From: an uncultured bacterium
GTDB lineage: Bacteria; Krumholzibacteriota; Krumholzibacteriia; JACNKJ01
Reading direction: 5' to 3'
Length of the DNA: 64,000 nt
NCBI GenBank assembly: GCA_964627205.1
Contig: CAZVHI010000007.1
Span: forward strand, 7,412 to 71,411
Made by a program: the position numbers and the translations under genes. Positions 1 through 64,000 of the stretch are shown here, piece by piece (position 1 is the stretch's first letter; the number at the start of each line of letters is the position of its first letter). The notes beneath the pieces were generated by a model. It saw only the letters and a list, made by a program, of their open reading frames with translations. It searched no databases and was not told the DNA's origin.

Positions 1-418
1 CGTCGACTACTACGAGGTCATGACGATTCAGGTCTGGGAGATGACCGGCGGCACCATTGGCATCTACGAGGATCCGGGCTTCGACCTGGATTACGGCGTC
101 GATCCGGCGACGGGAATCGCCACCGCAACGAACGGCACCCCGGCCCTGACGGGCACGGTCACCGATGCCGCCATGATGTTTGACACCAATACGCAGACCG
201 GCACCTTCACGGGCAATATGCTGTTCAGTGGCGGCTCGCGTTACGCCGACCTGGGTGTTCTGGGGGATGTGGATTGGCACCTCTTCGACGGCGCCAGCGC
301 CAACGATCAAGTCAACGTGCCCCCCGGCTACCACACGCGCTTCGTCGGCCGCATGTTCACGGACGACATCGTCGCCACGGAGGAGACCAGCTTCAGCAAG
401 ATCCGGTCGCTCTACTAG
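1..418 (+). CDS. 5'-truncated hypothetical, probably secreted, protein ending in a short C-terminal tail (VATEETSFSKIRSLY)
   Basis: Frame is open from the window edge (gtc gac tac tac gag gtc atg...) to TAG at 416-418. The sequence is G/T/D-rich and beta-strand-like, and a terminator hairpin follows. Confidence 0.75.
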   Translation, partial: VDYYEVMTIQVWEMTGGTIGIYEDPGFDLDYGVDPATGIATATNGTPALTGTVTDAAMMFDTNTQTGTFTGNMLFSGGSRYADLGVLGDVDWHLFDGASANDQVNVPPGYHTRFVGRMFTDDIVATEETSFSKIRSLY

Positions 419-477
419 CCCGGATCCATCGTGCATCGCGACGACGATCGCGGCCGAGCCCATGGTCAAGATCTTCC

Positions 478-517
478 GAGAAGAGAGCCCCCTTCATCCG
501 AAGGGGGCTCTTTCTCA
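478..517. terminator. Intrinsic, probably bidirectional, terminator between convergent genes
   Basis: 12-bp stem AGAGCCCCCTTC (484-495) / GAAGGGGGCTCT (500-511) with a 4-nt loop, flanked by A/G-rich and TTTCTC tracts. Confidence 0.8.
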
Positions 518-575
518 AGTCAGGTTGATTGACGCCGGAACCTGCGCCGCTTCGCCGGCGCGCTTCGATCCGCCC

Positions 576-3296
576 TCAGTGCGTGCGCCGGATCACGAGC
601 ACGCCCATCTCCGCGAAGTCCGAACCGCTGAAGCTCAGCGTGGCCGTTCCCCCGGGCGGCGGCGACTGCCCGTTCGCCACGTCGATGTGCAGATAGTCGA
701 GTCCCGTCGGCGCCAGGGAGCCGTTCATGATCGGGTCGTGGAAGTGGAGCGTCGGGATGCTGAGCGACTCGCTCCCACCCTGCGGCGGGAAATCCGTCCG
801 CAGGTTGTGGCTCGTGAAGCGGTAGGCCGGGCCCAGGTCCTCCGGCGTCCCGTCACCGTCCAGGTCGCGGTCGTCCAGGTAGATGGCTGCCGCCCAGTCC
901 TTGAAGACCTGATCGAAGTCGAGGCCCGCGCCTGCAATGGCCTGCGCCACGTTGGCCGGACCGGCCTCCGGTCCGCCGATCAGGTCCAGGCTGGTCCCGT
1001 TCCAGCGGTCCTCCAGGTATCGGCAAAACAGGTAGGACGCGCCCCGCTCGGCCAGGTTCGCGGGCCCCTGGACGAGGCTCGTGAGGCTGGGGCCGTCACC
1101 GTGCAGGTAGAGCTTCACGCGCGCCGTGTTCTGATCGTCGTAGCCGCAGAAGCCCTCGGCCAGGTGGCTGAGGCCCTCGTTGAGCCAGAGCTCCTCCTGG
1201 GGCGTGTTGAGGTTCCCCTGGATCAGGTGGCGCTGGCCCATGTTGATCATGTGCTGGAACTCGTGGGCGAGGATGGACTTGATCGCCGCCACCGTGGCCA
1301 GGACGGGGTGATGGATCGGGCTCCACTGCCCCGTCGGGTCGGGCACGATGGCGTAGAAGATCTCGCCGTGGTTGCTGATGCCGGGCGTCGACCACCAGAC
1401 GTCCAGGTCCGCCGGGTTGAAGAAGCCGCCGATGTACCAGCTCCCGTCGCTCGTGCTGGAGAGTGCGTTGACGACGGGGCTGAGCAGCACCATCACCTTG
1501 CCGTTGGAATCGATGTCCGTCTCCGCACCGAAGTGCATGACGTCGGTGTCGTGGTCCACGTCGTCGAAGCGAGCGCCGATCTCGTCGATCCTCGCCTGCG
1601 GGAGGTTGGCCTCCGGCGTATCGACGTCCACGTAGATCAGGGTGTGCTGTCCGGTGTAGCGTAGGTTCGCCGTGACGCTGGTGTAGGCGCCCGGGTCGCT
1701 CACCGAGGCGTAGGGGTCGTTCAGGCAGAGGAAGGTCTCCCGCGCGGAGATCCCCCCACCGCGCGTCGCCGGCAGCGCCAGCGGCGGCGGCCCAGACGGG
1801 CGCGGGCTGAGCAAGCGGCGATGGAAGGCCTCCGCCGGGTTCTCCTCGCGCAGAGGCGAGCTGGGCGTGGGCAGCGCTCCCGCCCCGATGCTGTAGCTGT
1901 AGTAGGAGTATTCGTAGGGATATTCGGGCTCCCAGTACTTGCTGCTGTAAGGGATGAGCGCGTAGCTGCTGCTCGCGCTGGGCACGACGATCTCCACGTC
2001 CGTCCCCGCCGAGCCGAAGCTGTAGTCCACCACCTCGCCCAGGGGCAGGGCGATCTCAACCGGGAAGGTCTCTGGCGCCGCCTGCTGTCCCACGCTCAGC
2101 GACAGCGTGTAGAGCCCCGCCCCCGTGCCCGCAGGGATCCGGGCTTTCAGGTGGTCCTCCTCGGCCTGCACGACCTCCAGCTCCACCACGTCCGCCACGA
2201 CTCCCGTCAGGACGAGGCTGTTGTACTGATCCGTCTCGCAGAAGTTGTCACCGTAGACATCCAGGAGCTCGAGGGGGTCAAGCACGGCGGGATCCGGGTT
2301 GATGTTCGTGATCGTCGGCTGGTCGTCCGCCTCTGCGCTGGCCACCGCATCTGCCAGTCCGGCCGACTGCGCGAGCAAGCTCTGCACGCCGTTCGCGGGG
2401 CCGAGGGTCCAATGGCAGACGAGCAGGCCGCCCGAGTCCGAATCGCCGCCGCCAGGTGTGGTGGAGCCACCGTGTGCGCTAGCATCGAGGGTGATCGCCA
2501 CGCCTGTCACACCGTTGCCGTAAGCGTCCTGGACCTGAACGACGAGCGGGACCAGCAGCGTGTTGCCGGGGCCGTCCTTCTGGCCGCTGCCTTCGATCCA
2601 GACCAGGGCGGCGGGAGGACCCGCTTCCGCCGTCGCGCTCAGGGTCTCGACCGTGTCGAAGCTCAGCTCCGTGCCCGCGGGCTCGACGATCAGCTCGCCT
2701 GCCGTCTCCCCGAGCGTGAGTTCCGTAGACACCTCGCCGGAAGCGTCGCTCGTGGCTTCGGCGGGCGAGAACTCGCCCTCGCCCGCACTGAGGAGGAATT
2801 CGACGCCGATGCCTTCGACCGGGTCGCCGAAGCCGTCCTCGACGCGGAAGACGAGTAGCAGCGGCAGGGCGTTCGTCACCACGCCCGTCTGCCCACCGCC
2901 GCCGATCGCGCGGAGGGTGAAGGGCGCGCCGGAGGTGACATAGGAGGTCGTGCTGCGGTTGCCCGCCGCATCGATGGCCGATACGCCGAAGCGGTCGAAG
3001 TAGCCGCCCTCGATCTGCACGGAGAAGGAGCCGTTCCCGGCAGCCGAGCCCGTGACGATCTCGTCCACGCCGGGATTCTGATTGTAGACCTCCACCGTGG
3101 CGTCGCCCTCCACGGCGCCGGTCTCGCCGGAGACCGTGACCTTGCCCTGGGCGTCGGGCCCGGAGGCGCGAAGCAGGGAAGCGACCGGCGGGTTCGGCGG
3201 GATGATGTCAACGATCGTATCCTCGCTGCAGCCCACGGCCAGCAGCAGGAGAAGCGGGAGGATCTGCGCGGACAGTGCGCGGGCGAGCTTGGACAC
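576..3296 (-). CDS. Lipoprotein zinc metallopeptidase (Ig-like/Big and IPT-like domains plus a gluzincin-type HEXXH domain, M30/M6-like)
   Basis: GTG start at 3296 behind AAGGAAGG. Lipobox LLLAVGC. Ig-like segments (VSAIDAAGNRS; VQVQDAYGN), HEFQH and downstream NEGLSH zinc-ligand motifs, and a DxDxDG Ca-binding loop. Confidence 0.8.
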   Translation of the reverse strand: MSKLARALSAQILPLLLLLAVGCSEDTIVDIIPPNPPVASLLRASGPDAQGKVTVSGETGAVEGDATVEVYNQNPGVDEIVTGSAAGNGSFSVQIEGGYFDRFGVSAIDAAGNRSTTSYVTSGAPFTLRAIGGGGQTGVVTNALPLLLVFRVEDGFGDPVEGIGVEFLLSAGEGEFSPAEATSDASGEVSTELTLGETAGELIVEPAGTELSFDTVETLSATAEAGPPAALVWIEGSGQKDGPGNTLLVPLVVQVQDAYGNGVTGVAITLDASAHGGSTTPGGGDSDSGGLLVCHWTLGPANGVQSLLAQSAGLADAVASAEADDQPTITNINPDPAVLDPLELLDVYGDNFCETDQYNSLVLTGVVADVVELEVVQAEEDHLKARIPAGTGAGLYTLSLSVGQQAAPETFPVEIALPLGEVVDYSFGSAGTDVEIVVPSASSSYALIPYSSKYWEPEYPYEYSYYSYSIGAGALPTPSSPLREENPAEAFHRRLLSPRPSGPPPLALPATRGGGISARETFLCLNDPYASVSDPGAYTSVTANLRYTGQHTLIYVDVDTPEANLPQARIDEIGARFDDVDHDTDVMHFGAETDIDSNGKVMVLLSPVVNALSSTSDGSWYIGGFFNPADLDVWWSTPGISNHGEIFYAIVPDPTGQWSPIHHPVLATVAAIKSILAHEFQHMINMGQRHLIQGNLNTPQEELWLNEGLSHLAEGFCGYDDQNTARVKLYLHGDGPSLTSLVQGPANLAERGASYLFCRYLEDRWNGTSLDLIGGPEAGPANVAQAIAGAGLDFDQVFKDWAAAIYLDDRDLDGDGTPEDLGPAYRFTSHNLRTDFPPQGGSESLSIPTLHFHDPIMNGSLAPTGLDYLHIDVANGQSPPPGGTATLSFSGSDFAEMGVLVIRRTH

Positions 3297-3298
3297 GG

Positions 3299-4804
3299 CT
3301 ACCTTCCTTGCCACTCGGGATGAATCCAGGAGGGTCTTCCTCCGAGGACGGTAAGGGCCACGGCGGGCCTCTCTAAGAAGTTTTCGGCCACTGGATCTCC
3401 CGACACAAGGCAAAAGTCCGCCGCTTCGCCCTCCTCGACGCGCCCTCGCCGCCCCGCCTGTCCCGCGGCCGCCGCCGCGTCGCCCGTGACCGCAGCCAGG
3501 GCGGCGCTTGGGTCGTCGATATCCTCTCCGAAGACCTCGGGATCGACAGCCGCGCGTAGCGCTGGCCAGAGCTGGGCCGGCATGCCGTCGGTCCCGTAGG
3601 CGAGCGTGGCTCCCGCCCGGCGAATCTTACCCGGCCCGGCAAATCGTTCCCGCCACCCCACACCCAGGCGCTGCTCGTAGAGTCCGCCCGGCCTGCCCCA
3701 GCGCTCCATGAAGTTCGGCTGCAGGCACGCCGCGGTGCCGAGGGCGGCGCAGCGCTGGAGGGCGCCGGAACTCGCGGTCTCGAGGTGCTCGAGGCGCGCC
3801 CTGCCCGGGGGTGGCCGCAGGTCTTCCAGGCAACAGACGGCCTGTTCGATGGCGCGCTCGCCAATGGCGTGCAGGGCGACCATCCAGCCGCCGGCCAGCA
3901 CCTCGGCGACCGCGCCTCTCAACTCCCCGTCGTCGAGGAGGAGCTGCCCGCTCCCGCCGCCTGAGTAGGCGGGCGCGACGGCGGCCGTCCGGCCACCGAT
4001 GGAGCCATCCAGGAAGAACTTCCGCCCGAGCGGGCGCGCGGGGCCGCCGGCGGGCGAGGGAAGCTCGGAGACGGGGCCCGCGTGGAAGTAGTCCACGCGT
4101 AGCGGAAAGTCGTCCGGGAGAGCCGCAGCCTTTTCTGGCAGGGAATCGCTGCCCATCTCCGTGATCGCGGTCAGCCCCTCCGCGGCCAGGCGCTCCGCCA
4201 CGGCCCGCAGCTCGCGCCGCAGGGCCTCGGGCTCGGGCGGGAAGAGCCGCGCGAGCGGGGCCACGGCACCCTCGCGGGCCAGGCCCGTGACGGGATCGAG
4301 ATCCAGCTCGTTTTCTCCCCCGGCAAGGAGCTTCAGCGTCGCGCCGCTGACGACCGCGACGTGCCCGCAGACGCGGATCAGGCAGACCGGACGGCCGGGC
4401 AGCCAGGTGTCGAGCTCCCGCCGGGTGGGCGGGCGCGGGTCGTCCCACTCGCTCTCGTCCCAGTCCACGGCAAGCAGCGGCGCCCCCGGGTCGGCGGCCG
4501 CGAGCCGCTCTTCCAGCTCCCCGCGCCGGCGGATGCCCCCCAGGTTGACGCGGAGGCCGCGACGGGCCTCGTGCCAGAGGTGGAAGTGCGCGTCGCAGAG
4601 GCCGGGAAGCAGGGTCCAACCATCCAGGGCGATGCGCGGCAAGTCCGTATCCGGAGCGAGGGTGAAGCGCCCCCCCCTCAGACCGAGCGGGGCGCTGCGC
4701 GCCGGGCCGCCGCTGCCGTCGTGGAAACGGAGGCCCTCGAGGCGGCAGGGCGCAGCCGGCGAGACGCGGAGCAGGGCGATCAGCGGCGCGAGGGATGCGG
4801 GCAT
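3299..4804 (-). CDS. Amidohydrolase family 3 (YtcJ-like) protein
   Basis: LPGLCDAHFH metal motif, KFFLDGSIGGRTAA, LHAIGERA, RLEHLE, GTDGMP. Confidence 0.88.
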   Translation of the reverse strand: MPASLAPLIALLRVSPAAPCRLEGLRFHDGSGGPARSAPLGLRGGRFTLAPDTDLPRIALDGWTLLPGLCDAHFHLWHEARRGLRVNLGGIRRRGELEERLAAADPGAPLLAVDWDESEWDDPRPPTRRELDTWLPGRPVCLIRVCGHVAVVSGATLKLLAGGENELDLDPVTGLAREGAVAPLARLFPPEPEALRRELRAVAERLAAEGLTAITEMGSDSLPEKAAALPDDFPLRVDYFHAGPVSELPSPAGGPARPLGRKFFLDGSIGGRTAAVAPAYSGGGSGQLLLDDGELRGAVAEVLAGGWMVALHAIGERAIEQAVCCLEDLRPPPGRARLEHLETASSGALQRCAALGTAACLQPNFMERWGRPGGLYEQRLGVGWRERFAGPGKIRRAGATLAYGTDGMPAQLWPALRAAVDPEVFGEDIDDPSAALAAVTGDAAAAAGQAGRRGRVEEGEAADFCLVSGDPVAENFLERPAVALTVLGGRPSWIHPEWQGR

Positions 4805-4827
4805 GGGGTCTCCGGCGATAGGCGGGC

Positions 4828-4857
4828 TTGAAGTTCTTGGCTCTGTCGACTTATAAA
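4828..4857 (+). promoter_or_regulatory. Candidate sigma70 promoter for the tonB-like gene
   Basis: TTGAAG (4828-33), N18, TATAAA (4852-57); ATG lies 9 nt downstream. Confidence 0.45.
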
Positions 4858-4866
4858 TCTCCTGTC

Positions 4867-5580
4867 ATGACGCCGCAAGTGAATGACGATATCCGCCGCC
4901 GTAGACCAAGCCGCTGGCGCTGGCTCCCATCGCTGGCGCTGGGCCTCCTGCTCTTCGTCTACGTCCTGCTCGACCTCCTCCCTCGCTTCGTCGGCGGTCT
5001 GCTCGGCCGCGACGAGGACCGTCCCGGTGGCTGGTCCGGGATCGAGGGCGAGAGCATGGAGATCGTCTGGGATCCCGGCGAGGAGCGGGACGAGGAGCAG
5101 CAGGAGGACCCGGAGGAGAGCCCGGAGGAGACTCCCCCGCCGGATGCGGAAGATCTCCTCGCGGAGGATCTGGGCGAGGAAAGCGAAGCGGCTCCCGCGA
5201 AACCGGTCGATCGTGGCGGCGAGAGGCCAGCGCCCGGCGAACCGGAGCCCGCGCCGAAACCGAGCACGGGCAGCCCGGGCAGCGGCCCCGAACGCGGAGA
5301 GGGCCGGCGCTCCCCCCGCATTCTCTCCCAGGCCTGGGTCCGCCAGGACCTGCTGGCGGAGCTCGATCGCTCGGGCAGCTACCGGTTCCGGTTGCGGGTG
5401 GAGGCCGACGGGCGCGTGTCGCGCTGGGAGCTGCTCTCCGGCTTCGACTGCGAGCCCTGCCTCGCCGAGGCCGAGCGCATCATACGCTCCCTGCGCTTCG
5501 CCCCCGGCACGCTGAAGGGCAAGGCCGTCGCCTGCTGGGTCCCCTACCAGATCGAGTTCCAAGGAGGACGCGACCGGTGA
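4867..5580 (+). CDS. Energy transducer TonB family protein (N-terminal TM, acidic/Pro-rich linker, TonB_C domain)
   Basis: TM LALGLLLFVYVLL; E/P-rich linker; C-terminal YRFRLRVEADGRV...AERIIRSLRFAPGTLKGKAVACWVPYQIEF fits the TonB_C pattern. Confidence 0.75.
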   Translation: MTPQVNDDIRRRRPSRWRWLPSLALGLLLFVYVLLDLLPRFVGGLLGRDEDRPGGWSGIEGESMEIVWDPGEERDEEQQEDPEESPEETPPPDAEDLLAEDLGEESEAAPAKPVDRGGERPAPGEPEPAPKPSTGSPGSGPERGEGRRSPRILSQAWVRQDLLAELDRSGSYRFRLRVEADGRVSRWELLSGFDCEPCLAEAERIIRSLRFAPGTLKGKAVACWVPYQIEFQGGRDR

Positions 5581-6752
5581 GGCATTCGCTCGCGACGATC
5601 CAGGCCGCCCTGCGCGCAGAGGGCCTGGCGGGCTGGCTGCTCTACGACTTCCGGGGCTCCAACCCCATCGCCCTGTCCCTGCTGGCACCGAGCGGCCCCC
5701 CCATGCTGACGCGGCGCTTCCTCTACTGGATTCCCGTGGGCGGCGAGCCCTTGCGCTTCCAGTCCGTCGTGGAGGGTCATCTCTTCGCCGACCTGCCCGG
5801 CGGCAGGAGGCTCTTCCGAAGCTGGCGCGAGCTGGAGCGGCTGCTCCGGGACGCACTACCGGCAGGCCCTCCGATCGCCGTGGAGTACTCCCCCTCCGGC
5901 GCTCTGCCCACGGTGTCCCACATGGACGCTGGCAGCATGGAGTGGCTGCGGGGGATGGGGCTCACGCTCGTCTCCTCGGCGGACCTCGTGCAGCGCGTGG
6001 AGGCGCCCTGGGACGAGGAGGCGCTGGCCAGCCATCGACAGGCGTGCCGAGCCGTGGAGGCGCTGCGGCGAGAGGCCGTCGGCACGCTGCGCGAGGCGCT
6101 GGCGGCAGGACGCCCGCTCCTCGACACGGAGCTGCAGGCTCGGCTCATCGCGGGGATGCGTGAGGCGGGCCTGACGAGCGATCATCCTCCCATCGTCGCC
6201 TTCGGTCCGGACAGCGGCAACCCGCACCACTCGCCGGATCCCGCCCAGCCGCGCGCGCTGGCGCCGGGGCAGGTGGTCCTCCTGGACATCTGGGGCAAGC
6301 GGGCCCACGAGAACGCGGTCTACGCCGACTACACCTGGATGGCCTTCGCCGGCGACGCACTGCCCGAGGCGGAAAGTCGAGTCTGGGAGGCCGTGCGCGG
6401 AGCGAGGGACGCTCTCATCGACTGGCTCCGCGCGCGCATCGCCGCGGGCGAGGCACCGCGCGGCTGCGACGCGGATCGGATCGCGCGCGATCACATCGCC
6501 GCGGCCGGCTTCGGAGACTTCTTCCTCCACCGCACGGGGCACAACCTGGGACGCGAGGATCACGGCCCGGGCGTGAACCTCGACGACCTGGAGGCCAGGG
6601 ACGAAAGGCGCATCGTCGACGGAATGGCCTTCTCGATCGAGCCGGGGATCTACCTGGAAAGCTTCGGCATGCGGACGGAAGTGAACGCTCTGCGCTGGCG
6701 CGGAGAACTGCTGATTACCGGAGAGCTTCAGAAAAGTCCCGAGCTTCTCTGA
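5577..6752 (+). CDS. Xaa-Pro aminopeptidase, M24 family
   Basis: GTGA overlap with the upstream stop. LLDIWGK...YADYT, HRTGHNLG, FSIEPGIY and GMRTEVN metal-ligand motifs. Confidence 0.9.
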   Translation: MRHSLATIQAALRAEGLAGWLLYDFRGSNPIALSLLAPSGPPMLTRRFLYWIPVGGEPLRFQSVVEGHLFADLPGGRRLFRSWRELERLLRDALPAGPPIAVEYSPSGALPTVSHMDAGSMEWLRGMGLTLVSSADLVQRVEAPWDEEALASHRQACRAVEALRREAVGTLREALAAGRPLLDTELQARLIAGMREAGLTSDHPPIVAFGPDSGNPHHSPDPAQPRALAPGQVVLLDIWGKRAHENAVYADYTWMAFAGDALPEAESRVWEAVRGARDALIDWLRARIAAGEAPRGCDADRIARDHIAAAGFGDFFLHRTGHNLGREDHGPGVNLDDLEARDERRIVDGMAFSIEPGIYLESFGMRTEVNALRWRGELLITGELQKSPELL

Positions 6753-8067
6753 GCTCCGGCGGCTCCTCATCACGCGCGACGGGTACCGTGAAGGAGAAGG
6801 TCGAGCCGACACCCGGCTCGCTGCTCACCCAGAGCCTCCCGCCCATCGCCTCCGTGAACTTCTTGGCGAGAGCAAGTCCCAGCCCCGCGCCGCCGTGCTC
6901 GCGCGTGCTGGAGTTGTCGATCTGGTAGAACTTCTGGAAGATTCGATCCTGCTCGTCCTCGGAGATCCCCAGTCCCTCGTCCTTCACATTGATTCGCAGG
7001 AAGTCCGTGGTGTCACTCCGACGGCGGCCCTTGATGAAGAGCCAGTCGAGAACCACCTGCTGCTCCGGTGGGGAGAATTTGAGGGCGTTGGCGAGCAGGT
7101 GCTCCAGCACGCGCTGGAAGTGACGTCCGTCCACCCGCACGCGCAGCGAGGGCACGTCCTCGGGCAGGACGATGCGCGCGGCCTGCTCTTGCTGGGCGAG
7201 CCAACCATCGCGGAACTCCTGCATCATGAGCGGCAGGTCGAGGTCCTGGATCTCCAGAGCATCCTCCACCGAGGCCAGGCTCGACATGACGAGGACCTCG
7301 TTGATCAGGCGGTCGAGCTGGAGGGCGGAGTGGTGAATGGACTGCAGGAACTCCGGCAGCGGCGGGATGGTGTCGAGTCGCGGCTGGGCGAGCGCCAGGC
7401 TGGTGAAACCGAGGATGCTTGTCAGGGGCGTCTTCAGCTCGTGGCTCACGGTGTCCATGAAGCTGCTCTTGAGCGACTCGAGCTCTTCCAGTTCCCGCTC
7501 CACACTGACGAGCCGGCGCTTGTTCACGAGACGCTCGACGACGAGAACGAGCAGACCCGACTGGTAGAGCAGCCATTCCCGTCCCGCATCCCCCGGATCT
7601 TCACCCTCCGGCCATGCCAGCATCAGGGCGCCGAGAAGATCCTGCCGCGAATCGCGAAGGGGCAGAGCCCAGATCGACTGACCGGGGCCCAGCTCCTTCT
7701 CGAGCCCGTTCTCGAGACAGGTCGGCGAGAACTCCTTGAGCTCCCGGATCTCGTCCTGAACGGGATGGTCGCCCGGCCAGTGCCTCTCCTCCTGTTGGGG
7801 GAGCAGGTAGATCCGCCAATCACGGGACTCCGCGGGACAGAGGGCCAACAGGCCCCTCCCCTCCGGCAGGAATGATTCCATGGTGGAAGCGAGCCACCCC
7901 GCCAGCCCCGAATCGTCAGCGACCTGGAGCAGCGCCATGAGGCTGCTTTGGAAGGACGGGTCGAGTGACGGCCTGCGATCACGGGTCTCGAGCAAAGCAA
8001 GGCTCCCTGAATCTTCCCGAGGAGTCTCCGGCGTGACTTCGGGTGTTTGGCGAGAGAATCTTTGCAA
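6715..8067 (-). CDS. Cytoplasmic sensor histidine kinase (GAF-like N-terminus, HisKA, HATPase_c); start uncertain
   Basis: H-box VSHELKTPLTSI, N-box LLANALKFS, G1 VKDEGLGI, F-box IFQKFYQ, G2 GAGLGL. No TM segment and no adjacent response regulator. Confidence 0.88.
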   Translation of the reverse strand: MQRFSRQTPEVTPETPREDSGSLALLETRDRRPSLDPSFQSSLMALLQVADDSGLAGWLASTMESFLPEGRGLLALCPAESRDWRIYLLPQQEERHWPGDHPVQDEIRELKEFSPTCLENGLEKELGPGQSIWALPLRDSRQDLLGALMLAWPEGEDPGDAGREWLLYQSGLLVLVVERLVNKRRLVSVERELEELESLKSSFMDTVSHELKTPLTSILGFTSLALAQPRLDTIPPLPEFLQSIHHSALQLDRLINEVLVMSSLASVEDALEIQDLDLPLMMQEFRDGWLAQQEQAARIVLPEDVPSLRVRVDGRHFQRVLEHLLANALKFSPPEQQVVLDWLFIKGRRRSDTTDFLRINVKDEGLGISEDEQDRIFQKFYQIDNSSTREHGGAGLGLALAKKFTEAMGGRLWVSSEPGVGSTFSFTVPVARDEEPPELREARDFSEALR

Positions 8068-8156
8068 GTAACTGTATTTACATGAGATGAGCGGGATTTC
8101 TCGCCATAGAGCGATCCCCTGTCACAGTTGCAACTCTCATTCCAGAATAGGGGAAT

Positions 8157-8768
8157 TCAGGGGGTCTTCCCGCTTTCCAGGCGCGCGGCGGCCTGGAGGG
8201 AGCTGATGTAGCGGAAGGCGGAGAGGTAGGACAGGAGGAGGATCAGGCCGAGGGCTAGGAGCAGCGTGGGCAGGAAGGCGGCGTCGGGGGGACGCCGGTC
8301 CGGCCGGAGGCTCAGCCAGAGGAGGAAGCCATTCCCGAAGAGGCTCTGGAAGAGCATCTTCCACTTCCCGAGCTTCCCCGCCGGGAGGGTGATATCGTGG
8401 CGCTGCTGGAAATGGCCTCTCACCCACGTCATCCCCCACTCGCGTAGGAGGAGCAGGATCACCATGATCAGGACCCAGGTGTTGCCGAGAAAGAGCGCGA
8501 GTGCGAGGTAGATCACCGTGTTCAGCACCTTGTCCGCGAGCGGATCGAGATGCTCTCCCAGGCGAGAGACCTGTCCCATGCGCCGCGCGAACCAGCCATC
8601 GAGGAGATCCAGCAGGCCCGCCGACACGCAGAGGACGATGGGCAGAAGCGTTGGCCCCGTGAGGAGGAACAGGACCGCAGCCACCAGTGCCATGCAGAGG
8701 CGGGCGGCGCTCAGGGCGTTCGGAAGGGTCCGAATCCTGTGATAGTGTTGGCGGCGTGTGGGATTCAC
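8157..8768 (-). CDS. pgsA: CDP-alcohol phosphatidyltransferase (PgsA-like)
   Basis: LPNALSAAR and the signature DLLDGWFARRMGQVSRLGEHLDPLADK; LGKWKMLFQ. Confidence 0.85.
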   Translation of the reverse strand: MNPTRRQHYHRIRTLPNALSAARLCMALVAAVLFLLTGPTLLPIVLCVSAGLLDLLDGWFARRMGQVSRLGEHLDPLADKVLNTVIYLALALFLGNTWVLIMVILLLLREWGMTWVRGHFQQRHDITLPAGKLGKWKMLFQSLFGNGFLLWLSLRPDRRPPDAAFLPTLLLALGLILLLSYLSAFRYISSLQAAARLESGKTP

Positions 8769-8871
8769 CCGGTCAGCCTAGCACGGCGCCGGCGGGCGGG
8801 CAAGGACATCGAGCGGCGGAATTCGTCCCTCGCCGCCGGCATGGCGGGCTTGGCAGGCTGATGGCAGCCTG

Positions 8872-10113
8872 CTAGGGGCAGTCGTCCACGGGATCGGTCT
8901 TGAACGGCTCGAAGAGGATCGTGGGGCTGCCGCTCTGGGTCGCGATGCGTGCGGGGATCGTCGCGCCCGTGGCCCCGTGGCCCCAGAAGTTGCAGGTGGC
9001 GTCGATCTCGTTGGCGTCGCCGCCGTCGTATGCGCCTACGAGCAGCGCGATGTTCTCCCCCAGGAAACTGTTGTCGTTGAAGTCCATGAAACTGTTGCCG
9101 CTCAGGTTGACACCCGTCGCGACGTTTCCCGTGAATATGCAGCCGGACACGAGACCCACGCTGCCCTGGCCGATCAGAAGGCCGTCGCCGATGATCGACT
9201 CGAAGGTGCTGTTCGCCACCGTGATGCTGCAGTTGGCAAACTCAAAGCCCCGGTCGCAGGACTCGGCCCCGCCGCCGACGATGTTTACGGAGCTGTTGTT
9301 GACGTGGATGCCCTTGGCGCAGTCCTGGAACGACACGCTCTGCAGGGTGATGCCCTCCGGGGCGCCCGTGGTGACGTCCAGGCCGATGTGCGCGTTGCGC
9401 ACGTCCAGGCTCTGAACCGCTAGGGGCTGCACGGAGGACTGGAAGACGATCCCATCCCACCAGTTGTTTCCTTCCGAGCCTGAGCTGTAGGGCTTCATTA
9501 CGACCCAACTCGATCTCGTCCCCTCGACGCTCAGCCCTCCTTGCGTCGTGAGGCGGCTGCCGCTCGCGCACCAGACCGTGACCCCTGCCTCGATGCGCAG
9601 GCGAAGGCCCTCGGGGATACTCACGTTGCCGCTCAGGATATAGAAGGGCGCGTCGTTCGTGGACCACAGGACATCGTCCCCCACCTGGTCGCCGTAGTCG
9701 GCGAAGTTCAGCCCCCGTCCGACGGTGAAGCTGCGCGTCAGGCTGTCGGCGGCCGTCCCGTCGCTCACCCGGCAGCTAACGCTGAGCTCGCCGAATTCAC
9801 TCTCGGGCAAGCGCCAGTGCACCCGCTTCTGCTCGTCGTCCTGGCCGAAGAAGGTGCCATCGCCGCTCCAGGTGAAACTCAACGCGTCGCCGTCGATATC
9901 GAAGGCCAGCGCCTCCAGGAGCACGTCCGTGTCCCCCTGGGCAATGACGGGCTTGTCCCCGCTCACGACGATCCCGCCGTCGAAATAGGGCGCGTGATTC
10001 TGATCTTCGGGTTTCGACGGTCCCTTCGCGCAGGAACCGAGTAAGAGGCCGGCGCAGACGAGGAAAACCAGGATCGGGGAAAAGCGCTTGCCAGGCCGGT
10101 TTCTCGTTTCCAT
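8872..10113 (-). CDS. Lipoprotein with an Ig/PKD-like domain and a right-handed parallel beta-helix
   Basis: ATG at 10113 behind GGAAGGGA. Lipobox LLLGSC. NHAP...AFDIDGDALSFTWS Ig-type segment, followed by short I/V-N/S repeats and the ATCNFWG motif typical of beta-helix proteins. Confidence 0.75.
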   Translation of the reverse strand: METRNRPGKRFSPILVFLVCAGLLLGSCAKGPSKPEDQNHAPYFDGGIVVSGDKPVIAQGDTDVLLEALAFDIDGDALSFTWSGDGTFFGQDDEQKRVHWRLPESEFGELSVSCRVSDGTAADSLTRSFTVGRGLNFADYGDQVGDDVLWSTNDAPFYILSGNVSIPEGLRLRIEAGVTVWCASGSRLTTQGGLSVEGTRSSWVVMKPYSSGSEGNNWWDGIVFQSSVQPLAVQSLDVRNAHIGLDVTTGAPEGITLQSVSFQDCAKGIHVNNSSVNIVGGGAESCDRGFEFANCSITVANSTFESIIGDGLLIGQGSVGLVSGCIFTGNVATGVNLSGNSFMDFNDNSFLGENIALLVGAYDGGDANEIDATCNFWGHGATGATIPARIATQSGSPTILFEPFKTDPVDDCP

Positions 10114-10203
10114 AATCCCTTCCACCTTCGGGTTGATCGACTAGTTCACCCCAGCAAACATAAGGTCTCGCCGGGCGGGCCACAACGCAAATCGAGGTCG
10201 GGC

Positions 10204-11706
10204 ATGCGGCACTCTTCTCTCCTCGGAACCCTCCCCGCGAAGCTGGGTGGCCTGCTCGTCCTCCTGGCGGCCTGCGCACTGCCCCTGAGCGCACAGGGAC
10301 CGGACCTGGTCATCGTCCATACGAACGACCTGCACGCTCACTACCGCAGCTTCCCGAGCCGCAACGGCGAGTTGCGCGGAGGCTTCGCGCGCATCGCCGG
10401 GCGCATCGCCGAGCTGCGCGCAGAGCACGGGGAGCGCTTGCTCTACCTCGATGCGGGCGACCTCTTCGTGGGCACCCCCTATTACCACTACTACCGCGGT
10501 ACGCTCGGCATGGCACTGCTCGAACAGATGGGCTGCGACGCGATGGCCCTCGGCAATCACGAGCTGGACGATGGCGCTCTGAACTTCCTGCGGGCGAGTG
10601 TGGGCGCCGACTTCCCTGTGCTCTGCGCCAACCTCTTCCGCGCGGACGGAGGGGCGCTGCTGCCCGCCGACACGCGGCTGCGCGCCGGTGGTCTCGAGGT
10701 GGCCGTCATCGGTCTCATCACGGAGGCGATGCCCGAGCTGGCGGCGGAGTGCGCGAGCGGCAAGCTCCATGTCACGCCGGCTGCCACGGCGCTGGGCGAC
10801 TGGCTTCCCGCCCAGGGCGACGCCGACCTGGCTCTCGCCCTCAGCCACTGCGGACTCCGCGCGGACCGCGAGATCGCGGCCGCCGTCCCCGGGCTGCCGC
10901 TCATCATCGGCGGGCACAGCCACAGTTTCCTCGACGAGCCGGAGCGAGTCGGCGACACCCTGATCTGCCACACCGGCTGCTACGGTTACAATCTCGGCGT
11001 CCTGGAGTGCTACCGGGAGCAGGATGGGACCTGGCGTTTCGAGGAGCGCATCGAGCCGGTGAGCGCGGACTGGCCCGAGGATCCCGTGGTCGCAGAGCTC
11101 CTCGCTCGCGCCGGCGCGGTCGTGGAACGCGAGATGGACGTGGTGCTCACGGTGCTGCCCGAGGCTTTCGAGGGAAGAGGCAAGAGTACGCAGCCAGACC
11201 CCCTGGGCATTCTCATCGCCGAGCTCATGCGGGCAGAGGCCGGGGCGGATCTCGCCCTGCAGAACGTGGGTGGGTACCGGACCTACCTCACCCGGGGTCC
11301 GGTGACGCGCGGCAGGCTCTTCGAACTCTTGCCCTTCGACAACCGCCTCCTCCGGCTGACGATGACGGGCGCGGATTTGCAGTCCTTCTTCGATTACCTC
11401 GCCGCCCAGCACAACAGCTACCGTTTCAGTCAGATCTCGGGAGCAAGCTACGCCGTCGGGGAGGGGGGAGCCCGCGAGGTGCGGATCGGAGGAAAAGCTC
11501 TCGACCCTGATCGCAGCTACACGCTGGCGGCGGTCGATTTCCTGTACGGAGGCGGCGACGGCTACACGGTGCTGCAGACCGCCACACGGGTCGACACCCT
11601 CGATGCCTTCGCCCGCGAGCTACTGGAAGAACGCCTTCTCAAGGGTCCACCCCCACGTCCCGCCGATTTCCCCCCCAACTTCACGGTCCTCCGCTCAACG
11701 GAGTGA
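10204..11706 (+). CDS. Secreted bifunctional metallophosphatase / 5'-nucleotidase
   Basis: Signal peptide. HTNDLHAH, LDAGD, GNHELD and GGHSH calcineurin-like motifs. C-terminal 5'-nucleotidase domain (LQNVGGYR, LLPFDN, FLYGGGDGY). Confidence 0.93.
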   Translation: MRHSSLLGTLPAKLGGLLVLLAACALPLSAQGPDLVIVHTNDLHAHYRSFPSRNGELRGGFARIAGRIAELRAEHGERLLYLDAGDLFVGTPYYHYYRGTLGMALLEQMGCDAMALGNHELDDGALNFLRASVGADFPVLCANLFRADGGALLPADTRLRAGGLEVAVIGLITEAMPELAAECASGKLHVTPAATALGDWLPAQGDADLALALSHCGLRADREIAAAVPGLPLIIGGHSHSFLDEPERVGDTLICHTGCYGYNLGVLECYREQDGTWRFEERIEPVSADWPEDPVVAELLARAGAVVEREMDVVLTVLPEAFEGRGKSTQPDPLGILIAELMRAEAGADLALQNVGGYRTYLTRGPVTRGRLFELLPFDNRLLRLTMTGADLQSFFDYLAAQHNSYRFSQISGASYAVGEGGAREVRIGGKALDPDRSYTLAAVDFLYGGGDGYTVLQTATRVDTLDAFARELLEERLLKGPPPRPADFPPNFTVLRSTE

Positions 11707-11726
11707 AGCCGCGAAGATCCGTGCTA

Positions 11727-11797
11727 AGAGGTCCTGCATCCCATCGTCCTTGGCTCCAGTTTCACAGTCGCTACGGACGATGGGATGCAGGACCTCT
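11727..11797. repeat. Perfect 23-bp inverted repeat with a 25-nt spacer in a convergent intergenic region
   Basis: AGAGGTCCTGCATCCCATCGTCC (11727-11749) and its exact reverse complement (11775-11797). Confidence 0.92.
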
Positions 11798-11890
11798 CGG
11801 CAAGCCCTTATGGCTTCGCGACGTCGAGTATGCATCTACATACCCCAGCGCCGCGGAGAGGCCGGGTACGGGGCCTCTCCGAGTAACCTG

Positions 11891-14800
11891 CTATTTCAAC
11901 AGCAGCATTTTTTGGCTGTAGACCACTTCACCCATCTCGACGCGCACGAAGTAGAGTCCGCTGGACACCGAGCGGTCTTTCTCGTCCTTCCCGTCCCAGA
12001 CATAGCTGTAGACCGAGCCCGACGCCAGCTGCCCATCATGGAGGGTCCTGATGCGGCGGCCGCGGATATCGTGCACCGTCAGCGTGACCGGCAGGGCGCC
12101 GGCGCCCGCAGGGGTGGCGAAGCGGATGCGCGTGCTCGGGTTGAAGGGGTTGGGGAAGTTCGCGAAGAGCTTGCCCGCCGCCGGCATGGACGGCGAGTCG
12201 TCCACGCCCACGATTTGATCCTCGCGCGTGAACACACCCGTGCGGGCGGCGTTGGCCCGGAACATCTTCCAGCCGGGCAGGCCATTGTTGTACCAGCCGG
12301 GCATGTCCCAGATGTAGACGAAGCGGTCCCAGCCCATGATCGCCACCTCGGTCGTGAAGTTCTCGTCGATGTCGTCGATCGTGGGCGAGCTGCGCAACTC
12401 CGCGCCCGTGAGGATGGGGAAGCCAGGCATGGAACTGCCGTCCAGCTCCCAGGCGTAGAGATAGCCCTTTTCCGTCCCGAAGAGGATCTCCAGGTCGTGG
12501 TCGCCGTCCAGATCCACCACGACAGGGCTGGCCTCGCTGCTGTCCTCGAGATGGATGGGCCAGCCGGGCAAAGTATTAGCCTGGTTGTCCAGCACCGTGA
12601 CGTAACAGCTCGTGTAGGTCGGACAACCGGCTGCGACGATCTCCATCTGCCCGTCGCCCTCGAAGTCGACGAGCGCCGGGCTGGGTGTCAGGCCATCCGT
12701 GTCGGTTTCCAACCATACCGGGAAACCGTTGCCGTAGGAGCTGCCGTCACCACGCAGCACGTAGAGGGAATCGTTCTCGCAGAGCATGACGATCTCGTTC
12801 TCGTCGTCGTCGTCGATATCCCCCACCGAAGGGCTGGAGTGGATTGATCCGTTGAAGCTCAGGGGCCAGCCGGACAGAGTGCTGCCGTCGTGATTCCAGG
12901 CGAAGAGCTTGCTGGCGCCCCCGCTGCCGACGACGATCTCCAGCTCGGGGTCCTCGTCGAGCTGTGCGAGGCTCGCGCTGGAGCGGCTCCAGCCGCCGAT
13001 GCCCGTGGCGAAGACTCCGTCCGTGGCGGGGTTGCTGTCCCCGTCGATCAGCTCCGTGCCGTCGTGGTGCCAGGCGTAGAGCACGCCCGGCGTCTGGCTA
13101 ACGATGAAGATCTCGACCAGCTCGTCGCCGTCCACGTCGGCCACGGAAGGCGTCGCCCAGCACCAGTAGTCCGAGAAGCTCTTCGGCCAGCCGGGCAGCA
13201 CCTCGCCGTCTCCGCTGTAGACGTAGAGGGAGAAGGGTGTGATGCACGCGGCCACGATCTCCAGGCCGGCGGTGAAGGTGTCCACCTGGGCCAGGGCCAC
13301 GCTGGCCGCGAAGTCGTTGCCCTCGCCAGAGAGCACGCCGTAGGTGCTGGAGTCGTCGTCGCCGTCCAAGATCTCCACGCCATCGTGGTGCCAGGCGTAG
13401 ATGTACTTGGAGGCGGCCACGATCTCCTTGTCGCCGTCGCCGTCGATGTCCCCGATGACCACGCTGCTGGCGCTGGCCGCATCGGTCTCCAGGGGCCAGC
13501 CCTCCTGCATGGCCGGGTTCGTGCTGATGGAGTTCTCGGCGCTCTGGGCACTGCGGTAGCCGGTGGAGTCCATTGTCTCCACGACGAAGTAGTAGGTCGT
13601 GCTCTCCGCGAGCCCGTCGTTCCGGAAGTAGGCGTGCTCAGTAGGATCGGCGGAGACGAGTGTGTAGGGTCCTCCCTCGTCGAGGCTGCGATAGACGAGG
13701 TAGCCACCCGGCGGCTGCTCGCCCGGGATCTCCCAGGCCACGTCGATGATCGTGCTCGCGAAGCTCGAGTCGAGGTAGAGGCTGTCGGGCGGCGAGGGGC
13801 GCCGCACGACGATCGTGTCTACGAGGCTCTCGCCCAGCGGCCCGCTGAGGATCAGCTCGAAGCGGTTGGGCGAGGTCACGTCGCTCTCGAAGATGCTGAA
13901 GCCGTCAGACGAGCCCTTCTCGAGGAAACCCAGGACCGGCAGGATCACGGGGCCCGAGAGCACCGAGCCGTTCGGATCGAGGCCGAGGAGTGATGCGTCC
14001 CAGCCGCCCAGCGGCGTGCTGCCGTAGTTCTTCCATTCCGGCTCCAGCGTGTAGGTCTCGCCGGAGTCGGGCTCGCCGTCGCCGTCGCCGCCGGAGTCGT
14101 CGATGACGTAGGCGAAGAGATTGGGCACGGGGGCGTGGACGAGGACGTCGAGCTGGTCGGTCTGGGCGCCGCCATCGTAGCCAAGGGCGAGGTCGAGCAG
14201 GACGGGCAGGCCGTTTGCCAGGCTCTGCGGCGCGCTCAAGAGGAAGATCAGGTCGAGGTCGAGGCTGTCGCCCGCGGCGACCGTCGTGCCCGTGGCATGG
14301 CTGCCCTCCAGCACGCTCATCTGCCCGCCCGGCAGGCTGAGGTCCAGGGTCACGTTCGCCGCCGCCGCGTCGCCGCGGTTGTAGAGGCGCATCCCCAGGC
14401 GCACGGTCTCGCCCGCGTCGAGCAGGTCGTCCGCGTTGCCGACGATCGAACCCTCCGCGGCGGGGTCGTCCCGCACCTGCAGTAGGTCCACCGACAAGCG
14501 GGGCCCCGTCCCGGCACCCACGGTCACGCTGCCCTGCCAGATCAGGCGATTCCGGGCAACCACGCTGATCTCCAGGTCGCCCGGTGACTCGGCGTGCACC
14601 GGCAGCGCGATCTCGCCTAGCGCGTCGGTGTGCCCGATGGCGCGGTCCTCGCTGGCCTTGTAGGCCGTGACGCGCGCGCCCTCGACGGGCAGACCCTGGC
14701 TGTCGACCGATAGATACAGAGTGTCGCTGTCGAGCGTGAACGGAACCGTGAGACTCACGTCGAGAGGCCAGGGCGTGTCCAGCATGACATCGAGCGTGGG

Positions 14801-16627
14801 ATCGCCCATCAGCACGTAGGTGAGCTGGGTCCAGCGGTGGCTGCCCTCGATCATCCCGTAGGCCGCCCAGTCGTTGTGGCTCAGCGTGAAGACCTCGCCC
14901 ACGGTCAAGCTGTCGGCGAAGAGCCGGCTGTAGTAGGAGTTCTGATAGTAGACGCTCGTGTTGGGATAGGCCTCGCGCACCGTGCCGATGCTCGTGATGC
15001 TGCCGCCCTCGGGCGCAAGCAGGATCGCCTCGCCGAGGCTGTTGAAGTCGATGGCGCAGGACGTGCAGTTCAGGGCGTAGAAGTTGATCAGGTGATCGAG
15101 GCCGTTAGTCAGCGCCTCGACCTGGTCGGAGACGATGCTGCCGTCGCCCACGGACATGGTGTAGCGGTAGCCGTGCCCGACGTGGTGCAGGATGTGCGCG
15201 CGGGTCTCCATGTCGTTCAGGGTATCGGTGATCGTCTCTGGCAGGGAGCCCGGGTAGAGCCACCATGTCTCGTAGAAGCGGACCATGTCCATCTGCGGCG
15301 CCAGGGGCAGGATATAGTTGTTATAGACCATCTCGCAGTAGTCGGCGCCGTTGCGCGTGATCACTTCGTCCGGATCGCCGAGCTGGTACCAGGACGGGAA
15401 GAGAACCTCGCCGAGCAGGGTCACGTTGCGGACGTAGCTGGTGTCGGGCGCGCTGACGTAGGTCATGACCTTGTCCACCATGAGCTCCGCGCTCTCCGCG
15501 TCCCGCACGGGCATGCGGCCCAGGTGGATGTCCGCGATGAAGTCCACATCGTCGCCGGGAACGCCCCCGTAGGTCGACTCGCCGAAGAACTGGTTGCCGT
15601 TGGCGTTCCAGTTGCCGTCGAGCTGCGCGTAGTATAGATCGCAGGGTACGTCCTCCGCCGGCGAGTGGAAATTGGAGTGGGCGTAGCGCGCGGGAATGAC
15701 CCCCGTGTCGCCGGCAAGGATCAGGAAGCCTATCCCCCACTTCTCGTACGCGTCACGGATGAAGAAGCGGATGGTCTCCTGCAGGTCGGCGCCCTGGGGA
15801 TAGTTCTGCTGGATCCAGTCCGTGTCGCGCACGACGGTCGCTATGCCGAGGGCCGTCTTGTACTCGGCCAGGGTCTCGAAGGTCGCCACGTACTCGGGAG
15901 CCGTGATGATGAGCAGGTCGACGCCGCTGCCCTCCATGCTCGGCATGCCCCGCGGCGAGAAGATGCCACGGTCCGCGCGCATCTCGCTCTCGGGAGCGAA
16001 GCGCGCGACGTCCTGGGGATTCGCCACGCGGACTCTGTGCCTCTCGTGTCCGGCGGCGATCAGTGCGGCGGTCTCCCGCCGTGGAAAGATGGCGTCCGGG
16101 TCGGACTCCGTCTCCACCACGATGTCGCAGGCGAGCAAGCGCTGGAGCCGCGCGCCCTCGCCGTCCGACTCATAGAGCAGCGGCGCCAGCACGATCTCCG
16201 CGCTCGCGAAACCGCGCTGGACGAAGGTCCCGCTGGCGACGACGTGCTCCGCGGGGAAACGCTCGGACGCCTGCGCGTTCAGGGTGATCCGTTCGCCGGA
16301 CTCGCCCTGGGCACCTGCGAAGTCAGGCAGTGCCGTGGGCAGCGTCACGAGGTCCGCCTTCAGGTTCTCGAGCCGGATCGTGCGGATCCGTTCTCCGGCC
16401 GGGATGGCCAGGCTGATCGTTTGCAGGGGAAGCTCAGGCCTCTCTCCCATCTCAGTGCTCAGGGGGCTCCGGGCGACCAGCTCGCGGATTCCCGCCTCGT
16501 CGGCGGCAGCGCGCAGGTCTGCGCCCGCGGTCCAGTGATGCTGGACGCTGGCAGCAGATGCGAGGGTGGCGAAGCTGAGAAGGAGCAGACAGACAGATGG
16601 CAGGGCGCGATGGAGTGGCAGACTCAT
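11891..16627 (-). CDS. Gingipain-like C25 cysteine peptidase: propeptide, C25 domain, Ig-like and FN3 domains, FG-GAP-like propeller, FlgD-Ig/T9SS-type C-terminal domain
   Basis: ATG at 16627 behind GGAGG; signal peptide. CDLYYAQLDG, LGRMP, VGHG (His) and ALNCTSC (Cys), LMGDP. Repeated xxG(W/F)P motifs with DxDGDG loops. NFPNPFNPSTRIRF...WDGKD...SGLYFVR tail. Confidence 0.9.
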   Translation of the reverse strand: MSLPLHRALPSVCLLLLSFATLASAASVQHHWTAGADLRAAADEAGIRELVARSPLSTEMGERPELPLQTISLAIPAGERIRTIRLENLKADLVTLPTALPDFAGAQGESGERITLNAQASERFPAEHVVASGTFVQRGFASAEIVLAPLLYESDGEGARLQRLLACDIVVETESDPDAIFPRRETAALIAAGHERHRVRVANPQDVARFAPESEMRADRGIFSPRGMPSMEGSGVDLLIITAPEYVATFETLAEYKTALGIATVVRDTDWIQQNYPQGADLQETIRFFIRDAYEKWGIGFLILAGDTGVIPARYAHSNFHSPAEDVPCDLYYAQLDGNWNANGNQFFGESTYGGVPGDDVDFIADIHLGRMPVRDAESAELMVDKVMTYVSAPDTSYVRNVTLLGEVLFPSWYQLGDPDEVITRNGADYCEMVYNNYILPLAPQMDMVRFYETWWLYPGSLPETITDTLNDMETRAHILHHVGHGYRYTMSVGDGSIVSDQVEALTNGLDHLINFYALNCTSCAIDFNSLGEAILLAPEGGSITSIGTVREAYPNTSVYYQNSYYSRLFADSLTVGEVFTLSHNDWAAYGMIEGSHRWTQLTYVLMGDPTLDVMLDTPWPLDVSLTVPFTLDSDTLYLSVDSQGLPVEGARVTAYKASEDRAIGHTDALGEIALPVHAESPGDLEISVVARNRLIWQGSVTVGAGTGPRLSVDLLQVRDDPAAEGSIVGNADDLLDAGETVRLGMRLYNRGDAAAANVTLDLSLPGGQMSVLEGSHATGTTVAAGDSLDLDLIFLLSAPQSLANGLPVLLDLALGYDGGAQTDQLDVLVHAPVPNLFAYVIDDSGGDGDGEPDSGETYTLEPEWKNYGSTPLGGWDASLLGLDPNGSVLSGPVILPVLGFLEKGSSDGFSIFESDVTSPNRFELILSGPLGESLVDTIVVRRPSPPDSLYLDSSFASTIIDVAWEIPGEQPPGGYLVYRSLDEGGPYTLVSADPTEHAYFRNDGLAESTTYYFVVETMDSTGYRSAQSAENSISTNPAMQEGWPLETDAASASSVVIGDIDGDGDKEIVAASKYIYAWHHDGVEILDGDDDSSTYGVLSGEGNDFAASVALAQVDTFTAGLEIVAACITPFSLYVYSGDGEVLPGWPKSFSDYWCWATPSVADVDGDELVEIFIVSQTPGVLYAWHHDGTELIDGDSNPATDGVFATGIGGWSRSSASLAQLDEDPELEIVVGSGGASKLFAWNHDGSTLSGWPLSFNGSIHSSPSVGDIDDDDENEIVMLCENDSLYVLRGDGSSYGNGFPVWLETDTDGLTPSPALVDFEGDGQMEIVAAGCPTYTSCYVTVLDNQANTLPGWPIHLEDSSEASPVVVDLDGDHDLEILFGTEKGYLYAWELDGSSMPGFPILTGAELRSSPTIDDIDENFTTEVAIMGWDRFVYIWDMPGWYNNGLPGWKMFRANAARTGVFTREDQIVGVDDSPSMPAAGKLFANFPNPFNPSTRIRFATPAGAGALPVTLTVHDIRGRRIRTLHDGQLASGSVYSYVWDGKDEKDRSVSSGLYFVRVEMGEVVYSQKMLLLK

Positions 16628-16712
16628 CCAGGCCTCCAAGGGCTGTGATCCTGATGGCGACACGGCAAGTGCCGGCGCCTGAGGAGATTTCCAGGTGAGC
16701 AGAGAGTTCATA

Positions 16713-16741
16713 ATTATACCATGTGCAAGGCAGGGCCACAA
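16713..16741 (-). promoter_or_regulatory. sigma70 promoter (extended -10) for the C25 peptidase gene
   Basis: Minus strand TTGTGG (16741-36), N17, TATAAT (16718-13), with TG at the extended -10 position. Confidence 0.7.
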
Positions 16742-16762
16742 ATAGGCTATGCCGCAGGGGTC

Positions 16763-16810
16763 GGGAAAGAGAGGGGCCGCCCCATTCCAGACGGGGCGGC
16801 CCTGTTTCCC
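16763..16810 (-). terminator. Intrinsic terminator after the tldD-pmbA operon
   Basis: 10-bp GC stem GGGCCGCCCC / GGGGCGGCCC (16774-83, 16793-802), followed on the minus strand by TCTCTTTCCC. Confidence 0.75.
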
Positions 16811-16838
16811 GCGGATTCCCGGAGGGCCTTTCAGGCTG

Positions 16839-18188
16839 CTAGAAGTCCGTTCCGCTGGAGAAGCGGAAGTTCCGGACGACCATGGAAGGGAGGGCCATGT
16901 CCCCCAGCACCTCCGTCTTCCCGAGCGCTACCACGTTGCCGAACAGGTCGAGGAGGCTCTGGTTGAAGCGGAAGTTCTTCACGGGACCGGTCCGCTGGCC
17001 GTTCTCGATCCTGAAGGTGCCGTCGCGGGTCATGCCCGTGACGACCATACGCATCGGGTCCACGATGTTCGTGTACCAGAGACGGGTGACCAGGACCCCG
17101 TGCTCCACGCCCGCGAGCAGCTCGTCCTGGGTGGCCTCGCCGCCGTGCAGCACGGGGAAGAAGGGGAAGGCGCCCCAGCTATTGGGGGCCGGCAGGCCGT
17201 GTCCTGTCGCTTCCTGACCCGTCAGCTGCGCGCTGAGCCGGTCGTGGAGGAAGCTGCTCAGGACGCCGTTCTCGATCAGGTTGATCTTTCGTGTATCGAC
17301 GCCCTCCCCGTCGAAGCTGATTCCGAAGAGGCCTTCGAGACCAGGATCCTCCGACAGGGTGATGTTCTCGCCGAAGACCTTCTCGCCCAGCCTGCCCGCG
17401 AGCGGGCTGCGCTTCTCGGCGACAGCCATGCCGTTGAAGCCGAGGTAGGTGAGGAACCAGACCAGATCGCGCATCGCCTCGGGCTCGAAGAGCACCGTGT
17501 ATTCCCCAGGCGCCAGATCCGCGGGCTCCTGACTGTCGAGCGCCCGCCGGCAGGCGTCCTCGGCCACCCGCACCGGGTCCACGTCCGCGGCGCGTCGGAC
17601 CAGGACACGGCTCCGCCCCGCGCCGTCGCCCTTTTGCGCGCTGACCTCGAAGATCGTGCGGCTCTTGCGCCCGAAGCGGTAGAGGCCGGTGCTGTTCGCC
17701 ACGGCGAAGGGCTCGATGCTCCCGTAGTCGCCGATGCTCCCCTCGCTCGTGAGCGCGATGCCGCCCACCTCGAGGCCGTCCCGCGCTGCGACGTCCACCG
17801 CCGCCCGCACCCATTCCGCGCGCGTGTCCGCCGTGACTTCCGCCGTGCCTGCGTCCCAGGCGGAGTCCTCCCGGCGCTCGTCGCCCTGGTGGAAGTCCAG
17901 CACGCGGTCGCTCTCCTCCTGGATCCGTGCCAGCGCCGTCGCCTCCTGCACAGCCTTCTCCAGGCTCGCATCCGTGAAGTCGTTCGTGGTCGCGAGACCC
18001 ATCTTGCGCCCCACCCGCACACGGACGCGCAGTTCGTAGCGCTCCTCGGAGACGTTCTGGGTGATGCGGTTCTCGCCGTAGCGCGTGAGGTGCTCGCGGC
18101 CGCCACCTAGCACGACTTCGGTCTCGTCCGCCTCGCTGCAGCCGAAGACCCGATCACGGATGTCGCGGAACTCCTTCTCGCCGATCAT
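16839..18188 (-). CDS. pmbA: TldD/PmbA family protein (PmbA/TldE-like subunit)
   Basis: ATGA overlap with tldD. LTRYGENRITQN, YTVLFEPEA, FDGEG, LVTRLWY, TGMTRDGTFRIENG, FRFN. No HExxGH motif. Confidence 0.85.
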   Translation of the reverse strand: MIGEKEFRDIRDRVFGCSEADETEVVLGGGREHLTRYGENRITQNVSEERYELRVRVRVGRKMGLATTNDFTDASLEKAVQEATALARIQEESDRVLDFHQGDERREDSAWDAGTAEVTADTRAEWVRAAVDVAARDGLEVGGIALTSEGSIGDYGSIEPFAVANSTGLYRFGRKSRTIFEVSAQKGDGAGRSRVLVRRAADVDPVRVAEDACRRALDSQEPADLAPGEYTVLFEPEAMRDLVWFLTYLGFNGMAVAEKRSPLAGRLGEKVFGENITLSEDPGLEGLFGISFDGEGVDTRKINLIENGVLSSFLHDRLSAQLTGQEATGHGLPAPNSWGAFPFFPVLHGGEATQDELLAGVEHGVLVTRLWYTNIVDPMRMVVTGMTRDGTFRIENGQRTGPVKNFRFNQSLLDLFGNVVALGKTEVLGDMALPSMVVRNFRFSSGTDF

Positions 18189-19630
18189 TCGCTCACCCCC
18201 ACTCGCATCTTGCGGAAGCGGGTCGGCGCCGAGCCGTGGGTCATCCGGGCGATCTGCCCGGGCTCTCCCTTGCCGCAGTTCATCACGCCGAAGGGCCGCC
18301 ACCAGCTCTCGTTGCACACAGCGTCGCAGGACGCCCAGAAGTCCGGGGTGCGGCTCTGGTAGGTGCAGCCCTTCAGCATGCGCGCCTTCTTGCCGCTTTT
18401 AATCTCCCAGCCGATCTCCGTCGAGAACTGGAAGTTGAGTCGCATCTGGTCGATGCTCCAGCTGCGATTGGTCTCCATCCAGATGCCGTCCTCCGTGTCG
18501 GCGATCAGGTCGTCGAGCTCCCAGCTGCCGGGCGCGATCCCCAGGTTAGGGATGCGGATGATGGGCACGCGGTTCCAGCCCTCGGCGCGGTTGCAGCCGC
18601 GACTGCGTTCGTTCCCCTCGACCTGCGCGAGCTCTCGGCTCGTGAGATAGGCCTTGAAGCCACCGTTCTCCACGACGTGCCAGCGTTGCGCGGCCACGCC
18701 CTCGTCGTCCCAGCCGCGCGTCGCGAGCCCGCGCTCGAGCGTACTGTCGGCCACGAGGTTGACGTGCTCCGAGCCGTAGCGGAAGTCGCCCAGCTTCTCG
18801 GGTGTGAGGAAACTGCGGCCGGCGAAGTTGGCCTCCATCCCCAGCACGCGGTCCAGCTCGCTGGCGTGGCCGCAGGACTCGTGGATCTGCAGGGCCATCT
18901 GCGACCAGTCCAGGATGATGTCGCGCTCGCCCACCGGGCAGGTATCCGCCGAGAGCAGGGCCACGGCCTCGCCCGCGATCCGCTCGGCGTTCTCCTCCAT
19001 CTCGTACTCGGCCAGGACCTCGTAGCCGGCGCCGAGGTGCATGCCGCCCGCGGAGTTCGGGAAGCTGCGCCGCTGGATCGTGTTGCCGTCCGCGGCGACG
19101 ACCATGATGCCTCCGCCGCTGGCCAGCAGGTCCTGCTCGAGCTCTGCGCCCTCGCTGGAGACGAAGAGGATCTTCTGCTGATCGAAGAGCATTTGGGCCT
19201 GACCGACCTGCACGCGTTCGTCCATGTGCAGTTCGCGCTCGAGCCGGTAGAGCAGTGAGAGCTTGTCGTCGCGCGATACCGTGAACGGGTCGATGGCCCG
19301 GGGCGTGGACCAGCTCCCCTGCTGCGCGGGCTCGCGCGCCAGCTCGACGGGCTCGGTCATCACGCGGGCGCTGGCCTCGGCGATGGCGACGGCCCGTACC
19401 GCCGCTTCGCTCAAGCTGTCCGCCTCGAGGCGGTCAGTGGAGGCGAAGCCCCAGGCGCCGCTTTTCAGGACACGGATCCCCACGCCCTGGCTCGAGCGCA
19501 TCTCCGCCTGCGACAGGGAGCCGTTCTTCACGACGAGCTCTTCGCTCCGCCCCTGGACCCAGCGCGCGTCGGCGTAGTCGGCGCCGCGCGACCGGGCGGT
19601 GTCCACTGCCGCTCGAACCCTTTCCTTCAT
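18185..19630 (-). CDS. tldD: TldD family metalloprotease
   Basis: GIRVLKSGAWGFA, IHESCGHASELDR (HExxGH), WDDEG, PIIRIPN, CGKGEPGQ. Confidence 0.9.
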   Translation of the reverse strand: MKERVRAAVDTARSRGADYADARWVQGRSEELVVKNGSLSQAEMRSSQGVGIRVLKSGAWGFASTDRLEADSLSEAAVRAVAIAEASARVMTEPVELAREPAQQGSWSTPRAIDPFTVSRDDKLSLLYRLERELHMDERVQVGQAQMLFDQQKILFVSSEGAELEQDLLASGGGIMVVAADGNTIQRRSFPNSAGGMHLGAGYEVLAEYEMEENAERIAGEAVALLSADTCPVGERDIILDWSQMALQIHESCGHASELDRVLGMEANFAGRSFLTPEKLGDFRYGSEHVNLVADSTLERGLATRGWDDEGVAAQRWHVVENGGFKAYLTSRELAQVEGNERSRGCNRAEGWNRVPIIRIPNLGIAPGSWELDDLIADTEDGIWMETNRSWSIDQMRLNFQFSTEIGWEIKSGKKARMLKGCTYQSRTPDFWASCDAVCNESWWRPFGVMNCGKGEPGQIARMTHGSAPTRFRKMRVGVSE

Positions 19631-19755
19631 GGACTACCCCCTGGAGTATCCTCGCACTCCGCAGCTGCGATGGGACAGGTTCACCGTGGGCGACCGCCCA
19701 CGGCCGCATGATGCCGGAGGGAATAGCTTTTGTCTAGTGCTAGTGGGAATGGGGC

Positions 19756-20898
19756 TCAGCGGCCGGGGCGGTAGCGCTCGATGGGTCGGGCCAGCTCGCG
19801 CTTCTTGCGCTGGTTCTGCACGAGCAGGTAGCCGGTGACCAAGAGCACGAGAAGCGCGAAGAGGAAACCCCGGCGATTGGCCGAGAAGAAGTTGCTCGGC
19901 CACCAGAAGCGCAACTCCGAGCCATCGTAGCGATAGCGGCCGCCGGAAACATCGAGGCGGACGTGCGCCGTCTCGACCCGATAGCTCCCGTGGAGCTCGT
20001 ACTCCCCGAACTGGGGCTTGAGGATCTCGTCCTCGTGTTGCAGCGTGAGAGCCTTGTCGGGCTCGACCACCTGGAGGAGATTCTGTTCGGGTGTGTGCAG
20101 CACTGGCAGATCCCGCACCTCGAAGCGCCGGCCCTCTCCCCAGTCCACAACCAGACCCTCGGGATAGAGCCAGTGCTCGCTGTCCGGCCGGTCCGCCGCG
20201 GTGGGGAACTCCAGGTCCAGGATCTTCCAGAAGCCGTACTTGACGGAGATCAGTCGGCCGGGCTGCGCGAGGAAATTCTGCACCTCCGCCAGACGGCGAC
20301 GCTGCCAGCGCTCCACCTCCCGCTCGGCTGCGAAGTAGAGCGCCGGAAAATCCGCCCCCCGCTTGAGCTCGATGAGCGAGAGGCCCGGCGTCTCCCCCAG
20401 CGCCCGCGCCAGGAGAAGGACCGGGTCACCAGGATCCCCGCAGGCACTCGCACCGAGCGCGGACAGATGCCACTCCGCCAGGATCCCCTCGGCCAGGCAG
20501 GGGACGGGACCGTAGCGGCCACTCGTGAGGCTGTCGCAGATCGCGAGCAGCTCCGCGTTCGTGGGCGCGAGATCCTCGAAGAGACAAGCCCCGCGGCGTC
20601 TGCGGATCACTTCCCCGGCCGGAGGTGCGTCGCCCGTGTCGCGGAGTTCGCGCATGCGCGCCCAGCGTCCCGGGCCCTCCCCTGCCGGCCTCCCGGCGAG
20701 AGCGTCCCTCGTCCACTCCGCCAGGTAGTCCCACTCGAGCAGGCGCAGGGCGAGCTGCGTGGGATCCTCTGGATCGAGCAGCTCCACCCCGCCCGCCGCC
20801 CATGCGGCCAGGTCCCGAGTGTTCCCGGCCCGGTCCTCGTCCCCGGCCTGCGCCGGGAGAGGCAGTAGGAGCAGGATCGCAAGCAGGATCTTCAGCAC
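19756..20898 (-). CDS. Hypothetical exported protein with a C-terminal membrane anchor
   Basis: Signal peptide MLKILLAILLLLPLPAQA; C-terminal TM GFLFALLVLLVTGYLL followed by a basic tail; overlaps the upstream stop. Confidence 0.7.
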   Translation of the reverse strand: MLKILLAILLLLPLPAQAGDEDRAGNTRDLAAWAAGGVELLDPEDPTQLALRLLEWDYLAEWTRDALAGRPAGEGPGRWARMRELRDTGDAPPAGEVIRRRRGACLFEDLAPTNAELLAICDSLTSGRYGPVPCLAEGILAEWHLSALGASACGDPGDPVLLLARALGETPGLSLIELKRGADFPALYFAAEREVERWQRRRLAEVQNFLAQPGRLISVKYGFWKILDLEFPTAADRPDSEHWLYPEGLVVDWGEGRRFEVRDLPVLHTPEQNLLQVVEPDKALTLQHEDEILKPQFGEYELHGSYRVETAHVRLDVSGGRYRYDGSELRFWWPSNFFSANRRGFLFALLVLLVTGYLLVQNQRKKRELARPIERYRPGR

Positions 20899-21212
20899 GC
20901 GTCCCTCCCCCGCCGGGCGATCAGCTGCCAGTAGTGATCGAGGACCCGGGCCAGTCCCTCGAGCGCCTCCTCCGGGCTGCGGATCCGGGCCTCCCAGTTC
21001 GGGTCCGATCCCGTCTGGAGCCGGAAGAGATCCCGGTGCGGAAAGATGACTGCCAAGAGCTCGCCCTCGAGCCGGTACTCCCGGCGGAATCCGCTCTCCT
21101 CCAGACGGACGGCGGGATCCAGCTGCCGGAGCTGACGGTCGAGACGGCGCAGGAGCACGGCCACCACCGGCTCCATCTCCGGCCCGTGCACGATGACCGG
21201 CTCGGGATTCAC
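20892..21212 (-). CDS. Hypothetical small cytoplasmic protein
   Basis: 106-aa ORF whose ends overlap both co-directional neighbours; no family recognised. Confidence 0.6.
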   Translation of the reverse strand: MNPEPVIVHGPEMEPVVAVLLRRLDRQLRQLDPAVRLEESGFRREYRLEGELLAVIFPHRDLFRLQTGSDPNWEARIRSPEEALEGLARVLDHYWQLIARRGRDAC

Positions 21213-21934
21213 AGCTCCGCTCCTTCCTCCGGAGGCGGCTCGGGCTTCGCGTTCAGGTGACGGAGGGCCTCGAGGTAACCGCGGTAGGGCCTGCGGATCC
21301 TTTCTCCCCCGGAAAGGAGGGGAGACAGGGAGGGACGCTCCGGTTCCAGGAGCGCGCCCACAGGCAGGCTGCCCCAGACGCCGAAGGCCTCGGGCCGCGG
21401 GGGCGGGAACCCACCCAGTCCCAGCAGGAAGAGCGGATCGCCCCCGTGTGGCCGGGGATCGGCGAAGCTGCCTTCCGAAGGTCCCTCCTCGAGGTAGAGC
21501 CAGGACGCGCGCCTACGCCCCGGTGGATCCAGCGCAAAGACCCAGCGGAGGGAGCGGTGCCGGGACAGCAGGGGAAGCAGGGCATGCGGCGCAAGGGTCA
21601 GCCCCGGCCGGGGCTCGATGGCGACGGCTGACGCACCGGCGTCGAAGCGCAGCCCCAGGTGGCCGGGCCCGGCTCCGAGGAATCGCGCCGCCGCGGGCAG
21701 TCGTGCCGCGGAGACGGCCAGAAGCGCGGGTTCGTCCGACTCGGCCGCGCAGAGGGCCAGGTTGACGGCGAAGGGGAGAGGCCAGGGGCTCGACGGTGTG
21801 CCGGCGATCGCGACCTCGTGGCAGGGCGGCCGGGACGGCAGGGGCCGGTCGGGATCCGTCGCGCTGCTCAGGAAGTACTTCCGGACGCTGCGAATGTGGT
21901 TCTTCCTGCGGCCGGGAGTCCCCGCGAGGGCCAT
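21209..21934 (-). CDS. Hypothetical protein, possibly a degenerate (P-loop-less) MinD/ParA-fold protein
   Basis: RBS GAGGAG; starts 13 nt after the ParA-CBM stop. The segment VAIAG-TPSSPWPLP-FAVNLALCAAESDEPALL resembles the MinD N-terminus without the Walker A. Fold call is inference. Confidence 0.55.
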   Translation of the reverse strand: MALAGTPGRRKNHIRSVRKYFLSSATDPDRPLPSRPPCHEVAIAGTPSSPWPLPFAVNLALCAAESDEPALLAVSAARLPAAARFLGAGPGHLGLRFDAGASAVAIEPRPGLTLAPHALLPLLSRHRSLRWVFALDPPGRRRASWLYLEEGPSEGSFADPRPHGGDPLFLLGLGGFPPPRPEAFGVWGSLPVGALLEPERPSLSPLLSGGERIRRPYRGYLEALRHLNAKPEPPPEEGAEL

Positions 21935-21947
21935 GGCTGCGATCTCC

Positions 21948-23027
21948 TCAGGATACGACGAGCAGCGAGTTCTCCAGCCCCATGTCGTTGACCGCCGTCT
22001 CCTGGTGTTCGGGATCCGTCACCCAGCGCCCGTCGATGATGTAACGATACTCGTAGCTGCCGGGGATGAGCGGGAGCACGACCTGCCAAACGCCGGGGCG
22101 CTCGGGCAGAGGCTCCAGGGGGATGCCGCCCGGATTCCAGTGGTTGAAATCCCCGGTCAGGTAGACCTCGCTGGCGTCGGGAGCGCGCAGCGTGAAGCGG
22201 ATGCCGTCGGTGCAGGGCTGGGGCCCGAAGAGCAGCTCCTCCAGCTCGACGTCGCGCTCGAACTTCAACTCCGCGAGGCGCCCCCAGAGCTCCTCGGCGA
22301 GGCCCTCGAAGTCCAGGCGCACCGGTCCGGCCTTCGACAGTCGCGTGACGGGCACGCCCCCCGCGGCAGCCATCTTCACGCGCACGCTCGAGCGCACGCG
22401 CGTCTCGAGCAGGTTGATGCGATCGCGCCGGGTCAAGGTCTCGTAGAGCTCCCGGCTGAAGAGTGTGCGGCGGTTGAACTGGTTCGCCACGACGAAGCAA
22501 GGCGGCTTCTTGCCGGTCTCTTCCTCCAGGACCTCCAGGGTCTCGAGGATCTTCTCGAGGCCGTGAAGGGTATATGTGCTGCTGTCCACGGGGACCAGCA
22601 GCGCGTCCGCTGCGACGAGGGCGTTGAACGTGAGCAGGCCGACCGATGGCGCCGTGTCGACGACGATCCAGTCGTAATCCTCCCCGTGCCTCAGGAGGGC
22701 CGAGAGGAGCCGGCTCTCGCGCCCCGGCTGCCGCGCGAGCTCCTGCTCCGCAGCGGAGAGGATAATCCCGCTCGGCACGACGTCCAGGTTCTCGTCGATG
22801 CGGACCGCGGTCTGATCGAAGGGCGCCGCGGAGTCGAGGAGCATGTCGTAGGCGCCCAGGTCCCGGTCCTCGGCCTGGATCCCCAGGCCCAGCGAGGCAT
22901 GACCCTGGGGGTCGAGGTCAACGAGCAGGACCCGGAAACCCTCCTTCGCCCAGGCTGCAGCCAGGTGGATGGCGATGGTGGTCTTCCCGCACCCACCCTT
23001 CTGGTTGACGACAGCGAGTACATTCAT
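21948..23027 (-). CDS. ParA/Soj family ATPase fused to a C-terminal glycogen-binding (CBM48 / AMPK-beta-like) domain
   Basis: ATG at 23027 behind CAGGAGG. NQKGGCGKTT, LVDLDPQG, IVVDTAP. C-terminal FTLRAPDASEVYLTGDFNHWN...GVWQVVLPLIPGSYEYRYIIDGRWVTDP. Confidence 0.88.
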   Translation of the reverse strand: MNVLAVVNQKGGCGKTTIAIHLAAAWAKEGFRVLLVDLDPQGHASLGLGIQAEDRDLGAYDMLLDSAAPFDQTAVRIDENLDVVPSGIILSAAEQELARQPGRESRLLSALLRHGEDYDWIVVDTAPSVGLLTFNALVAADALLVPVDSSTYTLHGLEKILETLEVLEEETGKKPPCFVVANQFNRRTLFSRELYETLTRRDRINLLETRVRSSVRVKMAAAGGVPVTRLSKAGPVRLDFEGLAEELWGRLAELKFERDVELEELLFGPQPCTDGIRFTLRAPDASEVYLTGDFNHWNPGGIPLEPLPERPGVWQVVLPLIPGSYEYRYIIDGRWVTDPEHQETAVNDMGLENSLLVVS

Positions 23028-23139
23028 CCTGAAAACCTCCTGAGCAAGGCCGTTTGGGAAGCCACTCAGGGGACCCGGTCGTTCCAATCCGCAGGTCGGG
23101 CTGGGGTCTCCTTCGCCTGCATCTTTTCAGGGAGCTAAA

Positions 23140-23162
23140 GAAACTGTCAAGAAGAACTTGAC
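23140..23162 (-). promoter_or_regulatory. Palindrome GTCAAG-N5-CTTGAC: weak terminator and/or -35 box (TTGACA) upstream of the ParA-CBM gene
   Basis: Arms at 23146-51 and 23157-62. On the minus strand it is followed by AGTTTCTTT and contains a perfect TTGACA at 23150-45. Confidence 0.45.
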
Positions 23163-23178
23163 GCAGGAGGCAGCTCGC

Positions 23179-23607
23179 TCAGCTTCGCACGAGGAGAAGA
23201 GTGAGAACGAGGCCGAGCAGGAAGCCGCCGAAGACCTCGCTCCACGTGTGGCCGAGCAGCTCGCGTGTCTTCTCGCGCGCGAAGTGGCGCGAATCGATGA
23301 GCTCGTCGAGGATCTCGTTGAGCACACGGGCCTGTTTGCCGACTTCCTGGCGCAGTCCCGTCGCCTCGAGGATGAAGTAGAGACTGAGAACGGCTGTGAC
23401 CGCGAAGAGCGCGGAGTCGAAGCCGGCGACGCGCCCCGCGCCCACGGCGAGAGCCGTGACCACGGCCGTGTGGCTGCTGGGCATCCCCCCCGTCTCGAAG
23501 AAGCGGTAGAGCTTCAGTCGGCGCTCGCGAACGCTCTCCACGACGACCTTGTAGAGCTGAGCCGCGATGCCGCCGGCGAGGGCCGCCCAGAGGATGGGAT
23601 GGATCAT
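23179..23607 (-). CDS. Divergent PAP2 family protein (DUF212)
   Basis: ATGA overlap. AQLYK, ETGGMPSSHTA, EATGLRQEVG, LGHTWSEV. Confidence 0.92.
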   Translation of the reverse strand: MIHPILWAALAGGIAAQLYKVVVESVRERRLKLYRFFETGGMPSSHTAVVTALAVGAGRVAGFDSALFAVTAVLSLYFILEATGLRQEVGKQARVLNEILDELIDSRHFAREKTRELLGHTWSEVFGGFLLGLVLTLLLVRS

Positions 23608-24872
23608 GCCGCCTCCTCCTCGACGATTCGGCCGCGCAGGCGCCTCGTGATCTCGAACCAACCTGTGACCGCGAAGACGAGCAGAAGCGGTTCGATCTCC
23701 CAGCGGAAGCGGCTGCGGACGAAGTAGCTACCATAGAGCAGCGAGTACTCCGTGAAAAGGAAGAAGGCGGGCAGCAGGCGCCGCCAGCGCCAGCGCCAGA
23801 ACCACACGCCCGCGACGGCGAAGGGCAGGATGAAGGCGTAGAAGGTCTGGTAGGCGATGCTCCAGCGCTCGGGATAGCCGAAGCGGGCCACGTCCTGGCA
23901 CCACCAGAAGTAGTAGATCTTCTTGAGGAAGAGGCTGAAGTAGTAGCCCGGTCTCTCCCGGATATAGGAGAAGGCCCGCATGTAGAACCAGGTCTGTAGC
24001 TCGGGTTCCGGCAGGGATTCGACGATTTCCCGGTCGACCACCTGCCAGAAGTTCTCCTCCTCGGTGAAAGCGCCCCAGGTGTAGCCGCCCGCGAAGGGGT
24101 TGTTGCCGACCAGGAAGTTGAAGCCGCCGTTGCTGCTCGTCAGCAGCAGCGTGTCATGGACCCGGGCGTTGCGGATCACCCAGGGGCTCCAGGCGAGCGC
24201 CAGCAGGAGCAGATAGGAGACGGTGCGGCGGAGACGTCCCGGATTCGGGTAACGCCAGAGCCGGAACAGGAAGAGGATCCCGAGCAGGGCTAGCGGCGGC
24301 GAGGTGAGGATGGCCAGTCCGTGCAGGATCCCAGTGAGCCCTCCGATCAGGAGGGGTCTCGGCCCCTGCACGCGGTCCATGATGTTCATCAGGATCAGGA
24401 CGAAGGTCATGATGAAGGTCGTCGAGAAAATGGCCAGGCTGTAGATCGCGAACAGCGGGTAGGCCAGCAGCAGGACGAAGCTCCAGATCATGGCGCGGCG
24501 GCCGAACCAGCGTCCGGCCAGTTCGGCGGCCAGGATTGCGTTGGCCAGCGAGGCCAGGATCTGGATCACGCGCAGGCACGAGACCCAGTGCACGGACACC
24601 ATCTTCAGCAGGGCCATCAGGCAGGGATAGAGGGGCGGGATGAAGCTGCGAATCGGAACGTCGCAGTAGTAGAAGGGCATGAAATAGCCGCGCCCCGCCA
24701 CGATGTTGTCGGAGATCACGCCCGCCTCGAAGCCGTGCACCGGCAGCTTGTCGCCCAGGAGGATCCAGGCCAGGAGACGCAGCGCGAGGCCGGCCAGAAG
24801 GCCCAGGACCAACAGCTGCCGGGGCAATTCACGGGCGCCCGACTCGCGGATCCGAGGACGCGGGGTGGCCAT
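23604..24872 (-). CDS. ArnT/PMT-like (GT-C, GT39/83) membrane glycosyltransferase
   Basis: ATG at 24872 behind GAGGA; multiple TMs. NIVAGRGY, SFIPPLYPCLMA, PWVIRN...SSNGGFNFLVGNN, SRFRWEIEP. Confidence 0.75.
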   Translation of the reverse strand: MATPRPRIRESGARELPRQLLVLGLLAGLALRLLAWILLGDKLPVHGFEAGVISDNIVAGRGYFMPFYYCDVPIRSFIPPLYPCLMALLKMVSVHWVSCLRVIQILASLANAILAAELAGRWFGRRAMIWSFVLLLAYPLFAIYSLAIFSTTFIMTFVLILMNIMDRVQGPRPLLIGGLTGILHGLAILTSPPLALLGILFLFRLWRYPNPGRLRRTVSYLLLLALAWSPWVIRNARVHDTLLLTSSNGGFNFLVGNNPFAGGYTWGAFTEEENFWQVVDREIVESLPEPELQTWFYMRAFSYIRERPGYYFSLFLKKIYYFWWCQDVARFGYPERWSIAYQTFYAFILPFAVAGVWFWRWRWRRLLPAFFLFTEYSLLYGSYFVRSRFRWEIEPLLLVFAVTGWFEITRRLRGRIVEEEAA

Positions 24873-24897
24873 CAGCTTCCTCATGCCGCTGCCCGTC

Positions 24898-25401
24898 TCA
24901 TGCGTCTGCCAGCAGCTCCGCCAGCTTCCGGGCCGCCTCTTCCGGCGTGGCCACGGGAGTCAGCCGGTCGGCGCGGCGGTCGTCGATCGCCTGGCCGGCG
25001 AGACGATCGCTCCAGCCGCCCAGCCCCGTCGCCGCCAGGATCGGCTTGCCGTAGCTCCAGGCGTAGGCGATCTCGGTCAGCGTGCCCGCGCGGCCGCCGA
25101 TGGCCACCACCGCGTCGCCCGTCAGCGCCGTGAGGCTGTTGCGCGTCCAGCCCATGCCGGTGGGCACCAGCAGGTGGCAGTAGGGATTGCCGGCGCTGTC
25201 GTCGCCCGTGGGCAGGATGCCCAGCACGAGGCCCCCCGCCTCGCGGCAGCCCTTGCTCGCCGCCTCCATGATCCCCTGCCGTCCCCCGGAGACCAGGGCC
25301 CAGCCCTTTTCTCCGATGAGGCGTCCCAGTTCCTCCGCGAAGGCGAGCGCTGCGTCCGAGGCCTCCGCGTCGCCGATGATGGCTACCTGTCGCTGTCTCA
25401 C
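24898..25401 (-). CDS. TIGR00725 / LOG-family Rossmann-fold protein
   Basis: GTG start overlapping the upstream stop, behind AAAGGAG. VSGGRQGIMEAASKG, LGILP, TGMGWTRN, IGGRAGTLTEI. Confidence 0.88.
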   Translation of the reverse strand: MRQRQVAIIGDAEASDAALAFAEELGRLIGEKGWALVSGGRQGIMEAASKGCREAGGLVLGILPTGDDSAGNPYCHLLVPTGMGWTRNSLTALTGDAVVAIGGRAGTLTEIAYAWSYGKPILAATGLGGWSDRLAGQAIDDRRADRLTPVATPEEAARKLAELLADA

Positions 25402-26438
25402 TCCGCGCTCCTTTCCACTCCCAGTCCGGGACCGTCGGCGGGCAGCAGCCCGCCCTCGCCATGCCGCAGGCCCCGGTAGGGATCGCTCTCGATCAGGAGA
25501 AATCCGTCCAGGTCGGCCCAGCGCAGCAGGGGCAGGAGCTGGGCGCCCTGGGCGATGCCCAGGCTGCTCTCGATCATGCAACCCATCATGAGGTCCAGCC
25601 CCGCGCCGCGCGCCCGCTCAGCGAGCGCAGCGCAGCGGGCGATGCCGCCGCACTTGGAGATCTTCAGGTTGACGCCGTCGGCGTACTCGCCGAAGACCTC
25701 CAGGCTCAGCTCGTCGCGGACGCTCTCGTCCAGGACGACGGGCAGCGGGCAGCGGCCGGCGATCTCGCGGTAGCCCGCGAGGTCGTCCCATTCCAGGGGC
25801 TGCTCCACGAACTCCACCCCCGCCAGGGCGAGGCGTTCCATCTTCGCCAGCGCCTCGCTCGCCCGCCAGGCGCCGTTGGCGTCGACGCGGATGCGCGCGC
25901 CCGTGGCGGCCGCGATGCGCAGGGCGACGTCGATGTCGTCGGAGCTGCCGGCCTTGAGCTTGAGGATGGTAAAGCCCTCGCCCACCGCCTCCGTCGCGCG
26001 GGCCAGCATCACCTCGGGCTCGGCCAGGGCGACAGTGAAAGATGTCTCCAGCGGCACGGGCGTTTCCAGCCCCAGCACACGCCAGACCGGCTCGCCGCGC
26101 TGTTTGCCGCAGAGGTCCCAGAGGGCTCCGTCCAGAGCCGCCTTGGCGGCGGGATGGCCGGCGAGGATGCGGTCCGCCTCGCCTAAGATCTCCTCGATAC
26201 CCCGCCGGTCGAGTCCGGCCAGGTCACGGTCGGGCAGGGCCTCGGCGAACCGCGCCAGCGCGGCCAGGGTGATCTCCAGCGTCTCGCCGTAGTAGTGCGT
26301 GGGCGAGCCCTCGCCCTCGGCGACGATCCCCTCCCAGTCGATGCGCAGGCGGACGTTGCGAAATTCCGAGCCACCGCCGCGGGCGATGATGAAGGGATGC
26401 ATCGTACGCAACGCGAGGACGTCGATCGCGAAGTTCAT
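25398..26438 (-). CDS. Dipeptide epimerase / enolase superfamily (L-Ala-D/L-Glu epimerase or DgcA-like racemase)
   Basis: ATGA overlap. [61 protein letters not shown]. Confidence 0.9.
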
Positions 26439-27490
26439 TCCCATGTCTCCAGTGCGCGGGCGAACTCCCCGGCGCCGAAGCGCAGAGGATCGGTGACGGG
26501 CAGCGCCAGCTCGCGTGCCGCGTCCTCGCAGGCTTGCCGCGCCGCATCGTCGTTCATTTTCTCCGTGCGCAGGGCCAGGCCCACGACGGGTGCAGGCTTG
26601 AGCCAGCCGGCCGCCGCCTCGACGGCTTCCCGGATCCGGCCCAGCGGCAGCAGGGGCCAGCCGTCGGTGTGGGAGACCGTCTCGCGCGCGGCCTCGTGGC
26701 AGAGCAGGATCGCGTCGGGCGCGCAGCCGTGGAGCAGCCCCAGGCTGACGCCCGAGAAGGCCGGGTGCCCGAGCGCGCCCTGCCCCTCGACCACGATCCA
26801 GTCCGCGGCCGGCTCGCGGGCGTCCTCCTCGTCCAGCGCGGCGCGCATGCCGCCGGCCACGAAGTCCGCCGGCAGGGCGTCGACGCAGATCCCTCGCCCG
26901 GTCAGGAAGACGCCCGTCTGCCCCGTGGCGACGACGCGCGCCTCGCGCCCCTTCGCACGCAGCGCGCCTGCGAGGCAGAAGGAGGCGGTCATCTTGCCGA
27001 CGTTGCAGTCGCTGCCCGCGGTGAGCAGCACGCGCGCGCGTCGCTCCCGGGGCGGCGTGCCGATCGCGAGGCCGGCCGGGGGCTTGCGCAGGTCCCAGAT
27101 GCGGGCTCCGTACCGCGCGGCGAGGTCCGCCCATTCGCCCTCGTCGCCGAGGAAGCGGTGCAGCCCGCTGGCGACGTCGAGGCCGGCGGCGAGAGCGTCG
27201 CGGAGGAAGCGCTCGTAGCTCGGTGGCAGTGCACCCCCCGCGGGCGCGACGCCAACCAGCAGGCCATCGGGCGCGGGCGAGAGCGCCAGGCCATCTGCCA
27301 CATTGCCCACGATGGGAACGTCCCCGCCGAAGCCCAGGCGCTCCGCGCAGGTCCCGCCCGCCAGCTCGCGGTCGACGAGGGCTGTCACTCGCTCGGGCTG
27401 GAAACGGAGGACGCCGAACGCGGTCTTCGCGCTCAGGCGGCTCAGCTCGCCGTCGGCAAGGATCAGGATGTGACGGAAGCCACCCTTCAA
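26435..27490 (-). CDS. DUF1611 domain-containing protein (DgcN-like N-acetyltransferase family)
   Basis: TTGA overlap. [41 protein letters not shown]. Confidence 0.9.
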
Positions 27491-29568
27491 CGCACGCTCC
27501 CGAGCTCTCGCCGGAAGTAGTTCCAGTTCCCGAACTCGTCTGCGGCCCGGATCTCGAGCACCGGCTCTTCCCCCTCGCGGGGCGGGTCGAGGACGAGGTC
27601 CAGCTCGAGCAGGCTGCGATCCATGATGCCGTCCGCCGCCGCGAGAGGCAGCCAGCGGCCGTCCCAGTCGCGACGCTCCAGCGTCTGCACGATGCCCCCG
27701 CCTTCGTCGCGCACGTGACCCTGGAGCCGGAGACGACGATCCTTCTCGCGGCGCAGCTCGAGCTCGAAGCGCGGCGGGCGGCCGTCCAGGCGGACGGGCT
27801 CACTGAATACGGTGATGCTCCGCGCGCGCTCCCCGCTGTTGTCCAGCCCGTCGTCAGCCGTGATGCGCAGGCGGTAGAGGCCATCGGGCAGGCCGCGCCC
27901 GTCCCAGGTGTAGACGCTCTGCGGCCAGGCATCCGCGAGGAGCTGCCAGGCCTCCTCGCCCTCGCGGCGCGCCTCGATGCGCGCCTGCAGGCGGTCGCCG
28001 TCCGGGTCCAGCCAGTCCCAGTGGATCTGCCGCAGTCCCCGCCACAGCGCAGTGGCCGACTCGTCCGCCGGGGGCGAGCCATTCTTCTGCTGGTACTGCA
28101 CGCGGACCCCGCGCTCCAGGATCTGTGTGAAGGGCCGGCCGCTCAGGTCCATCCCGTCCTCGTATGGCCCGTCGGTCGGCCGCAGCACGAGGAGGTTGCC
28201 GACCAGCGGACTGCGGTTCAGGGGTAGAAAGCTCACCGTGATGCGGTCCACGCGCGGGCTCGCGCTCCTCTTGCCCTTCAGCGTCACGCGCCACTGGAAG
28301 TAGCGCGCCGGCGGCAGGTCCATGCGAAAGAGGCCGTCCTCGTCGGCACAGGGACGCCAGTCGGTCCAGCCCTCCCCGGGCCGCGCGCCCTGTCCGGCCC
28401 GCGCCTCCGCCGTGAACGAGCAGCCACTGGGCAGCTCGCCCTCGATGCGCAGGGCTCCGGCCACGCTGCGGCTCGTCAGGTCCAGGATCTCCGAGTGCAG
28501 CGTGCCCTCGCGGTTGCCCGTCTCGATCCGGATAAGGCGCGAGGGCTTGGACTGGAGCAGCCAGAGCGCCTCGCCGTCGTGGTGGAGATCGTTGAAGAAC
28601 ACACCGTCCTCAGCGGCCAGCACCTCGCCCTGGTAGAGGCCGGTGAGCAGGTCCAGCTCGGCCGGATCACCTGAGGCAACCCAGATGCCGCCGCCCGGGG
28701 CGGCGAGCAGGTCACCGACGAAGGCCGAGTCGAGGGTGAGGGTCTTCTCGAGCAGGCCGCTGGGTGTGAGCATATAGACGGCGCCGCAGTTGTCCTCGCA
28801 ATCCGTGTCGCTGCGGGCCACGGCCACGTACAGGGCCTCGCCGAGTGGGAGGATCTTCTGCACCTCCTCGGCCTCGAAGTCCGCCAGTAGTTCCCGCCGG
28901 CCCTCGTGGTCGAAGCGGTGCAGCGTGCCCTCGCCGCTGCTGCCGGCCAGCAGGCGTCCTTTCCCATCCATGGCGAGGCAGAAGACGTTCTCGTCCGGCA
29001 GGGTGGCGAAGACCTCGGTCTCGCCCGAGCCGAGATCGTGGCGGTAGATCTTCCCCGCGGCGCCCGTGGCGATGTAGAGGCGGTCGCCGGCGCACAGGAG
29101 GTCCCAGACGAAATCCTCCTCCGTGTCCACCAGCTCGCTCAGCTCGCCTTCCCCATTCACCGCGAAGACCTTGCCGCCCGGCCCCGCGCCGACCGCCCAG
29201 TGGCCCTCGCCCAGGACCTCCACGCAGCTGAACAGCAGCTCGTCGTCGCTGTGGATGCTCCGGTGGCGGCGCTTCCCCTTGTCGAAGAGGATCAGCTTGC
29301 CGGGACCGCCCCCGCCGGCGAGGAGCAGCCGCTTGCCGTCGCCCGCCATCTCGGTGAAGAAGGGCAGCTCGTCCGCGAGCATCTCCTCCCAGCGGTCGCC
29401 GAGGCGCCAGCTGCCGTCGTCGGATAGGCGCAGGCCGCGGAAGCTCGCATCGCGATAGTCCTCCATCCGCGCGTAGCGGTAGAACTCCGTACTCACTGCG
29501 GAGACCCCGCCCGCGAGGGCAGCGAGCATGACGAGGGCCAGGAGGGTGGCGCAGAGGCGTGAGTTCAT
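27487..29568 (-). CDS. Secreted beta-propeller protein with C-terminal Ig-like domains
   Basis: Signal peptide; repeated WD/YVTN-like blades ([23 protein letters not shown]); WTDW...YFQWRV; [21 protein letters not shown]. Confidence 0.75.
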
Positions 29569-31373
29569 CGGACGCTCCTTGCGGGCTGGGGCAGGATGGT
29601 GACGGGGATGGACTGGTGCCCGCGGGCCTCGATCGTGCCGGGCAGCCGCACGCGCTGCACTGACAGCAGCCGGCGCGGCTTCTCCTTCTGCCCCCGGGCC
29701 GGCGCGGGCAGGAGCTCGCGGTACCAGGTGGGCAGGGCGAGCTCCCGGCCGCCGAGAATCGGGTCGGCGCCCGGGCCCTCGAGCCAGAGCAGCCAGTCAC
29801 TGCGCAGTTCGAGGCGCGCGAGGAGCTCGAGGAGGGAGGCGTGGTCCCGGAAGCGGTAGAGCTCGGGCTGGCGCTGGGCGTCCCAGCTGTGAAAGCTGCG
29901 GCCGTCGGCCACGTGCAGGCGGTAGTCGCCGGGTGGCAGGGCCCTGCCCGAGGCAAGCTTGCCGGACTCGCCGGCGAAGGGCCAGCTCAGGAGGAAGGGC
30001 TTCCGGTCCCCCTCGCGGAGACGTACGCGCAGCGCCCAGCTCTCCCCCGCGCGGATCGCGGGCCGGTCCACCGCCAGGTCGAGCAGTTCGAGCGGATCGG
30101 CGTCCTCCCGCCAGGCGAGGCTCAGCGCGAGGGAGTCGACGGGCAGCGTTCCCCCGGGATTCTGGAAGAGCACCTCGAGGACGGACTGGAACCAGGCGCC
30201 CGCGGCGGCCAGGCTGCCCTCGCCCGCGAAGCCCTCGCTCAGTTCCAGCAGCGAGCCCGCCGCGACGGCCGGCTCGCCAAGCCGCAGCGTCAGGCCCAGG
30301 TGGAGGCCGCCCTCGTCGCGGGAAGACAGGATGCCCTGCGCCCAGCCCTGGAGCGCGATGCGGCCCAAGAGCGGCGCGAGGCGAGGATGGCGCGCGAGCT
30401 CGAACTCCGCGCTGCGGGACGGACGGCCCTCCGCGTCCAGCTCGAGGCGTAGGGGAAGCATCGCCGGCGCCGGTCCGAGGCGACCGTAAACGCCGGCGCG
30501 CCCGTCTTGCAGGAGGGTGCCGACCGGCTGTCCCACCGACGCGATCTTGAAGGAGGTGTTCAGGCTGGGCATGACCGCGTGCACCCGGACGGAGGCCAGG
30601 GGCAGCGCGAGCGGTCCCTCCTCGAGGAAGGGATGGCCGAAGGCCCAGACGCGGTCGCCGTCGACGTGGCTGACGGTGCCGATGCTGGCCACCGAGACCG
30701 GCCCGCTGAGCAGCTGCGCGGCGATCGCCGCGCCGGGCTCCAGCTTGGAGGCCACGCCGGCTGCGGTCCCCGCATTGCCCGTACTGATGCCCAGGGGAAG
30801 CAGCGCGAGCCCCTGTCCGGAAAGCCCGCGCTCCAGTCGTGCCAGGGCGGAAGGATCCAGCCCGCCGACCGAGAGCCTTAGCGCCTCGCCCTCAGGCCCC
30901 GGCGGGAGACGGGTCGGCTGGGCATCGTCGCCGCCGAGGAAGGGCAGCTCGCGCAGGCTGCCGTGCAGTGCGTCGGGCCCTGTCCAGGGACGGTCCGCCA
31001 GCGACAGCATCGCCGCCGCCGGCGTGACGAGGGCCAGCGGCTCGCGGGAGAAGGCATAGGTGAAGGCGATGGCCCCCAGCCAGCGTCCGTCGACATAGAC
31101 TGGACTGCCGCTCATCCCCTGGCTGACGCCACCGCGCGCCTGCAGCGCTTCGTCCCCGCGGACCAGGACGAGGTCGTAGGCGCCGCGTCCGCTGATCCGG
31201 TCCACGATCTCCACGGGAAAGCTGCTGATGCTGTCGCCCTCGAAGACCGTGAGCGCCGTGCCCTTCAGGCCGGGCCGGATCTCGCCGAGGGGAAAGACCT
31301 CCACGGCGCCCGCGCCGGTGAACGCGAGGGTCGAGAGGACGAGGGCGAGACGCAGGGAGTGCACGGGACGCAT
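29565..31373 (-). CDS. SpoIVB peptidase S55 domain-containing secreted protein
   Basis: Signal peptide; GLKGTALTVFEG, GGVSQGMSGSPVYVDG (Ser motif) and GTVSHVDGDRVWAFGHP (His motif). Confidence 0.88.
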   Translation of the reverse strand: MRPVHSLRLALVLSTLAFTGAGAVEVFPLGEIRPGLKGTALTVFEGDSISSFPVEIVDRISGRGAYDLVLVRGDEALQARGGVSQGMSGSPVYVDGRWLGAIAFTYAFSREPLALVTPAAAMLSLADRPWTGPDALHGSLRELPFLGGDDAQPTRLPPGPEGEALRLSVGGLDPSALARLERGLSGQGLALLPLGISTGNAGTAAGVASKLEPGAAIAAQLLSGPVSVASIGTVSHVDGDRVWAFGHPFLEEGPLALPLASVRVHAVMPSLNTSFKIASVGQPVGTLLQDGRAGVYGRLGPAPAMLPLRLELDAEGRPSRSAEFELARHPRLAPLLGRIALQGWAQGILSSRDEGGLHLGLTLRLGEPAVAAGSLLELSEGFAGEGSLAAAGAWFQSVLEVLFQNPGGTLPVDSLALSLAWREDADPLELLDLAVDRPAIRAGESWALRVRLREGDRKPFLLSWPFAGESGKLASGRALPPGDYRLHVADGRSFHSWDAQRQPELYRFRDHASLLELLARLELRSDWLLWLEGPGADPILGGRELALPTWYRELLPAPARGQKEKPRRLLSVQRVRLPGTIEARGHQSIPVTILPQPARSVR

Positions 31374-31420
31374 GCCGGATCCTTCCGCGGCGAGAGGCGT
31401 GAGAACGGGAGCGGCTACGA

Positions 31421-31449
31421 AGTCTACGGGGGGTGCCTTGGGCGGTCAA
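31421..31449 (-). promoter_or_regulatory. sigma70 promoter of the S55-to-DUF212 operon
   Basis: Minus strand TTGACC (31449-44), N17, TAGACT (31426-21). Confidence 0.7.
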
Positions 31450-31464
31450 GCGGGGACTAGCCTG

Positions 31465-32915
31465 CTAGAACACGCGCGCGGAGAACTCCGCTGCGGTCAG
31501 CAGGCCGCCGGGAAAGACGCCGAACCAGAGCACGAGCAGGAAGCAGAACGCGAGCAGCAGGGCCGCGGGACCCGGCACGCCGAAGGCAGGAGTCTCCTCG
31601 AACTCCTCCTTCATGTACATGAGGTAGATGACGCGCAGGTAGTAGTAGACGGAGACGAGGCTGTTGAGCACCGCGATGACCGTGAGCCCCACGAAACCTT
31701 GTCGGATGGCCTCGCTGAAGATGAAGAGCTTGCCCACGAAGCCGGCTGTCGGCGGGATCCCCGCCAACGAGAAGAGGAAGACCGCCATGAGAGCGGCCAG
31801 CCAGGGCTGGCGGCGGGCCAGGCCCGAGTACTCGAAGATCGACTGGTACTCCTCCCCCTTCCGTCCGACGAGCGTGACGACCGCGAAGGCGCCGAGGTTC
31901 ATCAGCGTGTAGGCGCAGAGGTAGAAGAGTAGGCCGCGGGTGGCGTCGCGGCTCGCGGCGACCGCGGCCACGAGCAAGTAGCCCGCGTGCGCCACGCTGC
32001 TGAACGCGAGCATGCGCTTGATGTTGGTCTGCACGATGGCCATCAGGTTGCCGACGGACATTGTGAGCACGGCCAGCCACCAGAGTACGGGCGTCCAGGA
32101 CGCGGGATCCGGCGAGAAGCCGGCGACCAGGAGCCTGAGCAGAGCGGCCATCGCGGCGGCCTTCGTCCCCGTGGCCATGAAGGCGGCGACGGGCGCCGGG
32201 CTGCCCTCGTAGACGTCCGCGGTCCAGAAGTGGAAGGGGACGGCGCTGATCTTGAAGCCGATCCCGATCACGACCAGCCAGAAGCCCGCCTGGGCCAGGA
32301 CCGGACTGAGGAGCGGACCGCCCCCCTCACCGAGCGCGCGGGCGCTCAGGTGGAGACTGCCCGTGCTGCCCCAGTGCAGCGCCATGCCCATGAGCAGGAT
32401 CGCGCTCGCGAAGGCGCCGAGCAGGAAGTACTTGAGCGCGCCCTCCACGGACCTCTCCTGCCGGCGGTGATAACCGGCAAGGATGTAGAGGCTCATGGAG
32501 AGCAGCTCCAGGGCCAAAAAGAGCGTTATCATCTCCGCGGCCGCGGCCATGAGCATCATCCCCGTCACCGCGAAGAGAAGCAGGGCGAGGAACTCGATCC
32601 GTGGCAGGCCCTCCTGGCGCAGGTAGGGCATAGCCATGAGCAGGGTGCCCAGGCCGATGAGGACGAAGAGGAAGTGGAGGAAGCGCGCCAGGGAGTCGAC
32701 GATCAGCCGGCCGCCGAAGGCCGTCTGCGCACCGTCCCCCCACTGCATCGCGATCAGCGCCAGGGCCGCGAGCAGGCCGAGAACAGTGAGGAGTTCGGAG
32801 AGGACGCCCCCGCCGTTCCCGCGGCGTCTGGGCAGCTCCAACAGGAGGAGCAGCACGGCGGTGACGACCAGGGCCAGCTCGGGGGCGATCAGCGAGAGCG
32901 TCCAGTCCACCGTGC

Positions 32916-32919
<4 letters not shown>
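31465..32919 (-). CDS. nuoN: NADH-quinone oxidoreductase subunit N
   Basis: GTG start at 32919 overlapping the nuoM stop. FLALELLS, EGALKYFLLG, GFKISAVPFHFW, KRMLAFSS. Confidence 0.95.
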
Positions 32920-34451
<1,532 letters not shown>

Positions 34452-34467
34452 CGTCCCCTCGACATAG

Positions 34468-36405
34468 CTAAACCAGCAGACGGAGAAGGATCAGGACCAC
34501 GCCCACGATCATGAAGAACGCGTAGGTCTGGACATAGCCGGACTGCAAGAGCCGTAGCACCTCGCCGCTCACGCGGACGAAGAGCCCCGAGAAGTTCACG
34601 AGCAGGTCGATCACGAGTTCGTCGATGCCCCGCCAGAGGAAGCGCGCCGATTTTCCGATGGGGCGCACGAACGCAGCGTCGTAGGCCTCGTCGACGCGGT
34701 ACTTGTCCTCGAGCAGACGATAGACGCCGCCGCGCGCTTTCTCGAAGGTCGCGCGCGGGTCTGTCGGCCGCAGGTATCCGCGCCACGCGGCGGTAAAGCC
34801 CAGCAACGCGACCAGGGTGGAGACGCCCATGAGGGTCCACTCTGTCGCCGCTGTGGGATGCGCGTGCTGGCCGAAGCCCTCGATGTGGTGCAGCCCCGCG
34901 AACACGGGCGCGAGGAAACCGCCCTCGCCGGCCAGCAGGTGCGGACCGAGCACGGGCGGCAGGCCCACCCACCCGCCGGCAATGCTGAGCAAGGCCAGGA
35001 TCGCGAGCGGCAGCGTCATCACGGCCGGCGACTCGTGGATCTTCCTCTCCTTCTCCGGCTCTACCCGGCTCGCGCCGAAGAAGGTGAGAAATAGCAGGCG
35101 GAACATGTAGAAGCTCGTCAGCCCCGCCGTGATCACGCCGAGGACCCATAGGATCTTGTGCTGCTGGAAAGCCGCTGCCAGGATCTCGTCCTTGCTGAAG
35201 AAACCCGACAGACCGGGCAGGCCCGTGATCGCCAGCGTCGCCACCAGGAAGGTCGCGAAGGTCAGCGGCAGCCTCCTGCGCAGCCCGCCCATTCGGCGGA
35301 TGTCCTGCTCCTCGTGCAGGGCATGGATCACGCTGCCCGCGCCGAGGAATAGCAGGGCCTTGAAGAAGGCGTGGGTCATCAGGTGGAAGATGCCCGCGCC
35401 GAAGGCGGCGCTGCCTAGCCCTAAGAACATGTAGCCCAGCTGGCTGACCGTCGAGTAGGCGAGCACCTTCTTGATGTCGTTTTGCGTGACCGCGATCGTG
35501 GCCGCCACGAGGGCGGTGACGGCGCCGATCCAGGCGACGGTCGTCAGGGCCACGGGAGCGAGCGCGTAGAGGACGTGGCTCCGCGCTACCATGTAGACGC
35601 CGGCCGTGACCATGGTAGCCGCGTGGATCAGCGCGCTGACCGGCGTCGGGCCCGCCATGGCGTCGGGCAGCCAGACGAAGAGCGGGATCTGCGCGCTCTT
35701 GCCCGTGGCGCCGAGCAACAGCAGCAGGCCGATGGCCGTCATCACGCCCGCCGACGCGGGATGGTGAAGGGCGGCGGCGAAGACCGTCTCGAAACGCAGG
35801 CTCCCGAAGTGCGTGAAGATCAGGAAGAGGGCAAGAAGGAAGCCGAAGTCGCCGATGCGGTTCACGATGAACGCCTTCTTGCCCGCCGAGGCGTTGGACA
35901 TCGTCGCCGTGAACATCTTGTCGTACCAGAAGCCGATGAGCAGATAGGAGCAGAGGCCCACGCCCTCCCAGCCAACGAAGAGCACGAGGAAGTTGTCCCC
36001 CAGCACGAGCAGAAGCATCGACAGGGTGAAGAGGTTCAGGTAGGCGAAGAAGCGCGGATAGTCCCGGTCGTGCGCCATGTAGCCGATCGAGTAGACGTGG
36101 ATGAGGAAGCCGACGCCGGTGACCACGAGGATCATGACGGTGCTGAGCGGGTCGACGAGCAGGGAGAAGTCGACCGCGATGTCCCCCACGGTGATCCACT
36201 CCCAGAGCTTGTAGACGACCCTTGACTGTTCCCCCGGTGGCATTTTGTGCAAGACGAAAAAGGCCCTGAGCGACCACAGGAAGGACAGGAAAACCGCCGC
36301 CGAGGCGATCCAGCCGCTGGCCTTCAGGGGCAGCCTCTTGCCGGCCAGGGCGTTGATCAGGAGCCCGACCAGGGGGAAGGCCAGTATCGCGGGAAACAGA
36401 TCCAT
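34468..36405 (-). CDS. nuoL: NADH-quinone oxidoreductase subunit L
   Basis: GWEGVGLCSY, NRIGDFG, GKSAQIPLFVWLPDAMAGPTPVSALIHAATMV; long C-terminal extension. Confidence 0.96.
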   Translation of the reverse strand: MDLFPAILAFPLVGLLINALAGKRLPLKASGWIASAAVFLSFLWSLRAFFVLHKMPPGEQSRVVYKLWEWITVGDIAVDFSLLVDPLSTVMILVVTGVGFLIHVYSIGYMAHDRDYPRFFAYLNLFTLSMLLLVLGDNFLVLFVGWEGVGLCSYLLIGFWYDKMFTATMSNASAGKKAFIVNRIGDFGFLLALFLIFTHFGSLRFETVFAAALHHPASAGVMTAIGLLLLLGATGKSAQIPLFVWLPDAMAGPTPVSALIHAATMVTAGVYMVARSHVLYALAPVALTTVAWIGAVTALVAATIAVTQNDIKKVLAYSTVSQLGYMFLGLGSAAFGAGIFHLMTHAFFKALLFLGAGSVIHALHEEQDIRRMGGLRRRLPLTFATFLVATLAITGLPGLSGFFSKDEILAAAFQQHKILWVLGVITAGLTSFYMFRLLFLTFFGASRVEPEKERKIHESPAVMTLPLAILALLSIAGGWVGLPPVLGPHLLAGEGGFLAPVFAGLHHIEGFGQHAHPTAATEWTLMGVSTLVALLGFTAAWRGYLRPTDPRATFEKARGGVYRLLEDKYRVDEAYDAAFVRPIGKSARFLWRGIDELVIDLLVNFSGLFVRVSGEVLRLLQSGYVQTYAFFMIVGVVLILLRLLV

Positions 36406-36415
36406 TTTCCTCCGC

Positions 36416-36718
36416 TCAGCTCCGGAGCAGCGAGGCGCGATCCAGGTCGACGCTCTCGCTGCGACGGAACAGCGCGATGATGATGCCCAGCCCGATGGCG
36501 GCCTCGGCGGCCGCGACTGCCATGATGAAGAAGCAGAGGACCTGGCCGTCCAGGTCGCCGCGCAAGCGCGAGAAGGTTACGAGTACCAGGTTGACTGCGT
36601 TGAGCATCAGCTCGATCGACATGAACACTACGATGGCATTGCGGCGCAGCAACACGCCAGCGACGCCGAGGGTGAAGAGCAGGAAGCCGACGATCAGGGC
36701 GTGGTTGTAGTCGAACAC
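36416..36718 (-). CDS. nuoK: NADH-quinone oxidoreductase subunit K
   Basis: [28 protein letters not shown]. Confidence 0.96.
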
Positions 36719-36728
36719 GTCCCCCTCC

Positions 36729-37223
36729 TCACTGTTTCTCGCGCCGGGCGAGGATGACGGCGCCGACGATGGCCACCAAGAGCAGCACGGCCGTGATCTC
36801 GAAGGGCAGTAGGAACTCGCCGAAGAGCTTGGCCGCGATGTTTTCCACTTCCCCCCGCGCCGGCGCGCCCCCGGCGGCCGGGAGCTTGCGGCTCAGGTCC
36901 AGGGCGAGGAGCAGGATGCCGAGGGCCACGGTCGCCGCCGCGTAGACCCACTTGATCTTCCGCGTCATGAAGGGCGGCAGCTCGTCGGGTTGCAGGTTGA
37001 GCAGCATGATCACGAAGAGAAAGAGCACCATGATGGCGCCAGCGTAGACCGCCACCTGCACCGCGGCCAGGAAGAAGGCGTCCATGAGCACGTAGATCCC
37101 CGCCAGGCAGAAGAAGGCGAGCACGAGATACAGCGCCGCCGACACGGGATTGCGCCGCGTGATCACCATGAGTGCCGACGCGAGGGCCAGTGCGGAGAAG
37201 ATGTAGAAGAGCGCCGTTTCCAC
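36729..37223 (-). CDS. nuoJ: NADH-quinone oxidoreductase subunit J
   Basis: [39 protein letters not shown]. Confidence 0.95.
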
Positions 37224-37233
37224 GCGTCCCTTC

Positions 37234-38274
37234 CTAGCCGAGGTCCTTCAAGGACCAGAGTCCGTAGATGAACAGGTTCGCCAGGGCCAGCGGCAGCATC
37301 ACCTTCCAGCCGAGACCCATCAGCTGATCGTAGCGGAAGCGCGGAAGAGTCCAGCGCACCCAGAGAAAGATGAAGAGCCAGATCGCGACCTTCGCGAGGA
37401 AGGTCAGCACGTGCAGCATGCCGAGCAGGAAGCCGTGAGCCTGGAAGAAGGCCAGGTTCTCGATCAAGGGCAGGTGGTAGCCGCCGAAGAAGAGTGTCAC
37501 GATCAGCGCGCTGGCCGTGATCAGGTTCGCGTACTCCGCCAGGAAGAACATGGCGAACTTCATGCTGCTGTACTCTGTGTGGTAGCCGGCGACGAGCTCT
37601 GGCTCCGCCTCGGGCAGATCGAAGGGCAGGCGGTTGGTCTCGGCGAAGGCGGCGACCGCGAAGAGCAGGAAGCTCAGCGGCTGGCTGATGACGAACCAGG
37701 GATTACCGCCCTGGTGGGCGACGACGTCGGTGAGCCGCAGCGAGCCGGTGAACATGATCACGGGGATCACGGCGAGGCCCAGGGCGATCTCGTAGGAGAT
37801 CATCTGCGCGCTGGAGCGCAGCCCGCCGAGCAGGGAGTACTTGTTGTTGCTCGACCAGCCGCCGATGGCGATGCCGTAGACGCCCAGGCTGGCGATCGCG
37901 AACACGAAGAGGATGCCGATGGACAGGTCGGCGACGACCATGCGGATCTCCTGCCCGCCGCCGGGCAAGGGCAATGTGCTGCCGAAGGGGACCACGGCGA
38001 AGGTCATCAGGGCCGGCATCATCACGAGCATGGGCGCCAGAGCGTGCAGGGCGCGGTTGGCGCCCGCGGGGACGAAGTCTTCCTTGAGGACGAACTTCAG
38101 TCCGTCGGCGATGGGCTGGAGCAGGCCCCAGGGCCCAACGCGGTTCGGCCCCTTGCGCCACTGGATGAAGGCGGAGATCTTGCGCTCGGCGAGCGTGAGA
38201 TAGGCCACGGTGAGAAGGGTCACGACGAAGACGACGAGGATCTTGGCCAGGGTGACCAGCAGCGCCGCCATCAC
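37234..38274 (-). CDS. nuoH: NADH-quinone oxidoreductase subunit H
   Basis: ERKISAFIQWRKGPNRVG, LQPIADGLK, ETNRLPFDLPEAEPELVAGYHTEY, PRFRYDQLM. Confidence 0.97.
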   Translation of the reverse strand: MMAALLVTLAKILVVFVVTLLTVAYLTLAERKISAFIQWRKGPNRVGPWGLLQPIADGLKFVLKEDFVPAGANRALHALAPMLVMMPALMTFAVVPFGSTLPLPGGGQEIRMVVADLSIGILFVFAIASLGVYGIAIGGWSSNNKYSLLGGLRSSAQMISYEIALGLAVIPVIMFTGSLRLTDVVAHQGGNPWFVISQPLSFLLFAVAAFAETNRLPFDLPEAEPELVAGYHTEYSSMKFAMFFLAEYANLITASALIVTLFFGGYHLPLIENLAFFQAHGFLLGMLHVLTFLAKVAIWLFIFLWVRWTLPRFRYDQLMGLGWKVMLPLALANLFIYGLWSLKDLG

Positions 38275-39554
38275 TCACCCCCCGCGAGCAGCGCGCCGCC
38301 GGGGACGCGGGCCAGGAACTCGTCCCGGTACTTGCGCACGTAGGATTCCGTCGGCATGCGCGCGGCGTCCCCGAGCGGACAGACGGTCTTGAAGGCGATG
38401 TTGTCGCAGATGTCCAGGATCGTGTCCAGGTCCTCCGCGCGGCCGCGGCCCTCGTAGAAACGCGCCAGGATCTTCTCGAGCCAGCCGCAGCCCTCGCGGC
38501 AGGGCGTGCATTGGCCGCAGGATTCGTGGTGGTAGAAGCGCATCAGGTTGAGGGCCACCTTCACCATGTCGGTAGTCTCGTCCATGACGATCACCGCCGC
38601 ACTCCCGAACATGGACCCCGCGGCGGCCAGGGAGTCGAAGTCCATGTTCACCGCCATGGCCTCCTCGGCGGTCAGCACCGGCGTGCTGCTGCCGCCCGGC
38701 ACCATGGCCTTGAGCTGGCGCCCCCGCCACACGCCCCCGCAGTGCTCCTCTAGCAGCTCCCGGAAGCTCACGCCCATCGGCAACTCGTAGACGCCGGGGC
38801 GCTCGACGTGTCCGCTCACGGCGTAGAGCTTGGGGCCGCTATTCTTCTCCGGCCCGATCGACGAGAACCAGTCGGGCCCCCGCCCCACGATCGCGGGTAC
38901 GCAGGCGAGCGTCTCCACGTTGTTGATGACCGTCGGACGGCCGTAGAGGCCGACCACCGCCGGAAAGGGCGGCTTGATGCGGGGGTAGCCGCGCTTGCCC
39001 TCCAGGCTCTCGAGCAGGGCCGTCTCCTCGCCGCAGATGTAGGCGCCCGCGCCGCGGTGCACGATGATCTCCAGGTCGAAGCCCGTGCCCATCACGTCGC
39101 GTCCCACGTAGCCCGCCGCCTTTGCCTCGGCGATGGCCCTTTCCAAGATTCGCGCCTCTTCGGCGTACTCTCCCCGTATGTAGATGAAGCAGTGCTTCGC
39201 CTGCAGGGCGAAGCACGAGAGGATGCAACCCTCGATAAGCAGGTGCGGGTTCTGCCGGAGGATCACGCGGTCCTTGAAGGTGCCCGGCTCGCTCTCGTCC
39301 GCGTTTGCAACCAGGTAACGCGGTCCCGGGTTCTTCTCCGGGTCGGGCAAGAAACCCCACTTCATGCCGCAGGGGAAGCCCGCACCACCGCGGCCGCGCA
39401 GCCCCGAGTCCTTGACCAGCTCGATGATCTCGGCCGGAGCGATCTTCACGCCCATGGCGAGGGCCTGATAGCCACCCTCGCGCTCGTACACGGCGAGCGT
39501 GTGGGAGTCTTCCATTCCCACGATCTTGGTCAGTATGGGTTCGAAGGCCGCCAT
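38271..39554 (-). CDS. nuoF: NADH-quinone oxidoreductase subunit F
   Basis: [47 protein letters not shown]...VCPLG (N3 cluster). Confidence 0.97.
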   Translation of the reverse strand: MAAFEPILTKIVGMEDSHTLAVYEREGGYQALAMGVKIAPAEIIELVKDSGLRGRGGAGFPCGMKWGFLPDPEKNPGPRYLVANADESEPGTFKDRVILRQNPHLLIEGCILSCFALQAKHCFIYIRGEYAEEARILERAIAEAKAAGYVGRDVMGTGFDLEIIVHRGAGAYICGEETALLESLEGKRGYPRIKPPFPAVVGLYGRPTVINNVETLACVPAIVGRGPDWFSSIGPEKNSGPKLYAVSGHVERPGVYELPMGVSFRELLEEHCGGVWRGRQLKAMVPGGSSTPVLTAEEAMAVNMDFDSLAAAGSMFGSAAVIVMDETTDMVKVALNLMRFYHHESCGQCTPCREGCGWLEKILARFYEGRGRAEDLDTILDICDNIAFKTVCPLGDAARMPTESYVRKYRDEFLARVPGGALLAGGE

Positions 39555-39576
39555 GCTCCGTCTCGGATCGCTTGGT

Positions 39577-40068
39577 CTACGGGTCCAGAGAGTCGAGGAT
39601 CTCGTCGACGCGCTCGACTGTCAGGTTCTCGTGGTACTCCTCGCCGATCATCATCGTTGGCGCCGTGCCGCAGGCACCGAGACACTCGACCTCGACGAGG
39701 CTGTAGCGTTCGTCCTCGCTGGTCTCGCCCGGCTCGATCCCCAGGCGCCGGACGATGTGCGCCCGGATCTCCTCCGAGCCGCGCAGCTCGCAGCTGAGGG
39801 TGCGGCAGAGCTGGACGAGATGCCTCCCCACGGGCCGCGTGTTGAACATCGTGTAGAAACTGGTCACGCCCTGCACCATCACCGGGCTCAGCTCGAGCCG
39901 GGCGGCCGCCCACTCCTGGGCCTCGGGCGACACCCAGCCCTGTTCCCTCTGGATCAGGTGCAGCAGGGGAAGCAGTGCGGAGCGGGGATCGGGGTAACGG
40001 CCCACGATCTCGTCGATCTCGCGGAGGATCTCCCCGGAGAACATGGACTGCCCCTCAGCGATTGTCAT
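39577..40068 (-). CDS. nuoE: NADH-quinone oxidoreductase subunit E
   Basis: SALLPLLHLIQ, FYTMF, CRTLSC and ECLGAC (2Fe-2S ligands). Confidence 0.96.
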   Translation of the reverse strand: MTIAEGQSMFSGEILREIDEIVGRYPDPRSALLPLLHLIQREQGWVSPEAQEWAAARLELSPVMVQGVTSFYTMFNTRPVGRHLVQLCRTLSCELRGSEEIRAHIVRRLGIEPGETSEDERYSLVEVECLGACGTAPTMMIGEEYHENLTVERVDEILDSLDP

Positions 40069-40555
40069 CGCCGGTGCCTCGCGTGGGGACCTGTTTCTGC
40101 AGGGGATGCCCGCGGTCGTAGTCCTCGTGCAGTAGGATGCGCCGCAGGTCTGGATGCCCCGTGAAGCGGATGCCCATCAGGTCCCAGACCTCGCGCTCGT
40201 TCCAGTTTGCGCTTTCCCAGAGGGCGGTCACCGTGGGCAGGCAGGGCTCGCCGCCTTGCTCTGCCGTGTCCGCCTGGACGCGCACGCGCTCGCCCGAATC
40301 CAGCGAGAGCAGGTGGTAGCTGACACGGAAGCGCGGCTGCCAACCCAGCCTGAGCCCGTCGACGCCGCTGATGTCGTTCAGCAACGGGAAGCTCGGCCGC
40401 GACTCATCCTTCAGCCAGGCCAGGAGATCGAGCAGGTGATCGGATCCTACGCGCAGGGTCAGCTCCCCGCGCTGGACGTCCGCCGCCAGGAGATCGGGGC
40501 CGAAGCGCTCGCCTGCCGCCGCCGCCACTGCCTGGAGCGCATCAGGCATCGCCAT
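40055..40555 (-). CDS. nuoC: NADH-quinone oxidoreductase subunit C (stand-alone, no NuoD fused)
   Basis: DISGVD, RFRVSYHLLSL, ANWNEREVWDLMGIRFTGHPDLRRILL, GHPLQK; 166 aa. Confidence 0.95.
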   Translation of the reverse strand: MAMPDALQAVAAAAGERFGPDLLAADVQRGELTLRVGSDHLLDLLAWLKDESRPSFPLLNDISGVDGLRLGWQPRFRVSYHLLSLDSGERVRVQADTAEQGGEPCLPTVTALWESANWNEREVWDLMGIRFTGHPDLRRILLHEDYDRGHPLQKQVPTRGTGDDNR

Positions 40556-40964
40556 CCCCGCGTTCGACGAGCGTACCCCGGTCCCAGTTCAGGGCCCCCG
40601 TGCCCAGGATGTAGAGGTAGCCCACGAGCAGGATGACGAGGAAGATCGCCATCTCGACGATGCCGAAGAGGCCCAGCTTCTTGTAGTGCACGGCCCAGGG
40701 GTAGAGGAAGACCACCTCGATGTCGAAGAGGATGAAGAGGATGGCCACGAGGTAGAACTTCACCGAAAAGCGGTCGCGCGCGCCCCCGCGGGGTTCCATG
40801 CCCGATTCGTAGGTGCTGAACTTCTCGGGGTAGTTGATCCGGCGGCCGACGAAACGGCTCGCCGCCACAAGGGCCGCCGAAAAGAGCAGAGCCAGGATCA
40901 GCAGGGCAAGGATCGGCACATAGGATCCGGAAGCGAACGCGTCCAGGGCCGCGGAGAACGTCAT
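40542..40964 (-). CDS. nuoA: NADH-quinone oxidoreductase subunit A
   Basis: KFSTYESG, FSVKFYLVAILFILFDIEVVFLYPWA, GALNW. Confidence 0.96.
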   Translation of the reverse strand: MTFSAALDAFASGSYVPILALLILALLFSAALVAASRFVGRRINYPEKFSTYESGMEPRGGARDRFSVKFYLVAILFILFDIEVVFLYPWAVHYKKLGLFGIVEMAIFLVILLVGYLYILGTGALNWDRGTLVERGDGDA

Positions 40965-40987
40965 CTTGTACCTTTCATCACAATCCG

Positions 40988-41021
40988 GGTCATACTGCTA
41001 GGAGCCATGGGCCCTGTCAAT
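40988..41021 (-). promoter_or_regulatory. Candidate sigma70 promoter of the nuo operon
   Basis: Minus strand TTGACA, N17, CAGTAT upstream of nuoA. Confidence 0.5.
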
Positions 41022-41946
41022 GCTCATTTTCGGCGCCCGCGCCGGGAATTCGCGGCCTGGAAACGACCCGCTCTGTGGCGGCGAAACCGTTGCGAAACCA
41101 GCGTCGTTCGGCCGTCACGAGGCCGGCCTCCTCGCTCAGGAGAGCGGCCCCCTCAGCCAGCGGCCGCCCGTTGGGACCAAAGGGTGCACTGTGCCTGAGG
41201 GTGGGAATGGAGTCGAGCGTGCCCGCGGCCGCGGGTTGCACAGCTGCCGGACCCGGTGCCAGACCGGCGAGCGCGTCCAATCCTGTTTCGCATCGCCAGG
41301 CCAGGCCCTCGCAGTGGAGGACGCCCAGGAGCGGCTTGGCGCCCAGCAGCGCGCCTCCCTCCTCGCAGCGTCGGAACTCCAGCCAGTCGGCGCCGACGAG
41401 CAGGTCGCCGATTTCCATCCATTCCGGGAGTTCGTCCAGCCAGCCGGGTCCGTCCAGGACGCCCGCATCGGAGGCCAGCGTGAAGTAACTCCCCCGCCGC
41501 ATCAGGATGCCATGGGCACACTGCAGTGACGTGTCCGGCGCGCTCTCTATGGCCTTCGCCAGGGAGCCGCCACGGGGAAGTCGCGAGCGGGGACCGATGA
41601 GGAACCATCCGCCCGACGAACAGGTCCCCCCCAGCCATGTGCCGCCGCGGATCCGGGAGAGACTCAGATCCGCGAGGATCCCGTCCATGGGCAGATCCCA
41701 CTCGTTCAGGCGCCGGGGGAAGACGCTGGCACCGTCTGGCCACAGGGAGCGCAAGCTCCTGCTGGGGAGACCGCGGCGCAGTACCCAGCGCTCGGTGTTG
41801 GCCGGGATGAGCGAGAGCGCGGTCGGCGGGAGCTCCCGGCGCCCCTGTCTCTGCCGCGCCAGCGGCACGACGATGGCGCGCAGCACGACAAACAGCGCGG
41901 CGGCCACCAGCAGCGTCAGCCCCAGGCGCCTCAGCATCCGCTTCAT
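41017..41946 (-). CDS. Hypothetical membrane-anchored protein
   Basis: ATGA overlap with the helicase stop; N-terminal TM (LGLTLLVAAALFVVL); no family recognised. Confidence 0.6.
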   Translation of the reverse strand: MKRMLRRLGLTLLVAAALFVVLRAIVVPLARQRQGRRELPPTALSLIPANTERWVLRRGLPSRSLRSLWPDGASVFPRRLNEWDLPMDGILADLSLSRIRGGTWLGGTCSSGGWFLIGPRSRLPRGGSLAKAIESAPDTSLQCAHGILMRRGSYFTLASDAGVLDGPGWLDELPEWMEIGDLLVGADWLEFRRCEEGGALLGAKPLLGVLHCEGLAWRCETGLDALAGLAPGPAAVQPAAAGTLDSIPTLRHSAPFGPNGRPLAEGAALLSEEAGLVTAERRWFRNGFAATERVVSRPRIPGAGAENEH

Positions 41947-44900
41947 GCCTCCCCCTCCGCCGACAGGTGTTTCAGGAAGCGGCTCGGCTCCTGCTGGAAG
42001 CCGCCGCGGTTTTCTACTTGAGTCAGGGTGAGCGACTCGGCGGCACGCGTCATCGCCACGTAGAGCAGGCGCCTCTCCTCGGCGATGGCCTCGGGGTCCT
42101 CGGCCCGCAGGGCGTAGTAGCCCGGCAGCACGTTCTCCTCGAGCCCGGCGATGTAGACCCGGCGGAACTCCAGCCCCTTGGCGCTGTGGATGGTCATCAG
42201 CTGCACGGCGTCCAGTTCCTGGGTCAGGTCCGGCGGCTGGTAGAGGGCCAGGAAGTCGAGAAAGCTCGCGAGGGAATCGCCCAGGTAGAGCTCGTCGAAG
42301 CGAGGTACGAGGGCGAGGAAGCGTTCCTCCTCACTGTGCAGGCCGGTGAAGAGCTCGGGCGCCTCCGCCGTGAGCCCCGCCGCCGCCAGCAGGCCCTCCT
42401 CCATCGCGCCACGCTCCTCGGGCTTGGCGAAGCGCGTCAGCCAGTCGCTGCCGCTCGCGAGCAGGCGGCGCACGCCCCGGCGGAAGAGCTCGAAGTCTCT
42501 CCCCCCGCGATCCCGTTTCGGGACGGCCGCCGGATCGAGGTAGAGCGCCAGGGCGGCCGGCGCGAGCGCCTCCTGCCCCACGCGGCGGCGGAGGCGGCCC
42601 AGATGCAGCGCCTGCATCCGCTCGAAGGCCTCGCCCAGGCAGCGGCAGTCGTCCAGCGCCCGGTGCCGTGCCTCGGCGCGGATGCCGAAGCGCGCGATGA
42701 GGTCCTCCAGGCGGACTCGCTCGCCCGGGAAGAGCCTGCGGGCGAGGGCCAGCGTGTCGAAGAGCGCGTTCGCTGGGCGGGCGAGGCCGTGCTCGCGCGC
42801 GAGGCGGCGCAGGATGGGGAAGTCGAAACCGGCACCGTTGTGGGCCACGAGGTCGCGCTCGCCCGCAAAGCGGAGGAAGTCGCGGAGGGCCTGGGCGGGT
42901 GGTGGAGCGTCTGCGACCATTGCGTCGTCGATGCCGTGAATGGCCGTCGCGCCCGGCGGGATCGGCGCTGCAGGCCGGACGAGGGTCGCGAAGCGCTCCA
43001 CCTCCCGACCCGACTCGTAGCGGATGCCCGCGATCTCTACGATTTCGCAGCCCGTGATGTCCACACCAGTCGTCTCGAGATCGAAGACAACGTAGTCGTT
43101 GAGGGACCGGTGCTCGTCGGCGCGCCAGAGCTGGTAGAGTCGGAATACGAGCAGCGCCGCGGGCGCGCCGCGGACGACTCGGTCGGGATCGCCGCCGAGG
43201 CGCAACTCGCCATGACGGCCGTCGACGCGCAGGGTCGACGCGGGCGGCGGCCCGGGCTCGCCGGCGACGAGGTTCTGCGCCAACCAGGGCTCGAGGCCCT
43301 GGCGGAGCAGCGCGGTGAGTATCTCCGAGCCGGCGTCAGTATCTGCCGCCACGCCGACTCGCCGCCCCAGTCGCAATCGCTCGCGCAGCTCCGAGAGGAG
43401 CTCCGCCAGACCGTCGATCTCGGCGGGATCGCCGGGCAGGCTCTGCTCCTCGTCGTCGGCGAGCTCGAGCAGGACCTCGCGTACAAGCTGACTCAGGGTG
43501 CGCCCCGCACCACCTGCGCGCAGGTTGCTGATGCGGGCGACCAGGCTCTCGAGGAGCCATGGCAGACGCGCGAGGATCTGCAGCCGTTGGCCCTGGGCTT
43601 CGCAGTCGCGACGCAGCGCCCGCGCGTCCGGCTCCTCGGACCCTGCGGGCGGTTCCGCCGCCTGCCCCTCCGCCACCCCGGCGGGCGGCAGGAAGTCCTC
43701 CAGTCCCAGGCCGGAGGGGAAGCGGCTGCGCCAGGCGCCGAGCCAAACCTCGTCCGCAAGTGCCGCGTTTTCCCCGAGGAAGCTCTCCCAGCGCCGTGAC
43801 CGTCCGCGCAGCGTGTTCCGACTCCGGATGAGCAGGTCGACGGCTGCGCGGATGGAGTCCCCCCGGAGGCGGGCGCTGGCTCGCAGCAACGCGAAGGAGC
43901 CATCGTCCAGGGAAGCCGCGAGCAGTGTCTCGAGCGCATCCTCGTCGTTGCCGTTTCTCAAGATTCGCAGGAAGGCGATCAACTGGCGGATGCGCCCTTG
44001 CTCGAGGAGCGCCCGGCCCGCGACCAGCTCCACGGGGATGCGCTCGCCCATCAGACGTGTCTCGAGGTACTCGCCGATGGCGTGCTTCGGATAGAGCACG
44101 GCGATGTCGCGCCAGCGCAGGCCGGGGTCCGTGGCACGGGCGCGGCGGATGTCCGCGGCGAGGAACTCCGCCTCCTCCTTCTCGCCGGGGAAGCTCTCGT
44201 ACTCCAGGCTGCCGTCGCCCTCGGCGCGGCTCACCAGCGCGCGCTTCGCCTCACCTCCCGCGGCGATCAGGGCCTGCGCGCTCGTGAGGATCCGCGCCGT
44301 GTTGCGATAGTTCTCGTCGAGGACGATTTCCAAGGGCCCGTAGTCCCGCCGGTACTCGGCGATGTTGCGGCGATCGGCGCCCCGCCAGGCGTAGATGGAC
44401 TGCTGATCGTCCGCGACGAGGAAGCTGCTGCCGTCAGCAGGCACGAGGTGCCGGAGGATGCGGTACTGCAGCGCGTCCGTGTCCTGGAACTCGTCGACGA
44501 GCACGCGCGGCCAGCTCCGCCGCGTCTTGGCGAGCAGATTCTCGTCTTCCTCGAGCAGGCGGCGCGTGAGGTCGAGGATGTCGTCGAAGTCCAGCGCGCT
44601 CTCGTCCCGCAACAGGCGCTGGTACTCGTCGAAGAGCTCCACCTGCAGCTTGCTGAGCAGATCGGGATCGCGATCCAGGCGATAGGCGCCGAAGCGCCCG
44701 AGGAGCATGCGGAGCTCCTTCTCCTCCGCCTCGCGCGTTGAGAAACCGAGGCGGTTCCAGGCCCGCTGCAGGGTGCGCACCTGCCGCTGCTCGTCCGCCA
44801 CGCCGAAGTCCGCCGGGATCTCGCCGCGCCCGGCGTGGGCGCGGAGGAGCTGGAGCCCGAAGTGATGGAAGGTTCCCGCGCGAATCGACGACGCGTCCTG

Positions 44901-45146
44901 GCCAAGATAGCAGGCAAGACGCCCGACCATCACGCGCGCGGCCTTGCGCGTGAAGGTCAGCGGCAGGACTCCCCCGGGATCCTCTCCGAGCACGGTCACC
45001 AAGTAGATGATGCGGTTGACGAGGGTGCGCGTCTTGCCTGTGCCCGGCCCGGCCAGGACGAGGCAGTGCGGCGCCGTCGCGAAGACGGCCTCGCGCTGCT
45101 TCGGGTTGAGCTCGCGCTCGAGCTCCCGCCAGGGGTTGACGCTCAT
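41943..45146 (-). CDS. uvrD: UvrD/PcrA-family SF1 helicase with an internally inserted DEDDh 3'-5' exonuclease domain
   Basis: AGPGTGKT, LTFTRKAA, DEFQD, QSIYAWRG, ENYR, TIHSAKGLEF, EERRLLYVAMTRA. The insert has VFDLETTG, AHNGAGFD and HRALDDC. Confidence 0.9.
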   Translation of the reverse strand: MSVNPWRELERELNPKQREAVFATAPHCLVLAGPGTGKTRTLVNRIIYLVTVLGEDPGGVLPLTFTRKAARVMVGRLACYLGQDASSIRAGTFHHFGLQLLRAHAGRGEIPADFGVADEQRQVRTLQRAWNRLGFSTREAEEKELRMLLGRFGAYRLDRDPDLLSKLQVELFDEYQRLLRDESALDFDDILDLTRRLLEEDENLLAKTRRSWPRVLVDEFQDTDALQYRILRHLVPADGSSFLVADDQQSIYAWRGADRRNIAEYRRDYGPLEIVLDENYRNTARILTSAQALIAAGGEAKRALVSRAEGDGSLEYESFPGEKEEAEFLAADIRRARATDPGLRWRDIAVLYPKHAIGEYLETRLMGERIPVELVAGRALLEQGRIRQLIAFLRILRNGNDEDALETLLAASLDDGSFALLRASARLRGDSIRAAVDLLIRSRNTLRGRSRRWESFLGENAALADEVWLGAWRSRFPSGLGLEDFLPPAGVAEGQAAEPPAGSEEPDARALRRDCEAQGQRLQILARLPWLLESLVARISNLRAGGAGRTLSQLVREVLLELADDEEQSLPGDPAEIDGLAELLSELRERLRLGRRVGVAADTDAGSEILTALLRQGLEPWLAQNLVAGEPGPPPASTLRVDGRHGELRLGGDPDRVVRGAPAALLVFRLYQLWRADEHRSLNDYVVFDLETTGVDITGCEIVEIAGIRYESGREVERFATLVRPAAPIPPGATAIHGIDDAMVADAPPPAQALRDFLRFAGERDLVAHNGAGFDFPILRRLAREHGLARPANALFDTLALARRLFPGERVRLEDLIARFGIRAEARHRALDDCRCLGEAFERMQALHLGRLRRRVGQEALAPAALALYLDPAAVPKRDRGGRDFELFRRGVRRLLASGSDWLTRFAKPEERGAMEEGLLAAAGLTAEAPELFTGLHSEEERFLALVPRFDELYLGDSLASFLDFLALYQPPDLTQELDAVQLMTIHSAKGLEFRRVYIAGLEENVLPGYYALRAEDPEAIAEERRLLYVAMTRAAESLTLTQVENRGGFQQEPSRFLKHLSAEGEA

Positions 45147-45973
45147 GGCGCGTCCCTGCGCGGCCGAGCGTGGACGACGACCTCTTCGCCGGCCGAGAGG
45201 CCCAGCCGATCGCTGGCGCTGCCCCGGGCCACGGCGATCTCCAGGTGCCCGCTGCTACCCAGCAGCGCGAGCGCCTCGCCCGGCGCCGCCTCCTCGTAGA
45301 CACGCCTGATGCCGCGCAGCCGCAGCTCGCCCGCTTGGATCTCCAGGTCCGCGGCGGCGGCCTGCCTTTCACCCTCGAGTGCGCGCAGGCTGTCTTCGTC
45401 GATGTCGGTGATGAGATTCCCGAAGGAGTCCGCCAGCAGGATGCGGCCGATCAAGGCCTCCCCCTCCCGGCGCGGGCCGATCCGATCGATCAGGACGGGA
45501 CGCTCGCAGGGCGAGCCAAATGCGGCCAGGGGCATGCCCAGCGTCAGATGAGCCGCCGCTCCCGCGAAGACGTCGCGGCCATGGAAGGTGGGCCGGGGAT
45601 CGGAGCGGAGCAGGGCTGGGTTCTCCAGGTAGCACAGCTCGCGGTCCGGCTCCCGGGCGACCAGCTCGGTGACGAGGCCGTTGTCGGGCGCGACGAAGTA
45701 GCGTTCGCCGATCCGCCCCGCGAGCCCCCTCCGCTCGCCGCCTACACCGGGATCCACGACGACCAGGAAGACGCTGCCAGCGGGGAACTGCTCCCAGGTG
45801 GCGAGGAGGATGTAGGCGGCCGCACCGAGGTCCTGGGGCTCCACTCCGTGGCTGACATCGACGAACGTGAGCGCCGGGTTCGCGTCCAGCAGCGCGCCCT
45901 TCATGGCGCCCAGGTACCAGCTGTCCGGTCCGAAGTCCGTGAGCAGTGCGACGAGGGGACGCGGCGACGCCAT
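45143..45973 (-). CDS. SAM hydroxide adenosyltransferase / chlorinase-fluorinase family (DUF62)
   Basis: ATG at 45973 behind AAGGGAG. LLTDFG, VVVDPGVG, APDNG, TFHGRDVF, DSFGNLIT, GHLEIAV. Confidence 0.92.
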   Translation of the reverse strand: MASPRPLVALLTDFGPDSWYLGAMKGALLDANPALTFVDVSHGVEPQDLGAAAYILLATWEQFPAGSVFLVVVDPGVGGERRGLAGRIGERYFVAPDNGLVTELVAREPDRELCYLENPALLRSDPRPTFHGRDVFAGAAAHLTLGMPLAAFGSPCERPVLIDRIGPRREGEALIGRILLADSFGNLITDIDEDSLRALEGERQAAAADLEIQAGELRLRGIRRVYEEAAPGEALALLGSSGHLEIAVARGSASDRLGLSAGEEVVVHARPRRDAP

Positions 45974-46002
45974 GACACTCCCTTGCGTGCGCCGGGCGGC
46001 GC

Positions 46003-47166
46003 TCAGTTGCCGCCGCCGGCCAGGCCGAAGGGTTGCTGGAGCAGGTTTATCCCGAGGAGCATACGCCCATCGCGGTCCAGAGCCAGGAAAAAACCGGGTG
46101 AGATGGGCCCGATGCGGACGAGACCCGGGTAGAGGTTCAGGCGCAGGCGGTAGTCCTTCGTCTCGGCATAGAGCAGCGAGGCGAGGAGCGAACCGTTCCG
46201 GTCGTAGAAGATGCCCGCGACCAGCGCGAGATCCACCGTGCGGTTGCCCTGAGTCAGCTCGATGAGGTTCTGGGCCTTGAAGCCGGCGGCCACGGAGATG
46301 CAGTCGCCCTTCGGGCGCGTGTAGGAGAGGCCGCCCTCGCCATGGGTGCCGTAGTGATAGAAGAACCGCCAGCGCTCGCTGCGCGGCAGCGGGAACTTCA
46401 AGGCGAAGTTCTGGCCGTTGTTTTCGATGGTTCCCCGCCAGGGATCGTAGCCGGCCTGGTAGGACCAGTCGCTCATCTGCAGCGTCTCCCCGAAGAAGCG
46501 GGCGACGCGGTCGGAACTGAAAAGGACCATGCTGAGGGGATCGAAGAGATAGAGATCCGCGATGGGATCGGTGCTGTAGCCCACGAAACCATCGTTCTCC
46601 ACGACCTCGTTGAGCAGGTGGTAGGCGGCGATGGTGCCCACAGCCAGGAGCGTGGGGCGGGGATAGCAGTGGTAGCGGAACCACTCCAGCATCAGGCGGT
46701 AGCTCATCCCGCCGCCGATGAGGTGCTGAGTATAGTTGGGATAGTACTGGGCGCTCGCCCGGTTCGTGCTGAAAGGAGCCACCTGACGGAAGAAGAAGTT
46801 CCGCCAGCCCTCCCGCTCGATGGCCTCGATGGGGTTGCCCAGATTCATCATCAGGTTGTTCCAGCCGTTCCGGTAGTCGACCGACCAGATCCGGTTGTCG
46901 CGGTTGTCGAGCTGGGTGATGCCGTAGCCGCCGGCGATGATGAGGCGAAGGGGATGGATCAGCGCGTCACTGCCGTAGTCGTGGGACCGGTAGAAGTAGT
47001 ACTCCATGGCAGGGCTGGGATCCTGTGCCCGGCCGGCCGAGGGCAGCGCCGACAGAAGCAGACACGCGAGCAGGATCGACCGGGACGCCCCCCGCCGGCA
47101 CGTGTGTCGCCCGTGCCCGACGCGGCCGGCAACTCTCGCCCTCTCGGTAAAGCGGATCCTCATCAT
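46003..47166 (-). CDS. Hypothetical exported, possibly outer-membrane, protein; start uncertain
   Basis: Hydrophobic signal-like segment ILLACLLLSALPSAGRA; aromatic-rich body with alternating beta-strand-like C-terminal half; protein-like composition unlike the shadow ORFs. Confidence 0.65.
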   Translation of the reverse strand: MMRIRFTERARVAGRVGHGRHTCRRGASRSILLACLLLSALPSAGRAQDPSPAMEYYFYRSHDYGSDALIHPLRLIIAGGYGITQLDNRDNRIWSVDYRNGWNNLMMNLGNPIEAIEREGWRNFFFRQVAPFSTNRASAQYYPNYTQHLIGGGMSYRLMLEWFRYHCYPRPTLLAVGTIAAYHLLNEVVENDGFVGYSTDPIADLYLFDPLSMVLFSSDRVARFFGETLQMSDWSYQAGYDPWRGTIENNGQNFALKFPLPRSERWRFFYHYGTHGEGGLSYTRPKGDCISVAAGFKAQNLIELTQGNRTVDLALVAGIFYDRNGSLLASLLYAETKDYRLRLNLYPGLVRIGPISPGFFLALDRDGRMLLGINLLQQPFGLAGGGN

Positions 47167-47348
47167 TGCGGCTCGAGTCCTTTCGCGCGACACGCGCAGC
47201 GTTTCGGCGCCCTGCAAGCTCGACGTGCCGACCTCTCACTGGCTTGGCTCGACTCGCCGGATCGTGCATACTAGGACTTCCCTCCACGATAAGCAACATG
47301 GAGGGTGATGGCGCTGGACGGTACCTCGATCACGGAGCCTTTCGAAGC

Positions 47349-47942
47349 ATGAGTATCGATCCGCTGCACAGCATGTGGAAGGACAAAGGCGGGGTGCCGT
47401 CGGGACCGCGCGCGCCCGTGGCTGCGCTCCTGGACAACATCCGCAGCGCATACAACGTGGGCGACATCTTCCGCAGCGCGGACGCCCTGCGTCTTGCGCA
47501 GCTCTTCCTCGTGGGGATCACGGCCTTCCCCCCCAACGGAAAGCTGGCCAAGACCGCGCTGGGCACGACAGACACGGTGCCCTGGTGCCACGACCTGCGC
47601 GTCTTCGACGCCGTGGCCCGGGTGCGGGAAGCGGGCTACCCGCTGGTGGCCGTGGAGATGATCCCCGCCAGCGTTTCGCTATTCGACTGGGAAGGCCCCG
47701 CGCGCTGCTGCTTCGTCTTCGGGCACGAGGTTCTCGGAGTGGACCGGGAGTTGCTCCGGCAGGCGGATGCGGTGCTGCACCTGCCGATGGCAGGCCTCAA
47801 GAATAGCCTCAACGTGTCCTCGAGCTTCACGGCGGTGCTCTACCAGCACATGGCCCGGCACGGCCTGCTCGCGGGCGGCGCCCCCGCCCTGGACGAGCAC
47901 TACTTGCCCGACCGCCGTCAGAAGTCCGAGCCCGGCAGCTGA
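47349..47942 (+). CDS. TrmH/SpoU family RNA methyltransferase (alternative start at 47298)
   Basis: LLDNIRSAYNVGDIFRSAD, AKTALG, FVFGHEVLGV, LPMAGLKNSLNVS (SPOUT motifs). Confidence 0.9.
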   Translation: MSIDPLHSMWKDKGGVPSGPRAPVAALLDNIRSAYNVGDIFRSADALRLAQLFLVGITAFPPNGKLAKTALGTTDTVPWCHDLRVFDAVARVREAGYPLVAVEMIPASVSLFDWEGPARCCFVFGHEVLGVDRELLRQADAVLHLPMAGLKNSLNVSSSFTAVLYQHMARHGLLAGGAPALDEHYLPDRRQKSEPGS

Positions 47943-48988
47943 TCCTCGATCTCGGCGAAATAGTCCGGCCAGGTGCCCTCGGAATGGACCGGGGGCAGGA
48001 AGAGCTGGTACTGGGAGCCCCCCTCCCGCGGTGACTCGCCGTAGGAGAGCCCCACGCTGCAACCTCTCTGGATGGCCAGCGCGGCCGCGCGCTCGAGGTT
48101 CTCGAGACCGTGGCCCGCGTCGGTGACCGTCCAGTCACCCCAGGTGCCGCTCGCGCCGACGCCGTTCACCTGCAGGAAGTCGCCGCGGCGGATGTAGCGG
48201 CGCTCGTCGACGCCGGGGACCTCGAGCCTGTCCCAGGTCTCGGAGTTGGGATTGCCGACGTTCTCCGCGAAGCGTCTCGTGGTGGCGAGCCGCTTGCCGT
48301 TGCCGTTGGTTACCAGCAGGCCGTCCGGGCCGCAGTATTGGGCAACCAGCACGCTTGCCCCGTCCTCGATCGCCTCGACACGCTCGACGTTCCAGGTACC
48401 AGGCTCCTCGCGCCAGCCGGGCCGGCCGTCCATGGGGCCCCAGACAACGTCCTTGTCCGCGGGATCGCCCGACCACCAGTCGCGGTCGTAGGCGAAGTCG
48501 TCCAGGAAGACTCCCCTCACGTCCGAGCCGTGCTCCGCGAGGAAGTCCTCGATCCAGCCGAGAAAGCTCTGCACGTGGGCGTCGTCGAAGCGGTAGCAGT
48601 ATACCTCGTCGTTCAGCACGATCTTCGGCTGGCCGATCTCCCCCGGCGCCGGCTGCCACTCGGGCCAGTGCCGGAGCGAGTCCGTGTGGCAGCTCTTGCC
48701 CCACATGTCGAAGTAGAGGATCGCCTTCTCGCGGAAGCGCGGTGCGAGGTCGGACAGGCCCTCGGCCTCGAGGATGATGAGGTCGAAGCCTGCGAGGACG
48801 TCCTGGTCCAGGTTCCGGAAGCAGTTGCCGTAGCCGATCACGTGGCTGGTGTAGGCGGGCTGAGGCGGCGGATCGGTCGTGTCGTCGCCACCGGATGAGT
48901 CGCCGGGTAGGCCCGGAAGCACGAGGCTGCACGCGCAGAGCAGGAGCGGGGCGAGGAAAGGGAGAATACGTTGCGGATTGTCGTGCAT
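47918..48988 (-). CDS. Hypothetical lipoprotein, possibly a glycoside-hydrolase-like TIM barrel (GH114-like)
   Basis: Lipobox-like LLLCAC; FDLIILE and RGVFLDDF segments recall GH114/PelA-type barrels. Function call is weak. Confidence 0.6.
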   Translation of the reverse strand: MHDNPQRILPFLAPLLLCACSLVLPGLPGDSSGGDDTTDPPPQPAYTSHVIGYGNCFRNLDQDVLAGFDLIILEAEGLSDLAPRFREKAILYFDMWGKSCHTDSLRHWPEWQPAPGEIGQPKIVLNDEVYCYRFDDAHVQSFLGWIEDFLAEHGSDVRGVFLDDFAYDRDWWSGDPADKDVVWGPMDGRPGWREEPGTWNVERVEAIEDGASVLVAQYCGPDGLLVTNGNGKRLATTRRFAENVGNPNSETWDRLEVPGVDERRYIRRGDFLQVNGVGASGTWGDWTVTDAGHGLENLERAAALAIQRGCSVGLSYGESPREGGSQYQLFLPPVHSEGTWPDYFAEIEDQLPGSDF

Positions 48989-49227
48989 CGATGCTCCTTT
49001 GGCGACACGCGAGTCGCGTCGGCTCGGCTTCCGTCGCGCCACCGGACAAGCTAGCAAGGAGGGCACCAGGCGACGGGTAGCGACGCGGAACGGCCGGGAA
49101 GATCAGGAAGGGCGCGGCTCCCGGAGATACTGCGGGTTGTGGCTCGAATCCGCAAGGGACGATCTGGTACCCTGGCGCACCCGATCGTACGGCCTTCCGC
49201 GCCTACGTGAAATCTTTCCCAAAAGAC

Positions 49228-49310
49228 TTGACGCGCCGGCGACTCTTCCGTATTTTCGGATATCCAGATAAGCGGATCTGTTACACGGATTCGAATCGAA
49301 GCTCGTAACA
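49228..49310 (+). promoter_or_regulatory. sigma70 promoter plus candidate operator palindromes for the arsR-psr operon
   Basis: TTGACG (49228-33), N17, TATTTT (49251-56). Downstream inverted repeats CAGAT-N6-ATCTG (49265-80) and TGTTAC-N20-GTAACA (49279-310). Confidence 0.6.
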
Positions 49311-49323
49311 CACACTGGGATCA

Positions 49324-49674
49324 ATGCTTATGAAACGCAACCCAGAGGATATCCGGAGAGCCGCCAGGATCTTCAAGGCGCTCTCCCACCCCTCCCGCCT
49401 GGAGATCGCCTGCCGCCTTGCCGAGGCCTCCTCCTCCCAGAAGGATCTGATCGAGGCCATGGGCATTCCCCAGTCCAGCGTGGCGCGGATGCTCGCTCCG
49501 CTACGGGACCTGGGGCTCGTCCAGGGCGAACGCCAGGGCCAGGAGGTGCAGCTCTCGGTAGGCAGCCCGATCATCCGGCTGCTGGTGGAGTCGGTCTGCG
49601 AGTGGCTCCACCCGTCGGGGAACAGCCATGCCGGCCCCCACCATCCCAAGCCCACCATGGAGGAGCGCCCATGA
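49324..49674 (+). CDS. ArsR/SmtB family transcriptional repressor
   Basis: FKALSHPSRLEI, QSSVARML..LRDLGLV..ERQG winged HTH; Cys30 and Cys92. Confidence 0.92.
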   Translation: MLMKRNPEDIRRAARIFKALSHPSRLEIACRLAEASSSQKDLIEAMGIPQSSVARMLAPLRDLGLVQGERQGQEVQLSVGSPIIRLLVESVCEWLHPSGNSHAGPHHPKPTMEERP

Positions 49675-51941
49675 ATCGCAGGGACTTCATCAAGATCGGA
49701 TCATCGGGCGCGGCCAGCGCTGCCCTGCTGAGCGGCTTGACGAGCGACTGGTTCGGCGCCTACGGGAATCCGACCGAGGATCCCGGCACCGAGGGCGAGA
49801 AGATCGTGCCGAGCTTCTGCGAGCTCTGCTTCTGGAAGTGCGGAATCCTCGCGCATGTGAAGGGTGGCCGCGTCACGAAGATCAAGGGCAACCCGAAGCA
49901 TCCCCTCTCTCGCGGTCGGCTCTGCCCTCGCGGCGCGGGCGGCACGGGCCTTCTCTACGATCCCGACCGCCTCCGCCAGCCGCTGGTCCGCGTGTCGAAG
50001 AACGGCCGCCAGGACTTCGAGGCCGTCTCCTGGGACACCGCCTTGGGCGAGGTGGCGGAGAACTTCGAAAAGATCAAGCAGACCTACGGCGGCTCCGCGC
50101 TGGCGCTCTTCTATCACGGCTTCGGTGCCAACTGGATGAAGCACCTCTTCAAGGCCTACGGCTCCCCCAACATCGCCGCGCCCTCCTACGCCCAGTGCCG
50201 CGGCCCGCGCGACGTCGGCTTCGATCTCACCTTCGGCTCGGGCGTGGGCTCGCCGGAACGCACGGACATGGCGGGCGCGCGCTGCCTCGTGCTCATCGGT
50301 TCGCACCTGGGCGAGAACATGCACAACACGCAGGTACAGGACTTCGCGAACTTCCTTCGTCGCGGCGGCGACCTCGTGGTCGTCGACCCCCGCTTCTCTG
50401 TGGCCGCGTCGAAGGCCCGGCACTGGCTGCCCATCAAGCCGGGCACCGACCTCGCCTTGCTCCTGGCCTGGATGCACGTGATCATCGACGAGGACCTCTA
50501 CGACCGCGCCTACATCGAGCGCTACGCCTACGGCTTCGAGCAGCTCGCGGCCCACGTGAAGCCCTTCAGCCCCGAGTGGGCCTTCCCGCGCACGGGCATA
50601 GAGCCGGATCGGATCCGCGAGACGGCGCGCCTGCTCGCCGGCGCGCGGCCGGCCTCGATCGTCCACCCGGGCCGCCATGTCACATGGTACGGCGACGACA
50701 CGCAGCGCTCGCGAGCCATCGCGATCCTGAACGCGCTGCTCGGCTCATGGGGACGCCGGGGCGGCTTCTTCGTGCCCTCCCAGGTCGGCCTGCCCAAGTA
50801 CGAGTATCCGGGCTACGAGAAGAATCACAGCCGGAGGGCGGATCGTCCGCTCCCCAGCAACTTCCCCCTGGCGGACAAGGTCCTCGCCAGCGGGCTCTGC
50901 AACGCCACGATTCCCGGCCTCGGCGAGTACGACCTCAAGGGCTGGATGGTCTACGGCTCGAACCTGCCGACCACCCTGCCCGATCCGCGGCGCACGCACG
51001 AGGCCATCCAGAAGCTCGACTTCCTCGTCAGCGTGGACGTCCTGCCGGCCGAGATCTGCAGCCTCAGCGACGTCGTCCTCCCCGAGGCCACCTACCTCGA
51101 GCGTTGCGACGAGCTTCACAACCCGCTCTACCGCGAACCCTACATCGCAGTGCGTCAAGAGGTCGTGCCGCCCATGTACGAGAGCAAGCCGGGCTGGTGG
51201 ATTGCGCGCGAGCTAGCGATGAAGCTCGGTCTCGAGCAGTTCTTCCCCTGGGCCGACAGCATGGAGTACGCCAAGTCGCGCCTGCACGAGGCGGGCATCG
51301 GCTGCGAGGACCTGCAGCGGGACGGAGTGCACCTCGGAAAGCCCCAGCCGCTCTACTTCGAGGAGGGCGCCGCGGCCGACTTCTACACCGACTCCGGCAG
51401 GATCGAGCTCTACTCCACCCGTCTCGCGCAGCACGGCTTCGACCCCCTGCCCAAATACACGCCGCCCGAGGAGCCACCCCGGGGCTACTACCGGCTGCTC
51501 TTCGGCCGCACCCCCGTGCACACTTTCGGCCGGACGACGAACAACCGTCTGCTCTCGGAGGTCTTCGACGAGAACGCGGTCTGGGTGAACCGGGACGTGG
51601 CGGACAAGTGGGGCCTGGCGGACGGCGACCGCGTCCACCTGCAGAACCAGGACGGCATCCGCTCCACCTTCTCCGCTCCCGTCAAGGTCACCAGCCGCAT
51701 CCGCCCGGACGCCGTCTACATGGTCCACGGCTACGGCCGGCGAGCGAAGAAGCTGCGCTTCGTCCACGGGCGCGGCATCGACACCGCGGAGCTCTGCACG
51801 AACTACAAGGTGGATCCGATCATGGGCGGCACTGGCATGAACGTGAACTTCGTGACCTTCCTGCGCGCCGAGGACGTGGAAGCTGATGCCGGCGGGCACG
51901 CCGGCATCAGTAAGATTGAGGAAGAGGAGGTGAGGGCATGA
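49671..51941 (+). CDS. psrA: Molybdopterin oxidoreductase catalytic subunit, polysulfide/thiosulfate reductase type (PsrA/PhsA)
   Basis: Tat motif MNRRDFIK; CELCFWKC...LCPRG 4Fe-4S motif; YAQCRG putative Mo-ligand Cys; IKPGTD; SDVVLPEATYLER; HTFGRT. Confidence 0.85.
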   Translation: MNRRDFIKIGSSGAASAALLSGLTSDWFGAYGNPTEDPGTEGEKIVPSFCELCFWKCGILAHVKGGRVTKIKGNPKHPLSRGRLCPRGAGGTGLLYDPDRLRQPLVRVSKNGRQDFEAVSWDTALGEVAENFEKIKQTYGGSALALFYHGFGANWMKHLFKAYGSPNIAAPSYAQCRGPRDVGFDLTFGSGVGSPERTDMAGARCLVLIGSHLGENMHNTQVQDFANFLRRGGDLVVVDPRFSVAASKARHWLPIKPGTDLALLLAWMHVIIDEDLYDRAYIERYAYGFEQLAAHVKPFSPEWAFPRTGIEPDRIRETARLLAGARPASIVHPGRHVTWYGDDTQRSRAIAILNALLGSWGRRGGFFVPSQVGLPKYEYPGYEKNHSRRADRPLPSNFPLADKVLASGLCNATIPGLGEYDLKGWMVYGSNLPTTLPDPRRTHEAIQKLDFLVSVDVLPAEICSLSDVVLPEATYLERCDELHNPLYREPYIAVRQEVVPPMYESKPGWWIARELAMKLGLEQFFPWADSMEYAKSRLHEAGIGCEDLQRDGVHLGKPQPLYFEEGAAADFYTDSGRIELYSTRLAQHGFDPLPKYTPPEEPPRGYYRLLFGRTPVHTFGRTTNNRLLSEVFDENAVWVNRDVADKWGLADGDRVHLQNQDGIRSTFSAPVKVTSRIRPDAVYMVHGYGRRAKKLRFVHGRGIDTAELCTNYKVDPIMGGTGMNVNFVTFLRAEDVEADAGGHAGISKIEEEEVRA

Positions 51942-52486
51942 CAGGGCCCCGCTACGCGATGGCCGTCGACACCAGGACTTGCGTCGGCTGCAGCGCCTGC
52001 ATGATCGGCTGCAAGAAGGAGAATGACGTCGCCCCGAATCACACGCGGGACTGGGTATACACGAAAACCGTGGGCAGCTTTCCCGACTTGACGATGACGA
52101 TTCGCTCGGAGCGCTGCAACCACTGCGCGAACGCGCCCTGCGTGCGCGCCTGTCCCACCGGTTCCTCGCATTACGGACCGGGCGGAACGATCCAGGTCAA
52201 CAGCCGCAAGTGCTCGGGCTGCAAGGCCTGCATCACGGCTTGCCCCTATGGCGCGCGCTTCGTCGATCCGCGGAGCAAAACGGTGGACAAGTGCACCTAC
52301 TGCATGCATCGCCTGGAGAATGGTCTCGCCACCACGAACTGCCAGGAGATCTGCCCCACGCAGAGCATCGTCTTCGGAGATCTGAACGACCCGGAAAGCG
52401 AGATCGTCCGCGCTCTCGCAACGCGTGAGCACTACACGCTGCGCCCCGAGAAGGGGACGGACCCCAGACACTTCTACCTCAAGTGA
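51938..52486 (+). CDS. psrB: 4Fe-4S electron-transfer subunit (PsrB/NrfC/DmsB type)
   Basis: CVGCSACMIGC, CNHCANAPCVRACP, CSGCKACITACP, KCTYC...CQEICP. Confidence 0.92.
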   Translation: MTGPRYAMAVDTRTCVGCSACMIGCKKENDVAPNHTRDWVYTKTVGSFPDLTMTIRSERCNHCANAPCVRACPTGSSHYGPGGTIQVNSRKCSGCKACITACPYGARFVDPRSKTVDKCTYCMHRLENGLATTNCQEICPTQSIVFGDLNDPESEIVRALATREHYTLRPEKGTDPRHFYLK

Positions 52487-52493
52487 GGTCGTT

Positions 52494-53438
52494 TTGCTGG
52501 AAAACACCATCAACCGAGGCAATCCGCTGATCGACCCCGACCTGCACGTCTGGCACGGAGAGGTGGCCGCCGACCTCTTCCTGGCGGGCACGGTGGCGGG
52601 CCTGATGATTCTGACAGCGCTCTTCCGTCTGCTGCGCTCGCCCGAGGAGCCCTCCCGCGCCCTGCGTCTGATGCCATGGCTGTCGCCGGTCCTGATCTCG
52701 GTCTGCCTGCTCTTCCTCTGGCTCGACCTGGCAAACCGCCTGAACGCCTTCCGCTTCTACCTCGTCTTCCGGCTGGCGACGCCGATGTCCTGGGGCGCAT
52801 GGATCCTGCTGTCGGTCTACCCCGCCAGCGCGCTCTTCGCCTGGAGCGAGTTACCGGACGACCTGCGTGAGCGCCTTCTGCGCCGCCTCCCGTGGCTGCG
52901 CGGCCTCGGCGCATGGGCGGAGGCCCGGGCGCGGGGCCTCGCCGCAGCGAACCTGCTGCTCGGAATCGCGCTCGGCCTCTACACGGGAGTCGTGCTCAGC
53001 ATCTATTCCGCGCGGCCGCTCTGGCACTCGCCCCTGTTGCCGCTGCTCTTCCTGAGCTCTGGCCTGGCCTGCGGCGCATCCTGCCTGCTCATGGCGCGGA
53101 CGGCCGATCAGGAGCGCGAGCGACTCGGGCGCTGCAACTTGGGATTCCTCGGCGCGCAGGCACTGATCCTTGCGCTCTGGCTGATCGACTTGCGCACGGG
53201 TGGGCAGAGCACGCAGCAGGCCGCTCACCTCCTCTTGGGGGGCGGCTACACAGCGGCCTTCTGGGCGCTGCCCGTGGCCTTGGGAATCGCGGCGCCCGCC
53301 TACGGCGAATGGATGACGGGACGCCGGGGCCGCGTCCCCGGGCGCGCCGGAGCCTTCCTGGTCCTGGCCGGCGCCTTCGCGCTGCGCTGGATCCTGGTCT
53401 ACGCGGGGCAGCACGCCGGCGGGCCGGCGGTTCACTAG
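52494..53438 (+). CDS. psrC: NrfD/PsrC family membrane anchor, copy 1
   Basis: TTG start behind GAGGT. LWLDL.NR, PMSWGAWIL, LYTG, RPLWHSP, LRWILVYAGQ. Confidence 0.85.
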   Translation: MLENTINRGNPLIDPDLHVWHGEVAADLFLAGTVAGLMILTALFRLLRSPEEPSRALRLMPWLSPVLISVCLLFLWLDLANRLNAFRFYLVFRLATPMSWGAWILLSVYPASALFAWSELPDDLRERLLRRLPWLRGLGAWAEARARGLAAANLLLGIALGLYTGVVLSIYSARPLWHSPLLPLLFLSSGLACGASCLLMARTADQERERLGRCNLGFLGAQALILALWLIDLRTGGQSTQQAAHLLLGGGYTAAFWALPVALGIAAPAYGEWMTGRRGRVPGRAGAFLVLAGAFALRWILVYAGQHAGGPAVH

Positions 53439-53453
53439 AGGGAGAGGGACGAA

Positions 53454-54407
53454 ATGAGCGAAATCGAGATCACGCGGAGCAATCACCTGATCGATCCGCA
53501 CCTGCACGTCTGGCACGGAGAGGTGGCCGTCTATCTCTTCCTGGGCGGTCTCGTCGCCGGAATGATGATGCTGCTGGGCGCCTACCGGCTCTGGAAGAAG
53601 GACCGCCCGCGCTCGCGAGCCCTGATGCTGCTGCCCTGGCTCGTGCCGGTCATCCTGTCGGTCGGCATGTTCTTCCTCTGGCTCGACTTGTCCAACCGCA
53701 TGAACGTGTTCCGCTTTTACTTCATCTGGCGCTTCGTCTCCCCCATGTCCTGGGGCGCCTGGATCCTGATCGCGGTCTACCCCGTGTCCATCCTCTTCGC
53801 CTGGAACGAGAGCCCTGCCTCCTTTCGGGAGCGCGCTCTGTCCCGCCTCGGCCTCCTGCGCCGCCTGAGTGCCTGGTCGGAGGTGCAAGCGCGGGGCCTG
53901 GCATTTGCGCAGATGAACCTCGGCATCCTGCTCGCGGTCTACACCGGCATCTTGCTCGGCGCCTTCGCCGCTCGTCCCCTGTGGAACTCGCCCCTGCTCG
54001 GCCCCCTCTTCCTGGCCTCCGGTCTCTCTAGCGGAGCGGCCTTCATCCTGCTCTTCCGCCTGAGCTGGAAGGAGCGGCGCCTGGCCAGCATCGTTGACAT
54101 GGCGGTCCTGGGCGTCGAGATGGGCATCCTCGGGCTGATGCTCACCGGCCTGGCCGTCGGCGGCTACTGCACCCAGAAAGCCGCCTGGCTTCTCTTCGGA
54201 GGACCCTACACCGCGGCCTTCTGGACACTGGTCGTGGCCCTCGGCCTCGTGGTGCCTTTCGCCGGCGAGGCCTTCGAGTACAAGCACAAGGCGACTCCCG
54301 GACGGGCCACCGCGCTACTGGTCCTAACCGGCGGCTTCGCCCTGCGCTGGATCATCGTCTTCGCCGGCCAGGACGCCGGCTGGCTCCACGAAATCGCATC
54401 GAGATAG
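53454..54407 (+). CDS. psrC: NrfD/PsrC family membrane anchor, copy 2
   Basis: YLFLGG, LWLDLSNR, SPMSWGAWIL, VYTG, RPLWNSP, LRWIIVFAGQ. Confidence 0.9.
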   Translation: MSEIEITRSNHLIDPHLHVWHGEVAVYLFLGGLVAGMMMLLGAYRLWKKDRPRSRALMLLPWLVPVILSVGMFFLWLDLSNRMNVFRFYFIWRFVSPMSWGAWILIAVYPVSILFAWNESPASFRERALSRLGLLRRLSAWSEVQARGLAFAQMNLGILLAVYTGILLGAFAARPLWNSPLLGPLFLASGLSSGAAFILLFRLSWKERRLASIVDMAVLGVEMGILGLMLTGLAVGGYCTQKAAWLLFGGPYTAAFWTLVVALGLVVPFAGEAFEYKHKATPGRATALLVLTGGFALRWIIVFAGQDAGWLHEIASR

Positions 54408-54416
54408 GAGGCGCAG

Positions 54417-54929
54417 ATGAACGCCAAGAACTACTGGAATCCCTACCTGGCGGGGCTGTTGCTCGGCCTGACCCTGCTCGCGACCTTCCTCGTCGCGGGA
54501 CAGGGGCTTGGCGCGAGCGCCTTCCCCAAACGGGTGGTGGCCCTCGCCGCGAACGAAGTGGCGCCCGAGTGGACGGAGGACAACAAGGCCCTCCAGCGCT
54601 ATGTGGCAGACGGCGCCAACCCGCTCAAGAACTGGCTCGTCGTCGAAGTGATCGGCGTTTTGCTCGGCGGCTTCATCGGGGCGCTCAGCGCCGGTCGACT
54701 GCAGGGCAAGGTGGAGAAGGGGCCGCGCGTCAGCCGGCGCTCGCGCCTGATCCTCGCCTTTGCAGGTGGCTCGATCATGGGGATCGCCGCCGGCATCGCG
54801 CGGGGCTGCACCTCGGGCCAGGCGCTCTCGGGCGGCGCGGCGCTCGCCACGGGCGGCTGGATCTTCATGATGATGTTCTTCGCGGGCGCCTACGCAACGG
54901 CCTGGTTCGTAAGGAGGCAGTGGATATGA
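54417..54929 (+). CDS. YeeE/YedE family sulfur (thiosulfate) transporter half-protein
   Basis: YWNPYLAG, GLGAS, ARGCTSGQALSG. Confidence 0.85.
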   Translation: MNAKNYWNPYLAGLLLGLTLLATFLVAGQGLGASAFPKRVVALAANEVAPEWTEDNKALQRYVADGANPLKNWLVVEVIGVLLGGFIGALSAGRLQGKVEKGPRVSRRSRLILAFAGGSIMGIAAGIARGCTSGQALSGGAALATGGWIFMMMFFAGAYATAWFVRRQWI

Positions 54930-56116
54930 TCTGTCCCGTCGTCCCCCAGGACTTCCTCGGCGAGCAGGCGGGCCTGCTGACAGCCCTCGTCCTCGGATTC
55001 TTCTTCGGTTTCTCCCTCGAGCGTTCGGGCTTCGGCAACGCGCGCAAGCTCGCCGCCCAGTTCTACGGCTACGACATGACCGTCTTCAAGGTGATGTTCA
55101 CCGCCGTGCTCGTGGCCATGGTGGGTCTCTACTCCTTCGCCGCCTACGGGCTCGTCGACCTCTCGCTCGTCTGGATCAACCCGACCTTCCTCTGGGCGCA
55201 GCTCGTCGGCGGTTTCCTGATCGGCGTGGGCTTCGCGGTCAGCGGGCTCTGCCCCGGCACTGCGGTGGTGTCCGCGGCCTCGGGCCGTGTCGACGGCATG
55301 CTCACCTTCGCCGGCGCGTTCTTCGGCACCTTCCTCTTCTCCCTGCTCATGGACTGGGTGCCCGCGCTCCGGAGTCTCTATTCGGCCGGAGCGCAGGGTC
55401 GCTCCCTGCTGCCCGACCTGCTGGGCGTCCCGGCGCCCTGGGTGGCGCTTGCGGTGCTCGCCATGGCGCTCGGCGGCTTTCTCGGGGCCGAGAAGCTGGA
55501 GCGTATCTTCCAGGCGCGCTTCCCGCGCGTGGAACTGACGCCGAGCGGCGGTGCTCGCGTGAAGTACGGCTTGATCGGCGTGCTCGCGCTGGTCACCCTG
55601 GCGGCCGGGCTCGCCCCCACGCCCGAGATCCTGGCCACCGCGCCCACGGCCGCGGCCCTGGAGCCGCTGTCTCTCGCGGAGGCCATCATCGCCGGCGACC
55701 CGAACCTGCTCGTCCTCGACCTGCGCTCCGAGGAGTCGGAGGGGACCATCCCCGGCGCGCAGCGCGTCCGCCTGGAGGCCGGCGACGAGAGTCTGCACGG
55801 CGCGCTGGGCTTCGCCGCGCCGGGAAGCACGGTGCTGCTGGTCGACGGGGAGGGCGCCGCGCCCGTGCTGCCGGAAGAGCTGCCCACGGAGCTGAGCTAC
55901 CGCTACCTGCGCGGCGGCTACGCCGCCTGGGAGCGCGAGATCCTGACTCCCAAGCAGCCGCGGAACTTCAGCGCCGAGGAGCTGGCGCGCACGCAGCGGC
56001 AGAACCAGATCGCCGCGTACTTTTCGGGCAACGAGGCCCAGCCGTCGGTGAACGCGCCGCCGCCCCCAATGCCCACCGGGGGTAGAAAGAAGAAACCAGC
56101 CGAAGGAGGCTGCTAG
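54926..56116 (+). CDS. YeeE/YedE family protein fused to a rhodanese-like domain
   Basis: ATGA overlap. FGFSLERSGFG...DMTVFKVMFTA, GLCPGT. C-terminal LLVLDLRS...IPGA...YLRGGYAAWE. Confidence 0.85.
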   Translation: MICPVVPQDFLGEQAGLLTALVLGFFFGFSLERSGFGNARKLAAQFYGYDMTVFKVMFTAVLVAMVGLYSFAAYGLVDLSLVWINPTFLWAQLVGGFLIGVGFAVSGLCPGTAVVSAASGRVDGMLTFAGAFFGTFLFSLLMDWVPALRSLYSAGAQGRSLLPDLLGVPAPWVALAVLAMALGGFLGAEKLERIFQARFPRVELTPSGGARVKYGLIGVLALVTLAAGLAPTPEILATAPTAAALEPLSLAEAIIAGDPNLLVLDLRSEESEGTIPGAQRVRLEAGDESLHGALGFAAPGSTVLLVDGEGAAPVLPEELPTELSYRYLRGGYAAWEREILTPKQPRNFSAEELARTQRQNQIAAYFSGNEAQPSVNAPPPPMPTGGRKKKPAEGGC

Positions 56117-56120
56117 GCGA

Positions 56121-56678
56121 ATGCGTGACAGACCGGAGATCGCAACTTTCATCCTCTGCGGAGGAGAGAGCCGACGCATGGGACGGGACAAGGCGCTACT
56201 CCCCCATCCGGCGGGCGGCACGCTCCTCGAACGCGCCGCCGACCTTGCGGCCACCATCTCCGAACCCGTGCGACTCCTCAGCGGCAACGGCCGGCGCTAT
56301 ACGCGCTTCGATCTGCCGGAGATCGCCGACGCGAGCCCCGCGGCCGGACCCCTCGGCGGCATCGTTGCCGCCCTCCGCGACGCGGACGGGATTCCCGCCC
56401 TCATGCTGCCAGTGGACCTGCCCGCGCTGACTCCCCGTTCGCTCCTCGCCTTGCGGAACGCCTACCGCGACCAGCTCCCCGCCCTGGCCGTCGCGGAGGC
56501 GGGTGGCAGGCTGCACCCCGTGCCGGGCATCTGGGGACCCGACTGCCTTGCTCCGGCCGAGAAAGCGCTGCGCGAAGGGCGCCTGGCCCTCATGCCGCTG
56601 ACGCGGGAGCTCGGGGCACTGCCCGTAGCCCTGCCCGAGGAGGAGCTCGCCAACTGGAATCGTCCGGAGGATTTCTGA
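56121..56678 (+). CDS. mobA: Molybdenum cofactor guanylyltransferase
   Basis: ILCGGESRRMGRDKA, GPLGGI, PVDLP, NWNRPED. Confidence 0.92.
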   Translation: MRDRPEIATFILCGGESRRMGRDKALLPHPAGGTLLERAADLAATISEPVRLLSGNGRRYTRFDLPEIADASPAAGPLGGIVAALRDADGIPALMLPVDLPALTPRSLLALRNAYRDQLPALAVAEAGGRLHPVPGIWGPDCLAPAEKALREGRLALMPLTRELGALPVALPEEELANWNRPEDF

Positions 56679-56690
56679 GCAAGGCGGGAC

Positions 56691-57362
56691 TCAGGACCGG
56701 ACGAGAACGAAGAGTCCCAACCCCAGATGCTCGCGGTGGGCGCGGTAGTTCTCGCGCTCGCGGCGCCAGTGTTCGCCGTCGCCGCGGTCGGTGTAGTAGG
56801 CCTCCCACCAGTCGGGCTCGGCCCGCTCCTCGTCGTGGAGCACGCGGAAGCCCGCGGCCTCGAATGCGCGGCGATTGCCCTCGCGTGTAAGTACGCGCGC
56901 GCTGTCACCCGTCCAGCAGAGCTGCACATCCCGCGGCACATCCTCGTGGCGCCAGACTACGTCGATGACCGCGGCGCGTCCCCCGGGCGGGAGGACGCGG
57001 CCGAACTCAACCAGGCCGTCGTCGAAGAACTCACAGAGCGCGCCACAGCAGAAGATCGCGTCGAAGCTGGCCGCACGAAACGGCAGCGCGTGGCCGTCGC
57101 CGCGCAGGAGGCGTACGCGGTCATCCGCGCCCCGCTCGCGGATCTTGCGCCGGGCGATGGCGAGCATGCCCTCGCTGAGGTCAAGGCCCACGACGGAGCA
57201 GCCGTGGCGGGCGGCGAGGTAGAGCTCGATCTCCGCGCTTCCGCAGGCCACGCTCAGCAGTCGCGCGTCGGCGTCCAATCCGAGGTGAGACTCGGCCGCG
57301 TGCGTCAGCTCGGCGCCGCCGGGCATGTAGGTATCCCGCCTGATGATGGCGTGCTCGTCCAC
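56691..57362 (-). CDS. Class I SAM-dependent methyltransferase
   Basis: LLSVACGSA, VGLDLS, GDGHALPFRAASFDAIF, VLPPGG. Confidence 0.85.
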   Translation of the reverse strand: MDEHAIIRRDTYMPGGAELTHAAESHLGLDADARLLSVACGSAEIELYLAARHGCSVVGLDLSEGMLAIARRKIRERGADDRVRLLRGDGHALPFRAASFDAIFCCGALCEFFDDGLVEFGRVLPPGGRAAVIDVVWRHEDVPRDVQLCWTGDSARVLTREGNRRAFEAAGFRVLHDEERAEPDWWEAYYTDRGDGEHWRRERENYRAHREHLGLGLFVLVRS

Positions 57363-57416
57363 GACAATCCCTCCTGCACACCAGGCCTGAGTGCGCCGAC
57401 GGCGATGCGTCGGCTG

Positions 57417-58190
57417 CTAGAGCTTCAGCTCGAGCCCGAGCGGGCAGTGGTCGCTGCCCATGATCTCCGGGCTGATCCACACGTCGGACATGCTGCCCGC
57501 GAGCCGCTCGTTGACGAAGAAGTAGTCGATGCGCCAGCCGATGTTGCGGAGGCGCGCTCCCGAGCGCATGCTCCACCAGGTATAGGCGCCGGTCACGTCG
57601 CCGCGCCGAGCGCGATAGCAGTCGACCCAGCCGTCGGCGAGGTAACGGTCGATCCAGGCGCGCTCCTCGGGCAGGAAACCGCTGATCTTCTCGTTCTCCT
57701 TGGGACGTGCAAGGTCGATCTCGCGGTGGGCCGTGTTCACGTCGCCGCAGACGACGACGTCGCGCCCCTGCTTCACGATGCGGCGCAGCTTCTTCCGGAT
57801 CTCCTCATAGAAGTCCATCTTGTAGGCGAGGCGCTCGTCGCTGGCCTTGCCGTTGGGGAAGTAGACGTTGTAGAGCAGGAAGTCCTCGTGGTCGCTGACC
57901 ATGACCCGCCCCTCCAAGTCGAAGCGCGCCTTGCCCAGGCCGGCGCTCGCGCCCCTGAACGCCACGCCATCGCGCACGAAGGTGACCACCCCCGAGTAAC
58001 CCTTCTTCTCCGCGGAGGCCCAGTGGGCGGACCAGCCAGGTGGTTCGGTGAGGACAGGATCGAGTTGATCGGGATGGGCCTTGGTTTCCTGCAGGCAGAC
58101 GATGTCGAGGTCCGAATCCCAGACCCAGTCCAGCGCGCCCTTGCGCAGCACGGCTCGGATCCCGTTGACGTTCCAGCTGACGATTCGCAA
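57417..58190 (-). CDS. xth: Exodeoxyribonuclease III
   Basis: TTG start behind GAAGGAG. SWNVNGIRA, LQETK, GYSGV, YFPNG, GDVNTAH, YTWWS, WRIDY, GSDHCP. Confidence 0.95.
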   Translation of the reverse strand: MRIVSWNVNGIRAVLRKGALDWVWDSDLDIVCLQETKAHPDQLDPVLTEPPGWSAHWASAEKKGYSGVVTFVRDGVAFRGASAGLGKARFDLEGRVMVSDHEDFLLYNVYFPNGKASDERLAYKMDFYEEIRKKLRRIVKQGRDVVVCGDVNTAHREIDLARPKENEKISGFLPEERAWIDRYLADGWVDCYRARRGDVTGAYTWWSMRSGARLRNIGWRIDYFFVNERLAGSMSDVWISPEIMGSDHCPLGLELKL

Positions 58191-58365
58191 GCGTCTCTCC
58201 TTCGGATTCGGTCCATCCGGCGGGCGTCTTGCCCTGACCGTGTCGGCTCCTGGATAGCAATTCCGCCGCGGATCGGCAACGAATGAGTTCCTCCGCCAGA
58301 CATGCATTTACCCTTGCGGCCGCCGGCGGGGCCGGGGAAGATGAGCTCTCCCTCCAAAGTCAGAG

Positions 58366-61008
58366 GTGACCATGCGCCGCTTCCTTCTCCTCCTCGCGAT
58401 CCCGTTCTTACTGGTTCCCACAGGTGTTGCTTCTGCAGCGTCTCAGCGCGTCGAAGAGGGCGACGGGTCTCTCTCTGCCCGTGTGGAAAGCAGCCTTGCT
58501 CGTCACGTCCAGGGCGAGGAGATCGCCGCCTGGCACGCGACACTCGCGCCGGGCAGCCTGGAACGCGACGCCGCGGACTGGATCCTCGCCTGGCTGCCGC
58601 TCGCAGATCTCGCGGCCCTGGATCTCACGCTGCTGCAGGAGCACGTCATCGTCGCGGCGCAGAGCTATCGCGAGTCTCCCTGGCGGGACGAGCTTCCGCG
58701 CGAGCTTTGGCTGCATTTCGTCGTCCCCCACCGGGTCAGCCAGGAGCCGGCCCAGGCCTGGCGGCGACGCTTCCGCGCGGAGCTACTCCCCCGCATCGAC
58801 GGCGCGCCGGACATGGAACGCGCCGCGCTCGCGGTGAACCGCTGGTGCCGGGAGCAGGCGACCTTCATCTCCACGAGCGGCCGGGACCTCGGCCCGCTCA
58901 CGACAATGGCCCGCGGCCTCGGACGCTGCGAGGAGGAGATGATCCTCACGATCTCGGCGCTGCGCGCGGCGGGGATCCCCGCCCGCAGCTGCGCGACGCC
59001 TTACTGGGCGCACACCGACAACAACCACGCCTGGGTCGAGGCCTGGGCAGACGGCCGCTGGTACTATATCGGCGGCTGCGAGCCCGGCCGCTGCCTGAAC
59101 GATGCCTGGTTCACGAATCCCGCGCGGCGCGCTGGCTTCGTGCGATCGGTGGGCTACGGCGAGTTCGATCCCGCGGGCGAAGAGCTCTACCGCGCCGAGA
59201 AGGGCAGCACGATCATCAACTCGACGAGCGTCTACACCGATCCCTTCACGCTTGCGGTGGCGCTCTACGGAGGCGAGGCGGACGCGCCCCAGATCCACGT
59301 CAACGTGGTCAACTTCGGCTCCCTCCGGCCCATCGCCCGCTTCGATGCGGGCGGCGAGATCGCGCTTGGGCCCGGGGAGTACGCCGTGACCGCGGATCTT
59401 GCGGGTGAGCTGCTGCTCAGCGTCGTGCGCGGCCGTCCGGGCGAGCGGGTGGAGATCGCCCTCTCCGAGGCCGACCGCTACGACCTGGAAGCCTCGCCCG
59501 GCTTCTGGCTGCGCTACCCGGAGGGCGAGCAGGCCCCGCGCCGCGACCTCGAGCTGGTGAGCGAGGAGGATCGGACCCTGCTTAACCTCCGCGTGCGCGC
59601 CCGCGAGGGGGATCGCGAGAAGCTTCGCGTGCCGTCCACGTCCGAACTCGCCGCGCTGGACAGCCTGAACGCAGGCGATCGCGCGCGCGTGGAGGAGATC
59701 TGCACGAAACCCCTGGAGCGCGTCTCGACGATCTTTCTGCTCCTTGATTGCTACCGTTCCGCCGAGTCTCGCGAGGCCCTGCTCGCTTTCCTGGAGCGGG
59801 CTGACGACAAGGACCTGCTCGAGCTGAACGAGATCGCCATCCGCTCCCACGTCGACGCGGCGCTCGCAGTGCGCGGACGTCTGGACTCGATCGGCCTCGC
59901 TGTACCCGATAGCCTTTTCGCCGACCATGTCCTGGCCTGCCGTATCGAGCGCGAGCCCGGCGGCGCGTGGCGGGACGGGCTGCCCCTCATTGATCTGGCG
60001 GAGGACGCCGAGGCGAGCCTGGCGGCACTGCTCGCCGCATTCCGGGCGAGGATGCGGCCTACCGAGAGCGGCTTCTTCGGCCCACCCCTCGATCCCGCCC
60101 AGAGCTGGCGCCTCGGCCTGGGCAGCGACCGCGACCTCGGCATCGCGCTCGCGGGTCTCCTGCGCCGCAACGGTTTTCCCGGCCGATACCGCCACGGGCG
60201 CTGCGAGGTCTGGCTCGGCCAGTGGCGGGAGCTGGATCCCCTGCCAGACGAGGGTGCAGAGGAGGAGGACGCGAGCAGGACGGGACCGGGCCGCCTGGCA
60301 ATCGAGATCACGCGTGGCGGGCTACCCTACGAGCAAGCGGAGTCCTACCGCCACTTCATGGTGTCGCGGCCGGCCGACGGCTACCTGGAGAGCCCGTGGT
60401 GGGATCCCCTCCCCGGCGAGCAGGACTGGGACGCCGGCGACTACCTGCTCTGCTCGGCGATGCGAGTGCCGGGAGGCAGCGTCTATGCTCGGCTGCGTGG
60501 CTTCACCGTGCGGCCGGGGGAGCTCACTCGCGTGAGCCTGCCCGTGGACGTCGATCCCGCAGGCTGGGATCCCGGCGACGCACTGCTCGCGGGGGGCTCC
60601 TCCGACTCGCTGCTGGCGCGGCTCGCCGCCGCAGCGCCGGTCGATGCCGACGGTGCGGCTCTTCCGACGGACGGGTTCTTTCTTCTCTTCGCCCCCGGCG
60701 AGCCCGCGACCCGCATGCTGTCCGCTCTCGGCGAAGCACGCGCCCGCCTGGAAGGGCGGGGAATCCCCCTCCTGCCCGTGCTCGTCGGCCCGGCGGAGGC
60801 GGAACCCTGGACTGCCCGTCTCGCCGACGCGGGCTTCTCCCCCCGCCTATGGCGCGACACCGCCTCATCGCTCGACACGGACGGTGAGGGTGGGAGCTTC
60901 GAGCCGATCGTGATGCTGCGATCCGAGGGAAAGACGGTCCTGCTCCGCCGCGGCTTTGACAGCGCCGTCGGAGCCAGCGCACACTTAGCCTTGGATCTTA
61001 TGGATTGA
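58366..61008 (+). CDS. Secreted transglutaminase-domain protein
   Basis: Signal peptide; FVVPHRVSQE, GRCEEE (Cys), ALRAAGIPAR, NNHAWVE (His). Confidence 0.82.
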   Translation: MTMRRFLLLLAIPFLLVPTGVASAASQRVEEGDGSLSARVESSLARHVQGEEIAAWHATLAPGSLERDAADWILAWLPLADLAALDLTLLQEHVIVAAQSYRESPWRDELPRELWLHFVVPHRVSQEPAQAWRRRFRAELLPRIDGAPDMERAALAVNRWCREQATFISTSGRDLGPLTTMARGLGRCEEEMILTISALRAAGIPARSCATPYWAHTDNNHAWVEAWADGRWYYIGGCEPGRCLNDAWFTNPARRAGFVRSVGYGEFDPAGEELYRAEKGSTIINSTSVYTDPFTLAVALYGGEADAPQIHVNVVNFGSLRPIARFDAGGEIALGPGEYAVTADLAGELLLSVVRGRPGERVEIALSEADRYDLEASPGFWLRYPEGEQAPRRDLELVSEEDRTLLNLRVRAREGDREKLRVPSTSELAALDSLNAGDRARVEEICTKPLERVSTIFLLLDCYRSAESREALLAFLERADDKDLLELNEIAIRSHVDAALAVRGRLDSIGLAVPDSLFADHVLACRIEREPGGAWRDGLPLIDLAEDAEASLAALLAAFRARMRPTESGFFGPPLDPAQSWRLGLGSDRDLGIALAGLLRRNGFPGRYRHGRCEVWLGQWRELDPLPDEGAEEEDASRTGPGRLAIEITRGGLPYEQAESYRHFMVSRPADGYLESPWWDPLPGEQDWDAGDYLLCSAMRVPGGSVYARLRGFTVRPGELTRVSLPVDVDPAGWDPGDALLAGGSSDSLLARLAAAAPVDADGAALPTDGFFLLFAPGEPATRMLSALGEARARLEGRGIPLLPVLVGPAEAEPWTARLADAGFSPRLWRDTASSLDTDGEGGSFEPIVMLRSEGKTVLLRRGFDSAVGASAHLALDLMD

Positions 61009-61062
61009 CAGTGCTATAGAGCGTTCATCTAAGAAGATGCACGATGCGTCAAGGCGCGCGGT

Positions 61063-61566
61063 CTAGAGCTCACCCTTCGGTTCGCCCGTCTCCCCGTCGC
61101 CGAACTGGTCGAGCCAGTAGTCGACCTCCTCGGGGCTGACCTGTTCCGGCTTCTCCCCGGCTGCTTCCTCGCCGGGATCCTCCCTCCGCTGCCGCCGGCG
61201 CAGGGTCGCCACGAGTTCGTCTGCGGGCATCACCCGCGCCCCGAGCGCACGGGCCTCGCGACCGATGTCCTTCTCGTCGCTGCTGACCACGCAGACCTGC
61301 GCGGGATGGGGATGCGCGCGAAGCCTGTCCAGGATCCAGGCGTCGGCGTCGGAGGCGTAGACGAGGTCGATGGGCCCCGGGGCTCGCCCGCGGCCGGCGC
61401 GCGGAGCATCGAAGATCACCGACCAGCGCTCCCCGCTGCGGAAGACGATCGGCGCCAGCAGGCGCAGGAAACGGTCGCGGCACTCCTCGAGGTCGTCCGC
61501 CGCGAGCGCAGCCAGCTCGGGCAAGCGGTGGATCACGTTGAATCCGTCCACCCAGCGCTCGTTCAC
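61063..61566 (-). CDS. NYN (YacP-like) domain ribonuclease
   Basis: VDGFNVI, VIFDA, DADAWI, VVSSD. Confidence 0.8.
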   Translation of the reverse strand: MNERWVDGFNVIHRLPELAALAADDLEECRDRFLRLLAPIVFRSGERWSVIFDAPRAGRGRAPGPIDLVYASDADAWILDRLRAHPHPAQVCVVSSDEKDIGREARALGARVMPADELVATLRRRQRREDPGEEAAGEKPEQVSPEEVDYWLDQFGDGETGEPKGEL

Positions 61567-61949
61567 GCGCCTTCCCCCTCGAGGATCACCACCGCGGCGG
61601 CCATCCCGTCGAGGTCGGTGATGGAGACATGGATGACGTCCACGCCCTGCTCGCGCGCGATCGCGAGGGCGCGGCCGCTCAGCTCGATGCCGGGCTTGCC
61701 CGCACCGTCGTTCACGGTCTCGATCTGACGCCAGCCCAGCCCCCGGCGCAGGCCCGTGCCCAGCGCCTTGAGCAGGGCCTCCTTCGCCGCAAAGCGTCCC
61801 GCATAGCGCGGCCAGGGATCGCGCGCCCGCTCGCAGGCCTCGCGCTCGCGCTCGGTGAAGAGCCGCTCGAGCAGCCTCTGCCCTCTTCTCTCGCAGGCAC
61901 GGCGCAGGCGCGCCGGTTCCGCCAGGTCGATGCCGGTCCCGAGGATCAT
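61563..61949 (-). CDS. acpS: Holo-[acyl-carrier-protein] synthase
   Basis: ILGTGIDL, RLFTERE, AGRFAAKEALLKALGTG, GKP, HVSITD. Confidence 0.95.
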   Translation of the reverse strand: MILGTGIDLAEPARLRRACERRGQRLLERLFTEREREACERARDPWPRYAGRFAAKEALLKALGTGLRRGLGWRQIETVNDGAGKPGIELSGRALAIAREQGVDVIHVSITDLDGMAAAVVILEGEGA

Positions 61950-62045
61950 GCCCCCATGCTAAGGGCAGACAGCCGGTCCTGACAAGTCGCAGCTTGCGCC
62001 GACAAACGATTGCGCGCCCCGGGGGCGCCTGCTACCCTGCGCCGC

Positions 62046-63239
62046 GTGAAAATCCTGGTCCTCAGCCACATGTATCCCCAACCGGGATACGAGCACTACG
62101 GGATCTTCGTGCACGAGCCGCTGCGCGAGCTGCGGAAGCTCGGCCACGAGATCAAGGTGGTCGCCCCCATCCCCCGCACCGTGCCTGGCCTGGGTCTCGT
62201 CAAGCGCGACTGGCGGCGGATCGCGGGGATCCCCGGCCGGCGGGAGCTGGACGGCATCCCCGTCGCGCACCCGCGCTACCTGTTCTGGCCGCGCCGCATC
62301 GACGTGGCGGGCTCCGGGCGGCGCATGGCGCGGGCCGTCCTCGCCCTACCTGGACTGGAAGGCCACGATCTGCTGCACGCCCATGGCGCGTTGCCCGACG
62401 GCGCGGCAGCCCGCCGCATCGCGGCGGCGCTGTCGCTGCCCTACCTCGTCACCTCGCACGGCTCGGACGTGCTGCGCATGGCAGGCTGGTCGCGGCGCTG
62501 CCACGAGGAGATCCGCGCCGCCCTCGCCGGCGCCGAGCAGGTGCTCGTGCCCAGCGGCGCCGCCCGGCGGCGCGCCGAGGAGCGAGGCCTCCCCTGCGAT
62601 CGGATGACCGTGCTCCCGAACGGCTACGCGCGCGAGCTCTTCGCCACGGACGCGCCGCCTCGGAGCAAGGGCGGTCCCCTGCGCGTGCTCGCCGTCGCGC
62701 ACTTCATGCCGTCGAAGCGGCTGGATCTTCTGCTGCGGGCCGTGGCCGCCGTCCGCGAATGCGGCACCCGTCTGGAACTGCAGATCGTGGGCTACGGGCC
62801 CGAGGAGGGTGCGCTGCGCTCCCTCGCGGAGCAGCTCGCGCTGCCCGTGCGCTGGACGCGTTCGCTCCCGCGGCCGGAGCTGGCTGAGGCCATGCGCGCG
62901 GCGCAGATCTTCGCCCTCCCCGCCGAGGGCGAGTCCTTCGGCATCGTCTACCTGGAGGCGATGGCGAGCGGGCTCGCGGTGCTCGCGGTGGCAGGCGAGG
63001 GGATCGCGGACGTGATCACGGACGGCGAGGACGGCCTCCTGCTGCCCGCGGGCGACGGCGCCGCGCTCACAGACGCGCTCACCCGCCTCGCCGGCGACGA
63101 CCAGCTGCGCCGCCGCCTCGGCGAGGCGGCGATCCGGCGCGCGAGCGGCCTGGACTGGGCGCGGCACGCGGCCCGGCTGGAGAGCATCTACGAGGAGACG
63201 CTGCGCGGCGGGCGCGCGCGGGAAGGAACCACATGCTGA
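62046..63239 (+). CDS. Glycosyltransferase family 4 (TuaC-like)
   Basis: GTG start; ILVLSHMYP, LLHAH, VTSHGSD, KRLDLL, ESFGIVYLEAMASG. Confidence 0.9.
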   Translation: MKILVLSHMYPQPGYEHYGIFVHEPLRELRKLGHEIKVVAPIPRTVPGLGLVKRDWRRIAGIPGRRELDGIPVAHPRYLFWPRRIDVAGSGRRMARAVLALPGLEGHDLLHAHGALPDGAAARRIAAALSLPYLVTSHGSDVLRMAGWSRRCHEEIRAALAGAEQVLVPSGAARRRAEERGLPCDRMTVLPNGYARELFATDAPPRSKGGPLRVLAVAHFMPSKRLDLLLRAVAAVRECGTRLELQIVGYGPEEGALRSLAEQLALPVRWTRSLPRPELAEAMRAAQIFALPAEGESFGIVYLEAMASGLAVLAVAGEGIADVITDGEDGLLLPAGDGAALTDALTRLAGDDQLRRRLGEAAIRRASGLDWARHAARLESIYEETLRGGRAREGTTC

Positions 63240-64000
63240 AGCGCAGCCTGGGGGTGGTTCTCCTCAGCCAGTACTTTCATCCCGAGGTGGGCGCGACCCA
63301 GACTCGCCTCCGGGAGATGGCCCGCGCCTGGCAGCGCGCCGGCCACCGCGTCACCGTGATCTGCGAGTTTCCCAACCATCCCCACGGCGTCATCCCGCCC
63401 GAGTACCGGGGCAAGCTCTACGACGAGGACGAGCTGGACGGCTACCGCGTGCTGCGCACCTGGGTGGCCGCGAATCCCGTCAAGACCTACGGCTCGCGCA
63501 TGAGCTTCTACCTCTCTTACGCGGCGCTCGCCTCGCTCGCCGCCTGCCGGCGCCTGGGACGCGTGGACCTGGTCGTCGCGTCCAGCCCGCCGCTGCCGGT
63601 GGGCCTCGCGGGCTGGGCCTTCTCGCGCCTGCGGCGGGCGCCCTTCGTCCTGGATGTGCGCGATCTCTGGCCCGACGCGGCCGTAGCCCTCGGCGAGCTC
63701 ACCAGTCCCCGCGTCATCCGCGCCGCCGAGAGGGCGGAGCGCTTCCTCTATCGGAGCGCGCGCTTTATCACTACGGTCACAGAGGGCTATCGGGACGACA
63801 TCGCCGGCAAGGGCATTCCCCGCGAGAAGATCCTGCTCGCGCCCAATGGCACCATTCCCGAGCTCTTCTCTCCGGAGCGCGCGGATCCCGACCTGAAGGC
63901 GCGGCTGGGCCTGGAGGGCCGCTTCGTCGTCACCTTCGCGGGCCTGCTCGGCCTCTCCCAGGGTCTCGACTTCCTGCTCGACCTGGCGGCGAGCTACCGG
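63233..64000 (+). CDS. Glycosyltransferase family 4 (WbuB-like), 3'-truncated by the window; absent from the ORF track
   Basis: Read manually: MLKRSLGVVLLSQYFHPEVGA...VTVICEFPNHPHG...VVASSPPL...LDVRDLWPD...FAGLLGLSQGL. Confidence 0.88.
   Translation, partial: MLKRSLGVVLLSQYFHPEVGATQTRLREMARAWQRAGHRVTVICEFPNHPHGVIPPEYRGKLYDEDELDGYRVLRTWVAANPVKTYGSRMSFYLSYAALASLAACRRLGRVDLVVASSPPLPVGLAGWAFSRLRRAPFVLDVRDLWPDAAVALGELTSPRVIRAAERAERFLYRSARFITTVTEGYRDDIAGKGIPREKILLAPNGTIPELFSPERADPDLKARLGLEGRFVVTFAGLLGLSQGLDFLLDLAASYR

Follow-up and report, generated by a model that had tools for sequence, protein, structure and literature searches.

A ParA-type ATPase fused to an AMPK-beta-type CBM48 module: a candidate glycogen-granule positioning cassette of uncultured bacteria

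Introduction

Can a ParA-type ATPase act on a store of polysaccharide? The question is raised by a gene in a 64-kb stretch of DNA from an uncultured bacterium (the whole of which is called the window below), whose product carries a CBM48-type carbohydrate-binding module behind an ATPase of the ParA family. ParA/MinD ATPases position chromosomes, plasmids, carboxysomes, chemoreceptor arrays, flagella and division sites. Glycogen is the most common bacterial carbon store, the placement of its granules is usually assumed to be passive, and we know of no ParA/MinD positioning system described for it. A first-pass annotation of the window had proposed that the fusion protein, regarded as an orphan ParA, may tether or space glycogen granules on the nucleoid, and had known of no characterised example; our literature searches likewise found no report of a ParA bearing a CBM48 or having glycogen as cargo.

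Results

Architecture of the ParA-CBM48 protein

The ParA-CBM48 ORF spans positions 21948 to 23027 on the minus strand, stop codon included, exactly as first delimited, and encodes 359 aa. An AGGAGG Shine-Dalgarno sequence, read from the sequence at 23036..23041 (minus strand), lies 8 nt upstream of the ATG at 23027. From N- to C-terminus, the product comprises an intact Soj-type ParA ATPase domain (residues 1-252; 22272..23027, minus strand), a flexible linker (residues 253-268; 22224..22271, minus strand) and an AMPK-beta-type CBM48 module (residues 269-359; 21951..22223, minus strand). The AlphaFold2 model has a mean pLDDT of 84, with a dip to 58-67 in the linker, whose sequence is weakly conserved; the two domains were delimited by PDB sequence matches and residue conservation, with Foldseek in addition for the ATPase. 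The motifs listed in the first-pass annotation (KGGCGKTT, DLDPQG, VVDTAP, NQFNRRT, SSVRV and YEYRYIIDGRW) are all present in the translation, and the domains that it had expected, AAA_31/CbiA and AMPK1_CBM, both score above the Pfam gathering cut-offs. AAA_31 covers residues 1-171 (E 3e-46) and CbiA matches with E 7e-21; AMPK1_CBM covers residues 284-358 (E 1.6e-13; 51.1 bits, cut-off 26.8) and CBM_48 residues 267-335 (E 1.2e-11; 45.2 bits, cut-off 22.4).

Residue conservation was measured in two sets, one of 118 homologues and one of 83 loci that span at least 14 phyla. The ATPase domain has the deviant Walker A, the switch and Walker B aspartates and the fold that define ParA/MinD (SIMIBI) ATPases: its Walker A motif reads NQKGGCGKTT (K10, K15), followed by D37/D39 and the Walker B D124. 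The signature lysine K10, K15 and the three aspartates are each kept in 118/118 homologues, and the P-loop Cys (KGGCGKTT) is invariant in the family. By sequence, the PDB matches of the domain are ParA 8ray and Soj 1wcv/6iub (~33-36% identity); by structure, Foldseek aligns the model to Soj/ParA structures with TM 0.85-0.93 and E values down to 1e-23. Three basic residues, R187, R216 and K218, lie on the predicted DNA face. Alignment to ParA 8ray_B equates R187 with R189 and R216 with R218 of B. subtilis Soj, which we take to be the non-specific DNA-binding arginines, and so bears out an equivalence previously drawn by eye. R187 is kept in 115/118 homologues and an Arg or Lys at position 216 in 117/118. 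With basic residues conserved at the DNA-binding positions of Soj, the protein is predicted to bind DNA.

The closest PDB sequences to the C-terminal module are the CBMs of AMPK beta1 and beta2. In AMPK beta1 (structure 1z0n), W100, K126, W133, L146 and N150 contact the bound carbohydrate (cyclodextrin). These align with W297, R328, W335, M349 and N353 of the module, and G350 completes the set of sugar-contact equivalents predicted from the alignment. Among the homologues, W297 and W335 are found in 118/118, R328 in 116/118 and N353 in 117/118; across the 83 loci, both Trp residues are found in 83/83, R/K328 in 81/83 and N/D353 in 83/83. The position equivalent to K126 is Arg in ~60% of the loci and Lys in ~40%. 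These positions were left out of the search pattern that gathered the loci, and they are exactly the most strongly conserved residues of the module. This subtype of CBM, with these residues retained, is also found on GH13 alpha-amylases and, in some lineages, in stand-alone proteins adjoining the cassette described below; outside the fusion family, the nearest relatives of the module are joined to GH13 alpha-amylase catalytic domains.

A recurrent gene cassette

The family to which the protein belongs is large. The full-length fusion was recovered in 80/80 species genomes kept from a genome scan (586 candidates; at least 14 phyla), and 7,992 of the 8,000 protein clusters scored with the fusion profile reach E <= 1e-30, the best 120 all having both domains. 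All members come from uncultured genomes and carry no annotation beyond "AAA family ATPase" or "chromosome partitioning protein", a label that would be misread as a second chromosome partition gene. The contigs that bear the loci are chromosomal and large, reaching several Mb.

In the window, the ParA-CBM48 gene is followed on the minus strand by three further genes. The partner gene (21209..21934; 241 aa) starts 13 nt past the ParA-CBM48 stop and has a GGAG upstream; the third gene, of a family named c7 (20892..21212; 106 aa), overlaps the partner gene by 4 nt; and the fourth, an ORF of 380 aa (19756..20898), overlaps the third by 7 nt. Judging from the 13-nt gap and the two overlaps, the four genes are probably translationally coupled. 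The same cassette recurs in independent loci. The c7 gene is conserved at the same position in 16 loci and an alternative family, c4, occupies 26 (hhalign of c7 against the C-terminal part of c4, 71%), so that a third gene of one or the other kind, carrying its own C-terminal peptide motif, is conserved in 42 of ~78 loci. Neither the third nor the fourth gene of the window matches Pfam or PADLOC. The fourth is absent from the recurrent neighbour clusters and has a 377-aa counterpart at the same position in one locus (L003); being restricted to close relatives, it is of uncertain membership in the system.

Upstream of ParA-CBM48 lies a gene for a DUF212 (divergent PAP2) membrane protein (23179..23661, minus strand; Pfam DUF212, E 5e-38). 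A DUF212 gene is found immediately upstream and on the same strand in 23/75 loci, all from Krumholzibacteriota, Latescibacterota or Fibrobacter-like lineages. This synteny is limited to related lineages and may reflect shared descent, and the protein is a possible rather than an established component of the system.

The partner protein carries a ParB-like peptide

The absence of an adjacent parB had been pointed out in the first-pass annotation. This is correct inasmuch as no parB gene of the ParB/Srx CTPase plus HTH type, and no ParB domain, occurs among the neighbours; what was overlooked is that the very next gene bears a peptide resembling the ParA-binding peptide of ParB. The partner begins with a disordered N-terminal peptide, behind which comes a degenerate MinD/ParA-like fold without the Walker A motif (P-loop). 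Its AlphaFold2 model has a mean pLDDT of 80, with values below 50 at residues 1-27, and the best Foldseek matches are FleN, BcsQ, MinD, HypB and NifH (TM ~0.5, E 2e-3). The window's partner has five close homologues (41-50% identical); an exhaustive HMM search with this subfamily gathered 14 representatives at E <= 1e-10 and 16 at E <= 0.001. As the subfamily is too diverged for HMMER, it was tied to the main partner family by profile-profile comparison (hhalign 96.5%, E 7.6e-10) and by the motif.

The N-terminal motif of the partner, GRRKNHIRSVRKYFLSS (21863..21913, minus strand), is a local variant of the family consensus [KR]xLGRGLEDVSHLFLS and constitutes a putative ParB-like ParA-binding peptide. 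The motif was found in the adjacent downstream gene of ~74 of 78 loci (57 with E<1e-3 and 17 weaker matches), and, of the 4458 six-frame ORFs scanned, the others gave essentially no match. ParB binds and activates ParA through an LGRGL core (PMC12462528, PMC11229316). The ParA-binding residues of M. xanthus ParB are L11/R13/L15/L18 (PMC12462528), and H. pylori ParB begins 1-MAKNKVLGRG-10 (PMC11229316). The core of the partner peptide, L-x-R-x-L-x-x-[VI], equals both the M. xanthus set and the VLGRG of the H. pylori protein, and the LGRGLEDV consensus conforms to the N-terminal ParA-binding motif of ParABS partners (L-x-R/K-x-L-x-x-L/I). A PDB search with the 25-aa partner peptide returned chance zinc-finger matches only. 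Altogether, these data suggest that the partner peptide is a functional analogue of the ParB N-terminus. With a cognate partner gene of this type adjoining it, the ATPase is not the orphan it was taken for; it is predicted to be part of a cycling system of two or three components.

The protein bodies behind the motif vary. In most phyla the motif is borne by the pseudo-ParA, in Gemmatimonadota and Rokubacteria directly by the c4 domain, in Planctomycetota by proteins of ~480-600 aa and in one locus (L058) by another P-loop protein.

Glycogen genes near the cassette

Pfam scans of the ~40 ORFs of the 64-kb window detected no glycogen (glg) genes; the sole glycosyltransferase found is a GT4 enzyme encoded at 61983-63236. 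A motif scan covering GlgA (KxGGL), GlgC, GlgP (PLP site), GH13, GH77 and the GlgB N-terminus was applied to 82 loci. The glgA, glgC and glgP motifs were found in 0/82 and glgB in 2/82, where it adjoins the cassette (L022 and L034). Counting any alpha-glucan or CBM48 gene nearby, the figure is 12/82, and the link is thus modest. Among Gemmatimonadota, the classical pathway of alpha-glucan synthesis occurs in only ~11-22% of genomes (PMC10581226). A GH77 candidate in L017 was dropped for want of a Pfam match, and several GH13-motif matches were discarded as antisense or chance.

Comparison with known systems

The best sequence and structure matches of the ATPase are chromosomal ParA/Soj proteins (B. 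subtilis, T. thermophilus, H. pylori, M. xanthus), with which it shares the deviant Walker A, the signature lysine, the basic residues at Soj R189/R218 and a partner with the ParB LGRGL core. It differs from ParABS in the lack of ParB and parS, the C-terminal CBM48, the invariant P-loop Cys and the pseudo-ATPase partner. In keeping with the first-pass annotation, which had noted no parS, no match to TGTTNCACGTGAAACA with up to 3 mismatches occurs in the 64 kb, and no iteron-like or other repeats were seen near the operon. The NCBIfam ParA_partition model reaches 118 bits, short of its cut-off of 180.

Like McdA/McdB, PpfA/TlpT, ParC/ParP and PomXYZ, the cassette places a ParA-family ATPase beside a fast-evolving partner; the disordered N-terminus of this partner is expected to stimulate the ATPase, the cargo is presumably not DNA, and by Foldseek McdA is clearly related in structure (6nop/6non). 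In contrast to these systems, a cargo-binding module can be recognised on the ATPase only and not on the partner, the partner body is a MinD/ParA-like pseudo-ATPase, a third gene is conserved and the presumed cargo is a polysaccharide granule. MinD belongs to the same ATPase superfamily and offers another parallel, in that a C-terminal appendage would bind a surface strongly in the ATP dimer only and a partner peptide would trigger release. However, the C-terminus is here a beta-sandwich CBM and not an amphipathic membrane-targeting helix, and the protein is nearer to Soj than to MinD by sequence and structure (NCBIfam minD_bact, 36 bits against a cut-off of 213). As for the module, the AMPK beta CBM (PDB 1z0n, 4y0g), its closest solved sequence, whose Trp/Trp/Lys(Arg)/Asn positions are retained, and the plant CBM48 proteins PTST and SEX4 likewise exemplify non-catalytic targeting or sensing; here, however, the CBM48 is joined to a P-loop ATPase, in bacteria, and glucan binding is predicted.

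BcsQ is also a ParA/MinD ATPase linked to polysaccharide biology, and is matched by both Pfam (CBP_BcsQ, E 4.6e-14) and Foldseek; unlike the fusion, it has no CBM. A BcsQ-type role was set aside, with NCBIfam BcsQ TIGR03371 at 88 bits against a cut-off of 158 and no bcs/cellulose synthase genes in the window. A role in anti-phage defence was likewise rejected: PADLOC gave P-loop-level matches for the ATPase only, at E 1e-4 or weaker, while the three genes that follow it in the window had no match. In one c4 protein, it found weak candidate-system matches (E 2.7e-6 over 56 residues).

Discussion

A model for the cassette and its alternatives

We give a probability of about one half to the reading that ParA-CBM48 is the ATPase of a conserved ParA-type positioning system of three genes. 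An alpha-glucan (glycogen) granule would be its cargo or anchor, tied to the nucleoid, and the system would cycle through ATP hydrolysis set off by the partner. ATP binding would dimerise the Soj-like domain, as expected from a deviant Walker A that is intact and retains the signature lysine. The dimer would then grip nucleoid DNA non-specifically through the conserved R187 / R-K216 / K218 face, and would offer two CBM48 modules on flexible linkers, gaining avidity for the glycogen surface much as the C-terminal helix of MinD, which binds membrane only as a dimer, does for its own surface. The disordered LGRGL-type peptide of the partner would enter the ParA dimer interface in the manner of ParB, whose peptide stimulates the ATPase synergistically with DNA, and would occupy the pocket equivalent to V116/L150/L152/L155/L187/L192 of M. 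xanthus ParA, causing ATP hydrolysis and release of the tether; motif identity and strict adjacency both point to this step. Through repeated cycles, granules might be held on the nucleoid, spaced and shared between daughter cells. In a more tentative version, which is possible but doubtful, the cassette would be a self-organising system on a polysaccharide surface, where dimerisation upon ATP binding switches weak monovalent to strong bivalent glycogen binding, following the logic of MinD, combined with a grip on the nucleoid and reset by the ParB-derived peptide of the pseudo-ATPase partner.

The tethering model put forward in the first-pass annotation has thus gained from the cognate partner gene with its ParB-type activating peptide, and its sequence prerequisites (the ATPase, the basic residues of the DNA face and the sugar-contact residues) are conserved across phyla; its connection to glycogen, on the other hand, is made by the CBM and by nothing else. 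Several points count against the granule reading: the lack of glycogen genes in the window and their near absence from the 82 loci, the uncultured origin of all members, the chance that the conserved Trp residues serve a non-glucan ligand, and the failure of the reading to explain what the third gene and the pseudo-ATPase body of the partner do. Moreover, in the canonical ratchet the cargo-binding element is on the activator and not on the ATPase, so that the logic would have to differ for a cargo that ParA binds itself.

This last point lies behind an alternative that we consider unlikely, namely that glycogen is a matrix or a regulatory input and not the cargo. The CBM48 would recruit or regulate the ATPase on glycogen, in the way AMPK is regulated by glycogen, and what is positioned, such as an enzyme complex or some other part of the cell, would be set by the partner and the third protein. 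Such an arrangement would suit the variable bodies to which the activator peptide is attached, the conservation of the third gene with its peptide motif and the parallel between the appended module and the membrane-targeting helix of MinD. However, no cargo candidate can be named, neither the partner nor the third gene has a recognisable binding domain, and the conserved basic residues of the DNA face argue that the nucleoid is still the matrix. The module itself might be a CBM48 fold that does not bind alpha-glucan in vivo but serves protein interaction or another ligand, the cassette positioning some other cargo. Sugar binding is lacking in many CBM48 modules, those of branching enzymes among them, the AMPK beta CBM also makes protein contacts, and the genomic linkage to glg genes is not consistent. 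We find this quite unlikely, since conservation of the module is strongest exactly at the AMPK beta sugar-contact positions and its nearest non-fusion relatives accompany alpha-amylase catalytic domains.

Highly improbable, in our view, is a DNA-partition system with the CBM as an accessory and a new centromere-binding protein, which would be either the motif-bearing protein or the third one, with its weak likeness to NucS. The layout in Gemmatimonadota and Rokubacteria, a Soj-like ATPase followed by a ~200-aa protein with an N-terminal activating peptide, is indeed that of type Ib par loci, and among PDB sequences the c4 profile matches the NucS nuclease domain best. Yet this match is not significant (E 0.27), c4 proteins are acidic (median pI 5.35, net charge -6), parS, iterons and other repeats are missing near the operon, the loci are on large chromosomal contigs, and the invariant sugar-contact residues would be left unexplained.

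Implications for ParA systems

The cassette is widespread and unstudied, and some bacteria may use it to place their glycogen stores or to divide them up. If the self-organising version of the model is true, glycogen granules would be actively positioned, equally inherited organelle-like bodies in many uncultured phyla, and no ParA/MinD system before this one would have had an ATPase that reads its cargo directly via a carbohydrate-binding module. The architecture is unusual in its predicted roles, with a cargo module on the ATPase, a pseudo-ATPase as activator and a ParB-type peptide on the latter. From its distribution, the peptide appears to have moved between different protein bodies in different phyla, which would make the family a natural experiment on the evolution of partner specificity in ParA systems.

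The consensus version of the partner peptide reads LGRGLEDVSHLFLS. The window's own motif variant, NHIRSVRKYFLS, is more diverged than the LGRGLEDV of the family.

ParA-CBM48 unites a ParA ATPase with an AMPK-type CBM48

The 359-aa ParA-CBM48 protein (N-terminus MNVLAVVNQKGGCGKTT) is encoded at 21948-23027 on the minus strand, with an AGGAGG Shine-Dalgarno sequence 8 nt upstream of the ATG. The first-pass annotation had described it as a Soj-type ParA joined to an AMPK-beta/CBM48-like module, and every detail of that description was borne out by the ORF, Pfam, PDB matches and AlphaFold2/Foldseek. The expected AAA_31/CbiA and AMPK1_CBM families were both recovered in Pfam: AAA_31 at residues 1-171 (E 3e-46) and AMPK1_CBM at residues 284-358 (E 1.6e-13), each well above its gathering score, accompanied by CbiA (E 7e-21) and CBM_48 (residues 267-335, E 1.2e-11). 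Among PDB sequences, residues 1-260 are closest to ParA 8ray, a mycobacterial ParA-like protein and the Soj proteins of T. thermophilus and H. pylori, and the C-terminal 109 residues to the carbohydrate-binding modules of AMPK beta1/beta2. An AlphaFold2 model was made from a 32-sequence alignment (mean pLDDT 84, pTM 0.73); Foldseek matched its ATPase domain to the Soj structures of B. subtilis, T. thermophilus and H. pylori at TM 0.85-0.93. Lower confidence at residues 253-268, where the ATPase domain meets the CBM, indicates a flexible linker. The protein is thus a ParA/MinD ATPase with a genuine AMPK-type CBM48. No NCBIfam equivalog was matched at cut-off; scores were 118 bits for ParA_partition (cut-off 180), 88 for BcsQ (158) and 36 for MinD (213). 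Assignment to ParABS, MinD or BcsQ was rejected.

Conservation was assessed in 118 full-length homologues from a protein search, each sharing 41% identity or more with the window protein. The signature lysine K10, Walker A K15, Walker A'/switch aspartates D37 and D39 and Walker B D124 are present in all of them. Arginines at the Soj DNA-binding positions, already proposed in the first-pass annotation, appear to be retained: R187, at the position of B. subtilis Soj R189, is kept in 115/118, and R/K216, at that of Soj R218, in 117/118. K218, another basic residue of the DNA face, is found in 116/118. When the C-terminus is aligned to AMPK beta, the beta1 residues that make contacts in the beta-cyclodextrin complex have these equivalents: W297 (W100) and W335 (W133) in 118/118, R328 (K126) in 116/118, a hydrophobic residue at 349 (L146), G350 (G147) in 118/118 and N353 (N150) in 117/118. 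A second set of 83 more diverse loci, for which the CBM positions lay outside the search pattern, gave the same picture (both Trp 83/83, R/K328 81/83, N/D353 83/83). The Walker A cysteine of KGGCGKTT (Cys13, codon 22989-22991) is invariant in the 118 homologues, an unbiased set, and characterizes the family; canonical Soj has Val, Ser or Ala here. Cys13 may be a site of redox or metal sensitivity.

The adjacent gene carries a ParB-like peptide

The ParA-CBM48 gene is the first of a tightly packed minus-strand run. After a 13-nt gap comes the partner gene (21209-21934, 241 aa), which overlaps by 4 nt a 106-aa ORF (20892-21212); this in turn overlaps by 7 nt a 380-aa ORF (19756-20898). None of these three downstream ORFs matched Pfam or PADLOC, and a known defence system was rejected on the latter count.

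In related loci the immediately downstream gene opens with a conserved peptide of consensus [KR]xLGRGLEDVSHLFLS, with variants such as PRNLRDISHLYLS, PRHIRDIAHLYLS, HHIDEVAHHFLS and PKTLADVSHLFFS; that of the window partner is RKNHIRSVRKYFLSS. Downstream DNA was sufficient in 78 loci; in these, an HMM built from the partner N-terminal segments recognized the adjacent gene 57 times at E < 1e-3 and another 17 times at weaker scores, a count that is partly circular as the same genes were scored. Despite this circularity, the HMM is specific to the adjacent downstream position, since matches elsewhere are nearly absent: of 4,458 six-frame ORFs, a single one off that position, a downstream gene at +404, reaches E < 1e-3. 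M. xanthus ParB uses L11, R13, L15, L18 and I19 to bind at the interface of the ParA dimer and to activate its ATPase (PMC12462528); for H. pylori ParB, the peptide crystallized with ParA and DNA is 1-MAKNKVLGRG-10, in which L7 and R9 are conserved (PMC11229316). Residues 1-27 of the window partner are modelled as disordered (pLDDT < 50), as would be expected of a ParA-activating peptide.

The body behind the peptide belongs to the superfamily of ParA-CBM48 itself. CbiA, ParA or AAA_31 matches, some above threshold, were found in 6 of 10 partners from different phyla, and the ParA domain profile matches the main partner family (34 loci) over 154 columns (94.6% probability, E 6.6e-8). The window partner falls in a narrow subfamily, for which an exhaustive search found 14 representatives (E <= 1e-10); this subfamily is related to the main family through its N-terminal 83 columns (96.5%, E 7.6e-10). 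The AlphaFold2 model of the window partner is an alpha/beta domain (mean pLDDT 80, pTM 0.77) whose best PDB matches, weak in themselves (TM ~0.5, E from 2e-3), are almost all SIMIBI NTPases: FleN, BcsQ, MinD, FlhG, HypB, NifH and MeaB. Walker A is missing from nearly all partners and retained only in an Eisenbacteria-like clade. Given these profile and structure matches and the loss of Walker A, the partner is a pseudo-ATPase with a ParB-type peptide. ParA-CBM48 is therefore not the orphan it had been taken for; the earlier interpretation is extended to a conserved cassette with a ParB-mimicking partner.

The peptide is modular and heads different bodies in different phyla. In six Gemmatimonadales and Rokubacteria loci (L036, L053, L061, L062, L075 and L076) the peptide LGRGLEDVSHLFLS is fused straight to the domain of c4, a third-gene family, and there is no pseudo-ParA gene, which suggests either that the c4 protein is an ancient functional partner or that domains were shuffled. 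In Planctomycetota the peptide stands at the N-terminus of ~480-600-aa proteins, and in a Margulisiibacteriota locus (L058:5536-6462, plus strand) it heads a true P-loop protein (GMGKT) unrelated to the usual partner.

Third gene and distribution of the cassette

The third-gene position is filled by two families, c4 (~190-230 aa, 26 loci) and c7 (~105-130 aa, 16 loci including the window); hhalign relates the two at 71% probability, via the C-terminal region of the c4 proteins, which are the longer. The c4 proteins are acidic (median pI 5.35) and without a Pfam match; their top PDB sequence match, the NucS nuclease domain, is not significant (E 0.27). After a variable linker they end in a conserved [LV][ST]xEE[IV]xEF[LM], as at L020:5653-6216 and L067:11922-12485, which looks like a short docking motif. 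In independent look-ups, Desulfomonilia and a Myxococcota-like contig had the same three-gene arrangement, and Planctomycetota had one of two genes.

The nearest named relatives are Candidatus Krumholzibacteriota MAGs (75-82% identity in the protein search); G+C in the window is 64-73%. In a scan of one genome per GTDB species, at least 586 stretches, among at least 600 listed, encode a relative. All 80 retained loci span residues 1 to ~358 and come from Krumholzibacteriota, Latescibacterota, Eisenbacteria, Zixibacteria, Fibrobacteraceae, Gemmatimonadales, Desulfobacterota, Myxococcota, Bacteriovoracaceae, Planctomycetota, Omnitrophota, Rokubacteria, Nitrospirae, Margulisiibacteriota and Glassbacteria. 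With a fusion profile built from 17 diverse members, 7,992 of 8,000 candidate clusters scored E <= 1e-30; both domains are present in all of the best 120 of these 8,000, where every named cluster is an "AAA family ATPase" or "chromosome partitioning protein" and nearly all NCBI records are flagged MAG. No relevant paper turned up in a library search that paired ParA or McdA with glycogen, CBM48 or AMPK1_CBM. As a system, the cassette is widespread and unstudied.

Linkage to alpha-glucan genes

Gene linkage is the weak point of the glycogen reading. Pfam scans found no glg gene in the 64-kb window, and motif scans across 82 loci gave no hit for GlgA, GlgC or GlgP. GlgB (with GlgB_N, CBM_48 and alpha-amylase domains) neighbours the cassette in only two, L022:11304-12476 (plus strand), whose ORF ends after 391 aa and may be truncated or frameshifted, and L034:3053-5269 (minus strand). 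Five further loci, from Desulfobacterota and Planctomycetota, have a small stand-alone protein (91-119 aa) with a Lys-rich N-terminal tail followed by AMPK1_CBM, 1.5-3.3 kb from the cassette (L020:6340-6642, L031:6425-6781, L069:7341-7613 and L024:13417-13722, minus strand; L047:8264-8548, plus strand); these could be extra granule adaptors. Five Eisenbacteria-like loci have, 3-7 kb upstream, a ~800-aa AMPK1_CBM-GH13 alpha-amylase with a signal-peptide-like N-terminus (L040:2007-4532, L041:2163-4610, L055:4641-7025, L060:1034-3550 and L065:4582-7047, all plus strand), showing that the CBM subtype of ParA-CBM48 also serves alpha-glucan enzymes in these lineages. Together, 12 of 82 loci have such a neighbour, by rough estimate several-fold above chance. 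In one study of a Krumholzibacteriota bin, starch/glycogen hydrolases were the most abundant GH class (PMC10936416).

In a single case, on a Myxococcota-like contig (L088:8827-19221), the cassette sits among storage-related genes: Ppx-GppA divergently upstream, phosphoglucomutase 2 kb and a phasin (PHB granule protein) 7.6 kb downstream, and two ArsA/ParA-like ATPases.

A possible ParA-type cycle

The proposal that the protein positions glycogen granules is upheld in part, by the conserved functional residues and the cognate partner; the lack of a glg gene in the window speaks against it. A ParA-type cycle best fits the evidence. ATP would drive dimerization of ParA-CBM48; the dimer would bind the nucleoid through its conserved basic face and glycogen through two CBMs on flexible linkers, and the ParB-like peptide of the partner would trigger hydrolysis and release. 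The equivalents of the ParB-binding pocket are conserved with partly different residues: by hand mapping on the ParA 8ray alignment (8ray numbering offset by 19), the M. xanthus ParA residues V116, L150/G151/L152 and L155 become Q95 (invariant), V129/G130/L131 and F134 (invariant), respectively. Such an altered pocket would be in keeping with a cognate peptide that has a C-terminal extension of its own, SHLFLS.

The main difficulty for a granule-tether cycle is that an ATPase binding its cargo directly misfits the textbook ratchet, in which the activator rides on the cargo, and because of this conflict three rivals remain. Glycogen might be a matrix or regulator, with another cargo set by the partner and third proteins, a reading that we consider unlikely. 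It is somewhat more doubtful that the CBM does not bind glucan at all. A role in DNA partition, with a new centromere-binding protein in the cassette, seems highly improbable, since the third proteins are acidic, no parS or iterons were found and the loci lie on chromosomal Mb-scale contigs.

Other genes in the window

A TldD/PmbA metallopeptidase pair (16839-19630, minus strand) lies directly downstream of the cassette and recurs in the related locus L003. The gene at 11891-16927 (minus strand) encodes a Peptidase_C25 protein of 1678 aa that has FG-GAP repeats and a FlgD_ig tail; L002 and L003 also have such a gene within a few kb of the cassette, as local synteny within the phylum. Elsewhere on the minus strand, a 1103-aa UvrD-family helicase (41943-45254) has an RNase_T/DnaQ-like exonuclease domain (residues 722-875) between its helicase N and C domains, and a SAM hydroxide adenosyltransferase (45146-46684; SAM_HAT_N, SAM_HAT_C) has a ~240-aa N-terminal extension without a family match. 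AT skew is strongly positive (~+0.2) across the minus-strand complex I (nuo) genes at 30000-38000, and GC3 is 0.93-0.95 in several short ORFs on the plus strand at 31649-32470.
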